This document shows positions 1 to 64,000 of a DNA stretch of 64,000 nt, one piece after another. Position numbers and translations under genes: made by a program. Each line of letters opens with the position of its first letter. Within the stretch, counting starts at the first letter, position 1. The notes beneath the pieces are model-generated. The model was given only the letters and a program-made list of their open reading frames with translations, was not told where the DNA came from and made no database searches. Origin of the DNA: Candidatus Saccharimonadota bacterium. Lineage in GTDB: Bacteria; Patescibacteriota; Saccharimonadia; Saccharimonadales; JACDBH01. Where the stretch lies: NCBI GenBank assembly GCA_028289135.1, contig JAQGGW010000008.1, positions 34,385 through 98,384 on the forward strand, in the 5' to 3' direction.

Positions 1-25
1 AGCTAAACAATATAAGGAGCAAGTA

Positions 26-436
26 ATGGGATACATATTTATTGCCGGCTACATTTTACTGGTAGGTATCGCTACGTTCTTAATGAAGGTCAGCCTAAAA
101 AGTCTTAGCCCATACCAGCTAAATTTCCTGATGGGCATCGGCATGCTTATCACCGGACTTCCAGCACTATTAATCGCTCATAGGTCTTTTAAAATGCCGG
201 TCAAAGAACTGCCGATGGGCATAGTTATTGGCATCATGATGGCCGTAGGCTCTATCCTGTTTGTGCTGGCAATTAACAAACTATCGGCTAGTGTTGCCTC
301 CGTCATGGCAGCAACCTATGTTGGCGTAGTAATTATTCTTTCGTGGCTTTTTCTCAAAGAAAGTTTTGATGCGATTAAGTTAGTTGGTGTTGCTTTAACG
401 TTTATCGGCGCACTGCTACTAACATACAAGGCTTAG
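26..436 (+). CDS. small EamA/DMT-type membrane transporter (half-size, multi-TM)
   Basis: 136-aa ORF made almost entirely of hydrophobic helices. AAGGAG lies 6 nt upstream of the ATG. The layout resembles single-EamA-domain drug/metabolite transporters. Confidence 0.6.
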   Translation: MGYIFIAGYILLVGIATFLMKVSLKSLSPYQLNFLMGIGMLITGLPALLIAHRSFKMPVKELPMGIVIGIMMAVGSILFVLAINKLSASVASVMAATYVGVVIILSWLFLKESFDAIKLVGVALTFIGALLLTYKA

Positions 437-1036
437 TTATAATTCGGCAACAACGCGGGCGGGTGCCCCGTCTAGGCCAAGTTTTATTGGCAAGGCGTAG
501 AGCTTAAACTCTTTACCAATTAGCTGTATCATATTTGTAAGGTTTTCGATGATTAATATATCGTTTCCAAGCAAAATTTTATGTATCGGAAAGTCATCTT
601 TATTATCAACGCTGCAGGCATCAAGCCCTACCATTTTTAGCTTTTTAGTGACGAGGTAATTTGCAACTTCTTCTGACATGACTGGGTAGTTTTCGTAATA
701 GGCTTTATCAAAATATTTATCACTCATTTTTGTGCAAAACAGCACTATTCCGCCTTCTTGAATACCGGCCGTTTTTACTGCGTCAAAACCGTCTGAAACA
801 TCAATGCACTGGGCACTGCCCGCAAAACGATCCAGCTCAAACTTATCCAATGATTTCCCGCTCTCAATCATATGCATAGGCGCGTCAATATGCGTCCCGA
901 CATGCGTACCAACAGAAACGTAGTGGTCACACCAACCATCCTTTGCCAGCACACCAGCGGGCTTGATAGCTGTCTTTGGGTCGCCAGGATAAACGGGCGT
1001 TTGTTCATTTAGCAGGACAGAGAGGTCTATAAACAT
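437..1036 (-). CDS. cyclase-family protein (kynurenine/arylformamidase-like)
   Basis: 199 aa with the motif VGTHVGTHIDAPMHM (HxGTHxDxPxH metal site) and a DxS..D tail, typical of the putative cyclase / formamidase family. Confidence 0.7.
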   Translation of the reverse strand: MFIDLSVLLNEQTPVYPGDPKTAIKPAGVLAKDGWCDHYVSVGTHVGTHIDAPMHMIESGKSLDKFELDRFAGSAQCIDVSDGFDAVKTAGIQEGGIVLFCTKMSDKYFDKAYYENYPVMSEEVANYLVTKKLKMVGLDACSVDNKDDFPIHKILLGNDILIIENLTNMIQLIGKEFKLYALPIKLGLDGAPARVVAEL

Positions 1037-1066
1037 GTTGGTATTGTAGCAAACGCTTGCTGCTAT

Positions 1067-1582
1067 TTAATCGATTTGTATAATCCCTAAAAGAGCTTCC
1101 ATTTTGTTTGTTGAATCAATAAATGCGAACCCATCATCTTTGATATCTTCACGCCCCTCGTATTTATGCGTTACTTGCTGCATTTGATTGGCATCATAAA
1201 TCATCACGATGTCGATACGGACTGGGTAGCCATGGATGGCTTTGGCGCTGTGATAAAAACCCCATACTATTTTAGAAAAAACTTCACTTCCGGGCGTGAT
1301 AGTTTCGGGGAATGCGAAAAGGTCGATATGCTTGCCTTCTACATTTTCGTACCTATCGCCTGTTCTTTGTGGGTCATACCGGTCTGTACCAGTTTTCTGG
1401 ATTATCTCAACAAGTTCATCAACGGTTTTACCTTGGTGTTCAGATGATGCTACACCGCGTACCAAAATTGATTTGCCCATAAAGTTTTTCTTTAATTCGT
1501 CGTCAACTATTTTCCCAATAGCTTTGTCGTCCGGCTCAGAATCAACGGTATATTGCGGGATATTTAACTTGATGAGCTTCAT
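1067..1582 (-). CDS. hypothetical protein
   Basis: 171-aa ORF with balanced, protein-like composition. The overlapping plus-strand ORFs look like antisense shadows. No recognisable motif. Confidence 0.5.
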   Translation of the reverse strand: MKLIKLNIPQYTVDSEPDDKAIGKIVDDELKKNFMGKSILVRGVASSEHQGKTVDELVEIIQKTGTDRYDPQRTGDRYENVEGKHIDLFAFPETITPGSEVFSKIVWGFYHSAKAIHGYPVRIDIVMIYDANQMQQVTHKYEGREDIKDDGFAFIDSTNKMEALLGIIQID

Positions 1583-1632
1583 GACATCATCATAGCAAAT
1601 GTTTAAATCCAGTTAGCATGGCCTTACAAGGC

Positions 1633-2253
1633 TTAACCACCGCAGCCACAAGATGTATATTTCTTGTATGACACATGGCTTAAATCTACTGCTTGCATAG
1701 AATCAAAGACTTGGTCCCAATTGTAATCAAGATATTTAACTATAACAGAGTCATTTACCTGAATATTAATATCGGTTTTTCCCTCAGTCCAGCTAAGCTC
1801 CAGGCCGAATGGCTTGCTATTATAATTGTTATACCAAATGCGGTATGAGCGACCTTTGGGTGTTTGGTGGATAGCGCAAAATCCACCATAGCCCCGGCAA
1901 GTTACCGTATCAGGTGCTGAGTCCGTCTTTTGGTTTTCATTAATTGTTAAGTCCTTACTGTTTAGCAATAATGAGTAGTGAAAGTCCCAGATATCCATAC
2001 CGGGAATATGTTGCCTGGTTAATGATTGCCCTGTGATTTTAATATTGTTAGGCAATACGGTAGGTCTGTAGCCTGCAAAACCCGGATGCGCAGGGGCGCC
2101 GAAACCAACGTAGGTGTCGTACATAAAAAACGAGATAACTACGACTATCAAGGTTAATATAGCCACGGCAGTCCATATAATAATCTTAGTGGGCTTTTTT
2201 AGTTGTTTAAATCTAGATAGTAACTTCATTTGGCTAAATTTCTCCGGCTTCAA
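1633..2253 (-). CDS. hypothetical N-terminally membrane-anchored protein
   Basis: 206 aa with a basic N-terminus followed by one TM helix (IIIWTAVAILTLIVVVISFFMY). The extracytoplasmic domain ends in ...SCGCGG. No family recognised. Confidence 0.5.
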   Translation of the reverse strand: MKPEKFSQMKLLSRFKQLKKPTKIIIWTAVAILTLIVVVISFFMYDTYVGFGAPAHPGFAGYRPTVLPNNIKITGQSLTRQHIPGMDIWDFHYSLLLNSKDLTINENQKTDSAPDTVTCRGYGGFCAIHQTPKGRSYRIWYNNYNSKPFGLELSWTEGKTDINIQVNDSVIVKYLDYNWDQVFDSMQAVDLSHVSYKKYTSCGCGG

Positions 2254-2386
2254 TTAATCTTGGGTCTATTTGCATACCTTAATCTTAGCAGTTGTATATT
2301 CGGGATTGGGTAACCCTTCGTGTCTATGGTCCATGCCGTACAATGAAGCCGTATGCCAAAGAGTTAAAAACTGCCCAAAATTAGAA

Positions 2387-2406
2387 GAACACCCCGAAGA
2401 GTGTTC
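2387..2406 (-). terminator. candidate intrinsic terminator downstream of the DUF3800 gene
   Basis: On the minus strand GAACACTC-TTCG-GGGTGTTC forms an 8-bp stem (one G.U) with a UUCG loop, followed by TTCTAATTTTGG. The plus-strand version has a C/A mismatch, which favours minus-strand function. Confidence 0.55.
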
Positions 2407-2497
2407 GTTGTTGCGTCCGTGTTAGTAATAAATTACTAAACTCGTTCGGCTTACACTACTGATATTATACAGAACCATATAATACATTACAAGAACA

Positions 2498-3130
2498 TTA
2501 TTTTCCAAATTTACCAACTGGGAACTCAATGATCTCCTCTATTCTTGGAGCAACAATGCTTAAAAGGTGTTTGTTATTATCGGCATACCTCCTGTAAGCC
2601 ACATGAGTTAAAAGATCAGCCGCCTGCAGACAATAAACAAGATGCGATTCTTTTCTTTTGACCTCAAGTTTGTGAGTAAATCCCCAATCTACGGCCGCTT
2701 TTATCATAAGGTAATCTGCGATTGAGGTTAGGGAGGTCTGCTTCACGTCTCGTGCATCAAAGGTTATGGTTATGTCATCATTGTACTTTTTAAGTATTCG
2801 TTTTATTAGAACCCCGCTAAGATACATATAGTCCAGGTTAGTACCAAGCCCTGTTTTAAGGTGTTTTTTATCAAGAGCCATGATGAAAATCTCATGATCA
2901 GTTCTTAAGGCAACTTTGTTAAGCAACGTTTGTAGCTGCTCAAAGGACAAACTGCTACTTTTAATTTCTCTAAGAGGAATACCGTCTTCGCTAAATTTTA
3001 AACATGCTTTTTTGAAGATTCTTTTGAGTCTTTCCTTTGAATGCGGCTCGGAACAAACCACAGCAGAAATAATAAAATATTTCCCTCGCTTCCCTTGGTT
3101 GCCTGACTCATCAATAAATACTTCAATCAT
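2498..3130 (-). CDS. DUF3800-family protein
   Basis: 210 aa starting MIEVFIDESGN..., the characteristic N-terminal DExG motif of DUF3800 proteins. It lies in a visibly AT-rich patch. Confidence 0.7.
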   Translation of the reverse strand: MIEVFIDESGNQGKRGKYFIISAVVCSEPHSKERLKRIFKKACLKFSEDGIPLREIKSSSLSFEQLQTLLNKVALRTDHEIFIMALDKKHLKTGLGTNLDYMYLSGVLIKRILKKYNDDITITFDARDVKQTSLTSIADYLMIKAAVDWGFTHKLEVKRKESHLVYCLQAADLLTHVAYRRYADNNKHLLSIVAPRIEEIIEFPVGKFGK

Positions 3131-3253
3131 TAAAATATTATACCATATGCATTATTATCATAATTTTGTTTATAACGCACTCAAAAAAATTTATGTTATA
3201 ATATTATTTACAGATTAAATAAGTTAAAAAAACACATTTTATAATATACTTTT

Positions 3254-3417
3254 AGGACTGAGCAGGCCATGTATCTGTGCGCCGAGTGGACTCGGGCACG
3301 AGACTCATGAACGAACTCAGCGACCTTATCCCGCCTTTGGCGGGACGGTCGACAGTTTCGGGACCAGCCCAGAAGCCAAAGAAAAAGACCCACCTTTCGG
3401 TGAGTCTTTTTCTTTGG
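3254..3417 (+). ncRNA. candidate structured RNA, copy 1 (unknown class), ending in a terminator
   Basis: Nested stems: 3258-3262/3316-3320, 3268-3271/3306-3309 and 3277-3286/3291-3299. A second hairpin pairs 3321-3325/3347-3351 and 3329-3335/3339-3345. A terminator hairpin follows. It is homologous to 3765-3926 with compensatory changes. TATAAT at 3240-3245 would place a start near 3253-3254. Confidence 0.4.
3376..3417. terminator. bidirectional intrinsic terminator-like hairpin
   Basis: CCAAAGAAAAAGAC..GTCTTTTTCTTTGG: an A-tract, a GC core (GACCCACC-TTTC-GGTGAGTC, one mismatch) and a T-tract. It reads as stem plus U-run on both strands. Confidence 0.6.
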
Positions 3418-3445
3418 CTCTCGGTAGTGGACGACGTTAGAACTA

Positions 3446-3715
3446 CTATTCTGGATGTTGTTCATGTCTAAATATGTTTGTGACCGTTGCGATGTGTGTT
3501 GGGGCGGGGCTTATTTCCGGTTCCGTATTTCTAAACGGACAGCTTAAACAGCCCAGAGCATTAGCTATAGTAAGCATCTTATCATTGGTATCAAAATCTA
3601 GAGGAATTAAATCCACACCTTCCGGAAATCTCATGCACTTAAATAATGGTCCGTTTTCCATTGTTCGATTCGGACAATTACGTAGCGCCTTAAGTGCTTT
3701 CCTATCTTCAAACAT
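3446..3715 (-). CDS. hypothetical small Cys-containing protein (start uncertain)
   Basis: The ORF track gives 3446..3784. The internal Met (MFEDRKALKALRNCPNRT...) avoids overlap with RNA-like copy 2. Composition is more protein-like than the antisense 3474..3740 ORF. There is no SD and no family. Confidence 0.3.
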   Translation of the reverse strand: MFEDRKALKALRNCPNRTMENGPLFKCMRFPEGVDLIPLDFDTNDKMLTIANALGCLSCPFRNTEPEISPAPTHIATVTNIFRHEQHPE

Positions 3716-3755
3716 AAAACAAAAAATACCACAAAAGTGATATTTTGTAAAGTCC

Positions 3756-3774
3756 TTGGCTCGGGGGACTGGGC
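3756..3774. repeat. 19-nt exact duplicate of the tRNA-Asn 3' end (att-like direct repeat)
   Basis: ttggctcgggggactgggc at 3756-3774 is identical to 3923-3941. That span is the complement of the last 16 nt of tRNA-Asn, its encoded CCA, and one flanking nt. Confidence 0.8.
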
Positions 3775-3926
3775 AAGGCGGCAAATCTGTGCGCCGAGAG
3801 GCTCGGGCACGAGACTTGCCAACGAACCTAGCGACCTTAAATTTTGCCAGAGCAAAATTTGGTCGCTGGTCGGGCCAATCTCAGAGCCAAATAAAAACCA
3901 CCTCCGGAGAGGTGGATTTTATTTGG
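3765..3926 (+). ncRNA. candidate structured RNA, copy 2 (paralog of 3254-3417)
   Basis: Same architecture as copy 1: stems 3769-3773/3827-3831 (contains a G.U that would be A/C on the minus strand), 3780-3784/3816-3820 and 3789-3798/3802-3810. The second hairpin pairs 3830-3838/3861-3867 around AAATTTTGC/GCAAAATTT. A terminator lies at 3887-3926. Confidence 0.4.
3887..3926. terminator. bidirectional intrinsic terminator between RNA-like copy 2 and tRNA-Asn
   Basis: CCAAATAAAA-A-CCACCTC-CGGA-GAGGTGG-A-TTTTATTTGG: a perfect 7-bp GC core flanked by complementary A and T tracts. It abuts the 3' end of the tRNA. Confidence 0.7.
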
Positions 3927-3998
3927 CTCGGGGGACTGGGCTCGAACCAGCGACCTAGACGTTAACAGCGTCCCGCTCTACCACTGAGCTACCCCCGA
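3924..3998 (-). tRNA. tRNA-Asn (anticodon GTT) with encoded CCA
   Basis: The reverse complement reads TCGGGGG-TA-GCTC-AGTGGTA-GAGC-G-GGACG-CTGTTAA-CGTCT-AGGTC-GCTGG-TTCGAGC-CCAGT-CCCCCGA-G-CCA. This is a full cloverleaf with a GTT anticodon. Confidence 0.9.
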
Positions 3999-4129
3999 TT
4001 ATACCGCTTTTGCTTGCCGGCAGTTACAACAAGTTACAGAGAGAGATTATAGTTCCTTATCTGTAAATCGTCAATCTGTTTTATGGGACATACTTGCAAT
4101 TATATGCTTTTTATTTTAAAATCTATATT

Positions 4130-4666
4130 ATGATTCATTTGCCTGAGTTTAACTATGTTGGCATTGGAGCCAATAGTGAAGCCGAGATGATAGAGGCAAT
4201 TACCGGTATGCCGCCTCTTAGAATTGGCCAGGCAGCCATTGTTGCAAACGTTGAGCTATGCACTCAAACTATCAAAGAAATCCCGTCCACACCTCCTACG
4301 CCTGGTATGCCTTCAGCCGTTGATGTTTTGACGCGCGGCTGGGGTGAAGATATAAATATGGATAAGTTTGAAGCTTATACGCCAAGACAAATACGGTGGG
4401 CTACAACAAAAGGAACACTTTTTGCGCTAGAACGTGAAGCCTTGGATGCTGTTTGGAATTGGCAGCTAGTCGAATTTGATTGGTTTGAGCCAGTAAGGGT
4501 AGAAGCAGCCCCTGTTACGCGCGGGGAAAGCATACAGGTTTGGACTGAGTTAATTAAAGGAAACCAACCGGTAGCTAGGACCCCTGACGGCAGGAACTAC
4601 CGCCCCTACTTGATGGGTGAAAAGTTAACGCTCGCAAAAGCTGTAAAAGCCCGCTTAGCTGCTTAA
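4130..4666 (+). CDS. hypothetical protein
   Basis: The ORF track starts at a TTG (4094); the ATG at 4130 (MIHLPEFNYVG...) is more plausible. It is Trp-rich, soluble-looking, and has no recognisable family. Confidence 0.5.
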   Translation: MIHLPEFNYVGIGANSEAEMIEAITGMPPLRIGQAAIVANVELCTQTIKEIPSTPPTPGMPSAVDVLTRGWGEDINMDKFEAYTPRQIRWATTKGTLFALEREALDAVWNWQLVEFDWFEPVRVEAAPVTRGESIQVWTELIKGNQPVARTPDGRNYRPYLMGEKLTLAKAVKARLAA

Positions 4667-4672
4667 AACTAG

Positions 4673-5143
4673 TTAACTTTCTGAACCCGCAATCGGCGCG
4701 TTTTCCTTAACCAAAGTAAGCCGTGGCACTAGTGCGCGCACAGCATCGTCAAGACCAAGTACGTGCAGCGCGCCGATTAATACATAGGCATCGTCCATCT
4801 TTTTGGCGGCCGGGGCGGTACTGGCTTCAAGCTCTGCCAGCACGGCGTGGACTTGCTCAACCAACCACTTAGCCTCATGCTCCAAGATCGACGCCGCTTT
4901 GTCGCCAAGGCCCAGCTCAACACCAACGACTTCCAAAGACCGCGCCGAACGGTCGCGCTTGCGCAGATGCCCGCGTTTGATCAAATTGTTAACATGAAGC
5001 GCAACAGTCGCAACAGAGGTGTAGCCAAGCCCGTTCATGATTTCACGATAGCTGGGACTATAACCATTTTCTTTGATAAAAGACTCAATAAAGCCCAAAA
5101 GTTCACGCTGTTTTTTGGTTGGCCGAACGGTATTTGGATCCAT
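4673..5143 (-). CDS. LexA-N-terminal-like winged-helix transcriptional regulator lacking the S24 peptidase domain
   Basis: From Met39 of the ORF: MDPNTVRPTKKQRELLGFIESFIKENGYSPSYREIMNGLGYTSVATVALHVNNLIKRGHLRK matches the LexA DNA-binding domain pattern. The C-terminal ~80 aa are helical with no Ser/Lys protease motifs. A start at 5143 abuts the gtrA-like stop at 5145. Confidence 0.6.
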   Translation of the reverse strand: MDPNTVRPTKKQRELLGFIESFIKENGYSPSYREIMNGLGYTSVATVALHVNNLIKRGHLRKRDRSARSLEVVGVELGLGDKAASILEHEAKWLVEQVHAVLAELEASTAPAAKKMDDAYVLIGALHVLGLDDAVRALVPRLTLVKENAPIAGSES

Positions 5144-5144
5144 A

Positions 5145-5615
5145 TTAACGCTTCCTCCGCGGCTTAACGCCTTTTTTATGACTCTCTGGGAAAACCCAAA
5201 ACCGGTACCAGCAATAGTTCCAAACCGTAAAGAACCCGCTCGATACAAACTGGCCAAGATACGGTGTTAGCCCGGCACTCTTTAGCATAGCAACAATTAA
5301 GTAATCCAGCACAAAATCGACGAGCGTAATAAAAATATAGCGGGCGTTTGTCTTGGCCAAATGTTCTTTGAGGTGCGGGTTTTTAAATACCCAGAAGCGC
5401 TGGAGCAGGTAGTTGATGACCCAGCCAAAAACGTTGGCTGCAAGCTTTGCCCACCAAAGGCTGAGGTGAAGACCCTTGTCGGCCGCAAAAAAGATGAGGT
5501 AGCCAGTCCAGAAATAGGCCCCGCCGCTGATCATATACTCAACGAACTGGATAATAAGGCGCTTTTTGCGCTTTTGCGAGGCCTTGGACGGTTTCGAAGA
5601 TTTGGACGTTTTCAT
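5145..5615 (-). CDS. GtrA-family membrane protein (polyprenyl-sugar handling)
   Basis: 156 aa with a basic N-terminus and 4 TM helices. FVEYMISGGAYFWTGY...VINYLLQRFWVFKN is typical of the GtrA-like family. Confidence 0.7.
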   Translation of the reverse strand: MKTSKSSKPSKASQKRKKRLIIQFVEYMISGGAYFWTGYLIFFAADKGLHLSLWWAKLAANVFGWVINYLLQRFWVFKNPHLKEHLAKTNARYIFITLVDFVLDYLIVAMLKSAGLTPYLGQFVSSGFFTVWNYCWYRFWVFPESHKKGVKPRRKR

Positions 5616-5831
5616 AATTTTCTTAAAATTCGTTACGGCTTACGTACAATAGTGCAGTCCAGGATGAAAGCCGAGCACAAAAGTTGAGATGTATTTAACA
5701 TACATTGAGACTTTTTGACGCAGGCTTTCGCCTGGAATGTGCATTGTACGTAAGCCATAACTAAGAGCTTACGGTTATCTAATGGTAGCATATGCCTAGG
5801 TGCTTGAGATACAATACCCCTATAAATACTC

Positions 5832-7223
5832 ATGAAAAAACTTGACCTGCATAAACTCCGATTCTGGCTTTTTACCACCCTGCTAGTTACCGCGCCCCTG
5901 TCAAAATATCCTTCCATAGCCTCCCCGCTGTACAATTTTAGCTCTTTTAGGATCGGTTTTTACCCTGTTCTGTCCCTGTTATTTGTACTTTGCACTTTCC
6001 CATTTAGTCTCAAATCGTTATCAAAGCTATACCAGCAGTCCCGTACTAGCATTTTAAGTATTGCAGTATTAGTATTTGTATCTCTTATGGGACTGACGAC
6101 AGCAATATATAAAGCCCGCTCTATCCTTTTGGTGTTATCCGTATTGATGCTGCTTTGTTTGCTTGTATCGGCATGGTCATACATTAAAAGTGAACTCTCT
6201 CCTAACAAATACCCTCAACTCGTTAAAGCAGTCTTGATTGCAGGGTGCGTTTATGGAGTAGTTTCCGTGCTTCAATTTAGTTTTGCGGGCTTTGGCCACG
6301 AATCTTTTGGCCTGTTATGTAGTGGCTGTAACAGCCAGGTGTTTGGCTTCCCTCGTATTAGTGGTTTTGCTGCCGAGCCGCAGTTCCACGCGAATGCTCT
6401 TTTGATTTACTACTTTATTGGACTGGGTGTTTTTTATAGCTCACGCTCAAGGCTTGCGCTTAGCTCCGCTGTTTTGTCACTAATTGGGATTGGTCTAACA
6501 TTTTCCAGAGGAGCCTACTTAGCAGCCGGCCTCAGCTCTGTACTCTTTTTTATTTTGCTACGCCTACAGAAGCTGGTACAAATAAAGACCGTTGCATTGC
6601 ATTTCGGCATACTAGTTGTTGCCGTATTTATTGTGGCCGGCTTGTTTATCGCCTCTTCAAGCTACCGCTACCGTTCTACGCCGGATATAGCCTATAAAAC
6701 CTTCCGTAGTATGGTGCAGCAGGCGAGTCTGAATGTAATAAAACTACCTGAGAGCAAAAGTACTATCGGCTTTATGCCTTCTGGTTTGGTACAGGCATCA
6801 GGACAGGAGCGGATAGGCGCAGCAAACTTGGCTATTAAAGCCTGGAACTTTAACTTTCGCACAAGAGTGTTTGGGGTCGGACTTGGTAACTTAGGTCCGT
6901 TTACTATCCAAAATATCTCTGCGAACGTTCCTGAAAACCTTACTGTTTATATATACTACATCCTAGTTCTGAGCGAGCTTGGGATTGTAGGACTTTTTGC
7001 ACTCCTAAGTATGTTTGCGGGTACGCTTAAAGGTTTTATGAAACGATTTTGGAATAGTAAGAATGCGGCTGTGTATTCTGGCATATTTTGCCTTGGTATA
7101 GCGTTTTTAATACAATATTGCTTCTTCGGCAGCTATATTAATGTGCCTTACATTTGGCTCTGGTTCGGAATAATCCTTGGGCTTAGTCCAAAAGTGCGTA
7201 ATAGCGCTACACTTGAGATCTAA
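5832..7223 (+). CDS. O-antigen ligase/polymerase-like (Wzy_C domain) polytopic membrane protein
   Basis: 463 aa with more than 10 TM helices. The central TFSRGAYLAAGLSS motif and following loop are typical of the Wzy_C / WaaL / PglL family. Confidence 0.65.
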   Translation: MKKLDLHKLRFWLFTTLLVTAPLSKYPSIASPLYNFSSFRIGFYPVLSLLFVLCTFPFSLKSLSKLYQQSRTSILSIAVLVFVSLMGLTTAIYKARSILLVLSVLMLLCLLVSAWSYIKSELSPNKYPQLVKAVLIAGCVYGVVSVLQFSFAGFGHESFGLLCSGCNSQVFGFPRISGFAAEPQFHANALLIYYFIGLGVFYSSRSRLALSSAVLSLIGIGLTFSRGAYLAAGLSSVLFFILLRLQKLVQIKTVALHFGILVVAVFIVAGLFIASSSYRYRSTPDIAYKTFRSMVQQASLNVIKLPESKSTIGFMPSGLVQASGQERIGAANLAIKAWNFNFRTRVFGVGLGNLGPFTIQNISANVPENLTVYIYYILVLSELGIVGLFALLSMFAGTLKGFMKRFWNSKNAAVYSGIFCLGIAFLIQYCFFGSYINVPYIWLWFGIILGLSPKVRNSATLEI

Positions 7224-7244
7224 TATATAATCAGGCTTCTCTGG

Positions 7245-8576
7245 CTAGTTAACCGGCTTTTTAATACTATACTTTAGTATTTTTTTGCTTTTTGTACTGG
7301 TTCCTACTATTGCTATACCAGCCATTCCAAAAAACACATACGCTAAAGTATCATCAGCCCAAGCATGCGTAAGCATATTTATAAATATAGTACCAACTAG
7401 TATTGCCAACACTGCCCTTGGCAATACTTCGGTATGTTTATCCCATAAACTCTTGCCTAACATAGCTATAAACAACATAAACAAGCCTAATCCTATGAGT
7501 CCTGCCTCTTGCCCTATTTGTAAAAAATAGTTTTCGGCAATTCTTGACATTTTCGTATTACGCAGAGAAGCAGGCCCCGCACTACCTACGCCTTTGCCTA
7601 GTGGTGTATTATAAATATCTTTGACTCCAGATTTTAATGCGCTCGAATGCTGTTCATTTGAACTCTGAAGAGATGTGGATTTTTCATTAGTATGAAATAA
7701 CATGTTTTGAGCAATATCATTATTACGGAGGCTAACTGTGACAATACCGACAAATAAAACCGCTAAAGCCGTAACAATATAAACCTGCTTCTTTTTTGTG
7801 GGATCCTGGATTGACCATAACGAAAAGCACACTAGTGATACCATCAATCCTATCCATGCGCCCCTAGAATAGCTACCATAAAGGGCAATTAGACTTGCCG
7901 CACTTGTAATATAAACGTAAATTCGCTTCTTCCTGGTTTTAATAACCTCAGCAAAAAGCAATGTGCATATTAACATCATATAGGCTCCAAAAGCATTAGG
8001 CCCTCTGAGTGTAGACTGTACTCGGAAGAAGCTTTGTTTTCCGTCAATAGTTTCGAATAAAGGTATAGTATTTCTCCCGTACCCAAAGTGTGCAAGAAAC
8101 TCTTTTGGCAATATAGTCATTTGAAGAATGCTAAAAATAATGACTAAGATAGCGGGTATAAAAACCAGCTTTTCCCAATGAAAACGATATCTATGAGCTG
8201 CCAAAGATACAACACCTAGAAATAGTACATATCTTGTGTCAATTATGAACCCATAGATTGCAGCGTTACGATTTACGTTTCCGACTAGCAGGCCATAAAT
8301 AGTTGCTATAGCAATTGCAGTTAGGTATAAAATTCCAGCTTGTACAACCCTATTTTTAATCGACTTTTTCAAAAGTGTAAGATCTTTAAATAAGATAATA
8401 ATCGCAACAATGCATAGACCTAAGAGTAGTATTTCTTTCCAGATACGTATTAGATCAAAATGTGCAAAATGACTTGCAAAAAAAGTGGTAAATAATGCAT
8501 GAAAAGGGAGTAGCACTAGTATTATTGATGAGCCAACTCCAATGATTCTGTAATAAAGGTCGTTTCGCTTCTGCAT
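7245..8576 (-). CDS. second O-antigen ligase/polymerase-like (Wzy_C domain) membrane protein
   Basis: 443 aa, polytopic, with a YGSYSRGAWIGLMVS motif. It is a divergent paralog of 5832..7223. Confidence 0.65.
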   Translation of the reverse strand: MQKRNDLYYRIIGVGSSIILVLLPFHALFTTFFASHFAHFDLIRIWKEILLLGLCIVAIIILFKDLTLLKKSIKNRVVQAGILYLTAIAIATIYGLLVGNVNRNAAIYGFIIDTRYVLFLGVVSLAAHRYRFHWEKLVFIPAILVIIFSILQMTILPKEFLAHFGYGRNTIPLFETIDGKQSFFRVQSTLRGPNAFGAYMMLICTLLFAEVIKTRKKRIYVYITSAASLIALYGSYSRGAWIGLMVSLVCFSLWSIQDPTKKKQVYIVTALAVLFVGIVTVSLRNNDIAQNMLFHTNEKSTSLQSSNEQHSSALKSGVKDIYNTPLGKGVGSAGPASLRNTKMSRIAENYFLQIGQEAGLIGLGLFMLFIAMLGKSLWDKHTEVLPRAVLAILVGTIFINMLTHAWADDTLAYVFFGMAGIAIVGTSTKSKKILKYSIKKPVN

Positions 8577-8600
8577 ACTCCCTAGTATACTTGTTATTGG

Positions 8601-10037
8601 ATGAAGAATAATACTTCTTTAATATATGGTTTTTTCCTCATTGTTGGTGACTTTTTAGCGCTTATCGGTGCGTTTATTAGTGCTTTCATCCTTCGCGTTA
8701 CGCTCGACAACCGCCCTACCATTGCCCGCATTACATCCGCCCAGTATCTTAAAGTTTTCTTGCTACTATTGCCTTTTTGGCTGATTATATTTGGCCTACT
8801 AGGACTTTATAACAAAAATACTTACGAAAACCGGTTTTCGGAATTTGGCCGGCTAATAATTGGTTCATTCATCGGCATTTTATTTGTAATTAGTTATGGT
8901 TATATTACTAATACCCCCATCTTTCCGGCCCGGCTCGTTACTGTCTATGGCTTTTTGTTAGCACTCTGTTTTATGTTGCTTTTTCGAACACTGGCCAGAG
9001 TAATCCGCCGCGGCTTATTTAGCTATGGTTATGGGGTTAATCATGTCCTGATTGTAGGCAATACCATCGTTACGGACGAACTTATAACCTCTTTAGAAAA
9101 CACAGAAGTTACGGGATATAAAGTGGTGGGGATTGTCAGCACCAACACTAAGCACGGCAGCAAACACAAACAACACATTTTTGAATCCTTTGAAGAAGCT
9201 ATAAAAAAGCTTAAAAACGAATCGGTGCATAGCATAATCCAAACCGAACTTTACGTTATGGCCGGCCAAAACAGCGAAATCTTAACCTATGCCCAAGAAA
9301 ACCACATCGCCTACAGGTTTGTGCCGGGCAACAGCGAGCTTTTTGTCGGTAATATTGAAGTGGATTTGTTCCAATCTATCCCTGTTATTGCCGTGCACCA
9401 GACGGCACTGGTCGGCTGGGGGCGGATTGTAAAGCGCATTTTCGACATTTTCGCGTCACTTATTTTTATTATTATTGCGTCCGTTCCAATGCTGCTAATT
9501 GCCTTTGTTATTAAAATTACCGACCCGCGCGGCAAGATTTTTTATAAACCAAAGCGTCTGGGCCGGTTTGGCAACACATTTAACTGCTACAAATTCCGCA
9601 GTATGTACCAAAAATACAATATGAGCCCAGAAGAAGGCTTTGCCAAAATGGGACGCTTGGACTTGCTTAAGCAATACCGGGAAAATGGCGACAGACTGCC
9701 GCGTGATCCGCGCATTACGCCGATTGGCCGCTTTATCCGCAAGTTCTCTCTGGACGAGCTTCCGCAGCTCTTTAACGTGCTTAAGGGCGATATTAGCCTG
9801 GTTGGCCCGCGCGCGCTTGACCATTTTGAGCTTGACCAGTACGCCAAGAAAAACCTTATTTTATCGGTTAAAACCGGCCTGACTGGCCTGGCCCAAATCT
9901 CGGGCCGCAGTGATATCCCGTTTGAAGAACGCCGCAAGCTTGACCTGTACTACGTCCAAAACTGGAGCTTCTGGAACGACCTAGTGATTGTCGCCAAAAC
10001 TGTGTCCGTGGTACTTTTTCACCGAGGGGTACGCTAA
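8601..10037 (+). CDS. polyprenyl-phosphate glycosyl-1-phosphate transferase (WbaP/CpsE-type initiating enzyme)
   Basis: 478 aa with N-terminal TM helices and a central Rossmann-like region. The C-terminal Bac_transf motifs are KRIFDIFASL..., KFRSM, DPRITPIGRFIRKFSLDELPQLFNVLKGDISLVGPRA. Confidence 0.85.
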   Translation: MKNNTSLIYGFFLIVGDFLALIGAFISAFILRVTLDNRPTIARITSAQYLKVFLLLLPFWLIIFGLLGLYNKNTYENRFSEFGRLIIGSFIGILFVISYGYITNTPIFPARLVTVYGFLLALCFMLLFRTLARVIRRGLFSYGYGVNHVLIVGNTIVTDELITSLENTEVTGYKVVGIVSTNTKHGSKHKQHIFESFEEAIKKLKNESVHSIIQTELYVMAGQNSEILTYAQENHIAYRFVPGNSELFVGNIEVDLFQSIPVIAVHQTALVGWGRIVKRIFDIFASLIFIIIASVPMLLIAFVIKITDPRGKIFYKPKRLGRFGNTFNCYKFRSMYQKYNMSPEEGFAKMGRLDLLKQYRENGDRLPRDPRITPIGRFIRKFSLDELPQLFNVLKGDISLVGPRALDHFELDQYAKKNLILSVKTGLTGLAQISGRSDIPFEERRKLDLYYVQNWSFWNDLVIVAKTVSVVLFHRGVR

Positions 10038-10039
10038 AA

Positions 10040-11131
10040 GTGAAGGTAGCTATTGTCCACGACTGGCTGGTGGGCGGGGGAGCGGAGCGCGTGGTTGAGG
10101 AAATCCATAAGCTCTACCCTGATGCTCCCATTTACACGTCCTACTGCACGCCCGAATGGCGCGAGCGTTTGGACGGCAAAGTAGTTACCGGCTGGCTGCA
10201 GCATTTAGGACGGATTCGGAAATTTATCCCGGTTTTAAGGATTTGGTGGTTTACGCATCTGGACTTTACAGGGTATGACATGGTCATTAGCAGTTCCGGC
10301 AATGGCGAAGCTTTTGGTATTAAAACCCCGCGCGATACTTTACATGTTAACTATTGCCACGCTCCAACTCATTTTTATTGGCGATTTTATGATAAATATC
10401 TTGAACAGCCCGGTTTTGGGGCTTTTAACCCGCTGGCGCGCTTGGGCCTAAAGATTTTAGTAAAACCCCTGCGTGCATGGGATTATAAAGCTGCACAGCG
10501 TGCTAATTACTTCATTGCCAATTCAAACCATATTAAAGATGAAATTAAAGAGTTTTATGGACGTGATTCGGTTGTAATTTTTCCTCCCGTGAATACTTAT
10601 CGTTTTTCAAAAGTTACAACAAAAAAAAGAGCGGGTTTCGTTACGGCGTCACGCCAAGTACCTCAGAAGAAACTTGATATTATTATTGGTGCTGCCAACG
10701 AGCTTAAACTTCCCCTATTAGTCATTGGACGCGGGCCCGAGCATGAAAGGCTTGCAAGTCTCGCAGGGGATACCGTGACGCTTCGTAATGACGTGAGTGA
10801 TGAAGAAATGCCAATCCTGTTTGCATGTGCTGAGGCGTTCTTATTTGCTGCCTACGAAGACTTTGGCGTGACGCCGGTGGAAGCATTGGCTTCCGGAACT
10901 CCCGTACTTGCTTATAAGCTTGGGGGAGCACTTGATTATATTCAGCCTGGTGTTAATGGTGAATTCTTCAACATCCAAAGCGTGCCATCTTTATGTGCGG
11001 CAATACAAAAGTTTGATTTGGCAAAATTTTCAGAATCTGCCGTACGTGAATCAGCTCAGAAATTTAGTTCGCAAGCTTTTGCTGCTTCTTTAACTAAATA
11101 TATTCAACTCATAACGAAAGGAATGTCATGA
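10040..11131 (+). CDS. glycosyltransferase, GT4 family
   Basis: GTG start. MKVAIVHDWLVGGGAERV N-terminus and a C-terminal E..FG.TPVEALASGTPV motif (the GT-B EX7E region). Confidence 0.7.
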   Translation: MKVAIVHDWLVGGGAERVVEEIHKLYPDAPIYTSYCTPEWRERLDGKVVTGWLQHLGRIRKFIPVLRIWWFTHLDFTGYDMVISSSGNGEAFGIKTPRDTLHVNYCHAPTHFYWRFYDKYLEQPGFGAFNPLARLGLKILVKPLRAWDYKAAQRANYFIANSNHIKDEIKEFYGRDSVVIFPPVNTYRFSKVTTKKRAGFVTASRQVPQKKLDIIIGAANELKLPLLVIGRGPEHERLASLAGDTVTLRNDVSDEEMPILFACAEAFLFAAYEDFGVTPVEALASGTPVLAYKLGGALDYIQPGVNGEFFNIQSVPSLCAAIQKFDLAKFSESAVRESAQKFSSQAFAASLTKYIQLITKGMS

Positions 11132-12144
11132 AAAACATACTAGTAACTGGCGGTGCTGGATTTATTGGTAGTCATACGGCAGTAGAACTTATTGCAGCCG
11201 GCTACAATGCAGTCATTGTCGATAATCTAAGTAATTCTAAAGAGAGTGCACTGACAGGAATAAAAGAAATTTCTGGAGCTACTCCTTCTTTTTACAATCT
11301 TGACTACAGCAATGACGAAAAATTAAAAGAAATTATCTTAAAGGAATCTGTTGATGGAGTCATACATTTTGCAGCGTTTAAAGCCGTAGGCGAATCAACT
11401 GAAACACCTCTTAAGTATTATGCTAATAACGTTGCTGGATTCGTAGGGCTATTGAGCACTTTAGAAAAACTTGGGATCCCGATTGTATTCTCGTCCTCAT
11501 GTACGGTATACGGTGAGCCAGACAGCCTGCCGGTCAATGAGCAAGCCCCTATAAAGCCTGCTGAGTCACCTTACGGCACTACCAAGCAGATGGATGAGAC
11601 TATTCTGAGAGACGCTACAAAGGCTAGCAAAAAACTCAAGAGCATAGCCCTTCGTTATTTCAACCCAGTAGGCGCGCATCCGTCGGGGCTTATTGGTGAA
11701 TTGCCGCTTGGTCGGCCAAGCAATCTTTTTCCAGTGGTCACACAAGCAATTGCTGGGGTTGGAAAGGAACTCACAGTGTTTGGAACCGATTATGATACGC
11801 CGGACGGTAGTTGTGTACGTGATTATATACATGTAGTAGACCTTGCGAAAGCGCATATAAAAGCACTGGAGTATTTAAACGGTCAGCAGCAAGGGTTTTA
11901 TGATGTGTTTAATATCGGCTCCGGTAAAGGCAATACGGTTCTTGAGGTCATTAAAGCTTTTGAGGAAACAACGGGTAAAAAAGTACCACACATACTTGGA
12001 GCAAGGCGGGATGGTGACATTGTTGCAACCTATGCAAATTGCAGCAAGGCAAATGAATTATTGGGCTGGAAAACTGAAAAGACTCTAACTGACAGTTGTC
12101 GTGATGCCTGGAACTGGCAAACTAAAATTACACCTGCGCTTTAA
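11128..12144 (+). CDS. galE: UDP-glucose (or UDP-GlcNAc) 4-epimerase
   Basis: 338 aa with TGGAGFIGSH, an SSS..YG region, and the YGTTK catalytic YxxxK. The ATGA overlap with the upstream GT indicates coupling. Confidence 0.85.
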   Translation: MKNILVTGGAGFIGSHTAVELIAAGYNAVIVDNLSNSKESALTGIKEISGATPSFYNLDYSNDEKLKEIILKESVDGVIHFAAFKAVGESTETPLKYYANNVAGFVGLLSTLEKLGIPIVFSSSCTVYGEPDSLPVNEQAPIKPAESPYGTTKQMDETILRDATKASKKLKSIALRYFNPVGAHPSGLIGELPLGRPSNLFPVVTQAIAGVGKELTVFGTDYDTPDGSCVRDYIHVVDLAKAHIKALEYLNGQQQGFYDVFNIGSGKGNTVLEVIKAFEETTGKKVPHILGARRDGDIVATYANCSKANELLGWKTEKTLTDSCRDAWNWQTKITPAL

Positions 12145-12637
12145 AATCAAAGTAACTTTTGAGGGCCTGGCTTATAAATCCGCGTTGTGATTCCATTAGT
12201 AATTCTGGTAGTTGGGATGCTTTGTAAAAACTGCCTGCACGTGGCTCACTCTTTACTTCAACCCAAAATATCAGTATCTGTTCCATGCCGCGTTTGCTTT
12301 TATTTAAACTACTTCCGACATAGTGTGGCTCGCCTATTGCTGTGTCCTTAAGCTCATTTTTAGTAATACGTCCAAACGCCGTGTGCCTGCCCTCGTCTGT
12401 ATCAGTTGCCCTGATGACCGTACCTGGTGTATGGAGTTGTCCGGGCCAAAATTTATCATCTTGGCTGCGAGGCAATAATAAAACTTCTACTTTACCGTCG
12501 TACATGCGCAGCGGAACAAATTCAATGATTGGCAAAACAGTCAGTCGGGCGATTTCAATAAAAATATCAAACGGCAAAAAACCAGGTTTTAATTTGCGAA
12601 GCAGCGACGTGAGTTGTTGGATGTCGGTATCATTCAT
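12128..12637 (-). CDS. hypothetical protein, possibly a degenerate Nudix-fold protein
   Basis: 169 aa. The ...VLLLPRSQDDKFWPGQLHTPGTVIRATDTDEGRHTAFGRITKNELKD region resembles a Nudix-box position but lacks the full GX5EX7REUXEEXGU signature. It lies directly downstream of manC. Confidence 0.4.
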   Translation of the reverse strand: MNDTDIQQLTSLLRKLKPGFLPFDIFIEIARLTVLPIIEFVPLRMYDGKVEVLLLPRSQDDKFWPGQLHTPGTVIRATDTDEGRHTAFGRITKNELKDTAIGEPHYVGSSLNKSKRGMEQILIFWVEVKSEPRAGSFYKASQLPELLMESQRGFISQALKSYFDFKAQV

Positions 12638-12646
12638 CTATAATCT

Positions 12647-13678
12647 TTATTTTTGCAATCGCTTGGCAACGTCACCAACGTTTTGGGCATAGTTTTTATT
12701 AGTGACCAAAACCCCATGCTGAGTATTAATTACCACCACGTTATCGAGCCCAATTACTGCCACCGGAACTTCAGTGTCATTACGAACATAACTATTTGTT
12801 GCACTCTCGATTTCAATCTTTTCTCCTCTAGTGTGATTGCCAGAGTCATCCTTGCCACTGATATCATGTAAATCTTTAAATGAACCAATGTCTGCCCAGT
12901 CAAAACTGCCAGTTACTACAATTGCGTCTTTTACTTTTTCTGAAAGTGCCAGCTCTAAGGGTTCTGTAATAAAACTAAGGTACGTTTCGTCGCGGTTTTT
13001 TGACGCAAACAATGCTTCGTAGTCTGAAGTCATCCGTTCGGAATTATTAGCCATTTCGCGCTCAAACGTTTTAAGTGTTCCAACTAAATACCCCGTATTC
13101 CAAAGATATTTACCGCTCGCTATAAATTTTTCGGCAGTTCGTTTGTCCGGCTTTTCTTTGAAGCTCATCAAGTTGTGCGCGTCACGCCATCCCTTTAATT
13201 TACCATCGCGTTCCATATAACCAAGTCCCGTCGAAGGATAACTTGGGTTCACTCCAATAAAAACAAGCTTTTCCTCTGTCTCAGCTATTTCGCCCGCCTT
13301 AAGCATTGTAGCCGCAAATCCATCTGCATTACGTACCAAGTGGTCGGCCCATAAAAATAGAATTGGCTCGTCGGCCCATTTACGCTTTTTAATTTCGGTT
13401 AGTGCAAGAAGTAAGCAAGATGCAGTACCGCGGCGGCCAGGCTCAGGAATAATATTTTTCTTGCCTATATCTTTAAGCTGTTCAAGAACATGATGTACGT
13501 GGGAAACTTCCGGAATAACTATTACTTTGTCTGCACTGGTAATCTGCAGTACCCGGTTAACGGTATTTTGGAGTAGGCTCTTATCGTTTACTAAACTCAG
13601 TAAGTGTTTTGGGTAACTATGAGTAGACAAAGGCCACAGTCTTGTTCCCGAACCCCCAGCAATTATTACGACTATCAT
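12647..13678 (-). CDS. manC: mannose-1-phosphate guanylyltransferase (nucleotidyltransferase domain only)
   Basis: 343 aa starting MIVVIIAGGSGTRLWPLSTHSYPKHLL, the typical GDP-mannose pyrophosphorylase signature. There is no C-terminal cupin/PMI domain. Confidence 0.8.
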   Translation of the reverse strand: MIVVIIAGGSGTRLWPLSTHSYPKHLLSLVNDKSLLQNTVNRVLQITSADKVIVIPEVSHVHHVLEQLKDIGKKNIIPEPGRRGTASCLLLALTEIKKRKWADEPILFLWADHLVRNADGFAATMLKAGEIAETEEKLVFIGVNPSYPSTGLGYMERDGKLKGWRDAHNLMSFKEKPDKRTAEKFIASGKYLWNTGYLVGTLKTFEREMANNSERMTSDYEALFASKNRDETYLSFITEPLELALSEKVKDAIVVTGSFDWADIGSFKDLHDISGKDDSGNHTRGEKIEIESATNSYVRNDTEVPVAVIGLDNVVVINTQHGVLVTNKNYAQNVGDVAKRLQK

Positions 13679-13817
13679 TTGCCATAATAATAACAGAATT
13701 TTTTATTAGCATCAGCTCAAATTAGATAAGTTAGCGAATGATACAACAATCTGGCCATATATTTGAAATAGTTATGCTTTTTTGATAATATAAATATGAT
13801 ATTTTAAAATAAATAGT

Positions 13818-14384
13818 ATGCACAAAACAAGCTCTCGTCCATCTTCTAAGCACCTCCCCAAGAACACTTTTGTAAAAATAGTGATAATACTATTAGTTAT
13901 ACTAATTTTACTGGTCTCTTTAGGTCATAGGACTCTGAATAAAAAGCAAAAAACTAACCCGCCGAAAATTACCACGGCTGCACCGAGCACTAACATAAAT
14001 CTTGACCCTCCAACACAAGAAGAAAAGAAAATTACCGAAGAAAATAAAACTAAAAATCTTAATGAAAGTGTCGCTCCTCCAACTATTGATTCAAATGGCC
14101 TTAGGGCTGTAACTCCTGTAATTTCATATGCTGATAAAAATGGGGCTTCAGCATATATAAACGGGATCTTTGAAGAAGGTGGTACATGTATGGCAGAATA
14201 TTCTCACGGCGATGATAAAATCACGACTACGTCGACGGGTTTTCAAAATTCCAATTACACCAGTTGCGAACCTTTGACCCTTCCTGGGCCTTTAAATATA
14301 AAAGGTGACTGGAGTCTAATTGTTAGTTATAAATCCACTACCTCTAGCGGCAAATCGGCATCAATGCTCGTTAGGGTCGATTAA
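13818..14384 (+). CDS. hypothetical N-terminally membrane-anchored protein
   Basis: 188 aa with a basic N-terminus, one TM helix (FVKIVIILLVILILLVSL), a Pro/Thr/Lys-rich linker and a small Cys-containing domain. Confidence 0.45.
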   Translation: MHKTSSRPSSKHLPKNTFVKIVIILLVILILLVSLGHRTLNKKQKTNPPKITTAAPSTNINLDPPTQEEKKITEENKTKNLNESVAPPTIDSNGLRAVTPVISYADKNGASAYINGIFEEGGTCMAEYSHGDDKITTTSTGFQNSNYTSCEPLTLPGPLNIKGDWSLIVSYKSTTSSGKSASMLVRVD

Positions 14385-14388
14385 AGCT

Positions 14389-16365
14389 ATGTCACGCCGT
14401 TTTAACTACCTAGCATATTTTTTTGTAGTTACTATTTTTGTTTTATCATTTTCTGTATTTAACTCTTATACCATCCCTAAGGCAAACGCTCTAGCTAACA
14501 GCGAATTTGATGCATCACGTATCATTGATGATTCTGTTTTTTTTAATCCTAACAGTATGAATACTGATGAAATTCAAGTTTTCTTAAATAGTAAAGTTCC
14601 TGTTTGTGAAACTAATCACAGTCAAGATGGATACCCCTATCCACCACCTTATACGTGCTTAAAAGACTTTGTACAAGTGACGGATTCTATGGCAGGTGAC
14701 AGTTTTTGTGGGCCAATTGCTGGTGGATCAAAAAGTGCCGCAACTATAATTAAGGAAGTTTCAGCAGCATGCTCTGTAAACCCTCAAATTCTTTTGATAC
14801 TTCTGCAAAAAGAACAGTCCCTTATAACAGATACATGGCCGCTTCCTTCGCAGTACACAAAAGCAACTGGATACGGTTGTCCAGATTCTACGGTACCTTC
14901 GCAATACGATAGCAATAGTAACAACTGTTACGATGAATACGAAGGTTATTTTAAACAGGTTTACTATGGCGCAAGACAATATCAAAAATATGCTAAACAA
15001 CCCCTGCAATTTAATTTTCGTGCAGGTCAAACAGCGAATATAGCTTTCAATCCAAGTGCATCATGCGGCTCGAGCAGTGTGACTATACAAAATCAGGCAA
15101 CCGCGGGGCTCTATAATTACACGCCTTACCAGCCTAATGCAGCTGTTCTTAATTCTACACACGGTGAAACGGTACCATGTGGCGCTTACGGTAATATAAA
15201 TTTTTGGTGGCAGTTCTGGAATTGGTTTGGAAATCCAATAGGCTCACCTTATGCTTGGTTAATAGATAGTTTCACATATTCTGGCGGCGACAACCTCATT
15301 GCACAAGGAGAAACGGAAACTATTACCTTAAAAGCGAAGAATGTTGGAAGGTTACCGTGGTATAACCATGGTAATAATCCCGTACGATTAGGCACATGGG
15401 AAAATCCAGACCACAGTAGTGCGCTCCTAAACGGAGGAAATCGCTTTGCTACCTTAACTGAAAGTGTAGTGCAACCAAACTCTATTGGTACTTTTACATT
15501 TACGGTAACCCCATCAACTATTGGTACATATATAGAATCGATGAATTTAGTTGTTGAGAATAGCCAGTGGATGTCGTGGCCAGGTTTTAGACCTACAATA
15601 AATGTAACAAGTCCTTACAACTGGCAGATACAAGATGTTATTTATGAAAATGGTACTGGTGTAATGGACCCCGGCACGAGACAACTTATAACTGTGAAGG
15701 CAAAAAATACAGGTAATACAACATGGGTTAAAAATTCAACTACCCCTGTCCGTCTTGGCACCTGGTTACCGGATAGAAAAAGCGCAGTTAGCAGTTCATG
15801 GTTAAGCCAGGTTCGTGCCGCCGACATGAATGAGCAAAGTGTTGCCCCAGGTCAAACCGCAGGATTTCAGTTTTATATAAATATGCCTTCTTCTGGTAAC
15901 TTTTACGAACGCTTAAACCTTGTAGCAGAAGGGCAAACCTGGCTTAACGATCCTGGTTTAACTTTGTATCTGAGAGGTAGGTCGTACCAGTGGCAGCCTG
16001 TCTGGTCCTCATTAAGTACCGGCACAGTTGATATACCGCGTAACACTAACTTTACCTATACCCTGAAGGTCAAAAACGTTGGTGAGGCATCATGGACAAG
16101 AACTTCAGGTAAGCCACCAGTGCGATTAGGGACATCTGGGCCGTTGAATCGAGGGAGCAGCTTATATACACCAAGCTGGATAAACGATACTCGCCCAAGT
16201 GGGCTTATAGAAGACACTGTCGCTCCTGGAGACGAAGGCACCTTCACGTTTAACGGCAGGACACCAAGTACACCCGGACAAAGAATTGAGCGTTTTAACT
16301 TAGTTGCCGAAGGTGTTGCATGGTTTTCAAGTCCTGATGTCTTGCTTTATATTAACGTTCTATAG
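14389..16365 (+). CDS. secreted/anchored surface protein with three tandem Ig-like (NBR1-like) repeats and an N-terminal possible glycoside-hydrolase-like domain
   Basis: Start moved to MSRRFNYLAYFFVVTIFVLSF (signal/anchor). The N-terminal region contains ...NPQILLILLQKEQSLITD. Three repeats of ~120 aa each carry W..(x)PVRLGT. Confidence 0.6.
   Translation: MSRRFNYLAYFFVVTIFVLSFSVFNSYTIPKANALANSEFDASRIIDDSVFFNPNSMNTDEIQVFLNSKVPVCETNHSQDGYPYPPPYTCLKDFVQVTDSMAGDSFCGPIAGGSKSAATIIKEVSAACSVNPQILLILLQKEQSLITDTWPLPSQYTKATGYGCPDSTVPSQYDSNSNNCYDEYEGYFKQVYYGARQYQKYAKQPLQFNFRAGQTANIAFNPSASCGSSSVTIQNQATAGLYNYTPYQPNAAVLNSTHGETVPCGAYGNINFWWQFWNWFGNPIGSPYAWLIDSFTYSGGDNLIAQGETETITLKAKNVGRLPWYNHGNNPVRLGTWENPDHSSALLNGGNRFATLTESVVQPNSIGTFTFTVTPSTIGTYIESMNLVVENSQWMSWPGFRPTINVTSPYNWQIQDVIYENGTGVMDPGTRQLITVKAKNTGNTTWVKNSTTPVRLGTWLPDRKSAVSSSWLSQVRAADMNEQSVAPGQTAGFQFYINMPSSGNFYERLNLVAEGQTWLNDPGLTLYLRGRSYQWQPVWSSLSTGTVDIPRNTNFTYTLKVKNVGEASWTRTSGKPPVRLGTSGPLNRGSSLYTPSWINDTRPSGLIEDTVAPGDEGTFTFNGRTPSTPGQRIERFNLVAEGVAWFSSPDVLLYINVL
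15270..16362 (+). repeat. three tandem ~360-nt (~120-aa) intragenic domain repeats
   Basis: The PVRLGTW/PVRLGTS cores recur near 15380, 15745 and 16115, with the shared context W(Y/V/T)..(N/S/G)..PVRLGT...S(S)... and ...FxFxV/I...G.Y.E...LV.E. The repeats are divergent at the DNA level. Confidence 0.5.
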
Positions 16366-16503
16366 CAAAAATGAATCAAATAAGCCCAGCCATGGAATTA
16401 ATGTTTACTAAGTTTAGAAGAAAGTAATATTTACATTATACTGCTCATGCAATTCAAAAGTAGCGAGTGGTCTGGTATCATTAGATAACAATCAAAGGAA
16501 GTC

Positions 16504-17574
16504 ATGAACAGTAAAAGTAAAATTTTTGTTGCTGGCCATAATGGCTTAGTCGGAAGTGCGATTGTACGCAAGCTTGTATCTCAAGGATACACTAATATTA
16601 TAGTAAAGACTTCGAGCGAACTGGATTTAAGGGATCAGCTAGCTACTGAGAATTTCTTTGAGAATGAGAAGCCTGAGTATGTATTTTTATCTGCCGCTAA
16701 AGTAGGCGGGATAATGGCAAACAATACTTATCGGGCAGATTTTATTTACGAAAACCTTTTAATACAAAATAATGTCATTGGATCAAGTTATAAAAATAAT
16801 GTAAAAAAATTATTATTCTTAGGAAGCAGTTGTATCTATCCAAAAAATGCTCCACAGCCACTTAAAGAAGACAGCCTACTAACTAGTGACCTCGAATATA
16901 CTAACGAACCTTATGCAGTAGCTAAAATTGCGGGAATAAAACTTACTGAAAGTTTCAATATCCAGTACGGCACAAACTACCTTTCTGTTATGCCTACAAA
17001 CCTGTACGGTATTAATGACAATTTTGATTTAGAAAAATCCCATGTCATGCCAGCGCTAATTCGTAAAACAATACTTTCAAAAATGCTAGAAGAAAAAGAA
17101 TACGAAGAAGTGGCTAACAATTTAAATATTGGATTTGAATCAAAAGAACAAATTATTGAAGTACTAAAAAAATACGGCATTACAATTACAGGCCAAGGAT
17201 CCGTCGATATTGCCGTTTGGGGAACTGGTACGCCATACCGCGAGTTCATGCATGTAGATGATATGGCTGATGCGTGTGTATTTGTAATGAATAACATCAG
17301 TTTCAGCGATGTATCAAAGGGTATGGCTGAAGTTAAGAATACCCATCTAAATGTCAGCACAGGTTCGGATATAACAATCAAAGAATTAGCTGAGTTGATT
17401 AAGCAAATAGTTGGCTTCAGTGGTACTATTACATTTGATCCAAGTAAACCCGATGGCACGCCTCGTAAATTGATGAGTCCAGATAAACTTAGTAAACTTG
17501 GTTGGAAATATCAGATAAATCTTAATGATGGCTTAAAGCGCACGATTGAATGGTACCAAGGAAAAAATGCGTAG
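16504..17574 (+). CDS. fcl: GDP-L-fucose synthase (GDP-4-keto-6-deoxymannose 3,5-epimerase/4-reductase)
   Basis: 356 aa with KIFVAGHNGLVGSAI, LGSSCIYPK, NEPYAVAKIAG (YxxxK) and VWGTGTPYREFMHVDDMA. It carries an internal ~35-aa insertion relative to typical Fcl length. Confidence 0.8.
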   Translation: MNSKSKIFVAGHNGLVGSAIVRKLVSQGYTNIIVKTSSELDLRDQLATENFFENEKPEYVFLSAAKVGGIMANNTYRADFIYENLLIQNNVIGSSYKNNVKKLLFLGSSCIYPKNAPQPLKEDSLLTSDLEYTNEPYAVAKIAGIKLTESFNIQYGTNYLSVMPTNLYGINDNFDLEKSHVMPALIRKTILSKMLEEKEYEEVANNLNIGFESKEQIIEVLKKYGITITGQGSVDIAVWGTGTPYREFMHVDDMADACVFVMNNISFSDVSKGMAEVKNTHLNVSTGSDITIKELAELIKQIVGFSGTITFDPSKPDGTPRKLMSPDKLSKLGWKYQINLNDGLKRTIEWYQGKNA

Positions 17575-18400
17575 CGTTACCCAAGACATCTATATAGAAG
17601 CTAATAAGCGTCAAAGTGTAAGCGTAAGAGAGCTATGGCTATATCGCGAATTATTTTTCTTTTTTGCTTGGCGCGATATCAAAGTTCGTTATAAACAAAC
17701 CTTTCTAGGTGCGGGCTGGGCTATACTGCAACCATTTTTAGCGACTGGAGTTTTTACATTATTCTTTAACAAAGTAGCAGGCATACAATCAGGAAACCGG
17801 GCAGTACCGTATGCCGTATTCGCATATCTCGGACTCATGTACTGGAACTGTTTTAACTCTTCAATTAACACTGTTGCTAATTCACTTGTTGCTAGCCAGG
17901 GTGTCATTACCAAAATTTATTTCCCACGACTTATACCATGCCTTGCTGCAGCTGCTTTAAGTATCGTAGATTTCTTTTTCGCTGCTAGCATTTTCTTTGT
18001 TTTCCTCATTGTTTACCATATAACACCTCATCTAAGTGGGATAATCTTTTTTCTACCTGCACTTGCTATTCTTGTTGCGTCATCGCTTGGTATCGGCATC
18101 TTTTTCGCTGCGTTAAATGTTAAGTATCGCGATGTACGCTCGGCATTACCATTTATCACCCAAATGCTTCTATTTGTGACACCAGTCATTTATCCAATTA
18201 CTTCCATCCCTGCAAAATATCGGACTTTTGCTTTTCTAAATCCCGCAGCAGGTGCGATCAGCGGAATACGGGCTGCAATGTTCGGTGAACCAATTAGCTG
18301 GATTGGCGTGCTGCTTTCTTGCATTAGTACGGTTATAGCTATTATTATCGGCATTTGGTATTTTAATAAAACAGAAAAGAATTTTGCGGATATTATATGA
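17567..18400 (+). CDS. wzm: ABC-2 type polysaccharide export permease
   Basis: Start chosen at the ATG preceded by AAGGA (the track start 17546 is also possible). It has 6 TM helices and the FFAWRDIKVRYKQTFLGAGWAILQP signature of Wzm/TagG permeases. Confidence 0.75.
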   Translation: MRSVTQDIYIEANKRQSVSVRELWLYRELFFFFAWRDIKVRYKQTFLGAGWAILQPFLATGVFTLFFNKVAGIQSGNRAVPYAVFAYLGLMYWNCFNSSINTVANSLVASQGVITKIYFPRLIPCLAAAALSIVDFFFAASIFFVFLIVYHITPHLSGIIFFLPALAILVASSLGIGIFFAALNVKYRDVRSALPFITQMLLFVTPVIYPITSIPAKYRTFAFLNPAAGAISGIRAAMFGEPISWIGVLLSCISTVIAIIIGIWYFNKTEKNFADII

Positions 18401-19671
18401 GCAAGAGCTATAAAGACAATGAGACAGTCATTAGAGTTGAGAATATTAGTAAAAGTTATCATATCAGCCATCAAAATAAACCTGGTTATGGCACAATAAA
18501 GGATGGTTTTTCAAACTTTCTGCATAAACCCAGATTTGGTATGGGTAAATCTAACCCAGAAAATGATGAGACATTTTGGGCTCTAAAAGATATTAATTTT
18601 GCAGTTAAAAAAGGTGAAGTTTTTGGAATAGTGGGTAAGAATGGCTCAGGCAAATCTACGATGCTTAAAATATTATCACGCATCGTTGACCCAACTACTG
18701 GAAGCATCAGCATGCATGGACGTGTTGCCAGCATGCTCGAAGTTGGCACTGGTTTTCACCCAGAGCTTACTGGACGTGAGAATATATACTTCAATGGATC
18801 AATGATAGGTATGAGCCGGCAGGAAATTAAATCAAAATTTGATGATATTGTTGCCTTCTCTGAAATCGAAAAGTTTCTTGATACGCCAGTTAAATTCTAC
18901 TCATCTGGAATGTATGTGAGACTTGCTTTTTCAGTCGCTGCACACCTTGATCCCGATATTTTGATTATCGATGAAGTACTAGCAGTTGGTGACGCACAGT
19001 TCCAGAAAAAATGCTTGGAACGTATTCTTTCAGGTGCAAAACGTGGCCAGACTATTCTATTCGTGAGCCATAGTATGACCATAGTAAAACAAGTGTGTGA
19101 TCGAGCAATGTACTTAGAAAAGGGTATTGCCAAATATATTGGTGAAACAGAATTTGCAACAGAAAAATATATGGAAAAAAATATTGCGTCTGTTACAGAA
19201 AGTACTTTTGCGGACAATCCAAAAAAAGACGCACAGTTTAAAGAGATAAACATATATGATTCTGATAATAAGGTAGTGGAGGCGCTTGACATCGGAGAAC
19301 CTTGGAAAATAGCCCTACAATATACCGTTAAGGAAAAATCAATCGATACTATAGTTGCCGTTGAAGTTTTAAGTAACGAAGGCCAACCAATATTTATGAG
19401 TACAGATACTGATTTTGATAAAAAAATGGGCGATTTAGAAGCTGGTAAATATTCTGCGTCTATAAATATTAACGATTTGCATCTTCTTCCTGGTGTTTAT
19501 TACTTGCGATGTTCTATACAATCCCCAGGAAAAGTAGCACATGATGTGCGTGAAAATATCCCACTCAGAATACGTCAAGCCAAAAATGATGTCCGTTCAC
19601 AATATTTCGGGGGCAAATATATGGGATATATTGCAGACAAGGTTAAATGGCAAATCGACAGGAGCGACTAG
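18397..19671 (+). CDS. wzt: polysaccharide ABC exporter ATPase with C-terminal Wzt_C-like carbohydrate-binding domain
   Basis: Walker A GKNGSGKST, signature YSSGM, Walker B ILIIDEVLAVGD, H-loop VSHS. An extra ~160-aa beta-rich C-terminal domain follows, as in Wzt/TagH proteins that recognise capped glycans. Confidence 0.85.
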   Translation: MSKSYKDNETVIRVENISKSYHISHQNKPGYGTIKDGFSNFLHKPRFGMGKSNPENDETFWALKDINFAVKKGEVFGIVGKNGSGKSTMLKILSRIVDPTTGSISMHGRVASMLEVGTGFHPELTGRENIYFNGSMIGMSRQEIKSKFDDIVAFSEIEKFLDTPVKFYSSGMYVRLAFSVAAHLDPDILIIDEVLAVGDAQFQKKCLERILSGAKRGQTILFVSHSMTIVKQVCDRAMYLEKGIAKYIGETEFATEKYMEKNIASVTESTFADNPKKDAQFKEINIYDSDNKVVEALDIGEPWKIALQYTVKEKSIDTIVAVEVLSNEGQPIFMSTDTDFDKKMGDLEAGKYSASININDLHLLPGVYYLRCSIQSPGKVAHDVRENIPLRIRQAKNDVRSQYFGGKYMGYIADKVKWQIDRSD

Positions 19672-20667
19672 GTGAATGGATCTAAAAAGTTCGTAGTTAT
19701 TACATCGATTTTCGCTCCAACGGAATCAGTTATTAAATTTGCAGCCATAGAGGGTTGGCAACTCATTGTAGTAGGTGACAAGAAAACACCCGCCAATTGG
19801 CATCAAGATGGGGTGATTTATTTAGGACCAGAAGATCAAGTAAACCTTGGTTATAAAATTATTGATTTACTACCCTGGAACCACTACTGCAGGAAAATGG
19901 TCGGATATTTATATGCTATGGAGCATGGAGCTGAGTTAATAGCAGACACAGATGATGACAATATTCCTTATGAAAATTGGCCATTTATTCCAGATGAATC
20001 AACTAAGCATAAGACTATTTCGAATGCTAAATTCGTAAATATCTATAAATATTTTACAGATCAGTTTATTTGGCCACGCGGATATCCACTCAATCGTATT
20101 TTAGAAAAAGAATCACCTGTTGAAACTGTTGAAAATATAAATGTAGGCGTATGGCAGTTCTTGGCAGACGAAGATCCAGATGTAGATGCTATATATCGCC
20201 TAACAAGTAATAAACTTGTCACCTTTGATAAATCCGAACCTATAGCGTTGAATAAAGGCACGGTTTCACCATTTAATTCTCAGAATACAATATTCAACAA
20301 AGAGCTCTTCGTACTACTTTACTTACCTTCTTTTGTCACCTTCCGCTTTACTGATATATTACGCGGCTTGATTGCACAGCCAATTATGTGGGAGCAGGAA
20401 CTTCACTTAGGAATTGGTGCTGCAACGGTAATCCAAAAACGCAATCCCCATGATTATCTCAGAGATTTTGAATCAGAAATACCAGTATATATTCATTCCG
20501 AGAGAGTAATTGATCTTATCACTGCTGTCGCTAAAAATAGTGGTGCTAAGCCTGCCGAATTACTTGTAAGTGCTTACACGAAACTCTGCGAAGAAAAGAT
20601 CGTCACTAATGACGAAGTTGAGCTCATTCATGCTTGGGCAAAAGATGTAAGCAGGATTATTGGCTGA
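19672..20667 (+). CDS. putative glycosyltransferase, STELLO/DUF288-like
   Basis: GTG start with CAGGAG upstream. FVVITSIFAPTESVIKFAAIEGWQLIVVGDKKTPANW...YLGPEDQVNLGYKIIDLLPWNHYCRKMVGYLYAMEHGAELIADTDDDN matches my recollection of the STELLO/DUF288 N-terminal pattern. Confidence 0.5.
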   Translation: MNGSKKFVVITSIFAPTESVIKFAAIEGWQLIVVGDKKTPANWHQDGVIYLGPEDQVNLGYKIIDLLPWNHYCRKMVGYLYAMEHGAELIADTDDDNIPYENWPFIPDESTKHKTISNAKFVNIYKYFTDQFIWPRGYPLNRILEKESPVETVENINVGVWQFLADEDPDVDAIYRLTSNKLVTFDKSEPIALNKGTVSPFNSQNTIFNKELFVLLYLPSFVTFRFTDILRGLIAQPIMWEQELHLGIGAATVIQKRNPHDYLRDFESEIPVYIHSERVIDLITAVAKNSGAKPAELLVSAYTKLCEEKIVTNDEVELIHAWAKDVSRIIG

Positions 20668-21836
20668 TGAAAATCGGCATGCTTGTAAACAACCTGGAAG
20701 TAAGCGGGGGATATCAAAAGCTTGTCATCCGATTAGCACAGCAGTTAATGCGGCTTAAGCATGAGGTCATCGTCTATTCACCGGTAGTTGATAAAAATCA
20801 GTGTTATCCAGATAGTATAGGTGATCTCAATATCGTAACTATAGAGAATGGCTCAAATAAGCCACTCTCTGAAAGATTCCGTGAGCTCGCCCAGAAAGTC
20901 GCACCCGATACACAGGCTATAATAATTCATGATGAGCTTAGCCTAATCGCAATAGCATGCCTCCCGAAGACGCAGATTAAATCTATCGTATGGATGCTCA
21001 ATAACCAATTCCCCGAAGGTCTTGGCAAGTATAAGGCAGAGCTTACTTCGATTGCCAAAACCAAGTATGTATCAAATAAAGATAAACGCACAGATCTGAT
21101 TAATAATGCGAACCGGATTCATTTGATGAAAAAGGGCCTGCGTAAGATTACTAGCTTTGCAGTATACGACTCATTCAATGGGTCGCTTGTTGAGAAACAC
21201 CTTGGTAAAAAAGCAGATTTCGTAGCTGCAGGCGCCGATCTAGACCAGTTCATACCTCTATCTAAAGCTAGAAAATACATAGAGAAGTCTGAATATACTA
21301 TCCTATCAGTTGGAGTATTGTTTCCGCATCGCAGATATGAAGACCTCATCCTCGCTACCAAGCTTTTGGTAGATGAAAACAAGCCGATGAAAACAATAAT
21401 CGTAGGACGGCAAGACCTATCGCCTGAATATTTTACATTGCTTAAAAATCTAACAAAAGAACTTGGCGTACAAAAGCATGTAACTTTTATGAATTACGTT
21501 ACTGATAAAGAAATGACTGAACTTTATAAGAAAAGTGATGCTTTTATATTTATTAATGACGGTTTTACCTGGGGTATTTCCGTATTTGAAGCAGTTGCCG
21601 CAGGGCTACCATGTGTCATTACTGACAATATCGGTGCCGCAGATTTAATAACTAACCGTAAGACGGGATGGATCGTAAAACCGCAGAGCCCAAGAGAAGT
21701 TGCTGATGCTATCAATGATATAGTCACAGACCGTAAACACACTGACTCGGTCGCTAAAGAAGCAAATAAAACATTGGCAGAATTCGTTTCATGGAGCGCT
21801 TATACGCAAAGGATGCTAAAGTTAATTAAAGCTTAA
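20667..21836 (+). CDS. glycosyltransferase, GT4 family
   Basis: Start at MKIGMLVNNLEVSGGYQK (TGATG overlap with the upstream stop). C-terminal FIFINDGFTWGISVFEAVAAGLPCVITD GT-B motif. Confidence 0.7.
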   Translation: MKIGMLVNNLEVSGGYQKLVIRLAQQLMRLKHEVIVYSPVVDKNQCYPDSIGDLNIVTIENGSNKPLSERFRELAQKVAPDTQAIIIHDELSLIAIACLPKTQIKSIVWMLNNQFPEGLGKYKAELTSIAKTKYVSNKDKRTDLINNANRIHLMKKGLRKITSFAVYDSFNGSLVEKHLGKKADFVAAGADLDQFIPLSKARKYIEKSEYTILSVGVLFPHRRYEDLILATKLLVDENKPMKTIIVGRQDLSPEYFTLLKNLTKELGVQKHVTFMNYVTDKEMTELYKKSDAFIFINDGFTWGISVFEAVAAGLPCVITDNIGAADLITNRKTGWIVKPQSPREVADAINDIVTDRKHTDSVAKEANKTLAEFVSWSAYTQRMLKLIKA

Positions 21837-21845
21837 GGAAAAAAC

Positions 21846-22691
21846 ATGAGCACTATCTTCAAGTGGGACAAGAATAATATGGACACACTCCTCGCAACCT
21901 GCGAGACAGATGGCATATTACCTTACATAGAGAAATACATGCCTGCACCATCACGGGTCTTGGAATCTGGTTGTGGGGCAGGACGTTATGTAAAATACCT
22001 TTACGATCGCGGATGGGATGTTATAGGTCTTGAATGGGATCAGGATGCTGTAGATATGATTAAGGACTATTGGCCTGAAGTAAATGCCGTCCAGGGCGAC
22101 AGTGCCAATTCACCGTTCCCTGACAATCATTTTGATGGCATCATTTCCTTGGGCGTCATCGAGCACTGGATTGAGGGGCCTGAAGCTCCGCTCAAAGACA
22201 TTTACCGGACCTTGAAGCCTGGGGCGGCAGCTATAATTACAGCCCCTTGCTTAAATACTATACGTAAGATCAAAAAAACAGTATGGTGGAATGAAAAAGT
22301 AACCGAGAAGGCAGCAACTAAGAACTGGAGAGAGAATGCTGGCCCGCAACCAAATCGTCTAGATAGCAAATTCAAATACTGGCCATACCCGACATATGGT
22401 GAGTTCTTTGAATATCGTTTTACAAAAAAAGAGTTTATTGATGAGATTAAAAAACAAGGGTTTGAAATCGTCGAGCATAATCCTGTAGCAATCATAGACG
22501 GCGTATATCATGAGTTGAACCCGAAACATAAACTGGTAAAATACGAAGATAGGCAATTCATACCGACAACGATGGGTAAACTAGTGAATAAAACGTTTTC
22601 TGCCGTACCATTTTTTCACCCGCATCATCAAATCGCAATCGTACGTAAACCTCTGAAAAAAACCAAGAAGCATGCTACGACAAAGAAATAA
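21846..22691 (+). CDS. class I SAM-dependent methyltransferase
   Basis: Motif I VLESGCGAGRY, then DVIGLEWD and FDGIISLGVIEH (post-I/II motifs). Confidence 0.7.
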   Translation: MSTIFKWDKNNMDTLLATCETDGILPYIEKYMPAPSRVLESGCGAGRYVKYLYDRGWDVIGLEWDQDAVDMIKDYWPEVNAVQGDSANSPFPDNHFDGIISLGVIEHWIEGPEAPLKDIYRTLKPGAAAIITAPCLNTIRKIKKTVWWNEKVTEKAATKNWRENAGPQPNRLDSKFKYWPYPTYGEFFEYRFTKKEFIDEIKKQGFEIVEHNPVAIIDGVYHELNPKHKLVKYEDRQFIPTTMGKLVNKTFSAVPFFHPHHQIAIVRKPLKKTKKHATTKK

Positions 22692-23814
22692 AGCGATAAT
22701 TCACACGGATACTGGGCTGTCGTACGTTGAATCATTTAGTAGATTCTTACCATCGCTAAAACGAAGGAAGAAAGCCCTACTCTCATATTTGACGGGTCCA
22801 GTGATTGCCGAGCTGCAAAATGAAGAGCTTGTACGATTCAGTAATCATGGCCTAGCCGTATCGTGGGCACGTGTTTTGAATGAACTTGGATATATTGTAG
22901 ATATAATAGATTGGGATAATACCGAATTCGTTCCTAAAAAAAAGTACGATCTTATAGTTTTTCATGGCGGCAAAAATTTTGAACAAATCATGCATAATGT
23001 TAAAAACCAGCCACGAATTATTCATTGGCTTACTGGAAGTTATTGGAAGTTTAATAATAGCGAAGAAGATAAACGTTTGGCAGATTTCAAGAAACGCCAT
23101 GGTACTACTATTGCCCGCGACCGCTATATCATTGATTCTGAGGAATTAGTTAATGAAACTTCAGACATGATTATTGTGCTTGGCGACCCTTCAATGCGTA
23201 GTGTATATCCTTCTAAGTACAAAAAAGTATTTACCGTGAACAACGCGAGCTACCCAGATAATCATTATGATACGCATCCAAAGGATTACGTATCAGCCAA
23301 AGAAAATTTTCTTTTTTTTGCAGGTAGCGGTAGCATACACAAAGGTCTTGACCTCCTGATTGACAGCTTTAAAGACCTAACTCAACATCTATATATAGTT
23401 GCTAATACCGACAGAGCTGTGATGAATGTCTTCAAAAAAGAATTACAGCTTCCCAATATCCATCTTATCGGTGAAGTGGGTATGCGTACTAAGGAATTTT
23501 ATGATGTCATGGGTACTTGTGCATATGTTATTTTACCTTCATGTAGTGAAGGTCAAGCTGGGTCAGTAGTAGAAGCTATGAACCAAGGGCTAATTCCTAT
23601 AGTATCTAAGGAGACTAGGCTTGATGCTACAGGTTACGGCTATGTTCTCAAAAATAACACCATCGCAGAGATAACAAGTGCTGTAAAGCATTTTTCCTCG
23701 CTCACGCCCGCTAAAGTACACTCCATGTCCCGCGAAGTCCGCTTAGTCACACAGGCATATCATTCACCAGAATTCTTCCGCAAACAATTGAAAGCAATAT
23801 TGAAGAAACTATAA
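22672..23814 (+). CDS. glycosyltransferase (GT-B fold, GT4-like)
   Basis: 380 aa. The C-terminal half has FLFFAGSGSIHKGLDLLI and ILPSCSEGQAGSVVEAMNQGLIPIVS. A 20-nt overlap with the upstream gene leaves the start uncertain. Confidence 0.6.
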   Translation: MLRQRNKAIIHTDTGLSYVESFSRFLPSLKRRKKALLSYLTGPVIAELQNEELVRFSNHGLAVSWARVLNELGYIVDIIDWDNTEFVPKKKYDLIVFHGGKNFEQIMHNVKNQPRIIHWLTGSYWKFNNSEEDKRLADFKKRHGTTIARDRYIIDSEELVNETSDMIIVLGDPSMRSVYPSKYKKVFTVNNASYPDNHYDTHPKDYVSAKENFLFFAGSGSIHKGLDLLIDSFKDLTQHLYIVANTDRAVMNVFKKELQLPNIHLIGEVGMRTKEFYDVMGTCAYVILPSCSEGQAGSVVEAMNQGLIPIVSKETRLDATGYGYVLKNNTIAEITSAVKHFSSLTPAKVHSMSREVRLVTQAYHSPEFFRKQLKAILKKL

Positions 23815-23831
23815 ACATCAAGGTAATCAAG

Positions 23832-23880
23832 GCAAAAACCTTGAGAATATTCAAAAATGGCTTTTGCTTTTTATTTATTA
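23832..23880 (+). terminator. candidate intrinsic terminator splitting the glycan operon
   Basis: GCAAAAACC (23832-23840) pairs with GGCTTTTGC (23859-23867) with one mismatch and a large loop. TTTTTATTTATT follows. It lies in the only sizeable gap (118 bp) of the 16.5-34.6 kb gene train. Confidence 0.4.
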
Positions 23881-23932
23881 GTTAGTGCAAATCATATCCG
23901 TACTTTAGTTTATAGTATAAAATAAGGAGTAC

Positions 23933-24739
23933 ATGAGCAAACCTATTGTTTCAGTTGTTATCGGGAGCTATAACAGACTGCCATTCCTACAAGCTGTCAT
24001 CGAAACTGTCCGTGCCGATCTTAAAAAAACGCCCCACGAACTCATTATTATTGACGGAGGCTCAACAGACGGATCTATCGAATGGCTCACATCACAAAAA
24101 GATATTATTACCATTCTGCAGCACAACCGTGGTGAGTGGAAGGGCAAAACAATTGAACGTCGTAGCTGGGGGTACTTTATGAACATGGGCTTCCGCGCTG
24201 CCAGCGCGCCCTATATCTGCATGTTAAGCGATGACTGCCTCGTCGTTCCCGGTGCGATAACAAAAGGTATTAATCATATAATGAAGTTGCAAAAAAAGGG
24301 GAACAAGATAGGCGCGGCGGCATTCTACTGGCGGAACTGGCCAGAACAAAAAGATTACTGGGTTGGACTAGCCTGGGGCAATCGAATGTTCGTCAATCAT
24401 GGCATATACGCCCGTGAGGCACTTGAAGCTATCAACTATATAGATGCTGACAACTTTACGTTCTATCACGCCGACGGAGATATTTGTCTACGCATGGCGG
24501 ATGCCGGTTTTATGTGTGTTGATTCGCCTAATTCATATATAGAACATTACTCTGATGCCAACCTCGAAGTCAGAGCCACAAACCAAGAAAAACAAAAACT
24601 AGATTGGAATACATATGAAAAACGGTGGAAGCATTTAAAGATGCCCGAGAATGACTGGCTTATGAAAAAATTTAAAGACAAGCATAAGACTGCGTCAAAA
24701 TACTGGAACAAATTAACCCCCGAAAGGAACATCAAATGA
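23933..24739 (+). CDS. glycosyltransferase, GT2 family
   Basis: VSVVIGSYNRLPFLQAVIETV...IIIDGGSTDGS and the DD of ...MLSDDCLV (DxD). AAGGAG lies upstream. Confidence 0.7.
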   Translation: MSKPIVSVVIGSYNRLPFLQAVIETVRADLKKTPHELIIIDGGSTDGSIEWLTSQKDIITILQHNRGEWKGKTIERRSWGYFMNMGFRAASAPYICMLSDDCLVVPGAITKGINHIMKLQKKGNKIGAAAFYWRNWPEQKDYWVGLAWGNRMFVNHGIYAREALEAINYIDADNFTFYHADGDICLRMADAGFMCVDSPNSYIEHYSDANLEVRATNQEKQKLDWNTYEKRWKHLKMPENDWLMKKFKDKHKTASKYWNKLTPERNIK

Positions 24740-25392
24740 AACTACACCTAGGCTGCGGACAGGTTTACCTAGAGGGATACGTAAACATTGACTACCCACT
24801 CGACAAGCATACGGTACAAGAAAAAACTGTGGCAGATGAATTCCATGATCTCACTAAATTACGTTATAAAGCCAAAACAATAGACGAGGTACGACTGCAC
24901 CATGTTTACGAACATTTTCCGCGTCATATCGCATTGGCACTGCTCGCGTCATGGCAAGGCTGGCTCAAAAAGGGCGGTAAGATTCATATTGAAGTGCCGG
25001 ACTTTGATGAAAGCGCGAAGCTCGTCATCGACCCGTCATTGCCCGAACGCGACCGTAAAGTAGCGCTCCGTCACATCTTTGGCTCAAATGAAGCTCCATG
25101 GGCTACGCACTATGAAGGCTGGTCTGCAGAACGATTGCGTGAAGCTATGAAGTTATTTGGTTTTAAGAATATTAAAATCGAACAGACAGCTTACTTAGCA
25201 ACCAGGAATGTTATCGTCACCGCTAACAAAGCTGGTTTGACTGAAATTAGTACTCAGAAAGCCCGTGAACTCACCAAGAAATACCTTCGCAACTTTACAC
25301 TCAATGAAAGCAAATTTGAAACCTCGCTACTCGAAATATGGCTCGATGAATACGACGCACAGTATAAGCTGACTGCATCAAAAAATAAATGA
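24736..25392 (+). CDS. putative SAM-dependent methyltransferase (Methyltransf_11/23-like)
   Basis: MKLHLGCGQVYLEGYVNID... N-terminus and VRLHHVYEHF, typical of small LPS/glycan-locus methyltransferases. ATGA overlaps on both sides. Confidence 0.5.
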   Translation: MKLHLGCGQVYLEGYVNIDYPLDKHTVQEKTVADEFHDLTKLRYKAKTIDEVRLHHVYEHFPRHIALALLASWQGWLKKGGKIHIEVPDFDESAKLVIDPSLPERDRKVALRHIFGSNEAPWATHYEGWSAERLREAMKLFGFKNIKIEQTAYLATRNVIVTANKAGLTEISTQKARELTKKYLRNFTLNESKFETSLLEIWLDEYDAQYKLTASKNK

Positions 25393-27146
25393 GATACATT
25401 AGCGTTATCATACCAACCTTCAATAGGGCGGCCTACATAAAAGAAGCGATAGATAGCGTGCTAGAGCAAAATGTTCCGAAAGACTGGGGACTGGAAGTTA
25501 TCGTTACTGATGACGGCTCCACCGACGACACCGCTTATGTTTTAGAGCCCTATTATGACAAGATTACATTTCTCAAACTACCACATTCAGGCAAACCATC
25601 AGTTCCTCGCAATGCGGCAATACGTGCCGCAAAAGGGGAGTTAATTGCTTTCCAGGATTCAGACGATTTATGGGCACAAGACAAACTCGTGAAGCAACTA
25701 CCATTTTTTGATGATGCAACCGTAATGATGTCATTTGGTAATGCGGAGATCATGAACATGGCAGGTGATAAATCGGGCAAAAAAATTGCCGATAGTAAAA
25801 GTCTAGACGCAGCCGAAGATTTTCGTAAACTACTAAAACAAAATACCATTTCCACACTTACCGTCATGGTGCGGGCTTCCGCCTTTAGAAAAACTGGCCT
25901 ATTTGATGAAGCGGACAGCTTACGCGCAGTCGAAGATTACGAACTATGGCTACGAATCGCAGCCAGTTTTCCTCGCGGTCTTCGTAATATTGATTCTGTC
26001 TTGGCCTACTACCGTGTTCACGATCAGAACATAAGTACAAGCGACGACTTGATTTCAATTGAGCGGCTCTGTAACGTCTATGAAACCCTGCTTGATTTCA
26101 ATGGCCTCACAGTAGCCCAGAGATCAAAAGTCGACATTCAGCTTGCAAGCATGCAAGAAAATTGGTCACGTCTTAAGAATGAGCTTGATCCGGCCAGCCA
26201 GCCAAAAGTGTCGGTTGTTATGGGTGTTTATAACGGCGATAAATATTTGCATGCCGCAATCGACAGCATATTGGGTCAAACATTCAGCGACTTTGAATTT
26301 ATTATTATCAATGACGGTTCAACTGATTCCGCACCTAGCATTATGAAAAGTTATAAGGACAAACGCATAAGAGTTATTAACCAGAGCAACCACGGCCTTG
26401 TCTACACGCTTAACAAAGGCGTCCGACTTGCAAGAGGACAGTACATAGCTCGTCAAGATGCCGACGACATTTCCCTACCCTCACGACTCAAAAAAGAAGT
26501 CGCGTTACTTGATAACGATCAAAGCCTCGGCCTTGTCGGTACTTTCTTTACGTATATAGATGATCTAACTGAAAAGAAAGATTTGACTATTTGTATGCCT
26601 ACTAAAAGTCTTGATATCAAAAGAGCGCTCTATGTAACTAATCCGATCGGTCATGGCACATCAATGTATCGTCGGAGCGTTTTTACGACAACTGGCTACT
26701 ACACTTCCGACTACGGGCCTACTGAGGATTTAGAATTGTGGCGCCGCATTGCCGATAGTTGGGAGATCGCAATCATACCCGAGTCATTGTATCTTTACCG
26801 CATAAATAAGCAGAGTATATCTCATACGAAAGGTGAAGTTCAGCACGCTAATACCGCTAGGATCATTAACGAGCAGTGGTCAAAACCTTTTTATAGTAAA
26901 TCTGCAGGTGCGATTATTGCAGATGGCAAGTATTATAAGAGTATGGATTCAGAATTTGCATCACTTACCTTTGACCAATACGCAGCCCACCAGATAGATA
27001 TTGGTAAAGCACTCCTGAATACAGGCGCCATAAAGCCAGGAGTCCTCACCGCATATGCGGCTATACGGCTAAAACCAAAATCTTACAAGCTATTTATTAA
27101 GCCTATATTTAACTGTGTATTAGATTTATTAGGAGTTAGAAATTGA
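25389..27146 (+). CDS. two-domain GT2 glycosyltransferase (tandem GT-A domains)
   Basis: Two separate GT2 N-terminal signatures: ISVIIPTFNRAAYIKEAIDSVLEQ...DDGSTDDT...QDSDD and VSVVMGVYNGDKYLHAAIDSILGQTF...NDGSTDS...QDADD. Confidence 0.75.
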   Translation: MRYISVIIPTFNRAAYIKEAIDSVLEQNVPKDWGLEVIVTDDGSTDDTAYVLEPYYDKITFLKLPHSGKPSVPRNAAIRAAKGELIAFQDSDDLWAQDKLVKQLPFFDDATVMMSFGNAEIMNMAGDKSGKKIADSKSLDAAEDFRKLLKQNTISTLTVMVRASAFRKTGLFDEADSLRAVEDYELWLRIAASFPRGLRNIDSVLAYYRVHDQNISTSDDLISIERLCNVYETLLDFNGLTVAQRSKVDIQLASMQENWSRLKNELDPASQPKVSVVMGVYNGDKYLHAAIDSILGQTFSDFEFIIINDGSTDSAPSIMKSYKDKRIRVINQSNHGLVYTLNKGVRLARGQYIARQDADDISLPSRLKKEVALLDNDQSLGLVGTFFTYIDDLTEKKDLTICMPTKSLDIKRALYVTNPIGHGTSMYRRSVFTTTGYYTSDYGPTEDLELWRRIADSWEIAIIPESLYLYRINKQSISHTKGEVQHANTARIINEQWSKPFYSKSAGAIIADGKYYKSMDSEFASLTFDQYAAHQIDIGKALLNTGAIKPGVLTAYAAIRLKPKSYKLFIKPIFNCVLDLLGVRN

Positions 27147-28327
27147 AAATACTACACACGGTTGAATTTTATTACCCATCAATAGGTGGTGCACAGGAAG
27201 TCGTAAGGCATTTAAGCGAACGTATGGTACGGCTTGGGCATGACGTTACAGTAGTGACTACCGCAATACCAAATCGTACAAACCGTATCCATAATGGCGT
27301 TAAGATTGTAGATTTTGAGATAAGTGGCAATACAGTTAATGGTATCAAGGGTGAAAAAAAGAAATATCATGACTTCCTTAGAAAAGAGAAGTTCGATGTA
27401 GTCATGAACTATGCGGCTCAGCAGTGGACAGCAGATGCGTTTTTTGAAGTTATAGACGACATCAAAGCAAAAAAGATTTTTGTGCCTTGTGGCTATTCGG
27501 CCTTATACGACCCAGCATATATTAACTACTTCAAAAAACTTCCAGCCATACTTAAGAAATACGACGCTACCGTCTATCTTTCGAGTAATTACCGTGATAT
27601 CAACTTTGCTCGTGATAATAAACTGAGGAACATAACCATAATTCCAAACGGAGCTAACGAAGAGGAGTTCACCGATCCATTATCACCCGAACGCATACGT
27701 TACTTGCGGACTAAATACGGTATAGGTGGCCTTACAATAATGACCATCGGGTTGTACGGCGAAAAGGGCCACATGGATGTTCTACGCGTATTTAGAAAGT
27801 TGCCAGTTTCCAAAGCTACATTTATTTCTGCAGGGAGTATACGCCCTCAGGATGGACATTATACTGATTTTGAGGCCGCCGCCGAGCGCCTTAACCTCAG
27901 TAGAAAAATGATAGGTAAACGAGTTGTGATGGTAGATGGCGGAAACCGAGAGGATGTACGCGATTTGCTTAAGATGTCAGACATATACGTATTTCTATCT
28001 AACATAGAATGCAGCCCGCTAGTTTTGTTTGAAGCTGCAGCTGCAGGCGTACCGTTTATTGCCACACCAGCTGGCAACAGTGCAGAAATCGCAAAATGGA
28101 CCGGTTCTGGGATAATTGTAAAAAGTCATCCTGCCGAAAACAGCCGTGTACGTGCCGACCTTAAGGACACCTTATGGCAACTAACTAAACTAGCCCACAG
28201 CCCAAAAAAACGAAAAATACTCGGGGAAAAAGGCCATGATGCTTGGAAGATGAAATATACCTGGGATAGGCTTACTGAGGAATATCTGACTCTCTACGAA
28301 GATGTACTTAAAGGCATAAGTCGATGA
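27143..28327 (+). CDS. glycosyltransferase, GT4 family
   Basis: TTG start with AGGAG upstream. MKILHTVEFYYPSIGGAQEVV and FLSNIECSPLVLFEAAAAGVPFIAT. Confidence 0.7.
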   Translation: MKILHTVEFYYPSIGGAQEVVRHLSERMVRLGHDVTVVTTAIPNRTNRIHNGVKIVDFEISGNTVNGIKGEKKKYHDFLRKEKFDVVMNYAAQQWTADAFFEVIDDIKAKKIFVPCGYSALYDPAYINYFKKLPAILKKYDATVYLSSNYRDINFARDNKLRNITIIPNGANEEEFTDPLSPERIRYLRTKYGIGGLTIMTIGLYGEKGHMDVLRVFRKLPVSKATFISAGSIRPQDGHYTDFEAAAERLNLSRKMIGKRVVMVDGGNREDVRDLLKMSDIYVFLSNIECSPLVLFEAAAAGVPFIATPAGNSAEIAKWTGSGIIVKSHPAENSRVRADLKDTLWQLTKLAHSPKKRKILGEKGHDAWKMKYTWDRLTEEYLTLYEDVLKGISR

Positions 28328-29211
28328 TAGTCGTACGATTAATGGGGGGCCATAGCAACCAGCTTTTCCAATACGCGATTGGGAAAAATTTATCTAAAAA
28401 GCTAGGCACAAATTTAATGTTAGACCTAAGCTGGTTCAAGGATTTTGCTGATGTTGATACGCCACGGTTCTATGAGATTGGTTGTTATCCACTTGAGGCA
28501 ACTGTATGTGAGGATCTTAGTCGGTTACGCATTGTAGATCCACGCCAACCCATCCGAGTTACTAACCGGCTGCTACGTAAGATGCACTTAGGAAGCGCCA
28601 TCTGGATGTACTACGAGCAGGGTCAAGGCTATAACCCAGAAGCCTTAGAACAACCCGATAACACTATGCTTATAGGTTACTGGCAGACAGAAAAGTATTT
28701 TAAAGACATCCGCAATGAACTGATTGCAGAACTTGAACCAACCTCAAAGTTATCTGACAAAAATTTAGCAATTATGAGTAAGATCAAAAACTCTGAATCT
28801 GTGTCAATCCATGTAAGGCGTGGTGACTATATCACCAATAAAAATGCCAATACTTTTCATGGTTCTCTTGGAGCTGACTACTATCAAAAAGCGCAGGAGT
28901 ATATCCAAAAAAAAATTGGTATAAAAAATATACAAGTTTTTGTATTTTCGAATGATATTCCATGGTGTAAAAAGAATCTCAAGTTTGACGTGCCGGTAAC
29001 ATTCGTGGAGGGCAACGACAAAGGGTCTGATGATATGCGCCTAATGAAAAACTGTAAGCACTTCGTAATGGCCAACAGCTCGTTTAGCTGGTGGGGTTCA
29101 TGGTTATGTACCAATCCTAATAAAATTGTAGTGGCACCAAAAGTATGGTTCAAGGATAAAACAGCTAATGATGCAATAGACATCATGCTTAATTCTTGGG
29201 TGCGATTATAG
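28324..29211 (+). CDS. alpha-1,2-fucosyltransferase (GT11 family)
   Basis: GGHSNQLFQYA, HVRRGDY and ANSSFSWWGSWL are the three hallmark GT11 motifs. This fits the GDP-fucose genes in the locus. Confidence 0.8.
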   Translation: MIVVRLMGGHSNQLFQYAIGKNLSKKLGTNLMLDLSWFKDFADVDTPRFYEIGCYPLEATVCEDLSRLRIVDPRQPIRVTNRLLRKMHLGSAIWMYYEQGQGYNPEALEQPDNTMLIGYWQTEKYFKDIRNELIAELEPTSKLSDKNLAIMSKIKNSESVSIHVRRGDYITNKNANTFHGSLGADYYQKAQEYIQKKIGIKNIQVFVFSNDIPWCKKNLKFDVPVTFVEGNDKGSDDMRLMKNCKHFVMANSSFSWWGSWLCTNPNKIVVAPKVWFKDKTANDAIDIMLNSWVRL

Positions 29212-29214
29212 CTT

Positions 29215-30138
29215 ATGGCAACGCCAGTATTATCTATCGTAATGAGTGTATTTAACGCAGAGGCGTACATTAAAAATGCTATAGATAGTATTCTTAATCA
29301 AACATTTACCAACTATGAACTAATTGTGATAAATGATGGTTCAACAGATAATACTGCCAGCATATTAAATCAATACAAAGACTCACGGATCGTAATAACG
29401 ACTCAGCATAATAAAGGTTTGGTAGCGTCGCTAAAAACTGGAATAAAAATTGCACAGGGAAAATATATTGCACGACAAGATGCGGACGATATGTCCGAAC
29501 CAACACGGCTAGAAAAACAAGTTAAGGTTCTTGAGGATACCGCCGGAGTAATTATTGTTGGTTGTTCGATAAAAGTCATGAACATGAGTGGGAAAATCAC
29601 ACATCAACATCACGTTCTGATAAATAGCCCAGAATTAAAACAAGAGCTTTTACTACGTTCGCCATTTGCTCATGGATCAGTAATGATGAGAAGGGACGCT
29701 TATTTGGAGTCTGGAGGATACCATGATGCCGATTGGCCAGCCGAAGATTATGGCTTATGGTTACGAATGTCACCGCTAGGTGATTTTAAAAATATCGACG
29801 AGCCACTTTACATCTACAGAGAGAACAAAAAAGGAATTTCTTCCACTAACTCAGGTCTTCAAACTCAAAAAGTAATAAAGATCCAGGATGAAGCATGGGA
29901 ACAAAAGACAAGACTTTTGAGAAGCGGACGAATAAACTTAACCTACTATTTAGATCTAGAGAATAGTCATGAAAGAATTGAACGCATTATCCGTACAAAT
30001 GCTTGGATTAGTCGTAAATCTATAGCTTGCCTGGATGCAGTAACAGCGATTCGGGCTGCTGGTACTATCTACAGCAATAAGGTTACGTACACAAAATTAG
30101 CTGGTAAACTTAAGCGTAGGATTAAGAAACATATATGA
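29215..30138 (+). CDS. glycosyltransferase, GT2 family
   Basis: LSIVMSVFNAEAYIKNAIDSILNQTF...NDGSTDNT...RQDADD. It is a paralog of the second domain of 25389..27146. Confidence 0.75.
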   Translation: MATPVLSIVMSVFNAEAYIKNAIDSILNQTFTNYELIVINDGSTDNTASILNQYKDSRIVITTQHNKGLVASLKTGIKIAQGKYIARQDADDMSEPTRLEKQVKVLEDTAGVIIVGCSIKVMNMSGKITHQHHVLINSPELKQELLLRSPFAHGSVMMRRDAYLESGGYHDADWPAEDYGLWLRMSPLGDFKNIDEPLYIYRENKKGISSTNSGLQTQKVIKIQDEAWEQKTRLLRSGRINLTYYLDLENSHERIERIIRTNAWISRKSIACLDAVTAIRAAGTIYSNKVTYTKLAGKLKRRIKKHI

Positions 30139-31034
30139 TTACCCCTGACATCTGCATCGCAATACCTACTTACAACCGGGAAGAAGTTTTAATTGACACC
30201 ATACACGGAGTGTTGATGCAAACATATAAAAATCTCGAATTATTAGTTGTTGATCAAACTTTAGAACATAAATACGAAACTAAAGATGCACTTGAAAAGA
30301 TTAAAGACCCACGATTCCGTTATATAAAGGCAGGACCGCCTTCACTTCCGGCAGCTCGAAATTTTTCCCTGCGCGCTTCAAAAGCACCTATAGTATTATT
30401 TTTGGATGATGATGTCGTATTGCAACCAGACATGGTAGCCTGGCATTTAAAAACATTCGAAGATTTTCCAGATGTAAGTGCGGTTGGCGGTCGGGTACTA
30501 CAAAAAGATTTTCCAATCAAAAAGGATGTTTTAAAGTTTGACGATTTTGCCGTATCTCATGGAGTATTTACCGCCACAAAAGCAAGCTACACTAATGCGT
30601 TCCCTGGGGGTAACCACTCAATCATTGTTAAAGACGCACTTAAGGCTGGGGGGTACGACACTCGTTTTTATGGTAATGCATTCCGCGAAGAAAGTGATAT
30701 GTCTCTCAGGTTAATAAATAGTGGTAAAAAAATATATTATGAACCTCGTGCCGAATTACTGCACTTGGCAGCGCACTACGGCGGTGTTGAATCACGCGTA
30801 AAAGGTCATATTTACGACAACAGGCTTTTTTACCGAAATGAACTATTTTTTACAATCCGCAATGTAAAAAAATCTCACACTATTCGCGCATTACACCGAA
30901 AATACAGCGAGTATTGCAAAGTGCCTGGTAAAAAGATTCGATTACGCCGTAGTGTATATTTTTTTGAAGGATTAATTGCAGCTGTATGGCGTCAAGTTTT
31001 TGGAGTACAGATAATTACGAAAGAGATAAAATAA
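30135..31034 (+). CDS. glycosyltransferase, GT2 family
   Basis: ICIAIPTYNREEVLIDTIHGVLMQ...FLDDDV (DxD). Confidence 0.7.
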   Translation: MITPDICIAIPTYNREEVLIDTIHGVLMQTYKNLELLVVDQTLEHKYETKDALEKIKDPRFRYIKAGPPSLPAARNFSLRASKAPIVLFLDDDVVLQPDMVAWHLKTFEDFPDVSAVGGRVLQKDFPIKKDVLKFDDFAVSHGVFTATKASYTNAFPGGNHSIIVKDALKAGGYDTRFYGNAFREESDMSLRLINSGKKIYYEPRAELLHLAAHYGGVESRVKGHIYDNRLFYRNELFFTIRNVKKSHTIRALHRKYSEYCKVPGKKIRLRRSVYFFEGLIAAVWRQVFGVQIITKEIK

Positions 31035-32240
31035 ATGCGTATCGGAGTTGATTTACGATCACTTGAAGGCGGAGCCCAGCACCGAGGTATTGGGCGTTAT
31101 GCGAGCGAGCTATTGTACTCACTAAGTGAAATAGATCAGGTAAACGAATATGTATTTTTTACCTCTGCCCCTAAAGCAAAGACGCCAGATTTGAAGTTAC
31201 ATGGTAGATTTAAGTATTCCAACGCCGCAGGTAGGGGTGATGGATTACGTGGCGTTAAATACATAAGGATTTTATATATTACTCCGCGCCCGATCTCAAT
31301 AGATAAGTATAATCTTGATGTATTCTTCCATATCGATACATCACAACCGCTGCAAACTCGTAAGACGCCAATTGTCAGTGTTGTATATGATTTAATTCCA
31401 TATATTTATAAAGATCTTTACCAGCACGTGCATCTTGGTGGCTATACACCCGGCCACCTAATTGGTTACTCACGCATGCGGCTTAAGTGGCGCGTAATGG
31501 AAGGTTGGTTGCAACGTTATAAAAAAGATGCCCGCATAATCAGTATTTCAGAACATACTAAAAAAGATCTTCTAAACTATGTGCCAGGAATTAATGCCAA
31601 AAAGGTTATAGTGATACCTCTCGCAGCAGGTAAATTACCTCAGATAGATAAAAATTCTAAAGACGCCATGGAAAAACTTGGATTAAAACAATTCTTATTT
31701 TATGTAGGAGGGGCGGATCCAAGAAAAGGACTAGTTAACTTAGCTTCTACACTAGAGAAAGTGTGGGAAGAATTCCCAGATACCCAGATTGTGTTTGCCG
31801 GCAAGGAAATAAATAATACTGAAGTTCCGGAAGCTGTAAAATTGCATAAGACTATCGCTAATCTTAGCAAGCCTAAGCAGGTACGGTTAATCGGTTTTGT
31901 TAGCGACGGTGAACTTGCATGGTTATATAAAAATGCCGTTGCTTTTGTCTTTCCGAGCCGCTACGAAGGCTTCGGATTGCCTATCCTCGAGGCAATGCAA
32001 GCTGGTTGCCCAGTAATTACTTATGACAACTCGTCTTTGCCAGAAGTGGCTGGCAAAGGGGCTATGGTGCTTAAGGATGGGTTACCTATGAACAAAGCTA
32101 TTTGTAAACTTCTGGGTGACAGCGAATTACGTCGAAAGCTAATAGTAAACGGCAAAAAACAAGCAGCTAAATTTACGTGGCAATATACTGCCGAACAAAC
32201 ACTTCAAGTACTTGAGTCGGCTGCAAAGGAAAAATCATGA
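31035..32240 (+). CDS. glycosyltransferase, GT4 family (WbdA-like mannosyltransferase type)
   Basis: MRIGVDLRSL...RGIGRY N-terminus and FPSRYEGFGLPILEAMQAGCPVIT. Confidence 0.75.
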   Translation: MRIGVDLRSLEGGAQHRGIGRYASELLYSLSEIDQVNEYVFFTSAPKAKTPDLKLHGRFKYSNAAGRGDGLRGVKYIRILYITPRPISIDKYNLDVFFHIDTSQPLQTRKTPIVSVVYDLIPYIYKDLYQHVHLGGYTPGHLIGYSRMRLKWRVMEGWLQRYKKDARIISISEHTKKDLLNYVPGINAKKVIVIPLAAGKLPQIDKNSKDAMEKLGLKQFLFYVGGADPRKGLVNLASTLEKVWEEFPDTQIVFAGKEINNTEVPEAVKLHKTIANLSKPKQVRLIGFVSDGELAWLYKNAVAFVFPSRYEGFGLPILEAMQAGCPVITYDNSSLPEVAGKGAMVLKDGLPMNKAICKLLGDSELRRKLIVNGKKQAAKFTWQYTAEQTLQVLESAAKEKS

Positions 32241-33439
32241 ATATAGGCATAGACATAAGACCGCTACAAGCCGAAACTAAACACCGAGGAATTGGAAAGG
32301 CATTGAGCAGAACATTGAGACCCCTTCTTAAATTTGGTAGTGCCTCAGGTGATAAGTTTACATTTTTTTATGATCCTCTTTTAGCAATGCCCGAAATTGC
32401 TACTGATGCTTACATAAAATACCTACCCGTAAGAACACCAAATATAAATAAGAAGAAATACATTCGTATACTGCTAAGACCGATGAAAAAAATAAACATA
32501 AAGAGTGGAGTAGTTGATGTATTACTACAGTTTGACTTTGGTTTGGGCATACTAAAAAATATTCCCACGGTAACTATGTTTCATGATATGATCCCCGTAC
32601 TTTTTAGACAAGCAGATGTAGACAGACAAAATGCAAAGAAAACTATCCGGCGAATAAAGGGAAAGTTAGGCGATGGACTAAACTGGCAACGCTATTTATC
32701 GGATTTAAGAAAATACAATAATGCTGCATCAATTTTGGCAATTTCCGAGAACTCTAGAAACGATTTATTGAGCTATGATAAAAAAATAGATCCATCAAAA
32801 ATTAAAGTTGCGCTTTTAGGAATAGATTCTGTACTTGATGCAAAAAAAAGAAATATAGAAAATGAAATCGTAAAAAAAATAATCAACACAAAGTATTTAT
32901 TATATGTTGGCGGCATTGATACTAGGAAAAATGTCATACAGTTGGTTAGAGAATTTCATGAGCTAAAACCGAATTATCCTAGCTTAAAACTGGTTGTCGT
33001 CGGAAAGGAGTTCGAGTTATTTAACAACCTAGAAAATCTAGGCTGGCATAAAGAAATAGACAAAATTCCCGAATATAAAAAAGACATTATTTTGCCAGGT
33101 TATGTTTCTGACTTTGATCTACAGTTATTGTACTGTCATGCCCAAGCTTTTATATTCCCTAGTTTATATGAAGGTTTTGGTATGCCACTTCTTGAAGCAA
33201 TGGCGTTAGGTTGCCCTTGTATTGCTTACAGTAATTCATCCATAACAGAAATAGCGGGTGATGCGATAGTATTAGTTGAAAGTGGTAAAAGTATGGCGCA
33301 AGAAATAAAAACTATATTAGATTCAGAAAGTATAAGACGTGACTTAATAAGAAAAGGTGTCCTGCAGTATAAGAAATTCCCGTGGGAGAACACTGCCAGG
33401 ATAATACTAGACGAAATACATAGTATAAGCAAAAAATGA
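32237..33439 (+). CDS. glycosyltransferase, GT4 family (paralog of 31035..32240)
   Basis: MNIGIDIRPL...RGIGK and FPSLYEGFGMPLLEAMALGCPCIA. ATGA overlap. Confidence 0.75.
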   Translation: MNIGIDIRPLQAETKHRGIGKALSRTLRPLLKFGSASGDKFTFFYDPLLAMPEIATDAYIKYLPVRTPNINKKKYIRILLRPMKKINIKSGVVDVLLQFDFGLGILKNIPTVTMFHDMIPVLFRQADVDRQNAKKTIRRIKGKLGDGLNWQRYLSDLRKYNNAASILAISENSRNDLLSYDKKIDPSKIKVALLGIDSVLDAKKRNIENEIVKKIINTKYLLYVGGIDTRKNVIQLVREFHELKPNYPSLKLVVVGKEFELFNNLENLGWHKEIDKIPEYKKDIILPGYVSDFDLQLLYCHAQAFIFPSLYEGFGMPLLEAMALGCPCIAYSNSSITEIAGDAIVLVESGKSMAQEIKTILDSESIRRDLIRKGVLQYKKFPWENTARIILDEIHSISKK

Positions 33440-34578
33440 AAACTAAAAGTCTTAAAATTTTCTTTGATATTGACGCAGCTGCTCAGCCAAACAAGTCTGG
33501 CATAGGTTATTATTCTTTAGGTTTGCTGCAGTCTATTTCCGAGGAAGAAGATATAACAGTGTACGCTCATTATTTTAATTTTTTTGGATTATCAAATCCT
33601 AACTTACCAAAATTAAAAAACGTCATCTACAAAGAAAGTAGGTTTATTCACCGAAAAGTATATAATTTTTTTAGACGCTTTGGAATACAAATTCCTTATG
33701 AAATACTTTCAAAAGTTAAGTCTGATTTTGCTATTTTCCCAAACTTTACTCATCGCCCAAGTATATTTAATACACCCTTCGCTTTAGCAGTGCATGATCT
33801 TACTTACATAAATTACGCATCTACAGTAAGCCCCAGAAACCAGAAAGATTTATCAAAATTCGTTCCAAAGTCAATTGCCAAAGCAAAGTTTATCATATGC
33901 ATTTCCGAAACAATAAAAAAAGAATTAACTGAATATTATCAAGTACTGCCTCATAAAGTAATAGTTACATTAATTCCGCCGCCAGCTTATAAACCAAATG
34001 TTAATTTTAGTATTTCACAGGCTTTGAAGGAAATGAATATACAGAAAAAATTTATTTTATTTATTGGAAACTCTGAACCCAGAAAGAATATATATAACTT
34101 AGTGAAAGGGTATAACCTGCTAGATAAAAAACTACGCGATACATACTTACTTGTTATCTCTGGCGCAAAGGGATGGGGTAGTGGTCAAGAACATAACTTT
34201 AATATTAATAATGAAATTATTAATACCGGTTACGTTACCGAAGAAGAAAAATATGCCTTATTTTCCAGTACAACTTTGTTGGTAATGCCTTCATTATATG
34301 AAGGCTATGGTATGCCTATCATTGAGGCAATGCAGCATAATAAGCCCGTCGCAGTTAGTGATATTGAAGTCTTTCATGAAGTAACTAATGACGCGGCATT
34401 TTTCTTTGATCAAACTAATCCAATTTCGATTGCCCAATCACTTACAGAAAGTTTGACTAACAAACAAAAGCGCGCATCTTTTCTGGATCAGAATAGTAAA
34501 CTACTCAAAGAACTAACATGGAGTAATACTGCCAAGATTGTAACTAACAGGATAAAAGAAACCTTAGGCATTAATTAA
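33436..34578 (+). CDS. glycosyltransferase, GT4 family (third tandem paralog)
   Basis: IFFDID...SGIGYY and MPSLYEGYGMPIIEAMQHNKPVAVS. ATGA overlap. Confidence 0.75.
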   Translation: MKTKSLKIFFDIDAAAQPNKSGIGYYSLGLLQSISEEEDITVYAHYFNFFGLSNPNLPKLKNVIYKESRFIHRKVYNFFRRFGIQIPYEILSKVKSDFAIFPNFTHRPSIFNTPFALAVHDLTYINYASTVSPRNQKDLSKFVPKSIAKAKFIICISETIKKELTEYYQVLPHKVIVTLIPPPAYKPNVNFSISQALKEMNIQKKFILFIGNSEPRKNIYNLVKGYNLLDKKLRDTYLLVISGAKGWGSGQEHNFNINNEIINTGYVTEEEKYALFSSTTLLVMPSLYEGYGMPIIEAMQHNKPVAVSDIEVFHEVTNDAAFFFDQTNPISIAQSLTESLTNKQKRASFLDQNSKLLKELTWSNTAKIVTNRIKETLGIN

Positions 34579-34589
34579 TCCTGCATGGT

Positions 34590-35942
34590 CTATTCGAGAT
34601 AGTCACCGGTAGACCAGTCAGCAATTTTGCTCATATACTGCGCAAAATCTGCATGGTCTTTTGAGTTTCGATATTTCTCAAAACTATCAACACTATCAAA
34701 TACTGTATTTTGAATAAAAATTCTGCCTTTACGAAAATCCATACTTTTACTTACATTCCATAGCCTAGCGCCATTAGTTTTTTTACCAATTTTTTTTAGT
34801 CTCCCTATTGCTTCATCCATTTCTTCATCACTTGCACTAGTCTTCATAGAGAAGAAAACAATATGTCTTAGCGGACCTTCATCGGTAATGTCGGTGTAGA
34901 GAGAGCCAGATTCTTCGGCAAGATCATGATCAACCATTAGCTTAACCAAATTAGGGAAGTTTACCTTACGCTTCCAGCCTAAAACCTTCTCGGCTTTTGA
35001 CGGATCTCCCGTCAAAACGTCAACTTCTGCTGGACGATAAAATTCGGGGTTAATTTTAATTAGAGTTGTTCCGGTTTTAGTATCAACTCCTACTTCTTTT
35101 TCGCCTTTACCATGCCATTTAATATCAATACCAATATTTGCAAAAGCTAGCTCACAAAATTCTCTTATTGAATGTGTCTCACCAGTCGCCAAAACAAAAT
35201 CATCCGGTTTATTGTGCTGCAGGATTCGCCACATACCCTCTACATAATCGCCGGCATATCCCCAATCTCGTTTTGAGTCTACATTACCCAGTTCAATATA
35301 TTCCTGTTTACCTAATTTGATTCTAGCGACTGCTTTACTAATTTTGCGTGTTACAAATTCAGGACCGCGGCGTTCGCCTTCGTGGTTAAAGAGAATTCCG
35401 CAAGCTGCGAACATACCATAACTCTCGCGGTAATTACGGGTTATCCAATGTCCGAATAATTTTGCAACACCGTAGGGGCTACGTGGATGAAAAGGGGAAT
35501 CTTCGTTATAGCCGACATCTGGTCGGTTGTAATCAAGGCCACCAAACATTTCAGAAGTCGAAGCTTGATAAAAACGAGTAGTTTTTTCAAGTCCCGATAA
35601 CCTAATAGCTTCTAGTACATTTAACACGCCCTTGCCAGTTACATCGGCCGTTAAAATTGGATCCTTGAAAGAGTAACCAACGTGGCTAATTGCAGCTAAA
35701 TTATATACTTCGTCTGGTTTTACTAATTGCATGGTTCTTACTAAAACAGCCAGGTCGAGCAAATCAGCCATAACAAATTCTACATATGGCATTTCATTTT
35801 TTAGCTTTTGGTACCGCGGATGAGAAGTTTCCATCTGACCACGAATGACGCCGTAAACTTTATACCCTTTAGAATGCAGTAAAGCTGCTAAGTGTCCTCC
35901 GTCTTGTCCTGCAATGCCGGTAATAAGTGCGCTTTTGGCCAT
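34590..35942 (-). CDS. gmd: GDP-mannose 4,6-dehydratase fused to a C-terminal Dabb (stress-responsive alpha/beta-barrel) domain
   Basis: Start moved to MAKSALITGIAGQDGGHL, which is preceded by AAGGAG. Gmd motifs STSEMFG, SPYGVAKL and NHEGERRG are present. An extra ~95 aa (LRHIVFFSMKTSASDEEMDEAIGRLKKI...FEKYRNSKDHADFAQYM) resembles Dabb. Confidence 0.85.
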   Translation of the reverse strand: MAKSALITGIAGQDGGHLAALLHSKGYKVYGVIRGQMETSHPRYQKLKNEMPYVEFVMADLLDLAVLVRTMQLVKPDEVYNLAAISHVGYSFKDPILTADVTGKGVLNVLEAIRLSGLEKTTRFYQASTSEMFGGLDYNRPDVGYNEDSPFHPRSPYGVAKLFGHWITRNYRESYGMFAACGILFNHEGERRGPEFVTRKISKAVARIKLGKQEYIELGNVDSKRDWGYAGDYVEGMWRILQHNKPDDFVLATGETHSIREFCELAFANIGIDIKWHGKGEKEVGVDTKTGTTLIKINPEFYRPAEVDVLTGDPSKAEKVLGWKRKVNFPNLVKLMVDHDLAEESGSLYTDITDEGPLRHIVFFSMKTSASDEEMDEAIGRLKKIGKKTNGARLWNVSKSMDFRKGRIFIQNTVFDSVDSFEKYRNSKDHADFAQYMSKIADWSTGDYLE

Positions 35943-35995
35943 CAGATGTCTCCTTAATGTATCCACTATTCTAACAGATATCGTATAGTTATAAT

Positions 35996-37087
35996 ATGAG
36001 TAGGATAGTTATTGACGCGCGGGAGTCGGGGACAAGCACCGGCCGGTACATCGACAAGCTGATCGAGCATATGCACACGCTTAAGCCGCAGCATGAGATA
36101 GTTGTCCTCGCCAAAAAACACCGCCTTGATTTTATGAAATCTGTCGCGCCAGGTTTTCAGACCGTCGAAACGCCTTTTAAAGAGTTTTCGCTGGGCGAAC
36201 AGCTTGGTTTTAGAAAACAAATAAAGTCGCTTAAGCCCGACCTCGTCCATTTTGGCAAAGTCGAGCAGCCAATCCTGTACACGGGCAGGGCGGTCACGAC
36301 CATGCACGACCTAACCACCGTCCGTTTTCGAAATCCGACCAAAAACGCCATTGTTTTTAAGCTCAAACAGCAGGTATATAAGATTGTTAATATTATAGCC
36401 GCGCATAAAAGCAGGGTGCTCATCACCCCAACCCAATATGTAAAAAATGATGTCGTAAAGTTCGCGCACATTAAGCCCGCCAAGGTTACCGTAACGCTGG
36501 AGTCGGCCGATGCCATAACCGGCCCAGCCACTCCAGTTGAAGCGCTCAAAGGCAAGCAGTTTATCATGTACATCGGCCGGCCAATGCTGCACAAAAACCT
36601 CGGCCGCCTGATGGACGCTTTTAAGATCATGCAGGAGACAAACCCTGAGCTTTATTTGGTATTAGCCGGCAAAAAAGACCCTTTATACGACGCACACGAG
36701 AAAAATGCGAAAGAAAAGGGCATCAAAAACATTATTTTTACCGGTTTTATCTCTGATGGCGAGCTAAAATGGCTCTATCAAAACACTGCCTGCTATGTTT
36801 TCCCAAGCCTCAGCGAGGGGTTTGGGCTGCCACCTCTGGAAGCCATGATCCACGGCGCCCCTGTTGCTAGCAGTAATGCGACCTGCCTCCCAGAGGTAAA
36901 CGGCGATGCCGCGGATTACTTTGACCCACTGGATAGCAGGGGAATGGCCGAAGTAGTACTGAACATTATTAACAACAACGCGCATGCAGAAGAATTAAAA
37001 CAACGCGGCAAAGTCCAGGTAGCCAAGTACTCGTGGGACCGCATGACCAAACAGACTTTAGAGGTCTATGACCGTGCCTTATCTTAA
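35996..37087 (+). CDS. glycosyltransferase, GT4 family (WbdA-like type), GC-richer than the tandem trio
   Basis: MSRIVIDARESGTSTGRYI and FPSLSEGFGLPPLEAMIHGAPVAS. Confidence 0.75.
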   Translation: MSRIVIDARESGTSTGRYIDKLIEHMHTLKPQHEIVVLAKKHRLDFMKSVAPGFQTVETPFKEFSLGEQLGFRKQIKSLKPDLVHFGKVEQPILYTGRAVTTMHDLTTVRFRNPTKNAIVFKLKQQVYKIVNIIAAHKSRVLITPTQYVKNDVVKFAHIKPAKVTVTLESADAITGPATPVEALKGKQFIMYIGRPMLHKNLGRLMDAFKIMQETNPELYLVLAGKKDPLYDAHEKNAKEKGIKNIIFTGFISDGELKWLYQNTACYVFPSLSEGFGLPPLEAMIHGAPVASSNATCLPEVNGDAADYFDPLDSRGMAEVVLNIINNNAHAEELKQRGKVQVAKYSWDRMTKQTLEVYDRALS

Positions 37088-37175
37088 AGTTATCCCCAGC
37101 TGAACAAAAAGCGAACTAGAATAGGGGGCTAATATTTGTATTTTTTACGTTTTTATATATAAATATGTTTTTTTG

Positions 37176-37664
37176 TTATTCTTCTGTTTCGGCGTCAGTT
37201 TCAGAACTTTTATTTTGCGCAGGCTTCAGCACCACGTGCCTATCCCTTCCCTCTCCCACTGAGACGGTAATTAAACCCGCCTCGTCAGCCGCCTTGTGCA
37301 CCGTACGCCTGTCAGCGGCGTTCATAGGGTCCAAAGCCAGCTCCTTACCGCTGTCTCTCACCTGCTTGATCCAATCCGCCGCCTGCTCCGCTACCTGGTG
37401 CGCACGCTGTTTTTTATAATCGGCGATGTCCACGTTTACCCTGGTGTACTCGTACCCCTGGTTTTTAAGCGCATTGCTCACTATAAACTGTAAAGAACGC
37501 ATCGTATCCCCTCTTTGGCCGATCAAGAAGCCGTTCAAGTGGGTCGACGGCACGCTGAGCTCAATCATGTCGTCTTCGCTTGTGGCGTAAACATCGGTGT
37601 TAAGACCAAAAAATGACAACAAATCTTCTAAATACTTCTTTGCGTACAGAATCGCCTCTTCCAT
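37176..37664 (-). CDS. jag: Jag/KhpB RNA-binding protein (KH + R3H domains)
   Basis: 162 aa. The R3H region is PMNAADRRTVHKAADEAGLITVSVGEGRDRHVVLKP. It is adjacent to yidC in the conserved order. Confidence 0.8.
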   Translation of the reverse strand: MEEAILYAKKYLEDLLSFFGLNTDVYATSEDDMIELSVPSTHLNGFLIGQRGDTMRSLQFIVSNALKNQGYEYTRVNVDIADYKKQRAHQVAEQAADWIKQVRDSGKELALDPMNAADRRTVHKAADEAGLITVSVGEGRDRHVVLKPAQNKSSETDAETEE

Positions 37665-38636
37665 CTAGCGTCTCCTTTTTTTACCTTTTGAAGACTTTTT
37701 AGCGGCTGCGGTGTTTGTTTTTGGTTTTTCAATAATTTCGCCTTCGATAATAGTGCGTGTAACAGTCGATTTCTTAGAGTTTTTTGAAGTTTTTCTAGAG
37801 ACCGGCTTAACTTCAACCGATGCTTCAAGCTCATCCTCGTCACGCCCAAGCACCTTGTTTTGCTGGATAATTGCCACAATTCCGCTCACCAGCCAGTAAA
37901 GGCTGAGGGCTGAAGCAATGTTAACGGTTAGGAAAAAGATCATAACAGGGATAAAAAAGCGGGTGCTGCGGCCAACGGCAGCGTTTACTTCGCTCTGGTC
38001 AGCCTTTTCCCCGCCCCCGGCGTTCTTTAAAATGTCACGCAATTTGCGGGCGTTTTTGTCGTTTGGCATCAGCTGCTTACTCTGGTAGTACTGGCTGATT
38101 GCGCTGCCAAGCACCAAAATCATGGCCGGCCAATAGACACCGCCGCCCTTTTCAAGCGCGCTGCGCGTTAGGTCAACGACCCCAAACAAGGTGTGGTCAA
38201 ATTTGCCGATGTTGCCCGCTAACTCCTTGAGCCAGCCCATATGCTGCACAAACGGATACGAAAAGGCCACGATGTTGTGCGGATTGGTGATAATCCGGCG
38301 GATACCAGAGTAGAGCCCAATCAGGATTGGCAGCTGCAAAATGACAATACCGAGCGAGCTAAAGGGGTTAACTCCGCGTTCTTTGTATAGCTCCATGACC
38401 ATAGCCGACTCTTTTTGCTTGTCGCCAGCGGCTTCTTTTTTAATCCGCTTCATCTCCGGCTGGAGCTCGCGCATGGCTTTGGCGTTGTGGAGCTGTTTCT
38501 TAACAAGCGGCCACATAATGAGGCGCACAGCGATGGTAAACAGAATAATCGCAAAACCAAAGTTATGGCCTGGCAGCAAGGTATAAATAAGTACAAGAAG
38601 GTTAAAAATTGGGCGTACGATAATCGTGGTAAACAT
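37665..38636 (-). CDS. yidC: membrane protein insertase YidC (short, monoderm type)
   Basis: 323 aa with ...RLIMWPLVKKQLHNAKAMRELQPEMKRIKKE..., 5 TM helices and a Lys/Arg-rich C-terminal tail. Confidence 0.85.
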   Translation of the reverse strand: MFTTIIVRPIFNLLVLIYTLLPGHNFGFAIILFTIAVRLIMWPLVKKQLHNAKAMRELQPEMKRIKKEAAGDKQKESAMVMELYKERGVNPFSSLGIVILQLPILIGLYSGIRRIITNPHNIVAFSYPFVQHMGWLKELAGNIGKFDHTLFGVVDLTRSALEKGGGVYWPAMILVLGSAISQYYQSKQLMPNDKNARKLRDILKNAGGGEKADQSEVNAAVGRSTRFFIPVMIFFLTVNIASALSLYWLVSGIVAIIQQNKVLGRDEDELEASVEVKPVSRKTSKNSKKSTVTRTIIEGEIIEKPKTNTAAAKKSSKGKKRRR

Positions 38637-38807
38637 GAGCTTTTTCCGGGACCTTACCTTTTAGTTTGTGGCTTTACTATACCACACTACCCCATAAAAT
38701 AGGTTTTATGGGGACCCCTGGTGGAGGATTTTGTTAACTCCTTACGCTTTGTGGGCGGTTACAGACGCTTTCGTATCAGAACCGGGGCTGCAGAAACCGT
38801 TTTAAAA

Positions 38808-39152
38808 TTATAAAATTTTGGAGCGTTCGAGGAGGTTTTTGACTTCTGCGGCCAGCTTTTCGGCCGGCATGCTGGCCGCTTCCAGTTGGTAGATAGTAAA
38901 AACCAGGTTTGCCTGCTGCTTGAACTCCGCCATGTGGACGCGCACCAGCTCATAAACACGCCGCCTAATCCGGTTGCGCACCACGGCCGACTTATGAACC
39001 TTTTTGCTCACCACTACCGCCACGTGCACCGCAGGATGCTTTGGGTCCACATAAACATGCAGGCTTCCGAGCTCGTTGCGCTGGGATCTGCCTTGTTTAT
39101 AAATGCGGCGGACTGATTGGTGACCGTGGAAACGGTTTAGCTTGGCTAACAT
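38808..39152 (-). CDS. rnpA: ribonuclease P protein component
   Basis: 114 aa, basic, with LAKLNRFHGHQSVRRIYKQG... and VVVSKKVHKSAVVRNRIRRRV (RNR motif). Confidence 0.8.
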   Translation of the reverse strand: MLAKLNRFHGHQSVRRIYKQGRSQRNELGSLHVYVDPKHPAVHVAVVVSKKVHKSAVVRNRIRRRVYELVRVHMAEFKQQANLVFTIYQLEAASMPAEKLAAEVKNLLERSKIL

Positions 39153-39262
39153 ATGTACAGTGTACCTTTTTTACTTAACAGTGGTAAATCCGGACGTCAA
39201 TGCCCTTCTGAGGCCATTTCTAGGGCCTGTAGGGCTGTTTAGGGGTCAAAACAAGAAAAACA

Positions 39263-39279
39263 CCGCCCTCAAAAGGCGG
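39263..39279 (-). terminator. candidate terminator hairpin downstream of rpmH
   Basis: On the minus strand CCGCC-TTTTGAG-GGCGG is followed by TGTTTTTCTTGTTTTG. It is nested inside a longer AGGGGTCA/TGACCCCT pairing. Confidence 0.4.
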
Positions 39280-39313
39280 CATTCTCTCTGTTAAGGCTAA
39301 AACTGACCCCTGT

Positions 39314-39451
39314 TTAGGCAGTGAGTTTTTTGCGGCCCTTGGCACGGCGGCGGGCAAGCAAGTTGCGACCGGTGCGGTTGGCCATGCGCTTCAAGAAACC
39401 GTGCTCTTTTGCACGTGAGCGTTTCTTGGGCTGGAATGTTCGTTTTGGCAT
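39314..39451 (-). CDS. rpmH: 50S ribosomal protein L34
   Basis: Not in the ORF track (45 aa). The minus-strand translation [45 protein letters not shown] is the canonical L34 sequence. Confidence 0.9.
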
Positions 39452-39579
39452 AATTTATCCTGTTATCTCTTATTAATTTAACTCTTAGTATACAGTAGCG
39501 GCTATTGTCTGTAGAGTCTTGTTATTTTGACAATAAATGACCGCTATATCTTAACAGGTTTTCCCCTGTTTTCAAAGCG

Positions 39580-39725
39580 TTATCCCCAGTTTTGTCAGAT
39601 ACAAAGCCTGCCTGTGTATAAATAAGCACAAAAATCACATATTTTACGGTGCGTTAATTTTACATCTTATTACTTGTGGAAAACTCCGCAACTTTTGCTA
39701 TAGTATTAGTTAGAAACGTGGATAA
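39580..39725. promoter_or_regulatory. DnaA-box cluster upstream of dnaA (candidate oriC / dnaA autoregulatory region)
   Basis: Four 8-of-9 matches to TTATCCACA/TGTGGATAA: TTATCCCCA 39580-39588, TGTGTATAA 39613-39621, TGTGGAAAA 39675-39683 and CGTGGATAA 39717-39725. They sit between the divergent rpmH and dnaA. Confidence 0.55.
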
Positions 39726-39740
39726 AGAGAGGGTAACCAG

Positions 39741-41129
39741 ATGCAGGACGACCACTTGTGGCAAGCAGTGCTCGGCGAGATAGAGCTTAGTATCTCGAGG
39801 GGTAACTATGTCACGTGGTTTAAAAACACCCGCCTGCTCCGCTTTAAGGACAACGTTCTGACCATCGGCGTCCCCAACGTTTTTGTAAAACAGCAGCTTG
39901 AGCGCAAATATAACGACATTATTATGGAGCTGCTCGCCAAAAACCGCACCACTCCCGACAAAATCGAATATAAGATCCACACCGACCTGTCCAAAAACAG
40001 CGCCAACCAAGAGGAAGAGTCAATCTCACTCAACCCCTCTTCCTCACCAAGCTCAGTAGCCACCCACGCCCAAATGCCGATGAGCAACGGCAACTCACTG
40101 AGCCATTCTTACCGCCTTGGCCTCAATGAGCGCTACACTTTTGACAATTTTATCGTCGGCGGCGGCAACGAACTGGCTTATGCCGCCTGCCAGGCAATTG
40201 CCGCCAACCCGGGCACCAAATACAACCCGCTATTTATATATGGCGGCGTTGGGATCGGCAAAACCCACCTTATCCAAGCTGTCGGCAACGCGATTATCGC
40301 TAACAAACCCGGCACGCGCGTGGTTTATGTCTCGACCGAACAATTTGTCCAGGAATTCATCGATGCTGTCCGCTATAAGAAAAACACCGACTTCGCAGGC
40401 TATTACCGCAACGCCGACGTGCTGATTATCGACGACATGCAGTTTATTGCCGGCAAAGATAAAACCCAAGAAGAATTTTTCCACACCTTTAATGCCCTGC
40501 ACCAGGCCAACAAGCAGGTCATTATTAGCTCCGACAAGCCGCCAAAAGATATCCCGACCCTCGAGGAACGTTTGCGCAGCAGGTTTGCCTGGGGCATGAG
40601 TATCGACATGCAAAACCCAGACTTCGAAACCCGCTGCGCGATTGTCCAGTCCAAGGCCGAAATGAAGGGCATGGTTTTGCCGCCCGACGTTGTTGAATAT
40701 TTGGCCAACCACATCCAGACAAACATCCGCGAGCTCGAAGGCGCGCTTAACCAATTAATTGCCTTTTGTGAAATGCGCGGCCTGGAGCCGGACGCCAATA
40801 TTGTCTCGAGCCTGCTTAGCGCCAACAAGTCCCGGCCAAAACATTTAAGCGCCCGCCAGGTGATTGAGCGGATTTCCAAACATTTCCAGGTGCCGATGGA
40901 CGATCTGCTTGGGCCAAAACGCGACAAAGACATTGTTGTCCCCCGCCAAGTGGCCATGTATATGCTTAGATCAGAGCTACATTTAAGCTTCCCCAAGATT
41001 GCCCGCGAGCTTGGACGTAAGGACCACACGACAGCCATCCACTCGGTCGAGAAGATCGAGCAAGAGCTAACATTCGACGCCATCATGCGCCAGCACATTT
41101 CCGAGATCAAGGAGCGCTTATATGCCTAA
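39741..41129 (+). CDS. dnaA: chromosomal replication initiator protein DnaA
   Basis: 462 aa with LWQAVLGEIELSIS, Walker A GGVGIGKTHL, Walker B LIIDDMQF, and the domain IV motif RQVAMYMLRSELHLSFPKIARELGRKDHTTAIHS. Confidence 0.95.
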   Translation: MQDDHLWQAVLGEIELSISRGNYVTWFKNTRLLRFKDNVLTIGVPNVFVKQQLERKYNDIIMELLAKNRTTPDKIEYKIHTDLSKNSANQEEESISLNPSSSPSSVATHAQMPMSNGNSLSHSYRLGLNERYTFDNFIVGGGNELAYAACQAIAANPGTKYNPLFIYGGVGIGKTHLIQAVGNAIIANKPGTRVVYVSTEQFVQEFIDAVRYKKNTDFAGYYRNADVLIIDDMQFIAGKDKTQEEFFHTFNALHQANKQVIISSDKPPKDIPTLEERLRSRFAWGMSIDMQNPDFETRCAIVQSKAEMKGMVLPPDVVEYLANHIQTNIRELEGALNQLIAFCEMRGLEPDANIVSSLLSANKSRPKHLSARQVIERISKHFQVPMDDLLGPKRDKDIVVPRQVAMYMLRSELHLSFPKIARELGRKDHTTAIHSVEKIEQELTFDAIMRQHISEIKERLYA

Positions 41130-41426
41130 TTTACAAACTCATGTTGCGCGTATGTGGAGTGCTTGTGCACAAACCGCTCATAACTGCCCGCTTGCTACTG
41201 GTATAACTACCCAAAACAACCACAGGCCTGCATACATTAGTAATGCTCCAGTGTATAAAGTCCCCCAGTTTGCCGGTTTTAACACCCCGTCTAACCACCG
41301 CTTTACCCACGAAGCCCAGATGCTAATTAACAGAGTAAAGCCGGCACTTATACCCACTGTCCACATGGCTTATATAGAGAATAAAAAGTTAAATTTAATT
41401 AAATATTATTAGAAAGGGCATATACA
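41130..41426. promoter_or_regulatory. dnaA-dnaN spacer with weaker DnaA-box-like sites and an AT-rich block (possible second origin half / DUE)
   Basis: 297-bp non-coding gap with several 7-of-9 box matches (TTGTGCACA, AGTGTATAA, CTGTCCACA, TTATACCCA). A strongly AT-rich stretch follows at about 41371-41415, just before dnaN. Confidence 0.35.
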
Positions 41427-42518
41427 ATGAAGCTTCAAGTCACCCAGGAAAATCTTTCAAAAGCACTCAGCACCGTTGCCCGTGTAGCTAATACCCGCAA
41501 TACATTACCGATTCTTGGAAACGTATTACTTAAAACCGTCGACAACCGTTTAAGTGTTTCGGCAACAAACCTCGACATTGCCATCACGCACTACATCGGG
41601 TCAAAAGTGAGCGAAGAAGGCGCCATTACTGTTCCTGCCCGGCTAATGCAGGATTTTGTGAGCAGCTTGCCTAGTGGAGTGATTGACCTGGAGCTAGACG
41701 AAAACAAACTTCATATTGCTACCGACCAGTACAAATCAACCATTAACGGCGTCAGTGCCGAGGATTTCCCGGTTATGCCGGCCATTACCGGTGGCACTTC
41801 GTGGCAGATTTCAACTAGCGTATTTAAAAAAGGCTTGCAGCAAACCGTGTTGGCAGCTTCAACCGATGAAGCCCGCCCAGTATTAACGGGGGTGTTTTTA
41901 CATAGTTTTGATGGGGATCTGCATATGGTCGCCACCGACAGCTACCGCCTGGCCGAAAAAACCCTGCAAAAATCTAAAAGCGATACTTCCCTGCTGGTCC
42001 CAGGCTCGGCACTCCAGGATATGCTGCGAATTTTAGGCGACACCGAAGAACAGGTTATGATCACCCACGACGAACAGCAAGTCTTGTTCCAGGTTGGCGA
42101 AGTTGAGCTGGTCAGCCGTCTGATCGAAGGTGCTTACCCAGATTACCGCAAGCTTATCCCAAAATCTTTCGAGGTTACGGCCACGCTGAGCAAGGCCGAC
42201 TTTACGAATATTACTAAAGTTTCATCACTATTTGCGCGCGAAAGTGCCGGCAGCGTCACAATTAAGATCGACGAAGCCGCCAAACAAGTCAGCATCCGTT
42301 CGGTCGCCTCACAACTTGGCGAAAACACGGCTAGCGCTACCGCGGAAGTCACAGGCAGCGGCGAAGTAACGCTAAATTCACGCTACTTGCTGGACGCTTT
42401 GCACGTCTTTAACGGCGACAAAATAACATTTAGCTTTAACGGCAAGCTTGACCCGTGCCTGCTTACCGAACCATCAGCCAAGGGTTACAAGCACATAATT
42501 ATGCCGCTTCGCTCTTAA
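41427..42518 (+). CDS. dnaN: DNA polymerase III beta sliding clamp
   Basis: 363 aa starting MKLQVTQENLSKALSTVARVANTRNTLPILGNVLL, with the three-domain length and a ...IMPLRS end. Confidence 0.9.
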   Translation: MKLQVTQENLSKALSTVARVANTRNTLPILGNVLLKTVDNRLSVSATNLDIAITHYIGSKVSEEGAITVPARLMQDFVSSLPSGVIDLELDENKLHIATDQYKSTINGVSAEDFPVMPAITGGTSWQISTSVFKKGLQQTVLAASTDEARPVLTGVFLHSFDGDLHMVATDSYRLAEKTLQKSKSDTSLLVPGSALQDMLRILGDTEEQVMITHDEQQVLFQVGEVELVSRLIEGAYPDYRKLIPKSFEVTATLSKADFTNITKVSSLFARESAGSVTIKIDEAAKQVSIRSVASQLGENTASATAEVTGSGEVTLNSRYLLDALHVFNGDKITFSFNGKLDPCLLTEPSAKGYKHIIMPLRS

Positions 42519-42557
42519 GCTCTTGCCGATGCGCCAACTCTTCACTACCCTTATAAG

Positions 42558-43616
42558 ATGCTAAGCAACATTGAGCTTAAACAGTTCCGCTCCTACCAGG
42601 ACGACAGTTTTGAATTTAGCCCAGGCGTTAATATTATCGTTGGGCCGAATGCCAGCGGTAAATCAAACTTGCTTGAAGCGGTGCTGGTTATGGCGCGCGG
42701 TGCATCATACCGGGCGGCCGACACGGATTTGATTATGTTCGGCAAACCATGGGCACGCCTTGATGCCGCACTGTCGGACGGGGTTAAAAGAACGCTCAAA
42801 ATTACTAAAAGCGGCGATAAAAGCACTAAGGCATACGTGTTTGACGAAAAGCCCTACGCCCGGCTTTCCTACGCCCATACTTTGCCGGTAGTATTGTTTG
42901 AGCCCAATAACCTTTTGCTGCTTCATGGCCAGCCGGACGCCCGCAGGCTCTATATGGATGACCTTTTAGAACAGTTAGAGCCTGGGTTTGCAGCCACGCG
43001 TAAACATTACCGCCGGGTTCTAAGCCAACGCAATGCCCTTTTAAAACGCCAACCGCACGACATTGAACAGCAAATATTTGTCTGGAATGTGCGTCTTAGC
43101 GAACTGGGCGGGCATATTGCCAGCCAGCGCATTGCCCTTGTCGAAAAACTAAACCAAAAACTGGGCGGCATTTATAAAAACATTGCCCAGGCCAAAACTA
43201 AAGTAACTGCAGAGTACGAAAGCCAGCTGCCATTTGAAAATTATGAAACTGCCCTGCTCCGCAAGCTTGAAGCCTCACTAGAAAAGGATATTTTGCGCGG
43301 TTTCACTGCCGTAGGGCCGCACCGCGACGACTTGGTGCTGCGGTTCGACAATGTAGCGGCCAGCGAAACGGCGTCCCGCGGCGAGACCCGTACGGCGCTA
43401 CTGGCGCTAAAAGTATTTGAACTAGAACTACTAGAAAGTGTCCGCGGCCAAAAGCCGCTTTTGCTGCTGGACGACGTCTTTAGCGAGCTGGATGGCAAAC
43501 GCCGCCATGCCCTGACCGAATACCTCCAAAACTACCAAACATTTATAACCACCACCGACGCCGACGTTGTACTTCACAGCTTCGCCCAGTCCGCCAACCT
43601 GATTGCACTTAAATAA
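42558..43616 (+). CDS. recF: DNA replication/repair protein RecF
   Basis: 352 aa with FRSY, Walker A GPNASGKSNLLEA, and the signature/Walker B LLLLDDVFSELD. Confidence 0.9.
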   Translation: MLSNIELKQFRSYQDDSFEFSPGVNIIVGPNASGKSNLLEAVLVMARGASYRAADTDLIMFGKPWARLDAALSDGVKRTLKITKSGDKSTKAYVFDEKPYARLSYAHTLPVVLFEPNNLLLLHGQPDARRLYMDDLLEQLEPGFAATRKHYRRVLSQRNALLKRQPHDIEQQIFVWNVRLSELGGHIASQRIALVEKLNQKLGGIYKNIAQAKTKVTAEYESQLPFENYETALLRKLEASLEKDILRGFTAVGPHRDDLVLRFDNVAASETASRGETRTALLALKVFELELLESVRGQKPLLLLDDVFSELDGKRRHALTEYLQNYQTFITTTDADVVLHSFAQSANLIALK

Positions 43617-44288
43617 CTAGCCAGCCGGTGCGCCGTCTCCCAAACTAGACGGGGTTAAGAAATGATAATTCTCCCCCGTCAGTGAATGAAGCATAAGTTT
43701 AGACTGTAATTCTTTTAATGCCGCATCTTGGGCGGAAGTGTCGTTAAGAGTAATAATAAAACTGTCGTCACTACTTACGTAGTCGATAACGTAAGTATCG
43801 TGGTTGGCCGGGAGGGTCCCAATATATTGGTTACGGATGCTGTTTGAAGGAAGTAAAGTATCGAGGTTCGCACCTGTAGACTCGTTTAAGATAGCTGTTT
43901 TAATATGGTTATTTTTTAGCAAAGTTGCCGTAACCACTATTTTGTCTGACGATTTAGCAAAAGTGCCGCTTAGTGTCAGGGTGTTTCCCTTCTTACTTGG
44001 CTTGCCGCCAACATCAAACTCAACCGTTGGATGCTTGGCGGGGTTGTAGGCGTTAAAATTTTTACGTGCAAAGAAGGCGATGTCATCCCGCAACAGGCTA
44101 TCTGCCCGCGTGCCAAACGGCGAATACGTGTCGTTCTTGTATATAAGAAACGCTCCCGAAGTCGGGGAGACATACTCGTCGCCATTAGCAATGTCGGCTG
44201 GCTTGTGCGAACGAAGGCCTGCGATTAACAGAATCACGATACCGAGAATGAGGACGGCACTAATAATAATTCGTCGCCTACTCATCAT
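43617..44288 (-). CDS. hypothetical N-terminally membrane-anchored protein (last gene of the T4SS-like cluster)
   Basis: Start moved to MMSRRRIIISAVLILGIVILLIAGL (ATGATGA overlap with the upstream stop). Single TM helix plus a ~190-aa beta-rich domain. No family. Confidence 0.5.
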   Translation of the reverse strand: MMSRRRIIISAVLILGIVILLIAGLRSHKPADIANGDEYVSPTSGAFLIYKNDTYSPFGTRADSLLRDDIAFFARKNFNAYNPAKHPTVEFDVGGKPSKKGNTLTLSGTFAKSSDKIVVTATLLKNNHIKTAILNESTGANLDTLLPSNSIRNQYIGTLPANHDTYVIDYVSSDDSFIITLNDTSAQDAALKELQSKLMLHSLTGENYHFLTPSSLGDGAPAG

Positions 44289-46375
44289 TTTGTAGTCTCC
44301 ACCGGTATGGTTGTTGCTGGCGGTGGTGGATTCCTTGGCCCGGTGTAATGTACTGCCCATTCAAAAGTGCCGCCTTTGCCATCACCAACAAAACCGCGGT
44401 TTTTACGCACCCCGGACAAAACGTCAGGATTAGACGCCTCCATGGTTTTAAGCTCTTTGGTGGTTTTGTCGTAACTTACGACGACTGCAATATGGCCCGT
44501 GCCACCATCGGCTGTATGGCAAAGCCGCCCGATCCCAACCAAGTCTCCGGGCTGTACCGTAGTAAGGTCCTCTATCTCTTTAAAATGAGGGTCAGTTAAG
44601 TATTGGGCAGAACAAATTCCAAGCAGATCGACACTAAAAGCCCTGTAAATAGCCATCCCAGTAAGTGCGCTACAGTCTAGGATGGTTGGGTTTGGAATCT
44701 TAGGATCACGCGGCCCAGATCCGTACGCAATGCCAGTAAGCTGGTTAATTGCCGCGCAAGCTATTGCTGCATTACCCTCGTTTGCGCCGCAATCTGTAAT
44801 ATACTGAGCCGCCGCTCCTGTTGCTGGCTGGCTGGCGTTACCACAGACAGTATTAACTGTTGTTGCTGGCGACCCAGAAGTAAGGCCCGCCGTAATAGCG
44901 TCGATAGTTTCTAATACCCCAGACTTGTAAGCGTTTTCATTATTCCCATCACCGTTTGGCGCATAGTGGCTAAAGTAGACAGAAAAGTTTGGTGAAACGT
45001 AAGTGCTATCAGGGTTGAGATAGTTACGCCTTATGTAGGCAAACCAGTTGTCGTCCGCAATCAAGCTGCCCCCCCATGACTGCCACTGATACACTAGCCG
45101 GTCTCTCGTCCCATGGTAAACAGTGTGCGGCTGTGAGGCGCTGGCCGAGCGCCCGAATGCATTATAGCTTGGCGGTGTCGTGGCGCTCCAACCTTCTTTG
45201 GCGGTTCCATACTGGCTTTCGCGCTGGATGTGTCCTACTGCTAAAAATGGATTTACATTGTTTTGTTTGCCGCTTGCTACAAAGTCTTTGCCGAGTCCTA
45301 CAAAAGGACTAGTGGGTGCCTTTTTCTGGATGTAGTCATCAATTGCTTTGGCTGTGGCTTGCTGGTCAGTAAGAGCCGAAGGATACGTCAGTATGTGATA
45401 CGGGTTCCCGTCCTCACTGGTGTCGCCAACGGTTGGACCTGTTGCCCCGACGCCGTTCCCGCTAGCAATCGTGCAGCATCCGGGAGTGCTCACGGGGGGT
45501 ACGTTGGTCGATACTAAGGCCCCCGGCTTCGGGAGCTGGGAGACTATCCAGTCGGCCTTTTTTTGCCTGCCTTCCGAGGTGCCAACATGGATCCCGTCTG
45601 CTCCATTAGGGGCATAAACATCCGGTGCAATCGTTGCATCAGCAGCTGCAGCCGTAGCATAGTCGATCACATGAAAATTATCACGAGCGGCAGCTGTAGC
45701 GATTACATCATTAACCGACTGATAAGAGGTGCTTTTTATTGTGTCGGGCGTAGACCAGTACGTGTTTACCCAATAAATAGCCGGGCTATTATTGGCTCTT
45801 ACGGCAGCAACAATCGCGTCTATTTCGTTCGTCAGGTCACTTTTTGGTATCTCACTGTTTGTGCCAAGCGCAATAACAACTATATCCGCATGATCTTTGT
45901 CAAAATCAGTTGCCCCGCCTGTCAGTGCATGATCCTCTAGGTGCGCAATACTTCCAGCAATATTAATGCCTCCTTGCGCTTCAACCGAATGGCCGTTTAC
46001 GCGCGGTGAATTTCCGTCCAGCCCAGTAGCCGTATAAGTTGTATCTACCGAGTAGTTTGCTGCCGCGGTTTTTTCTAGCAGATTGCCTGTTACGGTATGG
46101 GCCTTATTCCCCTGGGTCATGTGATATGTTAGCGAATCGCCAATATAAAAAACCTTATTCCCCGCGGCGGTAACTGTTGGCTGCGGTGTCGATACTTTTG
46201 TTGTGCATTCCGTAGATGTTGGGTCATACATTGGCGTGTTTACGATGGCGTTAAGTTCGTTTACGCTTATCGCATGCGCGCTTGGGACTGCCACCACAAC
46301 CAGCAATGTAGCTATGGTGCCCGCAAGTCTAGTACCAAAACGAAGTTTATGGGAAAAGTGCAGCAAGTACTTCAT
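44285..46375 (-). CDS. secreted three-domain peptidoglycan hydrolase: SGNH/GDSL esterase + lysozyme/glucosaminidase-like + NlpC/P60 endopeptidase (CwlT-like)
   Basis: Signal peptide ...VVAVPSAHA. SGNH blocks FYIGDSLT, IALGTNS, DGIH. The middle region is FLAVGHIQRESQYGTA...YNAFGRS. The NlpC/P60 part has LDCSALTG (Cys) and GTGHIAVVV (His). The start at Met7 is preceded by AGGGGA. Confidence 0.7.
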   Translation of the reverse strand: MKYLLHFSHKLRFGTRLAGTIATLLVVVAVPSAHAISVNELNAIVNTPMYDPTSTECTTKVSTPQPTVTAAGNKVFYIGDSLTYHMTQGNKAHTVTGNLLEKTAAANYSVDTTYTATGLDGNSPRVNGHSVEAQGGINIAGSIAHLEDHALTGGATDFDKDHADIVVIALGTNSEIPKSDLTNEIDAIVAAVRANNSPAIYWVNTYWSTPDTIKSTSYQSVNDVIATAAARDNFHVIDYATAAAADATIAPDVYAPNGADGIHVGTSEGRQKKADWIVSQLPKPGALVSTNVPPVSTPGCCTIASGNGVGATGPTVGDTSEDGNPYHILTYPSALTDQQATAKAIDDYIQKKAPTSPFVGLGKDFVASGKQNNVNPFLAVGHIQRESQYGTAKEGWSATTPPSYNAFGRSASASQPHTVYHGTRDRLVYQWQSWGGSLIADDNWFAYIRRNYLNPDSTYVSPNFSVYFSHYAPNGDGNNENAYKSGVLETIDAITAGLTSGSPATTVNTVCGNASQPATGAAAQYITDCGANEGNAAIACAAINQLTGIAYGSGPRDPKIPNPTILDCSALTGMAIYRAFSVDLLGICSAQYLTDPHFKEIEDLTTVQPGDLVGIGRLCHTADGGTGHIAVVVSYDKTTKELKTMEASNPDVLSGVRKNRGFVGDGKGGTFEWAVHYTGPRNPPPPATTIPVETTK

Positions 46376-46376
46376 A

Positions 46377-46946
46377 TTAATCCCCTGCCACATCTGTTAA
46401 AAATGTAACTAAGTCTTTTGGAGCGTTCTTGTAAGTGCTCTTTGAGGTATCAAAAAGGCCGTCTGGATTAGTAAGAACCCACGAAGCCTTCTCGTAGTCG
46501 TACTGTAGTGCGTAGGATAAGCTATTGCCTTCTGTGCCATCGACTATCGCGCCAATCCAACCGCCATCAAACTGCCGGGCGGAACTAATTCCGCTTTCAT
46601 CTTTAAGCCCTAATGTTTTTTGAACGACGGTGCGGGCACTATCCCCCGCCGAAACCGCAATAATTACTTTTCCGCCAAGCAGCGGTTTAATACTTAGGCT
46701 TGTTTTTACTGCCTTAATTCCTGGCCCGCTTACCAATACCGGATAGGTGCCCGTTTTGCCATATGTGAAAGTTCGTACGCCCAAGTCCTTGGTAGTAATA
46801 CGCGTATTATCTATGTAGACATAAGTTGTTGTCGGATCAAAACTGCCTGTTAAAATCACGGTAACGCGAGGCTTAATAAGGCCTTTAACACCCAGAGCAA
46901 GTACTATAAATATGACAATAATAACAATGAGGCGTATGTATTTCAT
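46377..46946 (-). CDS. hypothetical N-terminally membrane-anchored protein
   Basis: 189 aa starting MKYIRLIVIIVIFIVLALGV (anchor), followed by a beta-rich domain. It is packed tightly between two hydrolase genes. Confidence 0.5.
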   Translation of the reverse strand: MKYIRLIVIIVIFIVLALGVKGLIKPRVTVILTGSFDPTTTYVYIDNTRITTKDLGVRTFTYGKTGTYPVLVSGPGIKAVKTSLSIKPLLGGKVIIAVSAGDSARTVVQKTLGLKDESGISSARQFDGGWIGAIVDGTEGNSLSYALQYDYEKASWVLTNPDGLFDTSKSTYKNAPKDLVTFLTDVAGD

Positions 46947-46948
46947 TG

Positions 46949-49900
46949 TCAGATCTTTCCGCTTGTTAGCAGCTGCATAATAGCGTTGGCATGCTGCTTA
47001 ATAACGCCCGCCGATTGGTCATCGCTCAGTTCAATAAGAATCGATGGGCTGCCGGTCTGTTTGTTAAACCAGGCGTCTAATGAACCGTGCTGGCTGACGG
47101 TCTTGGTCTGCCCTTTTGCTGTCATGTCTTGTCCATGCATACCAACGCTCGCAGCATAGGCGTTTCCAATGTCCACGGAAGTGCCTCCAACCGGCGCGAC
47201 GTAGTTCAGGTTGTCATGGTAGATGGCAAATAGGCTTACTTTGCCGATCGATAACAAGAAACTATCAAGCGCCTTAGTTTCAGGTTCGCTGCCAACAGAG
47301 CTACCTTTATAGAACATGCAGCTTATATTACTTTCAGAGCAACTCTCTGGCGTTCCCCCACCCCAGTTGTAGTCTTCATTGCGGTTTAGATCAACGTTAT
47401 TCTTATTTTTTCTAGCTGCGTTATCTATGCCGTAACCATTGATCTCAGGTATAGCTATAACCCGTACATTACTTGGGAGGGTTGGTTCGTTGTAAAGAAG
47501 ATCCCAAGCTATAAGCCCGCCGCCATTCTCGGTTCCATGTATGCCGCCGCCAATAATAATTGTTTTAATGTTGGCGGTGTCCTTGGCTGCGCGGATATAA
47601 ACCTTTATTGGCTGGCCGGCGCTATTGGTGCCAATCGTTCCGCTGTCGGTTACTGACTTGCCTTGGGCATCTTTGCCGAGTTCCGGTGCCTTGCTCCAGT
47701 CCGCATGCGGGCTTCCTTGGGTCAGAACCGTCACTGGTGTCGCTAGGCCGCCAGAAGGCACTAAGAAGCCATTTAGCCCTGTCGCTGTCGGTCCGGTGTC
47801 GGTTGGGCCTGTTGGTGTTGTGGCGGGTGGTGTTGCCGGTGTGTTTACGGAGGCGCCATCATTAAGACCGCCGTCGTTAGTGTAGCCGCTCGTGTAGCCC
47901 AGGCCGCTCATAACGCGTTGATCAAATATCGCACAGTTATATATAGCGCCAGCAATCTCTTCTTGCGAATCGTCCTTGCCGATCTCGTCGTATACTAATT
48001 TCCAAAATTGGGTACTATCTCTTTCGTTTGCATAAGTTAAATTTGGCCGGATTGCATCTATTACGGACTGTGCTTTGCTGGTTTGCGGTGAACCGGCAAC
48101 TACACCAACAGCATCGACAAGATAATTTGAATCTAAAGGGTCGAGTGTCTGGCATGCGGGCGGAATATCATAGGTGTCTATTCCCGCCCATGCAGCTGGG
48201 TTAAAATCTGATGTCGCAGCATACGTATTCCCATTAGCTACAGATGCGAGCGTTTTTGGTATTATGCTCAGCGAACCAAGGAAGTCATTAAGCCCGTTGC
48301 TAATATTGAAGTTCGTCACACTAAATAACATAGTCGAAAATAAGGACGATGTATTGCTTAGAGATGCGTACTTATCAAATAGTGATTCGTTTGTAGCATG
48401 CTCCTTCGTGTAGGCGGCGGCAAGATTATTTGTATACGCAAGGGTTGCCGGAGTTGATATAACACCTCCACTGCCGCGTGTTGACGCTTCTGCCTGCGCC
48501 GCAGACCCAGCAACAAGAAAGTTGGCAGCGCCACTATCTGGCGAGCCATCATACATAGGTCCTGCCCCTAAGAAAGCCATGGCTTTAGTCATTACATACA
48601 CTACGACTTTCCCAATATTTTTCCCAATACCTGTTGCGTTTAGGATTGCTTTAAACGCGTCAGTTATATGTAGGGCGTTAAACACATCTCCCGCTATACT
48701 TGCGGCAAAATCACCAATACTAACAATAAAATTTGATACCGGATTATCTTTTATAGTATTGACAACAGTGGCAATCGGGCAAATAAGCGCGCAAATTGCA
48801 CTGTCCTGATACGTTTTGGTGAAATCCGCGGCGCGGCTTTCGTTTGGATTGCCGCAAAAGTAATGAATCTTATTTGCTTTCTGTTGCTTAAGCGTCATTT
48901 TACAATATGCAACTTTATTAACATTTGTTTCCGCGGTTAATGCGGCCGCAGAAACACTATTGCCAGCAGTTGGATTGCTTAAATTCATCCAACCTTCTGA
49001 TTGTCCTACGTCATTTAGCGTGCCCATAAGATTGCCGAATTCATCGGCGCTTAATTGTCCTGATTTTCCCTGGTCACGTGCCATACTATAGGTTGCGTAT
49101 ATGGCTGCGAGTTGCGCTAAGCGTGCGTTACGTACGATTTTTGCAAGGGTGCCATTTTTAATAGTATTGCTAATTTTAGCAATTCTTTTTAGCCATCTCC
49201 ACACTTTTGAGAATGTAGAGACAGGATTACTTCCAGCAGCGGCATCTTCCTCCACCTCATCTGTCACCACTTTTTCTACTAGCGTGACGCCTTCATTGCT
49301 TGCTTCAGTGGCTGCTTCATCGGTTATCTGGCTTGTTGCGACGCCATCAGCAACTTTTGCTACGTCACCTGCTAGCTCAGCAGTATCGTCGACTGCGGAA
49401 GCGGGAACGGGATTACCTTTTGCGTCAAGAATGGGATTACCATTTGCGTCAACAGCTGGTTGTGGTTCACCGTCATCCTTTATGCCTGCGGGATCATCCT
49501 GGGCTTTATTGGCTGGATCAGGCTCACCCGAAGCGGCTACGCCCCGCTGGTTAGCTGGGGAGTTTTGATCACCGTTAAAATTGCAAGGCCCACTTCCCAA
49601 AAAACAACCAATATATTGCCCAGCTTTATTATCGGGCAGAATTTTATTTAATATTTTTTTTTGAAGCTCCACCTTTTTTGCCGTAATCTTACTTCTTGTT
49701 GTCTCAAAAAGCTTCCATTTCGTAATGCCAGTCTTGTTCTCGATATCTTTTCTAATATGCCGGCGTTTTAGGACATTGTAAAAGTGCGTCTCGTCTTTTA
49801 CTACCTCTTTCACTGCCTTCCGGGCAGATTTACTGTTTTCAAATATATCTTTCGTTACAATGCTATCCGCTTTTTCTCCTAACTTATTTAAATCTTGTAG

Positions 49901-50788
49901 CGCAGCGTTATCTAGCTTTCCACTTTTTAATTTCGCAATCGTATCGGTAGTCAATCCACTCGATTCAGGATCAAGCTTACTGATCTCCTCCCCATTAAAA
50001 GTGAGTTTTACTGGTCTAAGCGTTGTCGTGCCGTCTGCCGCTCTAATGCTCCCAGCACTAAATGCAATGCCGGTATTCTTCTGCAAATCTCTTTCAAAAC
50101 TACCGGTTCTAAGTGTCCTATACCAGTCACGGATTGGGCTATCGGTATCGACCCTATCGCCTTTAAATAGCATAGTGTCAGAAAAAGATCCGTCAGGATT
50201 TTGTATCTCTGTAAGCCGCATTTTTAAATATGCCTTAAAATATGCATCCGACCGGCCAGAAAAGCTGGCATTAAACCTAGAAAAAGTCTTAACATCAATA
50301 TTTTGCAGAATGTGATCTAACTTAAAAACTGCTAAAAAATTACCAAAAGACGCTATAAAGCCAATACTAAGTGTCGTAAGGCCAATACCCGCTCCAATAA
50401 GCAGCTTGTTGCGGCCGGATGATTTCCCCTTTGTCCCAGCGCTGGCCTTGATTTTGCTCTTTGCTTCTTTATAAAATCCTTCGCCTTCAGAATCCTTATC
50501 TCCATCTTCAGAATTCTTGCTACCTCCATTGCCGGCATCCTCTTCTCTAGCTTTTAAAAACCCAGCGCGTACCTGATCTTTTACGTCATCGGTGTCTGCC
50601 TGATCCCTCTCCTGATCACGTTCACGCAGACCTCTGCGTTTTGTTGTCTCTTCGTCTTCGTCGCCGTCCTCATCTGCTTTTCTGTCACGGTCCATGCTTT
50701 TTCGGGAACCATTATACGAATCGCCTGGCTGCTCCCGGAGAGCATTATCTTCTTGGGCTTCAGGACTCTGGTCATCATACACAGCCAT
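46949..50788 (-). CDS. 1279-aa membrane protein with acidic disordered N-terminus and C-terminal M14 zinc-carboxypeptidase domain
   Basis: TM helix LLIGAGIGLTTLSIGFIASFGNFLAVF after a D/E/K-rich ~130 aa. The C-terminal ~230 aa carry M14 motifs IHGTENGG (HxxE), DLNRN, AIYHD and ILIELSDD. The central ~850 aa are unassigned. Confidence 0.65.
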   Translation of the reverse strand: MAVYDDQSPEAQEDNALREQPGDSYNGSRKSMDRDRKADEDGDEDEETTKRRGLRERDQERDQADTDDVKDQVRAGFLKAREEDAGNGGSKNSEDGDKDSEGEGFYKEAKSKIKASAGTKGKSSGRNKLLIGAGIGLTTLSIGFIASFGNFLAVFKLDHILQNIDVKTFSRFNASFSGRSDAYFKAYLKMRLTEIQNPDGSFSDTMLFKGDRVDTDSPIRDWYRTLRTGSFERDLQKNTGIAFSAGSIRAADGTTTLRPVKLTFNGEEISKLDPESSGLTTDTIAKLKSGKLDNAALQDLNKLGEKADSIVTKDIFENSKSARKAVKEVVKDETHFYNVLKRRHIRKDIENKTGITKWKLFETTRSKITAKKVELQKKILNKILPDNKAGQYIGCFLGSGPCNFNGDQNSPANQRGVAASGEPDPANKAQDDPAGIKDDGEPQPAVDANGNPILDAKGNPVPASAVDDTAELAGDVAKVADGVATSQITDEAATEASNEGVTLVEKVVTDEVEEDAAAGSNPVSTFSKVWRWLKRIAKISNTIKNGTLAKIVRNARLAQLAAIYATYSMARDQGKSGQLSADEFGNLMGTLNDVGQSEGWMNLSNPTAGNSVSAAALTAETNVNKVAYCKMTLKQQKANKIHYFCGNPNESRAADFTKTYQDSAICALICPIATVVNTIKDNPVSNFIVSIGDFAASIAGDVFNALHITDAFKAILNATGIGKNIGKVVVYVMTKAMAFLGAGPMYDGSPDSGAANFLVAGSAAQAEASTRGSGGVISTPATLAYTNNLAAAYTKEHATNESLFDKYASLSNTSSLFSTMLFSVTNFNISNGLNDFLGSLSIIPKTLASVANGNTYAATSDFNPAAWAGIDTYDIPPACQTLDPLDSNYLVDAVGVVAGSPQTSKAQSVIDAIRPNLTYANERDSTQFWKLVYDEIGKDDSQEEIAGAIYNCAIFDQRVMSGLGYTSGYTNDGGLNDGASVNTPATPPATTPTGPTDTGPTATGLNGFLVPSGGLATPVTVLTQGSPHADWSKAPELGKDAQGKSVTDSGTIGTNSAGQPIKVYIRAAKDTANIKTIIIGGGIHGTENGGGLIAWDLLYNEPTLPSNVRVIAIPEINGYGIDNAARKNKNNVDLNRNEDYNWGGGTPESCSESNISCMFYKGSSVGSEPETKALDSFLLSIGKVSLFAIYHDNLNYVAPVGGTSVDIGNAYAASVGMHGQDMTAKGQTKTVSQHGSLDAWFNKQTGSPSILIELSDDQSAGVIKQHANAIMQLLTSGKI

Positions 50789-50792
50789 AAAA

Positions 50793-52712
50793 TTACATTC
50801 CTGGGCTTAAGCGGTTACTAAGATCAATCGTCCCCTGTTGGTTAAAGTCACCCTGTTCAATCGCCGCCACCTGCGCCGGATTCGTTGTAATCAAACTAGT
50901 TTCGGTTGCGCTGGCAATAATCTGGATATGCACGTGGTTTTGGCCGGCAAAGAAAAGCCCTTGGCCAACCGGGAACTGGCTCAAACGCTTCTTTTCTTCG
51001 CTTGTGAGCTTAAAGACATCCGCCAAAACATCCACGGCCGAAGGAGACTGCTTGAGGAGCAATTGCATCGATGCGTTAGCAACAATTGCCCGGCCCATGC
51101 GGGAGCCCATAAAGTCTTCAACGTCCTGGCTAATAGTTGTAATACCCAGGTTATATTTGCGGGCGCGCTTGGCCAAAGAAAAGATAAAGTTAGCCGAATC
51201 TTCGTACTTCATAAGCTGCCAGGCTTCATCAACGATCAAAATGCGCTTTTTCTTGTCGCTCTTGGTCTTGTTCCAGATGTAGTTGAGCACAATGTACATA
51301 GCCACAGGGCGTAATTCATCCTCGAGATCGCGGACATTAAATACCACCATTGGGTTGTTAATGTTGATGTTGCTCTGCTGGCTGAATATGCCCGCAAACG
51401 TACCGCTGGTGTATTTGCGCAGGCGCTGAGCCAATTGCGGACCGGTACCGCCCATGTGAAGCAAGGTGTCATAGAGCTCGGTAATAGTTGGCGGCGGAGA
51501 CTGGTGTGTAAGCGGATCGTTAGTAATACCAGCGCGAGCATATGTTTCGATCAAGGCCGCATCCAGGTCCGACTCCTCGACAGGTGTTAGTGCGGGCTGG
51601 ATAATACCCTGGGCTCCGGAGGCCTGCGAAGCCATCTGCGCCTGCGCTCCGCCCATCATAAGCCGCAGTAGGCCATGCAGAGTAATGAGGTTACTGCGAA
51701 GCGCGTTGTCGGCCTCTTCGGCGTCCACGACTTGCGGCAGGTCAAACGGGTTAATCCGCGTATTAGAACTTAAACTTAGGCGTACATAGGCTCCGCCAAC
51801 CGCGTCACACATCCGCTGGTATTCGTTTTCTGGGTCAATAATAAATATCTCGGTCCCAAACATCAACGAACGCAGTGCTTCAAGCTTTACAGCAAAACTC
51901 TTGCCAGCACCAGACTTCGCAAACACCACCGAGTTGCCGTTTTCCAGACTAAACCTGTCAAACAAAACCAGGCCGGAGTTATGCATGTTAATGCCGTACA
52001 AAATGCCTGTGTCCTGGCTAAGATCCGCGGAAGTAAATGGAAATGAAGTCGAAAGCGCGCCGGTGTTCATGTTGCGGCGGATCTGCAGCTGGTCGACAAA
52101 CTGCGGCAATGTGCTGTTTAGCCCCTGTTCTTGCTGGGCGCTGGCGGGTTTGGAATAAATCAACTGCTGGCCAAGCATCGACTCCACCTTGTGGCTGACA
52201 AATTCCAGCTCGTCCTGTGATTCGCCATAAATTGTAAAATACAGCCCAAAACGGAAGAAACGCTCTTCGCCCACCTGCAGCTTGTCGCGCATTTCCTCGG
52301 CGTCGATGATGCTGGCCTGCTTGCCCGGGTCACGCACCCTGCCCTTTTCGTTGTCAATCTGGATCCCGGCTTCTAGCTGAGACACCTTTTTACGAAGGTT
52401 TTCGAGCACCACCTGGCTTTCAACCGGATAAATAAACATACTGAGATCGATCACTTCGTCCAGGTTAACCATACCGCTCAACCAGCCGGTAAAAATCTGC
52501 CGCGGGTAGCCATACACATAAAAAGTCCGGGCGTAGCGGGTGCCAATCCTAAAAAACCCGCTCTGGAATTCAATGGAGCTTGGCGCGATAAAATCACGTA
52601 GCGCGGTAATACCTTTTTGAAAAGCGCTGCTGACCTCTTGCTCTTCTTGCATGCGCTGGGCTTGGGCAAGCGCTACCGGGTCGGTCATATCCTTTTTTTT
52701 GCCAAACGCCAT
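50793..52712 (-). CDS. virB4: VirB4/TrbE-family type IV secretion ATPase
   Basis: 639 aa with Walker A VFAKSGAGKSF, Walker B RILIVDEAWQL, and TTISQDVEDF. The N-terminal domain ...FIAPSSIEFQSGFFRIGTRYARTFYVYGYP is typical of monoderm VirB4. AAGGAG lies upstream. Confidence 0.85.
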   Translation of the reverse strand: MAFGKKKDMTDPVALAQAQRMQEEQEVSSAFQKGITALRDFIAPSSIEFQSGFFRIGTRYARTFYVYGYPRQIFTGWLSGMVNLDEVIDLSMFIYPVESQVVLENLRKKVSQLEAGIQIDNEKGRVRDPGKQASIIDAEEMRDKLQVGEERFFRFGLYFTIYGESQDELEFVSHKVESMLGQQLIYSKPASAQQEQGLNSTLPQFVDQLQIRRNMNTGALSTSFPFTSADLSQDTGILYGINMHNSGLVLFDRFSLENGNSVVFAKSGAGKSFAVKLEALRSLMFGTEIFIIDPENEYQRMCDAVGGAYVRLSLSSNTRINPFDLPQVVDAEEADNALRSNLITLHGLLRLMMGGAQAQMASQASGAQGIIQPALTPVEESDLDAALIETYARAGITNDPLTHQSPPPTITELYDTLLHMGGTGPQLAQRLRKYTSGTFAGIFSQQSNININNPMVVFNVRDLEDELRPVAMYIVLNYIWNKTKSDKKKRILIVDEAWQLMKYEDSANFIFSLAKRARKYNLGITTISQDVEDFMGSRMGRAIVANASMQLLLKQSPSAVDVLADVFKLTSEEKKRLSQFPVGQGLFFAGQNHVHIQIIASATETSLITTNPAQVAAIEQGDFNQQGTIDLSNRLSPGM

Positions 52713-52734
52713 CAGGTTTTACTCCTTAAATTCA

Positions 52735-53751
52735 TCATGCCGGCAGCTCCTTCTCAAGCTCTGGCTGCGGCGCAAAACCAGCGCCCTTGGTAATTACAGG
52801 CGCGCTTAAATCATTAAAGTTCTTCAGCTTTTGGCGGGTAGCAGTGTCGGGGTTATAGGCGTCATAATAAAGTTCAATCAACTCCTGGGTATCTAGCGGC
52901 AGCCCCTGGACGCCGCACTGCAAAAGCCCGCCCAATGTGGCCTGCACGCGGTTACGCAGCTCGGTTTTGGCGGCTTCCAGGTCAGCCTCATTAATGGTAA
53001 CGTGGACTTCTTTTTTAGAAAAAGACCCTAAGAAATTCGTAACAAAGTTCTTGCTGGCTTCAACTGCCTTCTGGCCGTCAATAACAGGGATAAACGGTAC
53101 CACAACATAAAACTTCTTGTCCATAATGCTGGTCTGCGTGGCCAGGTCGCTCATAAACCCGATGTAGTCTTCCATGAGGAGCGCCAAGAGCATGTTGTCG
53201 TGCTCACTTCGGATTTTATCGAGCTTCTCAATATAAGGCCGCAAATCAACCTTCTGTGAACGGGTAAAGATCTGGATCGGGAAATATAGCGAGTTCAAAA
53301 AGCCTTGGTAGCTATACTCAACCGCTTCACGCTCCTGCGGGCTCATGAGGTCAAAGTTAATGCTTTTAACCATAATCACCGAGCGGAAAGAGCCGTCCTG
53401 CATAATCACAATGCCGTCGCGAATTTCGGCAATCTGCAAAGAGTTCTGGGTGCTGTTGGGGTTGGACTTCGGCGCGGCTGGGCCAGATACGCCCTGTGGT
53501 CCGGCTTGTCCCGGCTGGGCAATCTGCGGGCCATAAGCTTGGGCGTTTTGCGGGTTATACCCCTGCACTCCCGCCTGGAAAGATGGCGCAAACTGGGTCG
53601 CGGCGGCACCGCCTAGATTAGCCGGCTGGATAAAAGGTGTTGGTCCAGCAACAGCTTGGTTGGGGTTATAGTCAGGTGGCCGGGCAGGACCAGCAGAGAC
53701 TGGCACCGGTATATTCGGCAATTGGTTCGGTTGTATACTATTTGGATTCAT
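52735..53751 (-). CDS. hypothetical T4SS-associated protein: Pro/Gln/Gly-rich N-terminus + domain resembling a VirB4 N-terminal domain without ATPase
   Basis: 338 aa. The first ~95 aa are low complexity. Then IAEIRDGIVIMQDGSFRSVIMVKSINFDLMSPQEREAVEYSYQGFLNSL...ELIELYYDAYNP parallels the N-terminal half of the adjacent VirB4. There are no Walker motifs. Confidence 0.5.
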   Translation of the reverse strand: MNPNSIQPNQLPNIPVPVSAGPARPPDYNPNQAVAGPTPFIQPANLGGAAATQFAPSFQAGVQGYNPQNAQAYGPQIAQPGQAGPQGVSGPAAPKSNPNSTQNSLQIAEIRDGIVIMQDGSFRSVIMVKSINFDLMSPQEREAVEYSYQGFLNSLYFPIQIFTRSQKVDLRPYIEKLDKIRSEHDNMLLALLMEDYIGFMSDLATQTSIMDKKFYVVVPFIPVIDGQKAVEASKNFVTNFLGSFSKKEVHVTINEADLEAAKTELRNRVQATLGGLLQCGVQGLPLDTQELIELYYDAYNPDTATRQKLKNFNDLSAPVITKGAGFAPQPELEKELPA

Positions 53752-53801
53752 TATTACCGTTTTCCACCCTCAGAAATTCCCTCAAGATAAACCATTAAAC
53801 G

Positions 53802-55004
53802 TTAATGCAGCGATATCACCACTTCGTCATCCGCTTCGCTAATACGCTGGGCTTGGCGGGCGATCGTTGCCACGTTTAAATCGTCATTATTGGCAAGATT
53901 AAGTATAGCAGGATTAGAGGTAGTTCCGCCAGTTGGCTGGCCAGTCTGATAAGCGTTTTGAACAGGTGTAGCTGGCGGGTACGCCACCCGGGGTAAAATG
54001 CTTGTGTCAACTGCTGGCTGGGCTGCTTGAGGCGCCGTGACCGGGCTAGGCGTCGCCGGAGCCGCTGCAGGTGTGGGTTGCTGGTGGCTAAGCGGCTGCA
54101 GGGTCTTAATATGAGAATTAACCCCTTGCTTTTCCTTGGCTTTCTCGGCCTCAATTTTGGCAATCAACGCCTTCTCGTCGGCTGTTGCCTCAACGATGGC
54201 CGTATCGGCTGAGCCCGGAGCCACCACTTTCGTATTCTGAAAGGTCGAAAGGTTTTCTGGAACGTCCGGTGCCGCGCCGTTTTGCCCATTCAAAAACCAA
54301 TAATCAGCCGGCGGCGTTGCTTGTGCTGCCGGCGCTGCCCGCCCCTGTACAATCTGCCGCGCCAACTGTTGCTGCTGCGCCGCAGAAGCCTGCACCATTT
54401 GGTCCAAATGCTGGGCCGTCAGGTTGTTGCTGGCATCCATAATATCATCTTCCGCCTTAACATCCGTAACCGGCTCGCTTATCAAGGTGCTAGGCGCCAC
54501 AAGCCTGTCGGTGCCGTCGCTAGTGTTTAAATATCCTGGCTGGGCAAACAGGTTAACATCCACGTTTTTAATAGCCCACCCGCGGCTATCCAGCGTGCTA
54601 GCTAGTGCCGTCAACCGGCTTTCTACCTCTGTTTGGTCGAGCCCGTTAGTAAAAACTTTTATTAGTTTTTTGGGCACCGTAATAGTCACCAGCTGGCTGA
54701 GCCCATCTTGGTTCCAAACCCGTACATGCGGCTTTATGAGGAAGCGTATCCGCGCCAAAAGCCAAATATCATTCGGCTGGTCGCGGCTAATCGGCGCCGC
54801 CAAAAATCCAAAAACAATCATTGGCAGCAAAAGCACGATAACAAACGGCCAGCGTACCACGCTCAGCGCCGTTGTTGTAGCAAGCTTAAACTCAATAAAC
54901 CCAATCCCTATTGTAATAATGGCAAAAATAAACTGCTTGAGCGTCAACGGCCCAAGAAGCTTGTCTTCTGCCTCAATATCCTGCAAAACCTTATACGTCG
55001 CCAT
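53802..55004 (-). CDS. PrgI-family (VirB3-like) membrane protein with long Ala/Pro/Gln-rich C-terminal extension
   Basis: MATYKVLQDIEAEDKLLGPLTLKQFIFAIITIGIGFI plus a second TM helix matches the PrgI-family N-terminus common in monoderm/CPR T4SS loci. About 250 extra residues are largely low complexity. Confidence 0.6.
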   Translation of the reverse strand: MATYKVLQDIEAEDKLLGPLTLKQFIFAIITIGIGFIEFKLATTTALSVVRWPFVIVLLLPMIVFGFLAAPISRDQPNDIWLLARIRFLIKPHVRVWNQDGLSQLVTITVPKKLIKVFTNGLDQTEVESRLTALASTLDSRGWAIKNVDVNLFAQPGYLNTSDGTDRLVAPSTLISEPVTDVKAEDDIMDASNNLTAQHLDQMVQASAAQQQQLARQIVQGRAAPAAQATPPADYWFLNGQNGAAPDVPENLSTFQNTKVVAPGSADTAIVEATADEKALIAKIEAEKAKEKQGVNSHIKTLQPLSHQQPTPAAAPATPSPVTAPQAAQPAVDTSILPRVAYPPATPVQNAYQTGQPTGGTTSNPAILNLANNDDLNVATIARQAQRISEADDEVVISLH

Positions 55005-55080
55005 GTCTACCTAAGTATACAGGAAACAGGTTATGGCTGGAACTGGTCGAATGCGTAAGTGACTATCAAGAATTTAAGAA

Positions 55081-56610
55081 CTAATATCCAAGTATCGCCT
55101 GGGCGATCGCCGCCCTGTCAGGACTGGTTGGATCTAAATCCGCTACCATATCAACAACTGTCTGCAAAAGCTCAAGGTTTTCACCGCGGTCGATATATTC
55201 TTTAATACTTTTGGCGAGTGTAATACGCTCCAGTACGGGCAGCTGTGCGCTAATCTGAGCTACTGGAGCATATTTATTAACGGCCGCCGCCGCTTCTTGT
55301 ATTGCCGCCACCGGTTGTGCTTCGGTCGGTTGGGCTGGCGTAGGAGCGTGCCGACCTCTACCAATCAGACCCTGACTGTGCAGCGTAGGCCTGATCCGCT
55401 TTAGGAGTAAATGGTTAACTGCGTCATTGCTAAATGCAGCTTCCAATAAACCCGACTCCATATCGTGTAAATTGCCCTGAACCTCAGTATTAACGGATTC
55501 TAAATCCAAGATTGGTTCAGGATTCTGCTGGACTAATATCTGTACCATAATATCTGCAACTTCATTGTCTGAGTACTTATGACGCGTTTCAAGCAACCCC
55601 TCAATCTTTTGCAATAAAGCCGAAGTGCCTCCACCGTTCTGTGTATTGTCGGCCTCATCTTTGCCGATCTTCTTAACATCCGGCGCAGTACCTGAGTTTA
55701 CGATAAATCGTCCAAGCCGTCCTACGCTCTGATTTGCCGGCTTGCTTAGTTCCGTCAGTATCCCTTGCAAGCCCTTGTCTTCCTTGTCGCCCGGTTTTCC
55801 GTAATTAATTTCCTGGACAAACCTAGCAACTGCTTGCTGTTTGATAGCGGTCGTAATCTTGCCGTCAATTACAATACTGTGAGCGTCAAGGAGATCCTTA
55901 ATCTTGGCGTCTAGCCCCTCGGCACCTTCTTGGTAGTGTGTGCGTAAATGTTCAGTTAATACGTCCTTGATTTCAGTAAGTCGCAGGGTTTTTTCGGCTT
56001 CACTTTCTAAGGCAAAATTAGCACTATCAACTTCATCGGCCTTTGCTTCAATAACGCCCGCATTTGCAGCCATAAACTCTTCGCCGGCCTGTGCACTATC
56101 TTTTTTAAACTGCTCAGTCTTTTCGTTCTTCGCCTTGTCTAATACAGAAGTTTTGTAATCCGCCTGTGCTTTTTTAGTTGCATCCCCAAGCTCAACTTCG
56201 TCTATCTCTCCTGTGGCGACGTTTTTGAATAATAAGTCCAGGATGTCACTATACGTTAGCTTTATATTCTTTATTACTTTTTCTTGGTCTTTACTCAGCT
56301 TAACTCCGCGCAGGCTTTTATCGAGCTGCTTGTTGAGCTCAGCAGAGCTTATGACGGGCCTGGCGTCTGTCATAACTTGCCCGGGTGCTGCAACTCTATC
56401 TCCCGCCACTTCAGCGGGAGCGGTCTGGTCTTCCGAAGCTTCTGGAGCTGCAAGCGCTAAAGTCTCGGGGGCTGGAGGCTCAGTAATAAAAGTCGGCGCT
56501 GGCAGAGCCTCGGGGATTATGGGGGGCAGCCCGGAGCCTTCAGCAAGAGGAGCTGGTATGCCGTTTGCGGGTAATTCTGCGTGTGGGTTGGCTTCGTTTG
56601 AATTTGTCAT
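55081..56610 (-). CDS. hypothetical soluble protein (Pro/Ala-rich N-terminus, helical body)
   Basis: 509 aa with no TM helix or signal peptide and no recognisable family. It is the first gene after an internal terminator. Confidence 0.5.
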   Translation of the reverse strand: MTNSNEANPHAELPANGIPAPLAEGSGLPPIIPEALPAPTFITEPPAPETLALAAPEASEDQTAPAEVAGDRVAAPGQVMTDARPVISSAELNKQLDKSLRGVKLSKDQEKVIKNIKLTYSDILDLLFKNVATGEIDEVELGDATKKAQADYKTSVLDKAKNEKTEQFKKDSAQAGEEFMAANAGVIEAKADEVDSANFALESEAEKTLRLTEIKDVLTEHLRTHYQEGAEGLDAKIKDLLDAHSIVIDGKITTAIKQQAVARFVQEINYGKPGDKEDKGLQGILTELSKPANQSVGRLGRFIVNSGTAPDVKKIGKDEADNTQNGGGTSALLQKIEGLLETRHKYSDNEVADIMVQILVQQNPEPILDLESVNTEVQGNLHDMESGLLEAAFSNDAVNHLLLKRIRPTLHSQGLIGRGRHAPTPAQPTEAQPVAAIQEAAAAVNKYAPVAQISAQLPVLERITLAKSIKEYIDRGENLELLQTVVDMVADLDPTSPDRAAIAQAILGY

Positions 56611-56700
56611 AACTAATCACTATATTAGCATAGTTTTGCTAATTAAGCAATAGCATTATGATTCAATCTTACCTTCTTTTATTCTTCTGAACTTAAAAAA

Positions 56701-56725
56701 AGACAGCCCATAGACCAGGCTGTCT
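56701..56725 (-). terminator. intrinsic terminator inside the T4SS-like cluster
   Basis: On the minus strand AGACAGCC-TGGTCTATG-GGCTGTCT (a perfect 8-bp stem) is followed directly by TTTTTTT. It lies 21 nt after the stop of 56747..58333. Confidence 0.7.
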
Positions 56726-56746
56726 TACTGATTTAATACAGAAAGT

Positions 56747-58333
56747 TTAACGCTCCAAAGCACGCTTCATCTTGGCGGCTTTTTCTAGTAAGTTAATCAT
56801 CCATCCATCCGCGACCTTAGTGCCCTTAACGGATGCTACGTATGCTTCGATTTCCGCTGGAGTTTTAGCAAAATAATCATTAAAGTCTTTTAGTACTCCA
56901 GGTTCCGGCGAAGTACCATAGAACTTTTGTTTGGCCTTTTCAAAATCTTCTTTAAGTCGATCTGCCTCGGTATTGATCTTTATTCGGGTCTCTACGCGCT
57001 CCGCACCGCGTTCAACATTTTGCTGGATGCGCACTACAGCTGCAGAAGCAAGCAGCGCCGTCTTAAGTTCATGAGAAATGTTTGCAGTGTTTGCAAGTCT
57101 TTCAAGAGCAATTGCATCACCCATTTCAAAAGGTTTCCCCGCTTCAGTAAATATTCTTTTGTCATGCCTGCTTGGCTTGCCGTTAACGTAGCTGGTAATA
57201 GCCGTTTTAAGGTCGGCGTTCAACGTCTCTAGTTCGATATGGCGTTTTAGCTGGCCAACGGCATTGACGGCAAGCTCCATTTTTTGTGTAACTAACGGAC
57301 GGCCTGTTGCTGCAGCGTGGCGGTCCGCAATGTTAACATCAGGAAGAGTCACCAAGTTATCAAAAATAATGAGGTCTGCTGGAGTTGCATCTGCCTGAAA
57401 ACTATCAAGTGCCTCATTTGCTGTTTTTTGGGCTGCTTCCAACGGCGTTGGCTTGGGGTGTGCCGGATCATGGTCATGCCCGTGCTCGTCGTGCCCATGC
57501 CCATGCCCGCCTTGGTTCCATGTCCATGGCTTGTAAGCTACTTTGTGATGGCCGTGGTTTTGCACAATGGCATGGTACTTAGTACCCTTTTCCATTGCTT
57601 TTTCAAATCTCGCGAGTGCGCTTCGAACAAGTTTTGCATCTTGCGAGTTAGGGCCAGTTGCTAAATACATCCGCAATTTTTCGGGGTGGGTCAGCTGGTT
57701 AAACGAACGAAGTTCGGGGTTTGTAGGATCTGCAGCGACTAGACGGCCAGTGCTGTCATACATTGGCCGTGTTTCGTCCTTTATGCCTAATCCCTCTGGG
57801 TTCACATAGCTCCTTGTAATTAGCCAAAGTATCCGGGCCTCCGACAAGCTGGCATCTCGTACATTAGCCGCATGATCCATATGCTCGGCAGTTTTACGGG
57901 AAGCGTCGGTTGGGTCAGCATGAAAACGTACTACGTTCGGCCTAGTGAACACTGGTCGTCTTACCCTATAGTCGATTATATTTCCTGATTGGCCGTATAT
58001 TGGTTCGGTCGACACTTCGTAAGTTATATTACCCCTTTCATCAGTGCCTGAAGGCCTCATCAATACAGGCTGGCCTTTGGGATCCTTTGCAACAATCTCA
58101 TTAGGACCGTGCGGAGAGTCGCTTGGAACCCTAGCTCCAGACTGTGGAACTCCCTCGGTGTATATCTTTAAGAGGTTCTCTCCAGCCAGCTTGGATCTAT
58201 CACCCTCGGTTGCTGTTGGGTCTTTTTTTATCTCTAACCCATCATAATGAGTGAACCCATCTTGTAGAATGATGTTTGGTAGGAGATTGCCGTCTGCGTC
58301 ACTGATTGAACTGTTTATGTTTTTTTCTGCCAT
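56747..58333 (-). CDS. hypothetical soluble protein with His-rich metal-binding-like tract
   Basis: 528 aa with no TM helix or signal peptide. It contains NHGHHKVAYKPWTWNQGGHGHGHDEHGHDHDPAHP. No family recognised. Confidence 0.5.
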   Translation of the reverse strand: MAEKNINSSISDADGNLLPNIILQDGFTHYDGLEIKKDPTATEGDRSKLAGENLLKIYTEGVPQSGARVPSDSPHGPNEIVAKDPKGQPVLMRPSGTDERGNITYEVSTEPIYGQSGNIIDYRVRRPVFTRPNVVRFHADPTDASRKTAEHMDHAANVRDASLSEARILWLITRSYVNPEGLGIKDETRPMYDSTGRLVAADPTNPELRSFNQLTHPEKLRMYLATGPNSQDAKLVRSALARFEKAMEKGTKYHAIVQNHGHHKVAYKPWTWNQGGHGHGHDEHGHDHDPAHPKPTPLEAAQKTANEALDSFQADATPADLIIFDNLVTLPDVNIADRHAAATGRPLVTQKMELAVNAVGQLKRHIELETLNADLKTAITSYVNGKPSRHDKRIFTEAGKPFEMGDAIALERLANTANISHELKTALLASAAVVRIQQNVERGAERVETRIKINTEADRLKEDFEKAKQKFYGTSPEPGVLKDFNDYFAKTPAEIEAYVASVKGTKVADGWMINLLEKAAKMKRALER

Positions 58334-58385
58334 AACTGAATTGTAGCATATTATTGCTTAAAAAGCAACCCCCTACGTACGCCCG

Positions 58386-61300
58386 TTAAAGAGCTGGGGT
58401 AACAGGTGGCAGATCTCCTGGAGCAGCAGGGCGGCCACCCTGCTCGTAGTCCGTTCCATACTGACGGGAGACTTCCCTGACTTCCTTACTGTTGCGGGCA
58501 AGTTCTGCCATTCGTGCTTTAGTTATTGTAGAGTCCTTAAGCACTCGTCGGCCAGTAGGACGAGTATGAGGTGAACCATCAGGAGTAGGCCCTGGGATGA
58601 CCTCGGTCTCTTCTGTCCATATGCTTGGCCCCAACATTTCTAGCTGAGCAGGGCTTAGTTTAGTAAGGTCTTGTACTTCCCTACCAAACCCTTTAGCCAG
58701 CATTTCTCTTTTCTGGCTGGTTGTTGCGCCTTCAACTCCTTCGTAATATTTAACAAGTGAATCTGCCAAGCTTCGTGAATCGCCGGTTGTAACAGCATCT
58801 TCTACGTCTTTATTGACAAAGTTAACAAACTTTTGGGTGGCTGGGTCTTTGACGTTAGGGCCCATCCACTGCGAACCGTGCGACTGGGCAAAGGATCGCC
58901 TAGCTACGGCCTCGGCTAAGATGCTTGGATCTTCTCTGACGTCTAGCCGGGGAGCATCAGCTGCTAACCTGTTACCCGCAATATCCGAAGCGAACATTTC
59001 TCCAGTTGTTTCGTCATAGCCCATCAAAGTACCGGTTCGCTCGGACTCCGCAATTGCCTCTGCGGAACCATGGCTTAACAGGCCTTCGTCCGGCCGGCCG
59101 GCGTTAGTGGAAACAGAACGGATACGACCGTTCAAATATGCCCTTAGTCCAGCATCCCCATGACCTACTTCGGCTGTAAGGTGTCTTGCTGCTGCCATAG
59201 AGCTGAGCCTGGTCTGCTCTTTGCCATCTTTATCTATATACTTGTAACCATACATAGTTCCGCCGGCGGCAGCTTTGTCAAATGCAGCCAGCTTCATCCC
59301 GGCCATACCGTATTCCTTGACCAGGTTATCGTAATCAATTCCGTTATTTTTTAAGGATTCGCCATTCCGTCCTGTGTCCCCAAGCATTTTTAAGAACTCT
59401 TCACGGTTGGTCGCAATTGACGCTGCGTACATAAAGTTATCATCCCCAAGCACCCTTTGTCCTATCTCGCTTTTATCCTGTAGCATTCTTTGGGATTGTG
59501 AAAGGGCATGACCCATATGGTTAACCCCAAGTTCATTTTTCCATTTTCGTGGATCAGCACCAAGCTTATTAATATTAGATGCCTTGCCTAATGCGCTGTT
59601 AACCCTATTCTTAAAAGCGCTGCTTCCAGGCCTCTTGAAGAACTGGTCGTTTTGCAGGCGATGGAATTTGGCTTGCCGGCCCTTCTTCTGACGGTCGAAC
59701 AAGCCCTTGCTCTTGTCGTTGGCCATGCCGGAGATGGTTGCAAAGGCTCCGCCAGCGAACTTGAAGGCAGCCGGGATGAATACAAGCGGCAATATATATG
59801 CAGCAATCTTAAACAAGAAGCTTGCTATGCCCCCAGCGTTGGTGGTGTCGATAATATAGGCAAAGACGTGTCCTACGGATATAAGAATCATCATAAGCGG
59901 ATATACAAGCAGTAGCCTGCTAAAGCTGTCCCACCAAGCTTTCCAAAGCTTATTATTCATAGGGAATATCCACGGTAATATGGCTAATGGCGACACGAGC
60001 AGCAACGCTACTAGAAAAATTTGCCGCAGCACAATGACACCGTATGTTACCGCTAGGAATAGTAATATGGTGCCCAGGAAGAACCACACGATTAGTATCA
60101 GTGCCGCAATAGCAGGCAGTAATAAGATAACATTGTTAACAAAGGACTCGACTCCGCCGTCGAATACGCAGGATAAAGTAATCTCGGTTGGACAACGGCC
60201 TGTGGAGCTTACGAACGGCTGTTCTATAATGCCCTTCACTCCTCCTCCGACGACGTTTGTTAAGTTAATGACAAACAAGCATAAATACCATGACAGCGCG
60301 ATAAAGATGACGCCAACTACCATGCGTGGCAAAGCCTTTTTAACGGTATATGCATCAAATGGCCCAACGTTGATTGCGGTGCCAATAACCATTACGAGCA
60401 TGATGGGTATCAAAATTAAATAAGCCAGGTCACGCATGCGAACCCAGGTTACTTTTAGCTGGCGCGTGCTTTCCGAGGTGCCACTTGTGCAACCCGTTGT
60501 ATTATCCTTACAATTACTTGCATTGCCGCTCACTATGTCTGAAGCCAGCTGGTTTTGGATCAAGTCGTCAACCGCTTTCAAGCCTTTAGAGATTGAGTCG
60601 ATAACCGGACAAGCTATCCAACCTATAAAGCCGTTAAGTGATTCGCATGAACTTGCCCCGCCGCCTATATCGCCATTCCCTGGTAGCTGATTGGCTGGAT
60701 TATTTGGATCCACATTGCCCCCAGGGTTAGTCGCCGTATCATCATCAAAGGCAAGGATAATAGTACTAGTTCCGTTATCCCTCACCTCTTCAACATATGT
60801 ACAAGAACCTTTTGGTGACGCGTTGTATTTATACAAGATATTCGGAATGGCGGAGGATTCGTATGCGTAAACCACATCATTATTACAGGCATCAGATTTA
60901 TTGCCGAAGACAACAGCCGCGCTCCCTTCCAATACGTCTCCGCCTGTTTTTTGGAGCGTAGTACCCGTAATTTTAGCGAGTTTCCCAATGCCAAAGTGTG
61001 AACCTTTAACCTCGTTAATGCCGCCATCGGCAGTGTAGTAAAAGCTAAAAGCAGCCCGGTGATAACTCGTATCGTTGCCCGCGCTATTTATATACTCTTC
61101 ATTTAGTACATCTTCGTAATTCAGCCCCCAAAGCGGAATACCCGGAATGGCTGGTAGTGCCGCCAAACTTGATAATGCCCCTGAGGATTTCGTATCATCA
61201 GTAAGCCCAGATATGAGCGTAATACACGTACTGCTTGCGCTCGGAAGCGATAAAGCGCTGGTTGGAATCTTAATTTCAAATTTCCTGTCCCTATTCTCGA

Positions 61301-62303
61301 TAATTTTATAGATACTACTTTCTGTGGAGCTATTAATAGCACCCTCTATACTTAGCGAAGAACTACACGATCCTGTCGTATCGGTAAATTGGTTGTCGGT
61401 ATCATCGGTGTAATTATCAAAAAGATGGCGCGTAATATCAAAAGGCACGGTCGAGCCGTTAACGGTAAGGGTGCCTGTTATCTTTAAGTCAATTTGGCTT
61501 CTTGAGTAGAACTTAAAGGTAAAAGCACTGAGGCTCGTAACATTGTCGGCGGCCGGAGGCGTAGGGCTCGGAGCCCCAGGGCTTCCACCGCTGCTGATTA
61601 CGGTGAGCTTTAAGATATCGCGTAATGCTTTGACCTTGTCCCCACCCGATATAGTCTGTGGCTTGGGTGTGATATTACCGTCGCCGGTGGCTGTCGTACC
61701 GCTGTTGTGTCCTGGTTTGGCAATTACCATGTCGGCAATTGCGCCAGCCGCATTAACGGTTACCGATCCGTGATCAGCCCTGCTGCCACGGTCATCGCTT
61801 ATAAACCTCCAATCTGAAGTTCCTTGCCCATTCCTGATATAGTCACCCGGCGGGAACGCCTGTCCGCTCCTGCTGCCGCACCCACCGCCACCTACATTTA
61901 TTTGAACAAGGTTTGTAATGCCTTGCGCTATCAAAACCTTTTTTATATCAGAAACTTTGAGATAATCAGCGCTTGACGCGTCAGCGTGGGCAATATAGAT
62001 ACTCCCGTAAAGGGTATTTGAGGTTGCCACTCTAGTCGCTCCTCCGTTACGAGACCCTCCATTATTAAGGATAGTTGCTAGATCAATTGCGGCGTCAGAG
62101 AGGCCGCTGACAGCTGGGTTGACTATCAATAAGTCGCAGCTGCCTGCAATTATCTTGCCGTTGCTGTCTAGGGTAAGCGGTGTTGCAAAGACTTTTTGGT
62201 AAGAGATAAGCATAACAAAAGATAAGGCTGCGATAGTCCAGAGAATAGAACTTCCCTTCCGCAAGCTTCTTGTTCGTGTCTTAATGCTATTGCGTAATTT
62301 CAT
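58386..62303 (-). CDS. 1305-aa polytopic membrane protein: large extracytoplasmic N-domain + VirB6/TrbL-like multi-TM core + ~430-aa cytoplasmic C-domain
   Basis: N-terminal anchor SILWTIAALSFVMLISY, then ~600 aa Gly/Ser/Thr-rich with scattered Cys. About 7-8 TM helices follow (LAYLILIPIMLVMVIG ... IAAYILPLVFIPAAFKFAGG), in the position and topology expected for VirB6-like channel proteins. The C-terminal domain is unassigned. Confidence 0.6.
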   Translation of the reverse strand: MKLRNSIKTRTRSLRKGSSILWTIAALSFVMLISYQKVFATPLTLDSNGKIIAGSCDLLIVNPAVSGLSDAAIDLATILNNGGSRNGGATRVATSNTLYGSIYIAHADASSADYLKVSDIKKVLIAQGITNLVQINVGGGGCGSRSGQAFPPGDYIRNGQGTSDWRFISDDRGSRADHGSVTVNAAGAIADMVIAKPGHNSGTTATGDGNITPKPQTISGGDKVKALRDILKLTVISSGGSPGAPSPTPPAADNVTSLSAFTFKFYSRSQIDLKITGTLTVNGSTVPFDITRHLFDNYTDDTDNQFTDTTGSCSSSLSIEGAINSSTESSIYKIIENRDRKFEIKIPTSALSLPSASSTCITLISGLTDDTKSSGALSSLAALPAIPGIPLWGLNYEDVLNEEYINSAGNDTSYHRAAFSFYYTADGGINEVKGSHFGIGKLAKITGTTLQKTGGDVLEGSAAVVFGNKSDACNNDVVYAYESSAIPNILYKYNASPKGSCTYVEEVRDNGTSTIILAFDDDTATNPGGNVDPNNPANQLPGNGDIGGGASSCESLNGFIGWIACPVIDSISKGLKAVDDLIQNQLASDIVSGNASNCKDNTTGCTSGTSESTRQLKVTWVRMRDLAYLILIPIMLVMVIGTAINVGPFDAYTVKKALPRMVVGVIFIALSWYLCLFVINLTNVVGGGVKGIIEQPFVSSTGRCPTEITLSCVFDGGVESFVNNVILLLPAIAALILIVWFFLGTILLFLAVTYGVIVLRQIFLVALLLVSPLAILPWIFPMNNKLWKAWWDSFSRLLLVYPLMMILISVGHVFAYIIDTTNAGGIASFLFKIAAYILPLVFIPAAFKFAGGAFATISGMANDKSKGLFDRQKKGRQAKFHRLQNDQFFKRPGSSAFKNRVNSALGKASNINKLGADPRKWKNELGVNHMGHALSQSQRMLQDKSEIGQRVLGDDNFMYAASIATNREEFLKMLGDTGRNGESLKNNGIDYDNLVKEYGMAGMKLAAFDKAAAGGTMYGYKYIDKDGKEQTRLSSMAAARHLTAEVGHGDAGLRAYLNGRIRSVSTNAGRPDEGLLSHGSAEAIAESERTGTLMGYDETTGEMFASDIAGNRLAADAPRLDVREDPSILAEAVARRSFAQSHGSQWMGPNVKDPATQKFVNFVNKDVEDAVTTGDSRSLADSLVKYYEGVEGATTSQKREMLAKGFGREVQDLTKLSPAQLEMLGPSIWTEETEVIPGPTPDGSPHTRPTGRRVLKDSTITKARMAELARNSKEVREVSRQYGTDYEQGGRPAAPGDLPPVTPAL

Positions 62304-62733
62304 AGTAGCTCACTAGTGATTTCTTATTACTCTCTATTACGTAGACGGTCATTACATAGCTTGGATTTACGGCCTTATCCTCTAGGTGGATTATTTGAAC
62401 CCCAAATTTAGTTTCTTGTGATTTGTAGATAAACTTACCCGTTCCTATTAAGGCGTGAAGCCGTGCCGATTCATTTTTAAACGTACTGAGTGGGGTATTT
62501 TTCTGAAAAGAAGTGGTAGTTAGCGCATAGGCCGCATCGGGCTTCTGGTCTTTTATAAAGCTGCCAGTAAACTTTTTGGCTACTTGTTGCTGGGGCGTCC
62601 CGCTACTTTTTACGCTAAAGGCTAGCAGCAAAATGAATAATAAAGCTACAAACGCTCCTATTATAAGCAAAGCTTTGCGAGACAAGCCTCTTCTGGGCGT
62701 TCGAACACCACCATACTGTGCTTCAGGGTTCAT
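62287..62733 (-). CDS. small N-terminally anchored protein (first gene of the cluster; VirB8-like candidate by topology only)
   Basis: 148 aa with the anchor ALLIIGAFVALLFILLLAF plus a ~100-aa helix-then-sheet domain. A 17-nt overlap with the next gene. Confidence 0.5.
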   Translation of the reverse strand: MNPEAQYGGVRTPRRGLSRKALLIIGAFVALLFILLLAFSVKSSGTPQQQVAKKFTGSFIKDQKPDAAYALTTTSFQKNTPLSTFKNESARLHALIGTGKFIYKSQETKFGVQIIHLEDKAVNPSYVMTVYVIESNKKSLVSYYEITQ

Positions 62734-62740
62734 TCCCTAT

Positions 62741-62769
62741 ATTTTAGCAGTCAGATGCACTATAGCCAA
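62741..62769 (-). promoter_or_regulatory. candidate sigma70-type promoter giving a leaderless mRNA for the T4SS-like operon
   Basis: The minus strand reads TTGGCT-17 nt-TAAAAT, then 7 nt (ATAGGGA), then the ATG at 62733. There is no SD. Confidence 0.35.
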
Positions 62770-62799
62770 AATAAAGCTTATGCTACCTTGCATCTAACT

Positions 62800-62829
62800 T
62801 TGACACTTTTTCTATTCATGAAGTAAAAT
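62800..62829 (+). promoter_or_regulatory. candidate promoter for the pilin-like genes (near-leaderless)
   Basis: TTGACA (62800-62805), an 18-nt spacer, TAAAAT (62824-62829), then 9 nt to the ATG at 62839. There is no SD. Confidence 0.4.
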
Positions 62830-62838
62830 GCTTACAGT

Positions 62839-63525
62839 ATGTTATATAAACAGATACAAAAAATAACCAAAATCAAAATAATTATAGGAATGGCCGTAGT
62901 TTTATGGTTACTTATTACACCTTCTTTTGCTTATGCGGCTGCTACTTGTCCTGATGGATCAGCTGCGGCTCCTGGAACCGCTTGTTCGGATGGCACATAT
63001 CCTGTAGGCGATCCAACCCTACCGATACGTTGTCCTGGTGGCCCGGCCGGTCCCGAGCCTGCCGCGTATAAAACTAACTGCCCTACTCGTCCAGGACGAT
63101 CGGCTTGCACCTACACGGAAGCAACCATGAAATGTATTAGTAGTTCTGGGACTGATGTTAGTCATGGTGATGCTTATGCCGCCAACGGTGGACCAGTCGT
63201 TTCTAGTGATACCGACCCCGCATCCAACGTTTCAATCTCTGAGCCAAACGCTAAGACCAACGACTGTACTGGCGCGGCCATTAACCGGGATAATTGCGGT
63301 ATTGTAAAGTATTTAGCGTTTTTTATTAATATACTTTCTGCGGTTGTTGGGATTGTGGTAACGGGCGTAATCATTTGGGGTGGTATTGAATACTCCACAT
63401 CTGGCGGCGACCCCGCTAAGGTGCAGGCCGCTAAAAAGAAAATTTATAATGGAGTATTCTCGCTCATAGCCTTTATCTTCACCTATGCATTCTTGCAGTA
63501 CATTATACCTGGAGGCGTTCTGTGA
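62839..63525 (+). CDS. T4SS pilin-like (TrbC/VirB2-type) protein with a long Cys-rich N-terminal extension
   Basis: Signal peptide ...ITPSFAYA. A ~125-aa Pro/Gly/Cys-rich segment (8 Cys) follows. The two-helix pilin core is YLAFFINILSAVVGIVVTGVIIWGGIEYSTSGGDPAKVQAAKKKIYNGVFSLIAFIF. Confidence 0.6.
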   Translation: MLYKQIQKITKIKIIIGMAVVLWLLITPSFAYAAATCPDGSAAAPGTACSDGTYPVGDPTLPIRCPGGPAGPEPAAYKTNCPTRPGRSACTYTEATMKCISSSGTDVSHGDAYAANGGPVVSSDTDPASNVSISEPNAKTNDCTGAAINRDNCGIVKYLAFFINILSAVVGIVVTGVIIWGGIEYSTSGGDPAKVQAAKKKIYNGVFSLIAFIFTYAFLQYIIPGGVL

Positions 63526-64000
63526 TTCTTATTAAAAAGTTTGCGGCAACGGGGGTCATATCTTTTTTCATGCTTCTAGTCGGAGCGTCGTCACTACCTA
63601 TGCATGCTAGTGCCGCTGTTGATCCGTTATGCGACAAATCCAGTTTCCTTTTAGGGCTGCCTACCTGGTATGAATATCTTGAGGTCGGCAAAGAGTTTGC
63701 GCCAGACGGGATAACAGTTGTCGATAAGTGTGCGGTTATAGGTCCAGCAAAGGAAGGATCGACGGATCTAGACTTAGCAAAAGTGATCCCACTCGTAGGG
63801 CTGGCGGTTCTCGAGATAATGCTTCGGATAGGCGGGCTCGCAGGCTTCTTCTTCGTAATTTACGGTGGTTTTAGATACATTACCTCTCAGGGCGAGCCAG
63901 ATAAAACCAAGCAAAGCCGCCAAACCATAACTAACGCACTTATTGGCATGGTCATTAGTATTATCGCCGCCGCCGCCGTATCATTTATTGCAAATACCCT
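63522..64000 (+). CDS. T4SS pilin-like protein (3'-truncated by the window end)
   Basis: Not in the ORF track. GTG at 63522 is preceded by GGAGG (63511-63515). Signal peptide MILIKKFAATGVISFFMLLVGASSLPMHASA, two Cys, then the core IPLVGLAVLEIMLRIGGLAGFFFVIYGGFRYITSQGEPDKTKQSRQTITNALIGMVISII, parallel to the previous gene. Confidence 0.65.
   Translation, partial: MILIKKFAATGVISFFMLLVGASSLPMHASAAVDPLCDKSSFLLGLPTWYEYLEVGKEFAPDGITVVDKCAVIGPAKEGSTDLDLAKVIPLVGLAVLEIMLRIGGLAGFFFVIYGGFRYITSQGEPDKTKQSRQTITNALIGMVISIIAAAAVSFIANT

Follow-up and report, generated by a model that had tools for sequence, protein, structure and literature searches.

The DNA analysed here (the window, 64,000 nucleotides) comes from a metagenome-assembled genome of Candidatus Saccharibacteria, which are ultrasmall epibionts. 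The window ends in two tandem genes on the plus strand, ORF1 and ORF2, which face a chromosomal type IV secretion system (T4SS) operon and lie near dnaA. ORF1 (62839-63525) encodes a protein of 228 amino acids (aa). ORF2 (63522..64000) has a GTG start and 159 of its 163 codons inside the window; the full-length protein of 163 aa is NCBI JWO47_992 (P0032). The divergent T4SS operon (50793..62733, minus strand), defined by Pfam matches and with the gene order of the closest long relative (L081), encodes a 148-aa transmembrane (TM) protein, a VirB6-like protein of 1305 aa (58386-62303), two proteins of 528 aa and 509 aa without assigned function, a PrgI/VirB3-like protein (53802-55004), a TraC/TrsD-like protein (52735-53751) and the VirB4 ATPase (50793-52712). 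A Pfam scan of the window placed dnaA, dnaN and recF at 39741-43616. The L081 orthologues of the T4SS proteins bear the Pfam domains PF19590 (TrbL_3), PF12666 (PrgI) and PF26593 (TraC-like), and the T4SS proteins adjoining ORF1 and ORF2 are 62-92% identical between the window and L081. No genes for VirB5, VirB7, VirB9 or VirB10 were found near the two ORFs, and no thiol oxidoreductase of the Dsb or VKOR type was detected among the window ORFs screened (those outside ~20.6-31 kb). A search for the continuation of the locus beyond the window, by contig-index look-up of JWO47_991/JWO47_992 and an exact 51-mer scan of metagenome contigs, returned no match.

Upstream of ORF1 we identified a sigma-70-like promoter (62800..62829, plus strand; TTGACA, 18 nt, TAAAAT) that agrees with the consensus at 11 of 12 positions; this is a match to the consensus alone, and the promoter sequence is not conserved among relatives. 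The -10 hexamer ends 9 nt 5' of the ATG and a Shine-Dalgarno sequence is absent, suggesting that the ORF1 transcript is probably leaderless or nearly so. ORF2 is preceded by GGAGG (63511-63515, plus strand), 6 nt 5' of its GTG. This GTG, at 63522, overlaps the ORF1 stop codon as GTGA, which points to translational coupling of the two genes. The start is supported by the homologues of ORF2, which begin with MSxFKKF. A preliminary description of this DNA had recognised both the GTG and the GGAGG, but held the GTG responsible for the absence of ORF2 from the ORF track. The gene is missing there because it runs off the window end, and such ORFs are omitted; NCBI annotates ORF2.

Both proteins have a cleavable Sec signal peptide, and the topology readable from their sequences consists of two membrane helices linked through a short, positively charged loop, with the N- and C-termini both extracellular. 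The signal peptide of ORF1 (aa 1-33; MLYKQIQK… AYA|AAT; 62839..62937) has discernible n-, h- and c-regions; its MLYKQIQK N-terminus is kept in homologues, and residues 2-26 are predicted by AF2 to be helical. The pilin core of ORF1 (63286..63504), delimited by PF18895 and AF2, consists of a helix of aa 150-187, the loop GGDPAKVQAAKKK and a helix of aa 192-222, and terminates in a conserved FLQYIIPGG tail. AF2 modelled this hairpin with a pLDDT of 83-87, and the pattern GG..Y…K…N…FLQ..PGG is invariant in homologues. ORF2 (within 63522..64000) comprises, by translation and AF2, a signal peptide of aa 1-31 and helices of aa 85-121 and 126-161. Its ectodomain comprises C37…LGLPTWYEYL…C70 and a small beta-hairpin; the only two Cys of the protein are those at residues 37 and 70, in line with the number given in the preliminary description. 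The mean pLDDT of the ORF2 model is 86.9.

The preliminary description had classified both ORFs as pilin-like, ending in a two-helix core with a charged loop as in TrbC/VirB2-type T4SS pilins. The quoted loop motifs are present in both proteins, their net charge is positive, and the hairpins are homologous (hhalign profile-profile probability 98.3%, E 2.6e-14). ORF1 matched the T4SS pilin family PF18895 with 30.7 bits at aa 164-221, above the gathering score of 26.6. ORF2 scored 25.2 bits as the window-end version and 25.6 bits at full length, 1 bit under this threshold, and matched the core HMM of the family with an E of 2e-35. The layout of the family (signal peptide, two hydrophobic helices, short charged loop) was found in both ORFs by sequence and AF2, as was its setting in a T4SS locus with VirB4, VirB3/PrgI and VirB6. 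Thus, profile search and context agree with the pilin-like classification. Neither ORF matched PF04956 (TrbC/VirB2) at E<=0.1, and the gathering threshold of 27.9 bits was not reached. Among the L081 pilin genes, the sixth scored 31.2 bits against PF04956, above this threshold, and the fifth and seventh scored 25.7 and 27.6 bits. The predicted tie of ORF1 and ORF2 to PF04956 is therefore transitive only, via the L081 array members. Matches to the Mbov_0395 pilin-like family NF045849 were weak (24.9 and 26.1 bits, far under the cut-off of 40). Foldseek searches of the PDB with both AF2 models returned generic helical hairpins (best E ~1) and no significant pilin; an archaeal conjugation pilus ranked 34th (E 4.5), the fold being too small to be informative. 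The profile of the ORF2 family had 0 matches among PDB sequences.

The likeness to TrbC/VirB2 pilins (PF04956; Agrobacterium VirB2, RP4 TrbC, R388 TrwL) thus lies in the signal peptide, the two hydrophobic helices with their short charged loop, the position by VirB3, VirB4 and VirB6, and the matches of sister slots 5-7 to PF04956. The two ORFs differ from these pilins in having no PF04956 match of their own, in the lack of VirB5, VirB7, VirB9 and VirB10 nearby, and in belonging to a single-membrane organism. Canonical VirB2 proteins are small in their mature form and, to our knowledge, without a folded N-terminal domain. PrgF(B2) of pCF10, the Gram-positive VirB2-like proteins and the Mycoplasma ICE proteins of NF045849 are also comparable, as small two-TM proteins with a charged loop encoded near VirB6 in monoderm MPF-FATA-type T4SSs. 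In contrast to the system described here, these systems apparently have one functional pilin each; they serve conjugation, with a relaxase and a coupling protein, and lack a Cys-rich ectodomain.

Comparison with related genomes assigns ORF1 and ORF2 to slots 1 and 2 of the known Saccharibacteria pilin array, which commonly has six genes. The same family (PF18895) forms the array of Southlakia epibionticum ML1 (SEML1_0014-0019) and the 'Sec-secreted array' of TM7x, and arrays of 2-11 pilin genes in T4SS loci near dnaA have been reported for Patescibacteria (PMC12102498). The loci of ML1 and L081 share the order from dnaA through VirB4, TraC-like, PrgI and VirB6 to the divergent pilins, with Hsp20 next in both, and the gene order of SEML1_0014-0019 is that of the window and the related arrays. 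Among complete arrays in related genomes, 42 of 60 have 6 pilin genes (range 5-8, plus one stand-alone gene); the array of L081 has 7. Slot order, lengths and Cys counts are conserved across the arrays of relatives (~50 genomes for order and sequence), with a shared pattern of a long slot 1, a third slot of ~100 aa and TrbC-like final slots. The window holds the first two genes only, and slot 1 here is 228 aa with a 6-Cys module vs 132 aa for SEML1_0014.

The preliminary description noted an insert with 8 Cys between the signal peptide and the pilin core of ORF1. We confirmed this insert as an exported ectodomain (residues 34-154; 121 aa), rich in A (18), P (14), G (14), T (13) and S (12), with Cys at residues 37, 49, 65, 81, 90, 99, 143 and 153. 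The 8 Cys fall into two units, six in a module of ~85 aa (aa 34-118; 62938..63192, plus strand; delimited by the module HMM and alignment A4) and two in a membrane-proximal Cys loop. Linker and loop (NDC143…DNC153GIV; aa 119-153; 63193..63297, plus strand) were delimited by conservation among homologues. The linker, upstream of the loop, is of low complexity (S/T/D/P/N) with an AF2 pLDDT of <50. The Cys loop is common to slot-1 pilins, C143 and C153 being at least 90% conserved across slot-1 homologues. AF2 gave no confident fold for the ectodomain (pLDDT 42-67; alignment of 31 sequences without module homologues), and a folded head is thus suggested by conservation.

The extension had been called unusual, an impression that did not survive comparison with other genomes. 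Slot-1 pilins are generally long, variable and Cys-rich, with a median of 6 Cys (range 0-12) and a median ectodomain length of 84.5 aa (24-237); 8 Cys are present in 12 of 66 slot-1 proteins. The extension of ORF1 is therefore normal for its slot. The Cys count of slot-1 proteins is even in 92% of cases, supporting disulfide pairing. The anticipated variation of the Cys-rich insert between genomes was borne out: between the window and L081, the slot-1 pilin core is 84% identical, whereas the ectodomain cannot be aligned. Nearly all of the variation in the array appears to fall in a single domain, the exported head of slot 1.

A lipoprotein reading of ORF1, named in the preliminary description as the case that would speak against a pilin, is unlikely and was rejected, because inspection revealed no [LVI][ASTVI][GAS]C lipobox. 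In ORF1 (…FAYAAATC), positions -3 and -1 are occupied by A and T, and the first Cys comes after AYA|AAT; module-bearing homologues have their first Cys 5-9 residues past the AxA site. The corresponding region of ORF2 is …HASAAVDPLC, likewise without a lipobox by inspection.

The 6-Cys module has the consensus GCPGG…CPDG…GCPG…CPARPGR…C…C over ~85 aa, with LPxGCPG as its third motif. In ORF1 it contains C37, C49, C65, C81, C90 and C99 in the motifs CPDG, CSDG, CPGG, CPTRPGR and CTY. Of the 14 invariant columns of alignment A4, 5 are Cys, and the sixth Cys is at least 90% conserved. Pfam had no match in this region. ORF1 aa 34-118 scored 103 bits against the module HMM, which was built with ORF1 included. 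A full HMMER scan of 1.84e9 representative proteins detected the module in 12 proteins at E<=1e-3, all of them slot-1 pilins except for two VirB6-like proteins (P0153 and P0160), encoded in T4SS loci whose own slot-1 pilin is without the module. Within the window and 80 related loci, the module HMM matched only the slot-1 pilins of the window, L001, L002 and L003. Word-indexed and metagenome-locus searches with the module alignment, which are of limited sensitivity, gave almost no matches, consistent with a rare module. The module is absent from all 18 of the nearest slot-1 core relatives (68-87% identity), and is carried by pilins with merely 41-64% core identity. Its absence from the 18 closest orthologues argues that the head domain has been swapped. 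Judged from this distribution, the module is a rare, exchangeable surface domain that resides on VirB6 instead of slot 1 in other genomes, the either-or placement being based on two VirB6 cases. A BLAST comparison of all long pilin ectodomains with all non-pilin ORFs of the loci revealed no sharing between pilin and VirB6 except for the CPARPGR module, so that the idea of a shared cassette hangs on this single module. The GC content of the module region is 54.5% vs 44% in the window. This difference was weighed as a sign of horizontal transfer but discounted, because the Pro/Gly/Ala-rich composition accounts for the GC content. The module and the slot-1 pilin bearing it have apparently not been described previously: in published accounts of this array and T4SS we found no mention of slot orthology, of the Cys-rich slot-1 ectodomain or of the 6-Cys module. 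In terms of annotation the genes are ordinary members of a known T4SS pilin family, and the variant is modestly new in a known system.

Together, we consider it likely that ORF1 and ORF2 occupy slots 1 and 2 of a VirB2-like array in an oriC-proximal chromosomal T4SS, slot 1 being a specialised subunit with a disulfide-bonded head. The system resembles the T4SSs of monoderm bacteria, and in the single species examined it is essential to epibiotic growth. Before the T4SS of Saccharibacteria, none had been found on which its own bearer depends; the pilin array is the least-understood part of this system. By inference from VirB2 and PrgF, the subunits would be extracted from the membrane and stacked on a VirB6 platform as a tube, with the hairpin loops facing the lumen and the N-terminal ectodomains outside. 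A pilus of VirB2-like PrgF on a VirB6 pentamer has been modelled for a Gram-positive T4SS (bioRxiv 10.64898/2025.12.18.695078). Slots 5 and 6 would be the likeliest bulk subunits, and slot 1 a specialised subunit, probably of low copy number. Its exchangeable, disulfide-bonded head, in ORF1 the 6-Cys module with flexible linker and conserved Cys loop, could alternatively be borne by VirB6 at its extracellular N-terminus. This dual placement suggests that the ORF1 head may be located where the apparatus is exposed, at its distal end, contacting or recognising the host cell envelope, a role to which we give close to an even chance. Note that sharing of the module is by itself no argument for a tip location, because on VirB6 the module would be placed at the pilus base. 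As a movable module common to VirB6 that holds nearly all of the variability, the slot-1 head is a candidate for the part that touches the host, and may open a way to study host specificity in epibionts that are not in culture.

The tip-like decorated subunit proposed in the preliminary description is plausible. VirB5-type tip adhesins and minor pilins of Gram-negative T4SSs would be its functional analogue. The proposed role is alike, that of a low-copy, exposed contact subunit that would start on VirB6, but there is no kinship in sequence or fold, ORF1 being a VirB2 paralogue with an added head. Cryo-electron tomography (cryoET) of the Saccharibacterium Mycosynbacter revealed a tube or 'lance' with a barbed tip, ~9 nm in width and 61-70 nm in length, which the authors assign to no system (PMC11880426). 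A bolder version, which we regard as doubtful, is that slot-1 pilins form the VirB5-like tip or 'barb' of a T4SS tube, that this tube is the 9-nm lance or conduit imaged by cryoET where Mycosynbacter meets Gordonia, and that the head is a swappable host-recognition cassette on pilin or VirB6. If true, the CPARPGR module would be one such cassette, helping to set which host the epibiont plugs into.

The proteins could instead be membrane-retained parts of the T4SS channel or stalk rather than filament subunits, with the ORF1 head as a wall-spanning or wall-binding collar like the VirB6 ectodomain. The presence of the module on VirB6, a fixed membrane component, would fit this arrangement. Filaments of these proteins have been neither observed nor purified in Patescibacteria, where a T4SS pilus has yet to be demonstrated, and the authors of the TM7x cryoET study attributed no filament to the T4SS. 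We nevertheless consider a purely channel-bound function unlikely, given the homology of the proteins to TrbC/VirB2, the behaviour of the homologous PrgF, a pilus subunit that lines the lumen in Gram-positive conjugation systems, and the 9-nm tube observed in Mycosynbacter.

By analogy with the VirB2 paralogues of Bartonella and Anaplasma, it has been proposed for Patescibacteria that such arrays hold variants (PMC12102498). The genes would then be interchangeable products of tandem amplification, used one at a time for antigenic or host-range variation. The hypervariable slot-1 ectodomain, the low identity between paralogues of the array (~25%) and the differences in array size (5-8), which are due chiefly to extra copies of the slot-5/6 type, are compatible with this proposal. 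However, the slots keep their order, length and sequence across ~50 genomes, and variability is mostly confined to one domain of one slot. The best cross-genome match was the same slot in 47 of 49 genomes for slot 1 and in 44 of 49 for slot 2, with same-slot scores between genomes of 72-78 bits for the two slots vs 32-50 bits against other slots within a genome; orthologues are thus closer than paralogues. Similarly, the top core matches were slot-1 proteins in 40 of 40 cases for ORF1 of the window and slot-2 proteins in 39 of 40 for ORF2. Moreover, all six pilin genes of Southlakia epibionticum (SEML1_0014-0019) were classified as GD/ES/ES in Tn-seq (PMC10633639 Table S1), and as each is individually essential, the six are not redundant. 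Interchangeable variants are therefore quite unlikely. The comparison indicates that the six slots are ancient, differentiated, non-redundant paralogues rather than recent variable copies; fixed, orthologous and non-redundant slots point to hetero-oligomeric or staged assembly.

The preliminary description had interpreted the two genes as a self-contained major/minor pair, with ORF2 forming the shaft and ORF1 the decorated tip subunit. Translational coupling would be in keeping with such a pair, as would the better conservation of ORF2 (67-72% identity in the closest relatives) next to an ORF1 with a variable head. Synteny largely refutes it: the genes are in tandem in 59 of 60 complete arrays of relatives, where slots 1 and 2 are trailed by 3-6 further pilin genes, and the apparent pair is an artefact of the window end. 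We infer from the same 59 arrays that pilin genes are also present 3' of the window in the source genome. Furthermore, likeness to TrbC (PF04956) and conservation (97 bits between genomes) are highest in slots 5 and 6 rather than in slot 2, and in S. epibionticum each of the six genes is essential by itself. A self-contained pair of these two genes is thus very improbable. Finally, the array could encode Sec-exported substrates or toxin subunits secreted by the T4SS, as proposed by analogy with pertussis toxin (McLean et al. 2020) and in keeping with signal peptides on all members and T4SS genes alongside; this is hardly tenable, since the reported identity to the S1 subunit is only 11%, an enzymatic domain is absent, and every member ends in a two-TM hairpin matching pilin families.

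ORF1 (62839-63525, + strand) and ORF2 (+ strand, from a GTG at 63522 to beyond the window end) correspond to the full-length NCBI entries JWO47_991 (228 aa) and JWO47_992 (163 aa) of a Candidatus Saccharibacteria bacterium MAG, both annotated as 'hypothetical protein'. Searched against the Pfam family PF18895 (T4SS_pilin), ORF1 scored 30.7 bits, above the gathering score of 26.6, and ORF2 fell 1 bit short of it, both as the truncated and as the complete protein. The C-terminal hydrophobic hairpins of ORF1 and ORF2 are clearly homologous by profile comparison (hhalign 98.3%, E 2.6e-14). Thus, the two tandem pilin-like genes of the preliminary description are borne out, as are its Cys counts: 8 in ORF1 (residues 37, 49, 65, 81, 90, 99, 143 and 153) and 2 in ORF2 (residues 37 and 70). 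Between signal peptide and hairpin, Ala, Pro, Gly, Thr and Ser are abundant in ORF1. The ORF2 start overlaps the ORF1 stop (GTGA) and is preceded 6 nt upstream by GGAGG (63511-63515), in agreement with the start site proposed earlier. The GTG codon is not, as had been suggested, the reason why ORF2 was absent from the ORF track; such lists omit ORFs running off the sequence end.

A strong sigma-70-like promoter (TTGACA, 18 nt, TAAAAT; 11/12 matches) is present at 62800-62839. Its -10 hexamer ends 9 nt ahead of the ORF1 ATG and no Shine-Dalgarno sequence precedes this ATG, so that transcripts of the pilin operon may lack a leader. The promoter sequence is not conserved upstream of the first array gene (slot 1) in relatives.

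A T4SS operon adjoins ORF1 directly upstream, on the opposite strand and directed away from it. It encodes, in order, a 148-aa single-TM membrane protein (62287-62733, - strand), a 1305-aa VirB6-like protein, two proteins of 528 and 509 aa with no assigned function, a PrgI/VirB3-like protein, a TraC/TrsD-like protein and the VirB4 ATPase. Past VirB4 follow large M14-peptidase and GDSL-hydrolase proteins, then recF, dnaN, dnaA, yidC and jag. The closest relative represented by a long contig (L081; 444-kb JGI contig) shows an identical gene order at 62-92% identity, and its seven pilin genes are followed by Hsp20. The locus is the T4SS already published for Patescibacteria, chromosomal and oriC-proximal. 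Its MPF-FATA-like VirB4, PrgI, VirB6 and PF18895 pilins were described together with 441 arrays of 2-11 pilin genes each (Quiñonero-Coronel et al. 2025, PMC12102498). The same T4SS was reported for TM7x (McLean et al. 2020) and for Southlakia epibionticum, in which every one of the six pilin genes SEML1_0014-0019 is scored as growth-deficient or essential by Tn-seq (Wang et al. 2023, PMC10633639).

To define the arrays, ORFs of 80 related loci from species-representative genomes were searched with a pilin-core HMM. Among the 60 arrays having flanking sequence on both sides, 42 contained six genes, 12 seven, four five and one eight; one locus had a single stand-alone pilin gene. The slots are stereotyped in length and Cys count. 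Slot 1 has a median of 189 aa (range 88-337) and 6 Cys; slots 2, 4, 5 and 6 have medians of 141, 134, 136 and 140 aa, typically with 2 Cys, and slot 3 a median of 98 aa, typically with none. When the last 75 residues were compared by BLAST, the best match of p1 (slot 1) in another genome was p1 in 47/49 genomes, and that of p2 was p2 in 44/49. Same-slot scores between genomes were 64-97 bits, compared to only 32-50 bits for slots 1 and 2 against the remaining slots of the same genome. Late slots were more alike (p5 vs p6, 95 bits); slots 5 and 6 are nearest to one another and to PF04956 (TrbC/VirB2), whose gathering score slot 6 of L081 passes. The best-match pattern and same-slot scores indicate that the slots are orthologous between genomes, with ORF1 assigned cleanly to slot 1 and ORF2 to slot 2.

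These data argue against a simple major/minor pilin pair, as initially proposed: the two genes most probably open an array, which in relatives mostly has six differentiated genes. That these are interchangeable variant copies is countered by the six slots being ancient, differentiated and, in the single species examined by Tn-seq, individually essential, which argues for a multi-component assembly. The finding is mainly a correctly recognized instance of a known system, cut by the window end.

We next consider the slot-1 ectodomain. Across 66 slot-1 proteins, with the signal peptide removed crudely, ectodomain length had a median of 84.5 aa (range 24-237), with 0-12 Cys and an even number in 92%. 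This census marks the Cys-rich extension as characteristic of slot 1 and, judged from sequence, very probably disulfide-bonded. The 8-Cys extension, previously considered unusual, is not exceptional for the slot, 12/66 proteins having 8 Cys. The ectodomain sequence is hypervariable: ORF1 and slot 1 of L081 share 84% identity in the pilin core, yet their ectodomains, each with 8 Cys, are not alignable. Variation of the insert among related genomes, an issue raised in the preliminary description, is thereby confirmed. The two Cys of the membrane-proximal loop (NDC…DNCGIV) are conserved throughout slot-1 pilins.

When ORF1 residues 34-142 were used in a full HMMER scan of 1.84 billion representative proteins, only 12 proteins matched at E<=1e-3. 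These share a ~85-residue module with six conserved Cys (motifs GCPGG, GTxCPDG, LPxGCPG, CPARPGR, CTY and C), and the 8 Cys of ORF1 are accordingly six from the module plus two from the membrane-proximal loop. The eleven other carriers are eight slot-1-type pilins (200-241 aa), one 131-aa fragment and two VirB6-like proteins, P0153 (873 aa) and P0160 (1172 aa), in which the module lies immediately N-terminal to the VirB6 membrane core. P0153 and P0160 align with the VirB6-like protein of the window (E 5e-33 and 2e-41, respectively). Their genes belong to T4SS loci built like the one in the window (L083 and L084), and in neither locus does the local slot-1 pilin have the module. Considering the window and the 80 related loci, slot 1 carries the module only in the window, L001, L002 and L003. 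All 18 slot-1 proteins nearest to ORF1 by core (68-87% identity) are without it, whereas the core identity of module-bearing pilins to ORF1 is just 41-64%. Thus, exchange of the head has taken place without regard to the pilin core. No further sharing of ectodomains between pilins and VirB6 was detected in this data set. P0160 (L084, 3331-6849) also has a C-terminal Peptidase_S74 domain (PF13884, 27.8 bits; residues 1080-1128), an endosialidase intramolecular chaperone domain of phage tail-fibre type.

AF2 predicted the hairpin with confidence in both ORF1 and ORF2. The ORF2 ectodomain was modeled as a small beta-hairpin (mean pLDDT 86.9); the ORF1 ectodomain was of low confidence, the input alignment containing no module homologues. 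Neither Foldseek with both models nor a sequence-profile search produced a significant match in the PDB, which is unsurprising for a helical hairpin on its own.

The analysis establishes the family, the topology elements, the locus, the slots and the exchangeable even-Cys module; the following steps are drawn by analogy to established VirB2 biology and to recent work on PrgF of Gram-positive T4SS (bioRxiv 10.64898/2025.12.18.695078). Subunits would enter the membrane through Sec, be extracted afterwards and stack into a tube that rests on a VirB6 pentamer, its lumen lined by the loops and the N-termini pointing outward. With this orientation, the slot-1 head would be exposed. Because the head also occurs on VirB6 and is swapped between lineages, as receptor-binding domains often are, we favor a contact or recognition function for it, located distally on the apparatus. 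In Mycosynbacter amalyticus, a Saccharibacterium, cryoET revealed a tube or 'lance' with a barbed tip, ~9 nm in width and 61-70 nm in length (PMC11880426). This structure fits the proposed mechanism, a link not drawn by its authors; that slot 1 forms the barb is speculation.

While family, locus, arrays and essentiality are already published, a limited literature search returned no description of strict slot orthology, of variability and putative disulfides concentrated in slot 1, or of a 6-Cys module common to slot-1 pilins and VirB6.

A 218-aa protein in L084 (1610-2266, - strand) has two tandem pilin cores (two PF18895 stretches) and is apparently a slot-2 and slot-3 fusion. In MAG LH_M93, a 601-aa protein (L023, 8459-10264, + strand) with ~520 aa of N-terminal sequence ahead of its terminal pilin core is encoded alone, on the contig that also holds the regular six-gene array (L012) at a distance of ~56 kb. 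Array L052 (7999-11733) opens not with one slot-1 gene but with genes for three long pilins (308, 253 and 299 aa), spaced ~560-590 nt apart. In one of these pilins, an ectodomain with 12 Cys is combined with FVPTWYEYL, the slot-2 motif.

Within the T4SS operon, the gene for the 148-aa protein and the beginning of the VirB6-like gene overlap. The 148-aa protein shares just 25% identity over 48 residues with its 169-aa L081 counterpart and is thus another fast-evolving exported component of the locus. The 528-aa protein (56747-58333, - strand) has no Pfam match, is 35% identical to a 392-aa L081 protein and contains a His-rich run (HGHHKV…GGHGHGHDEHGHDHDPAH) that is possibly metal-binding. The recF-virB4 interval (44285-50788, - strand) codes for a 1279-aa protein whose C-terminal domain is an M14 zinc carboxypeptidase and for a GDSL hydrolase of 702 aa; these may be envelope-degrading T4SS accessory enzymes with a VirB1-like role. 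Two Wzy_C proteins, an initiating sugar transferase, numerous GT4 glycosyltransferases and a Wzm/Wzt ABC exporter are encoded in a large surface-polysaccharide gene cluster (~5800-37100), together with a fusion of GDP-mannose 4,6-dehydratase and a Dabb domain (34590-35966).
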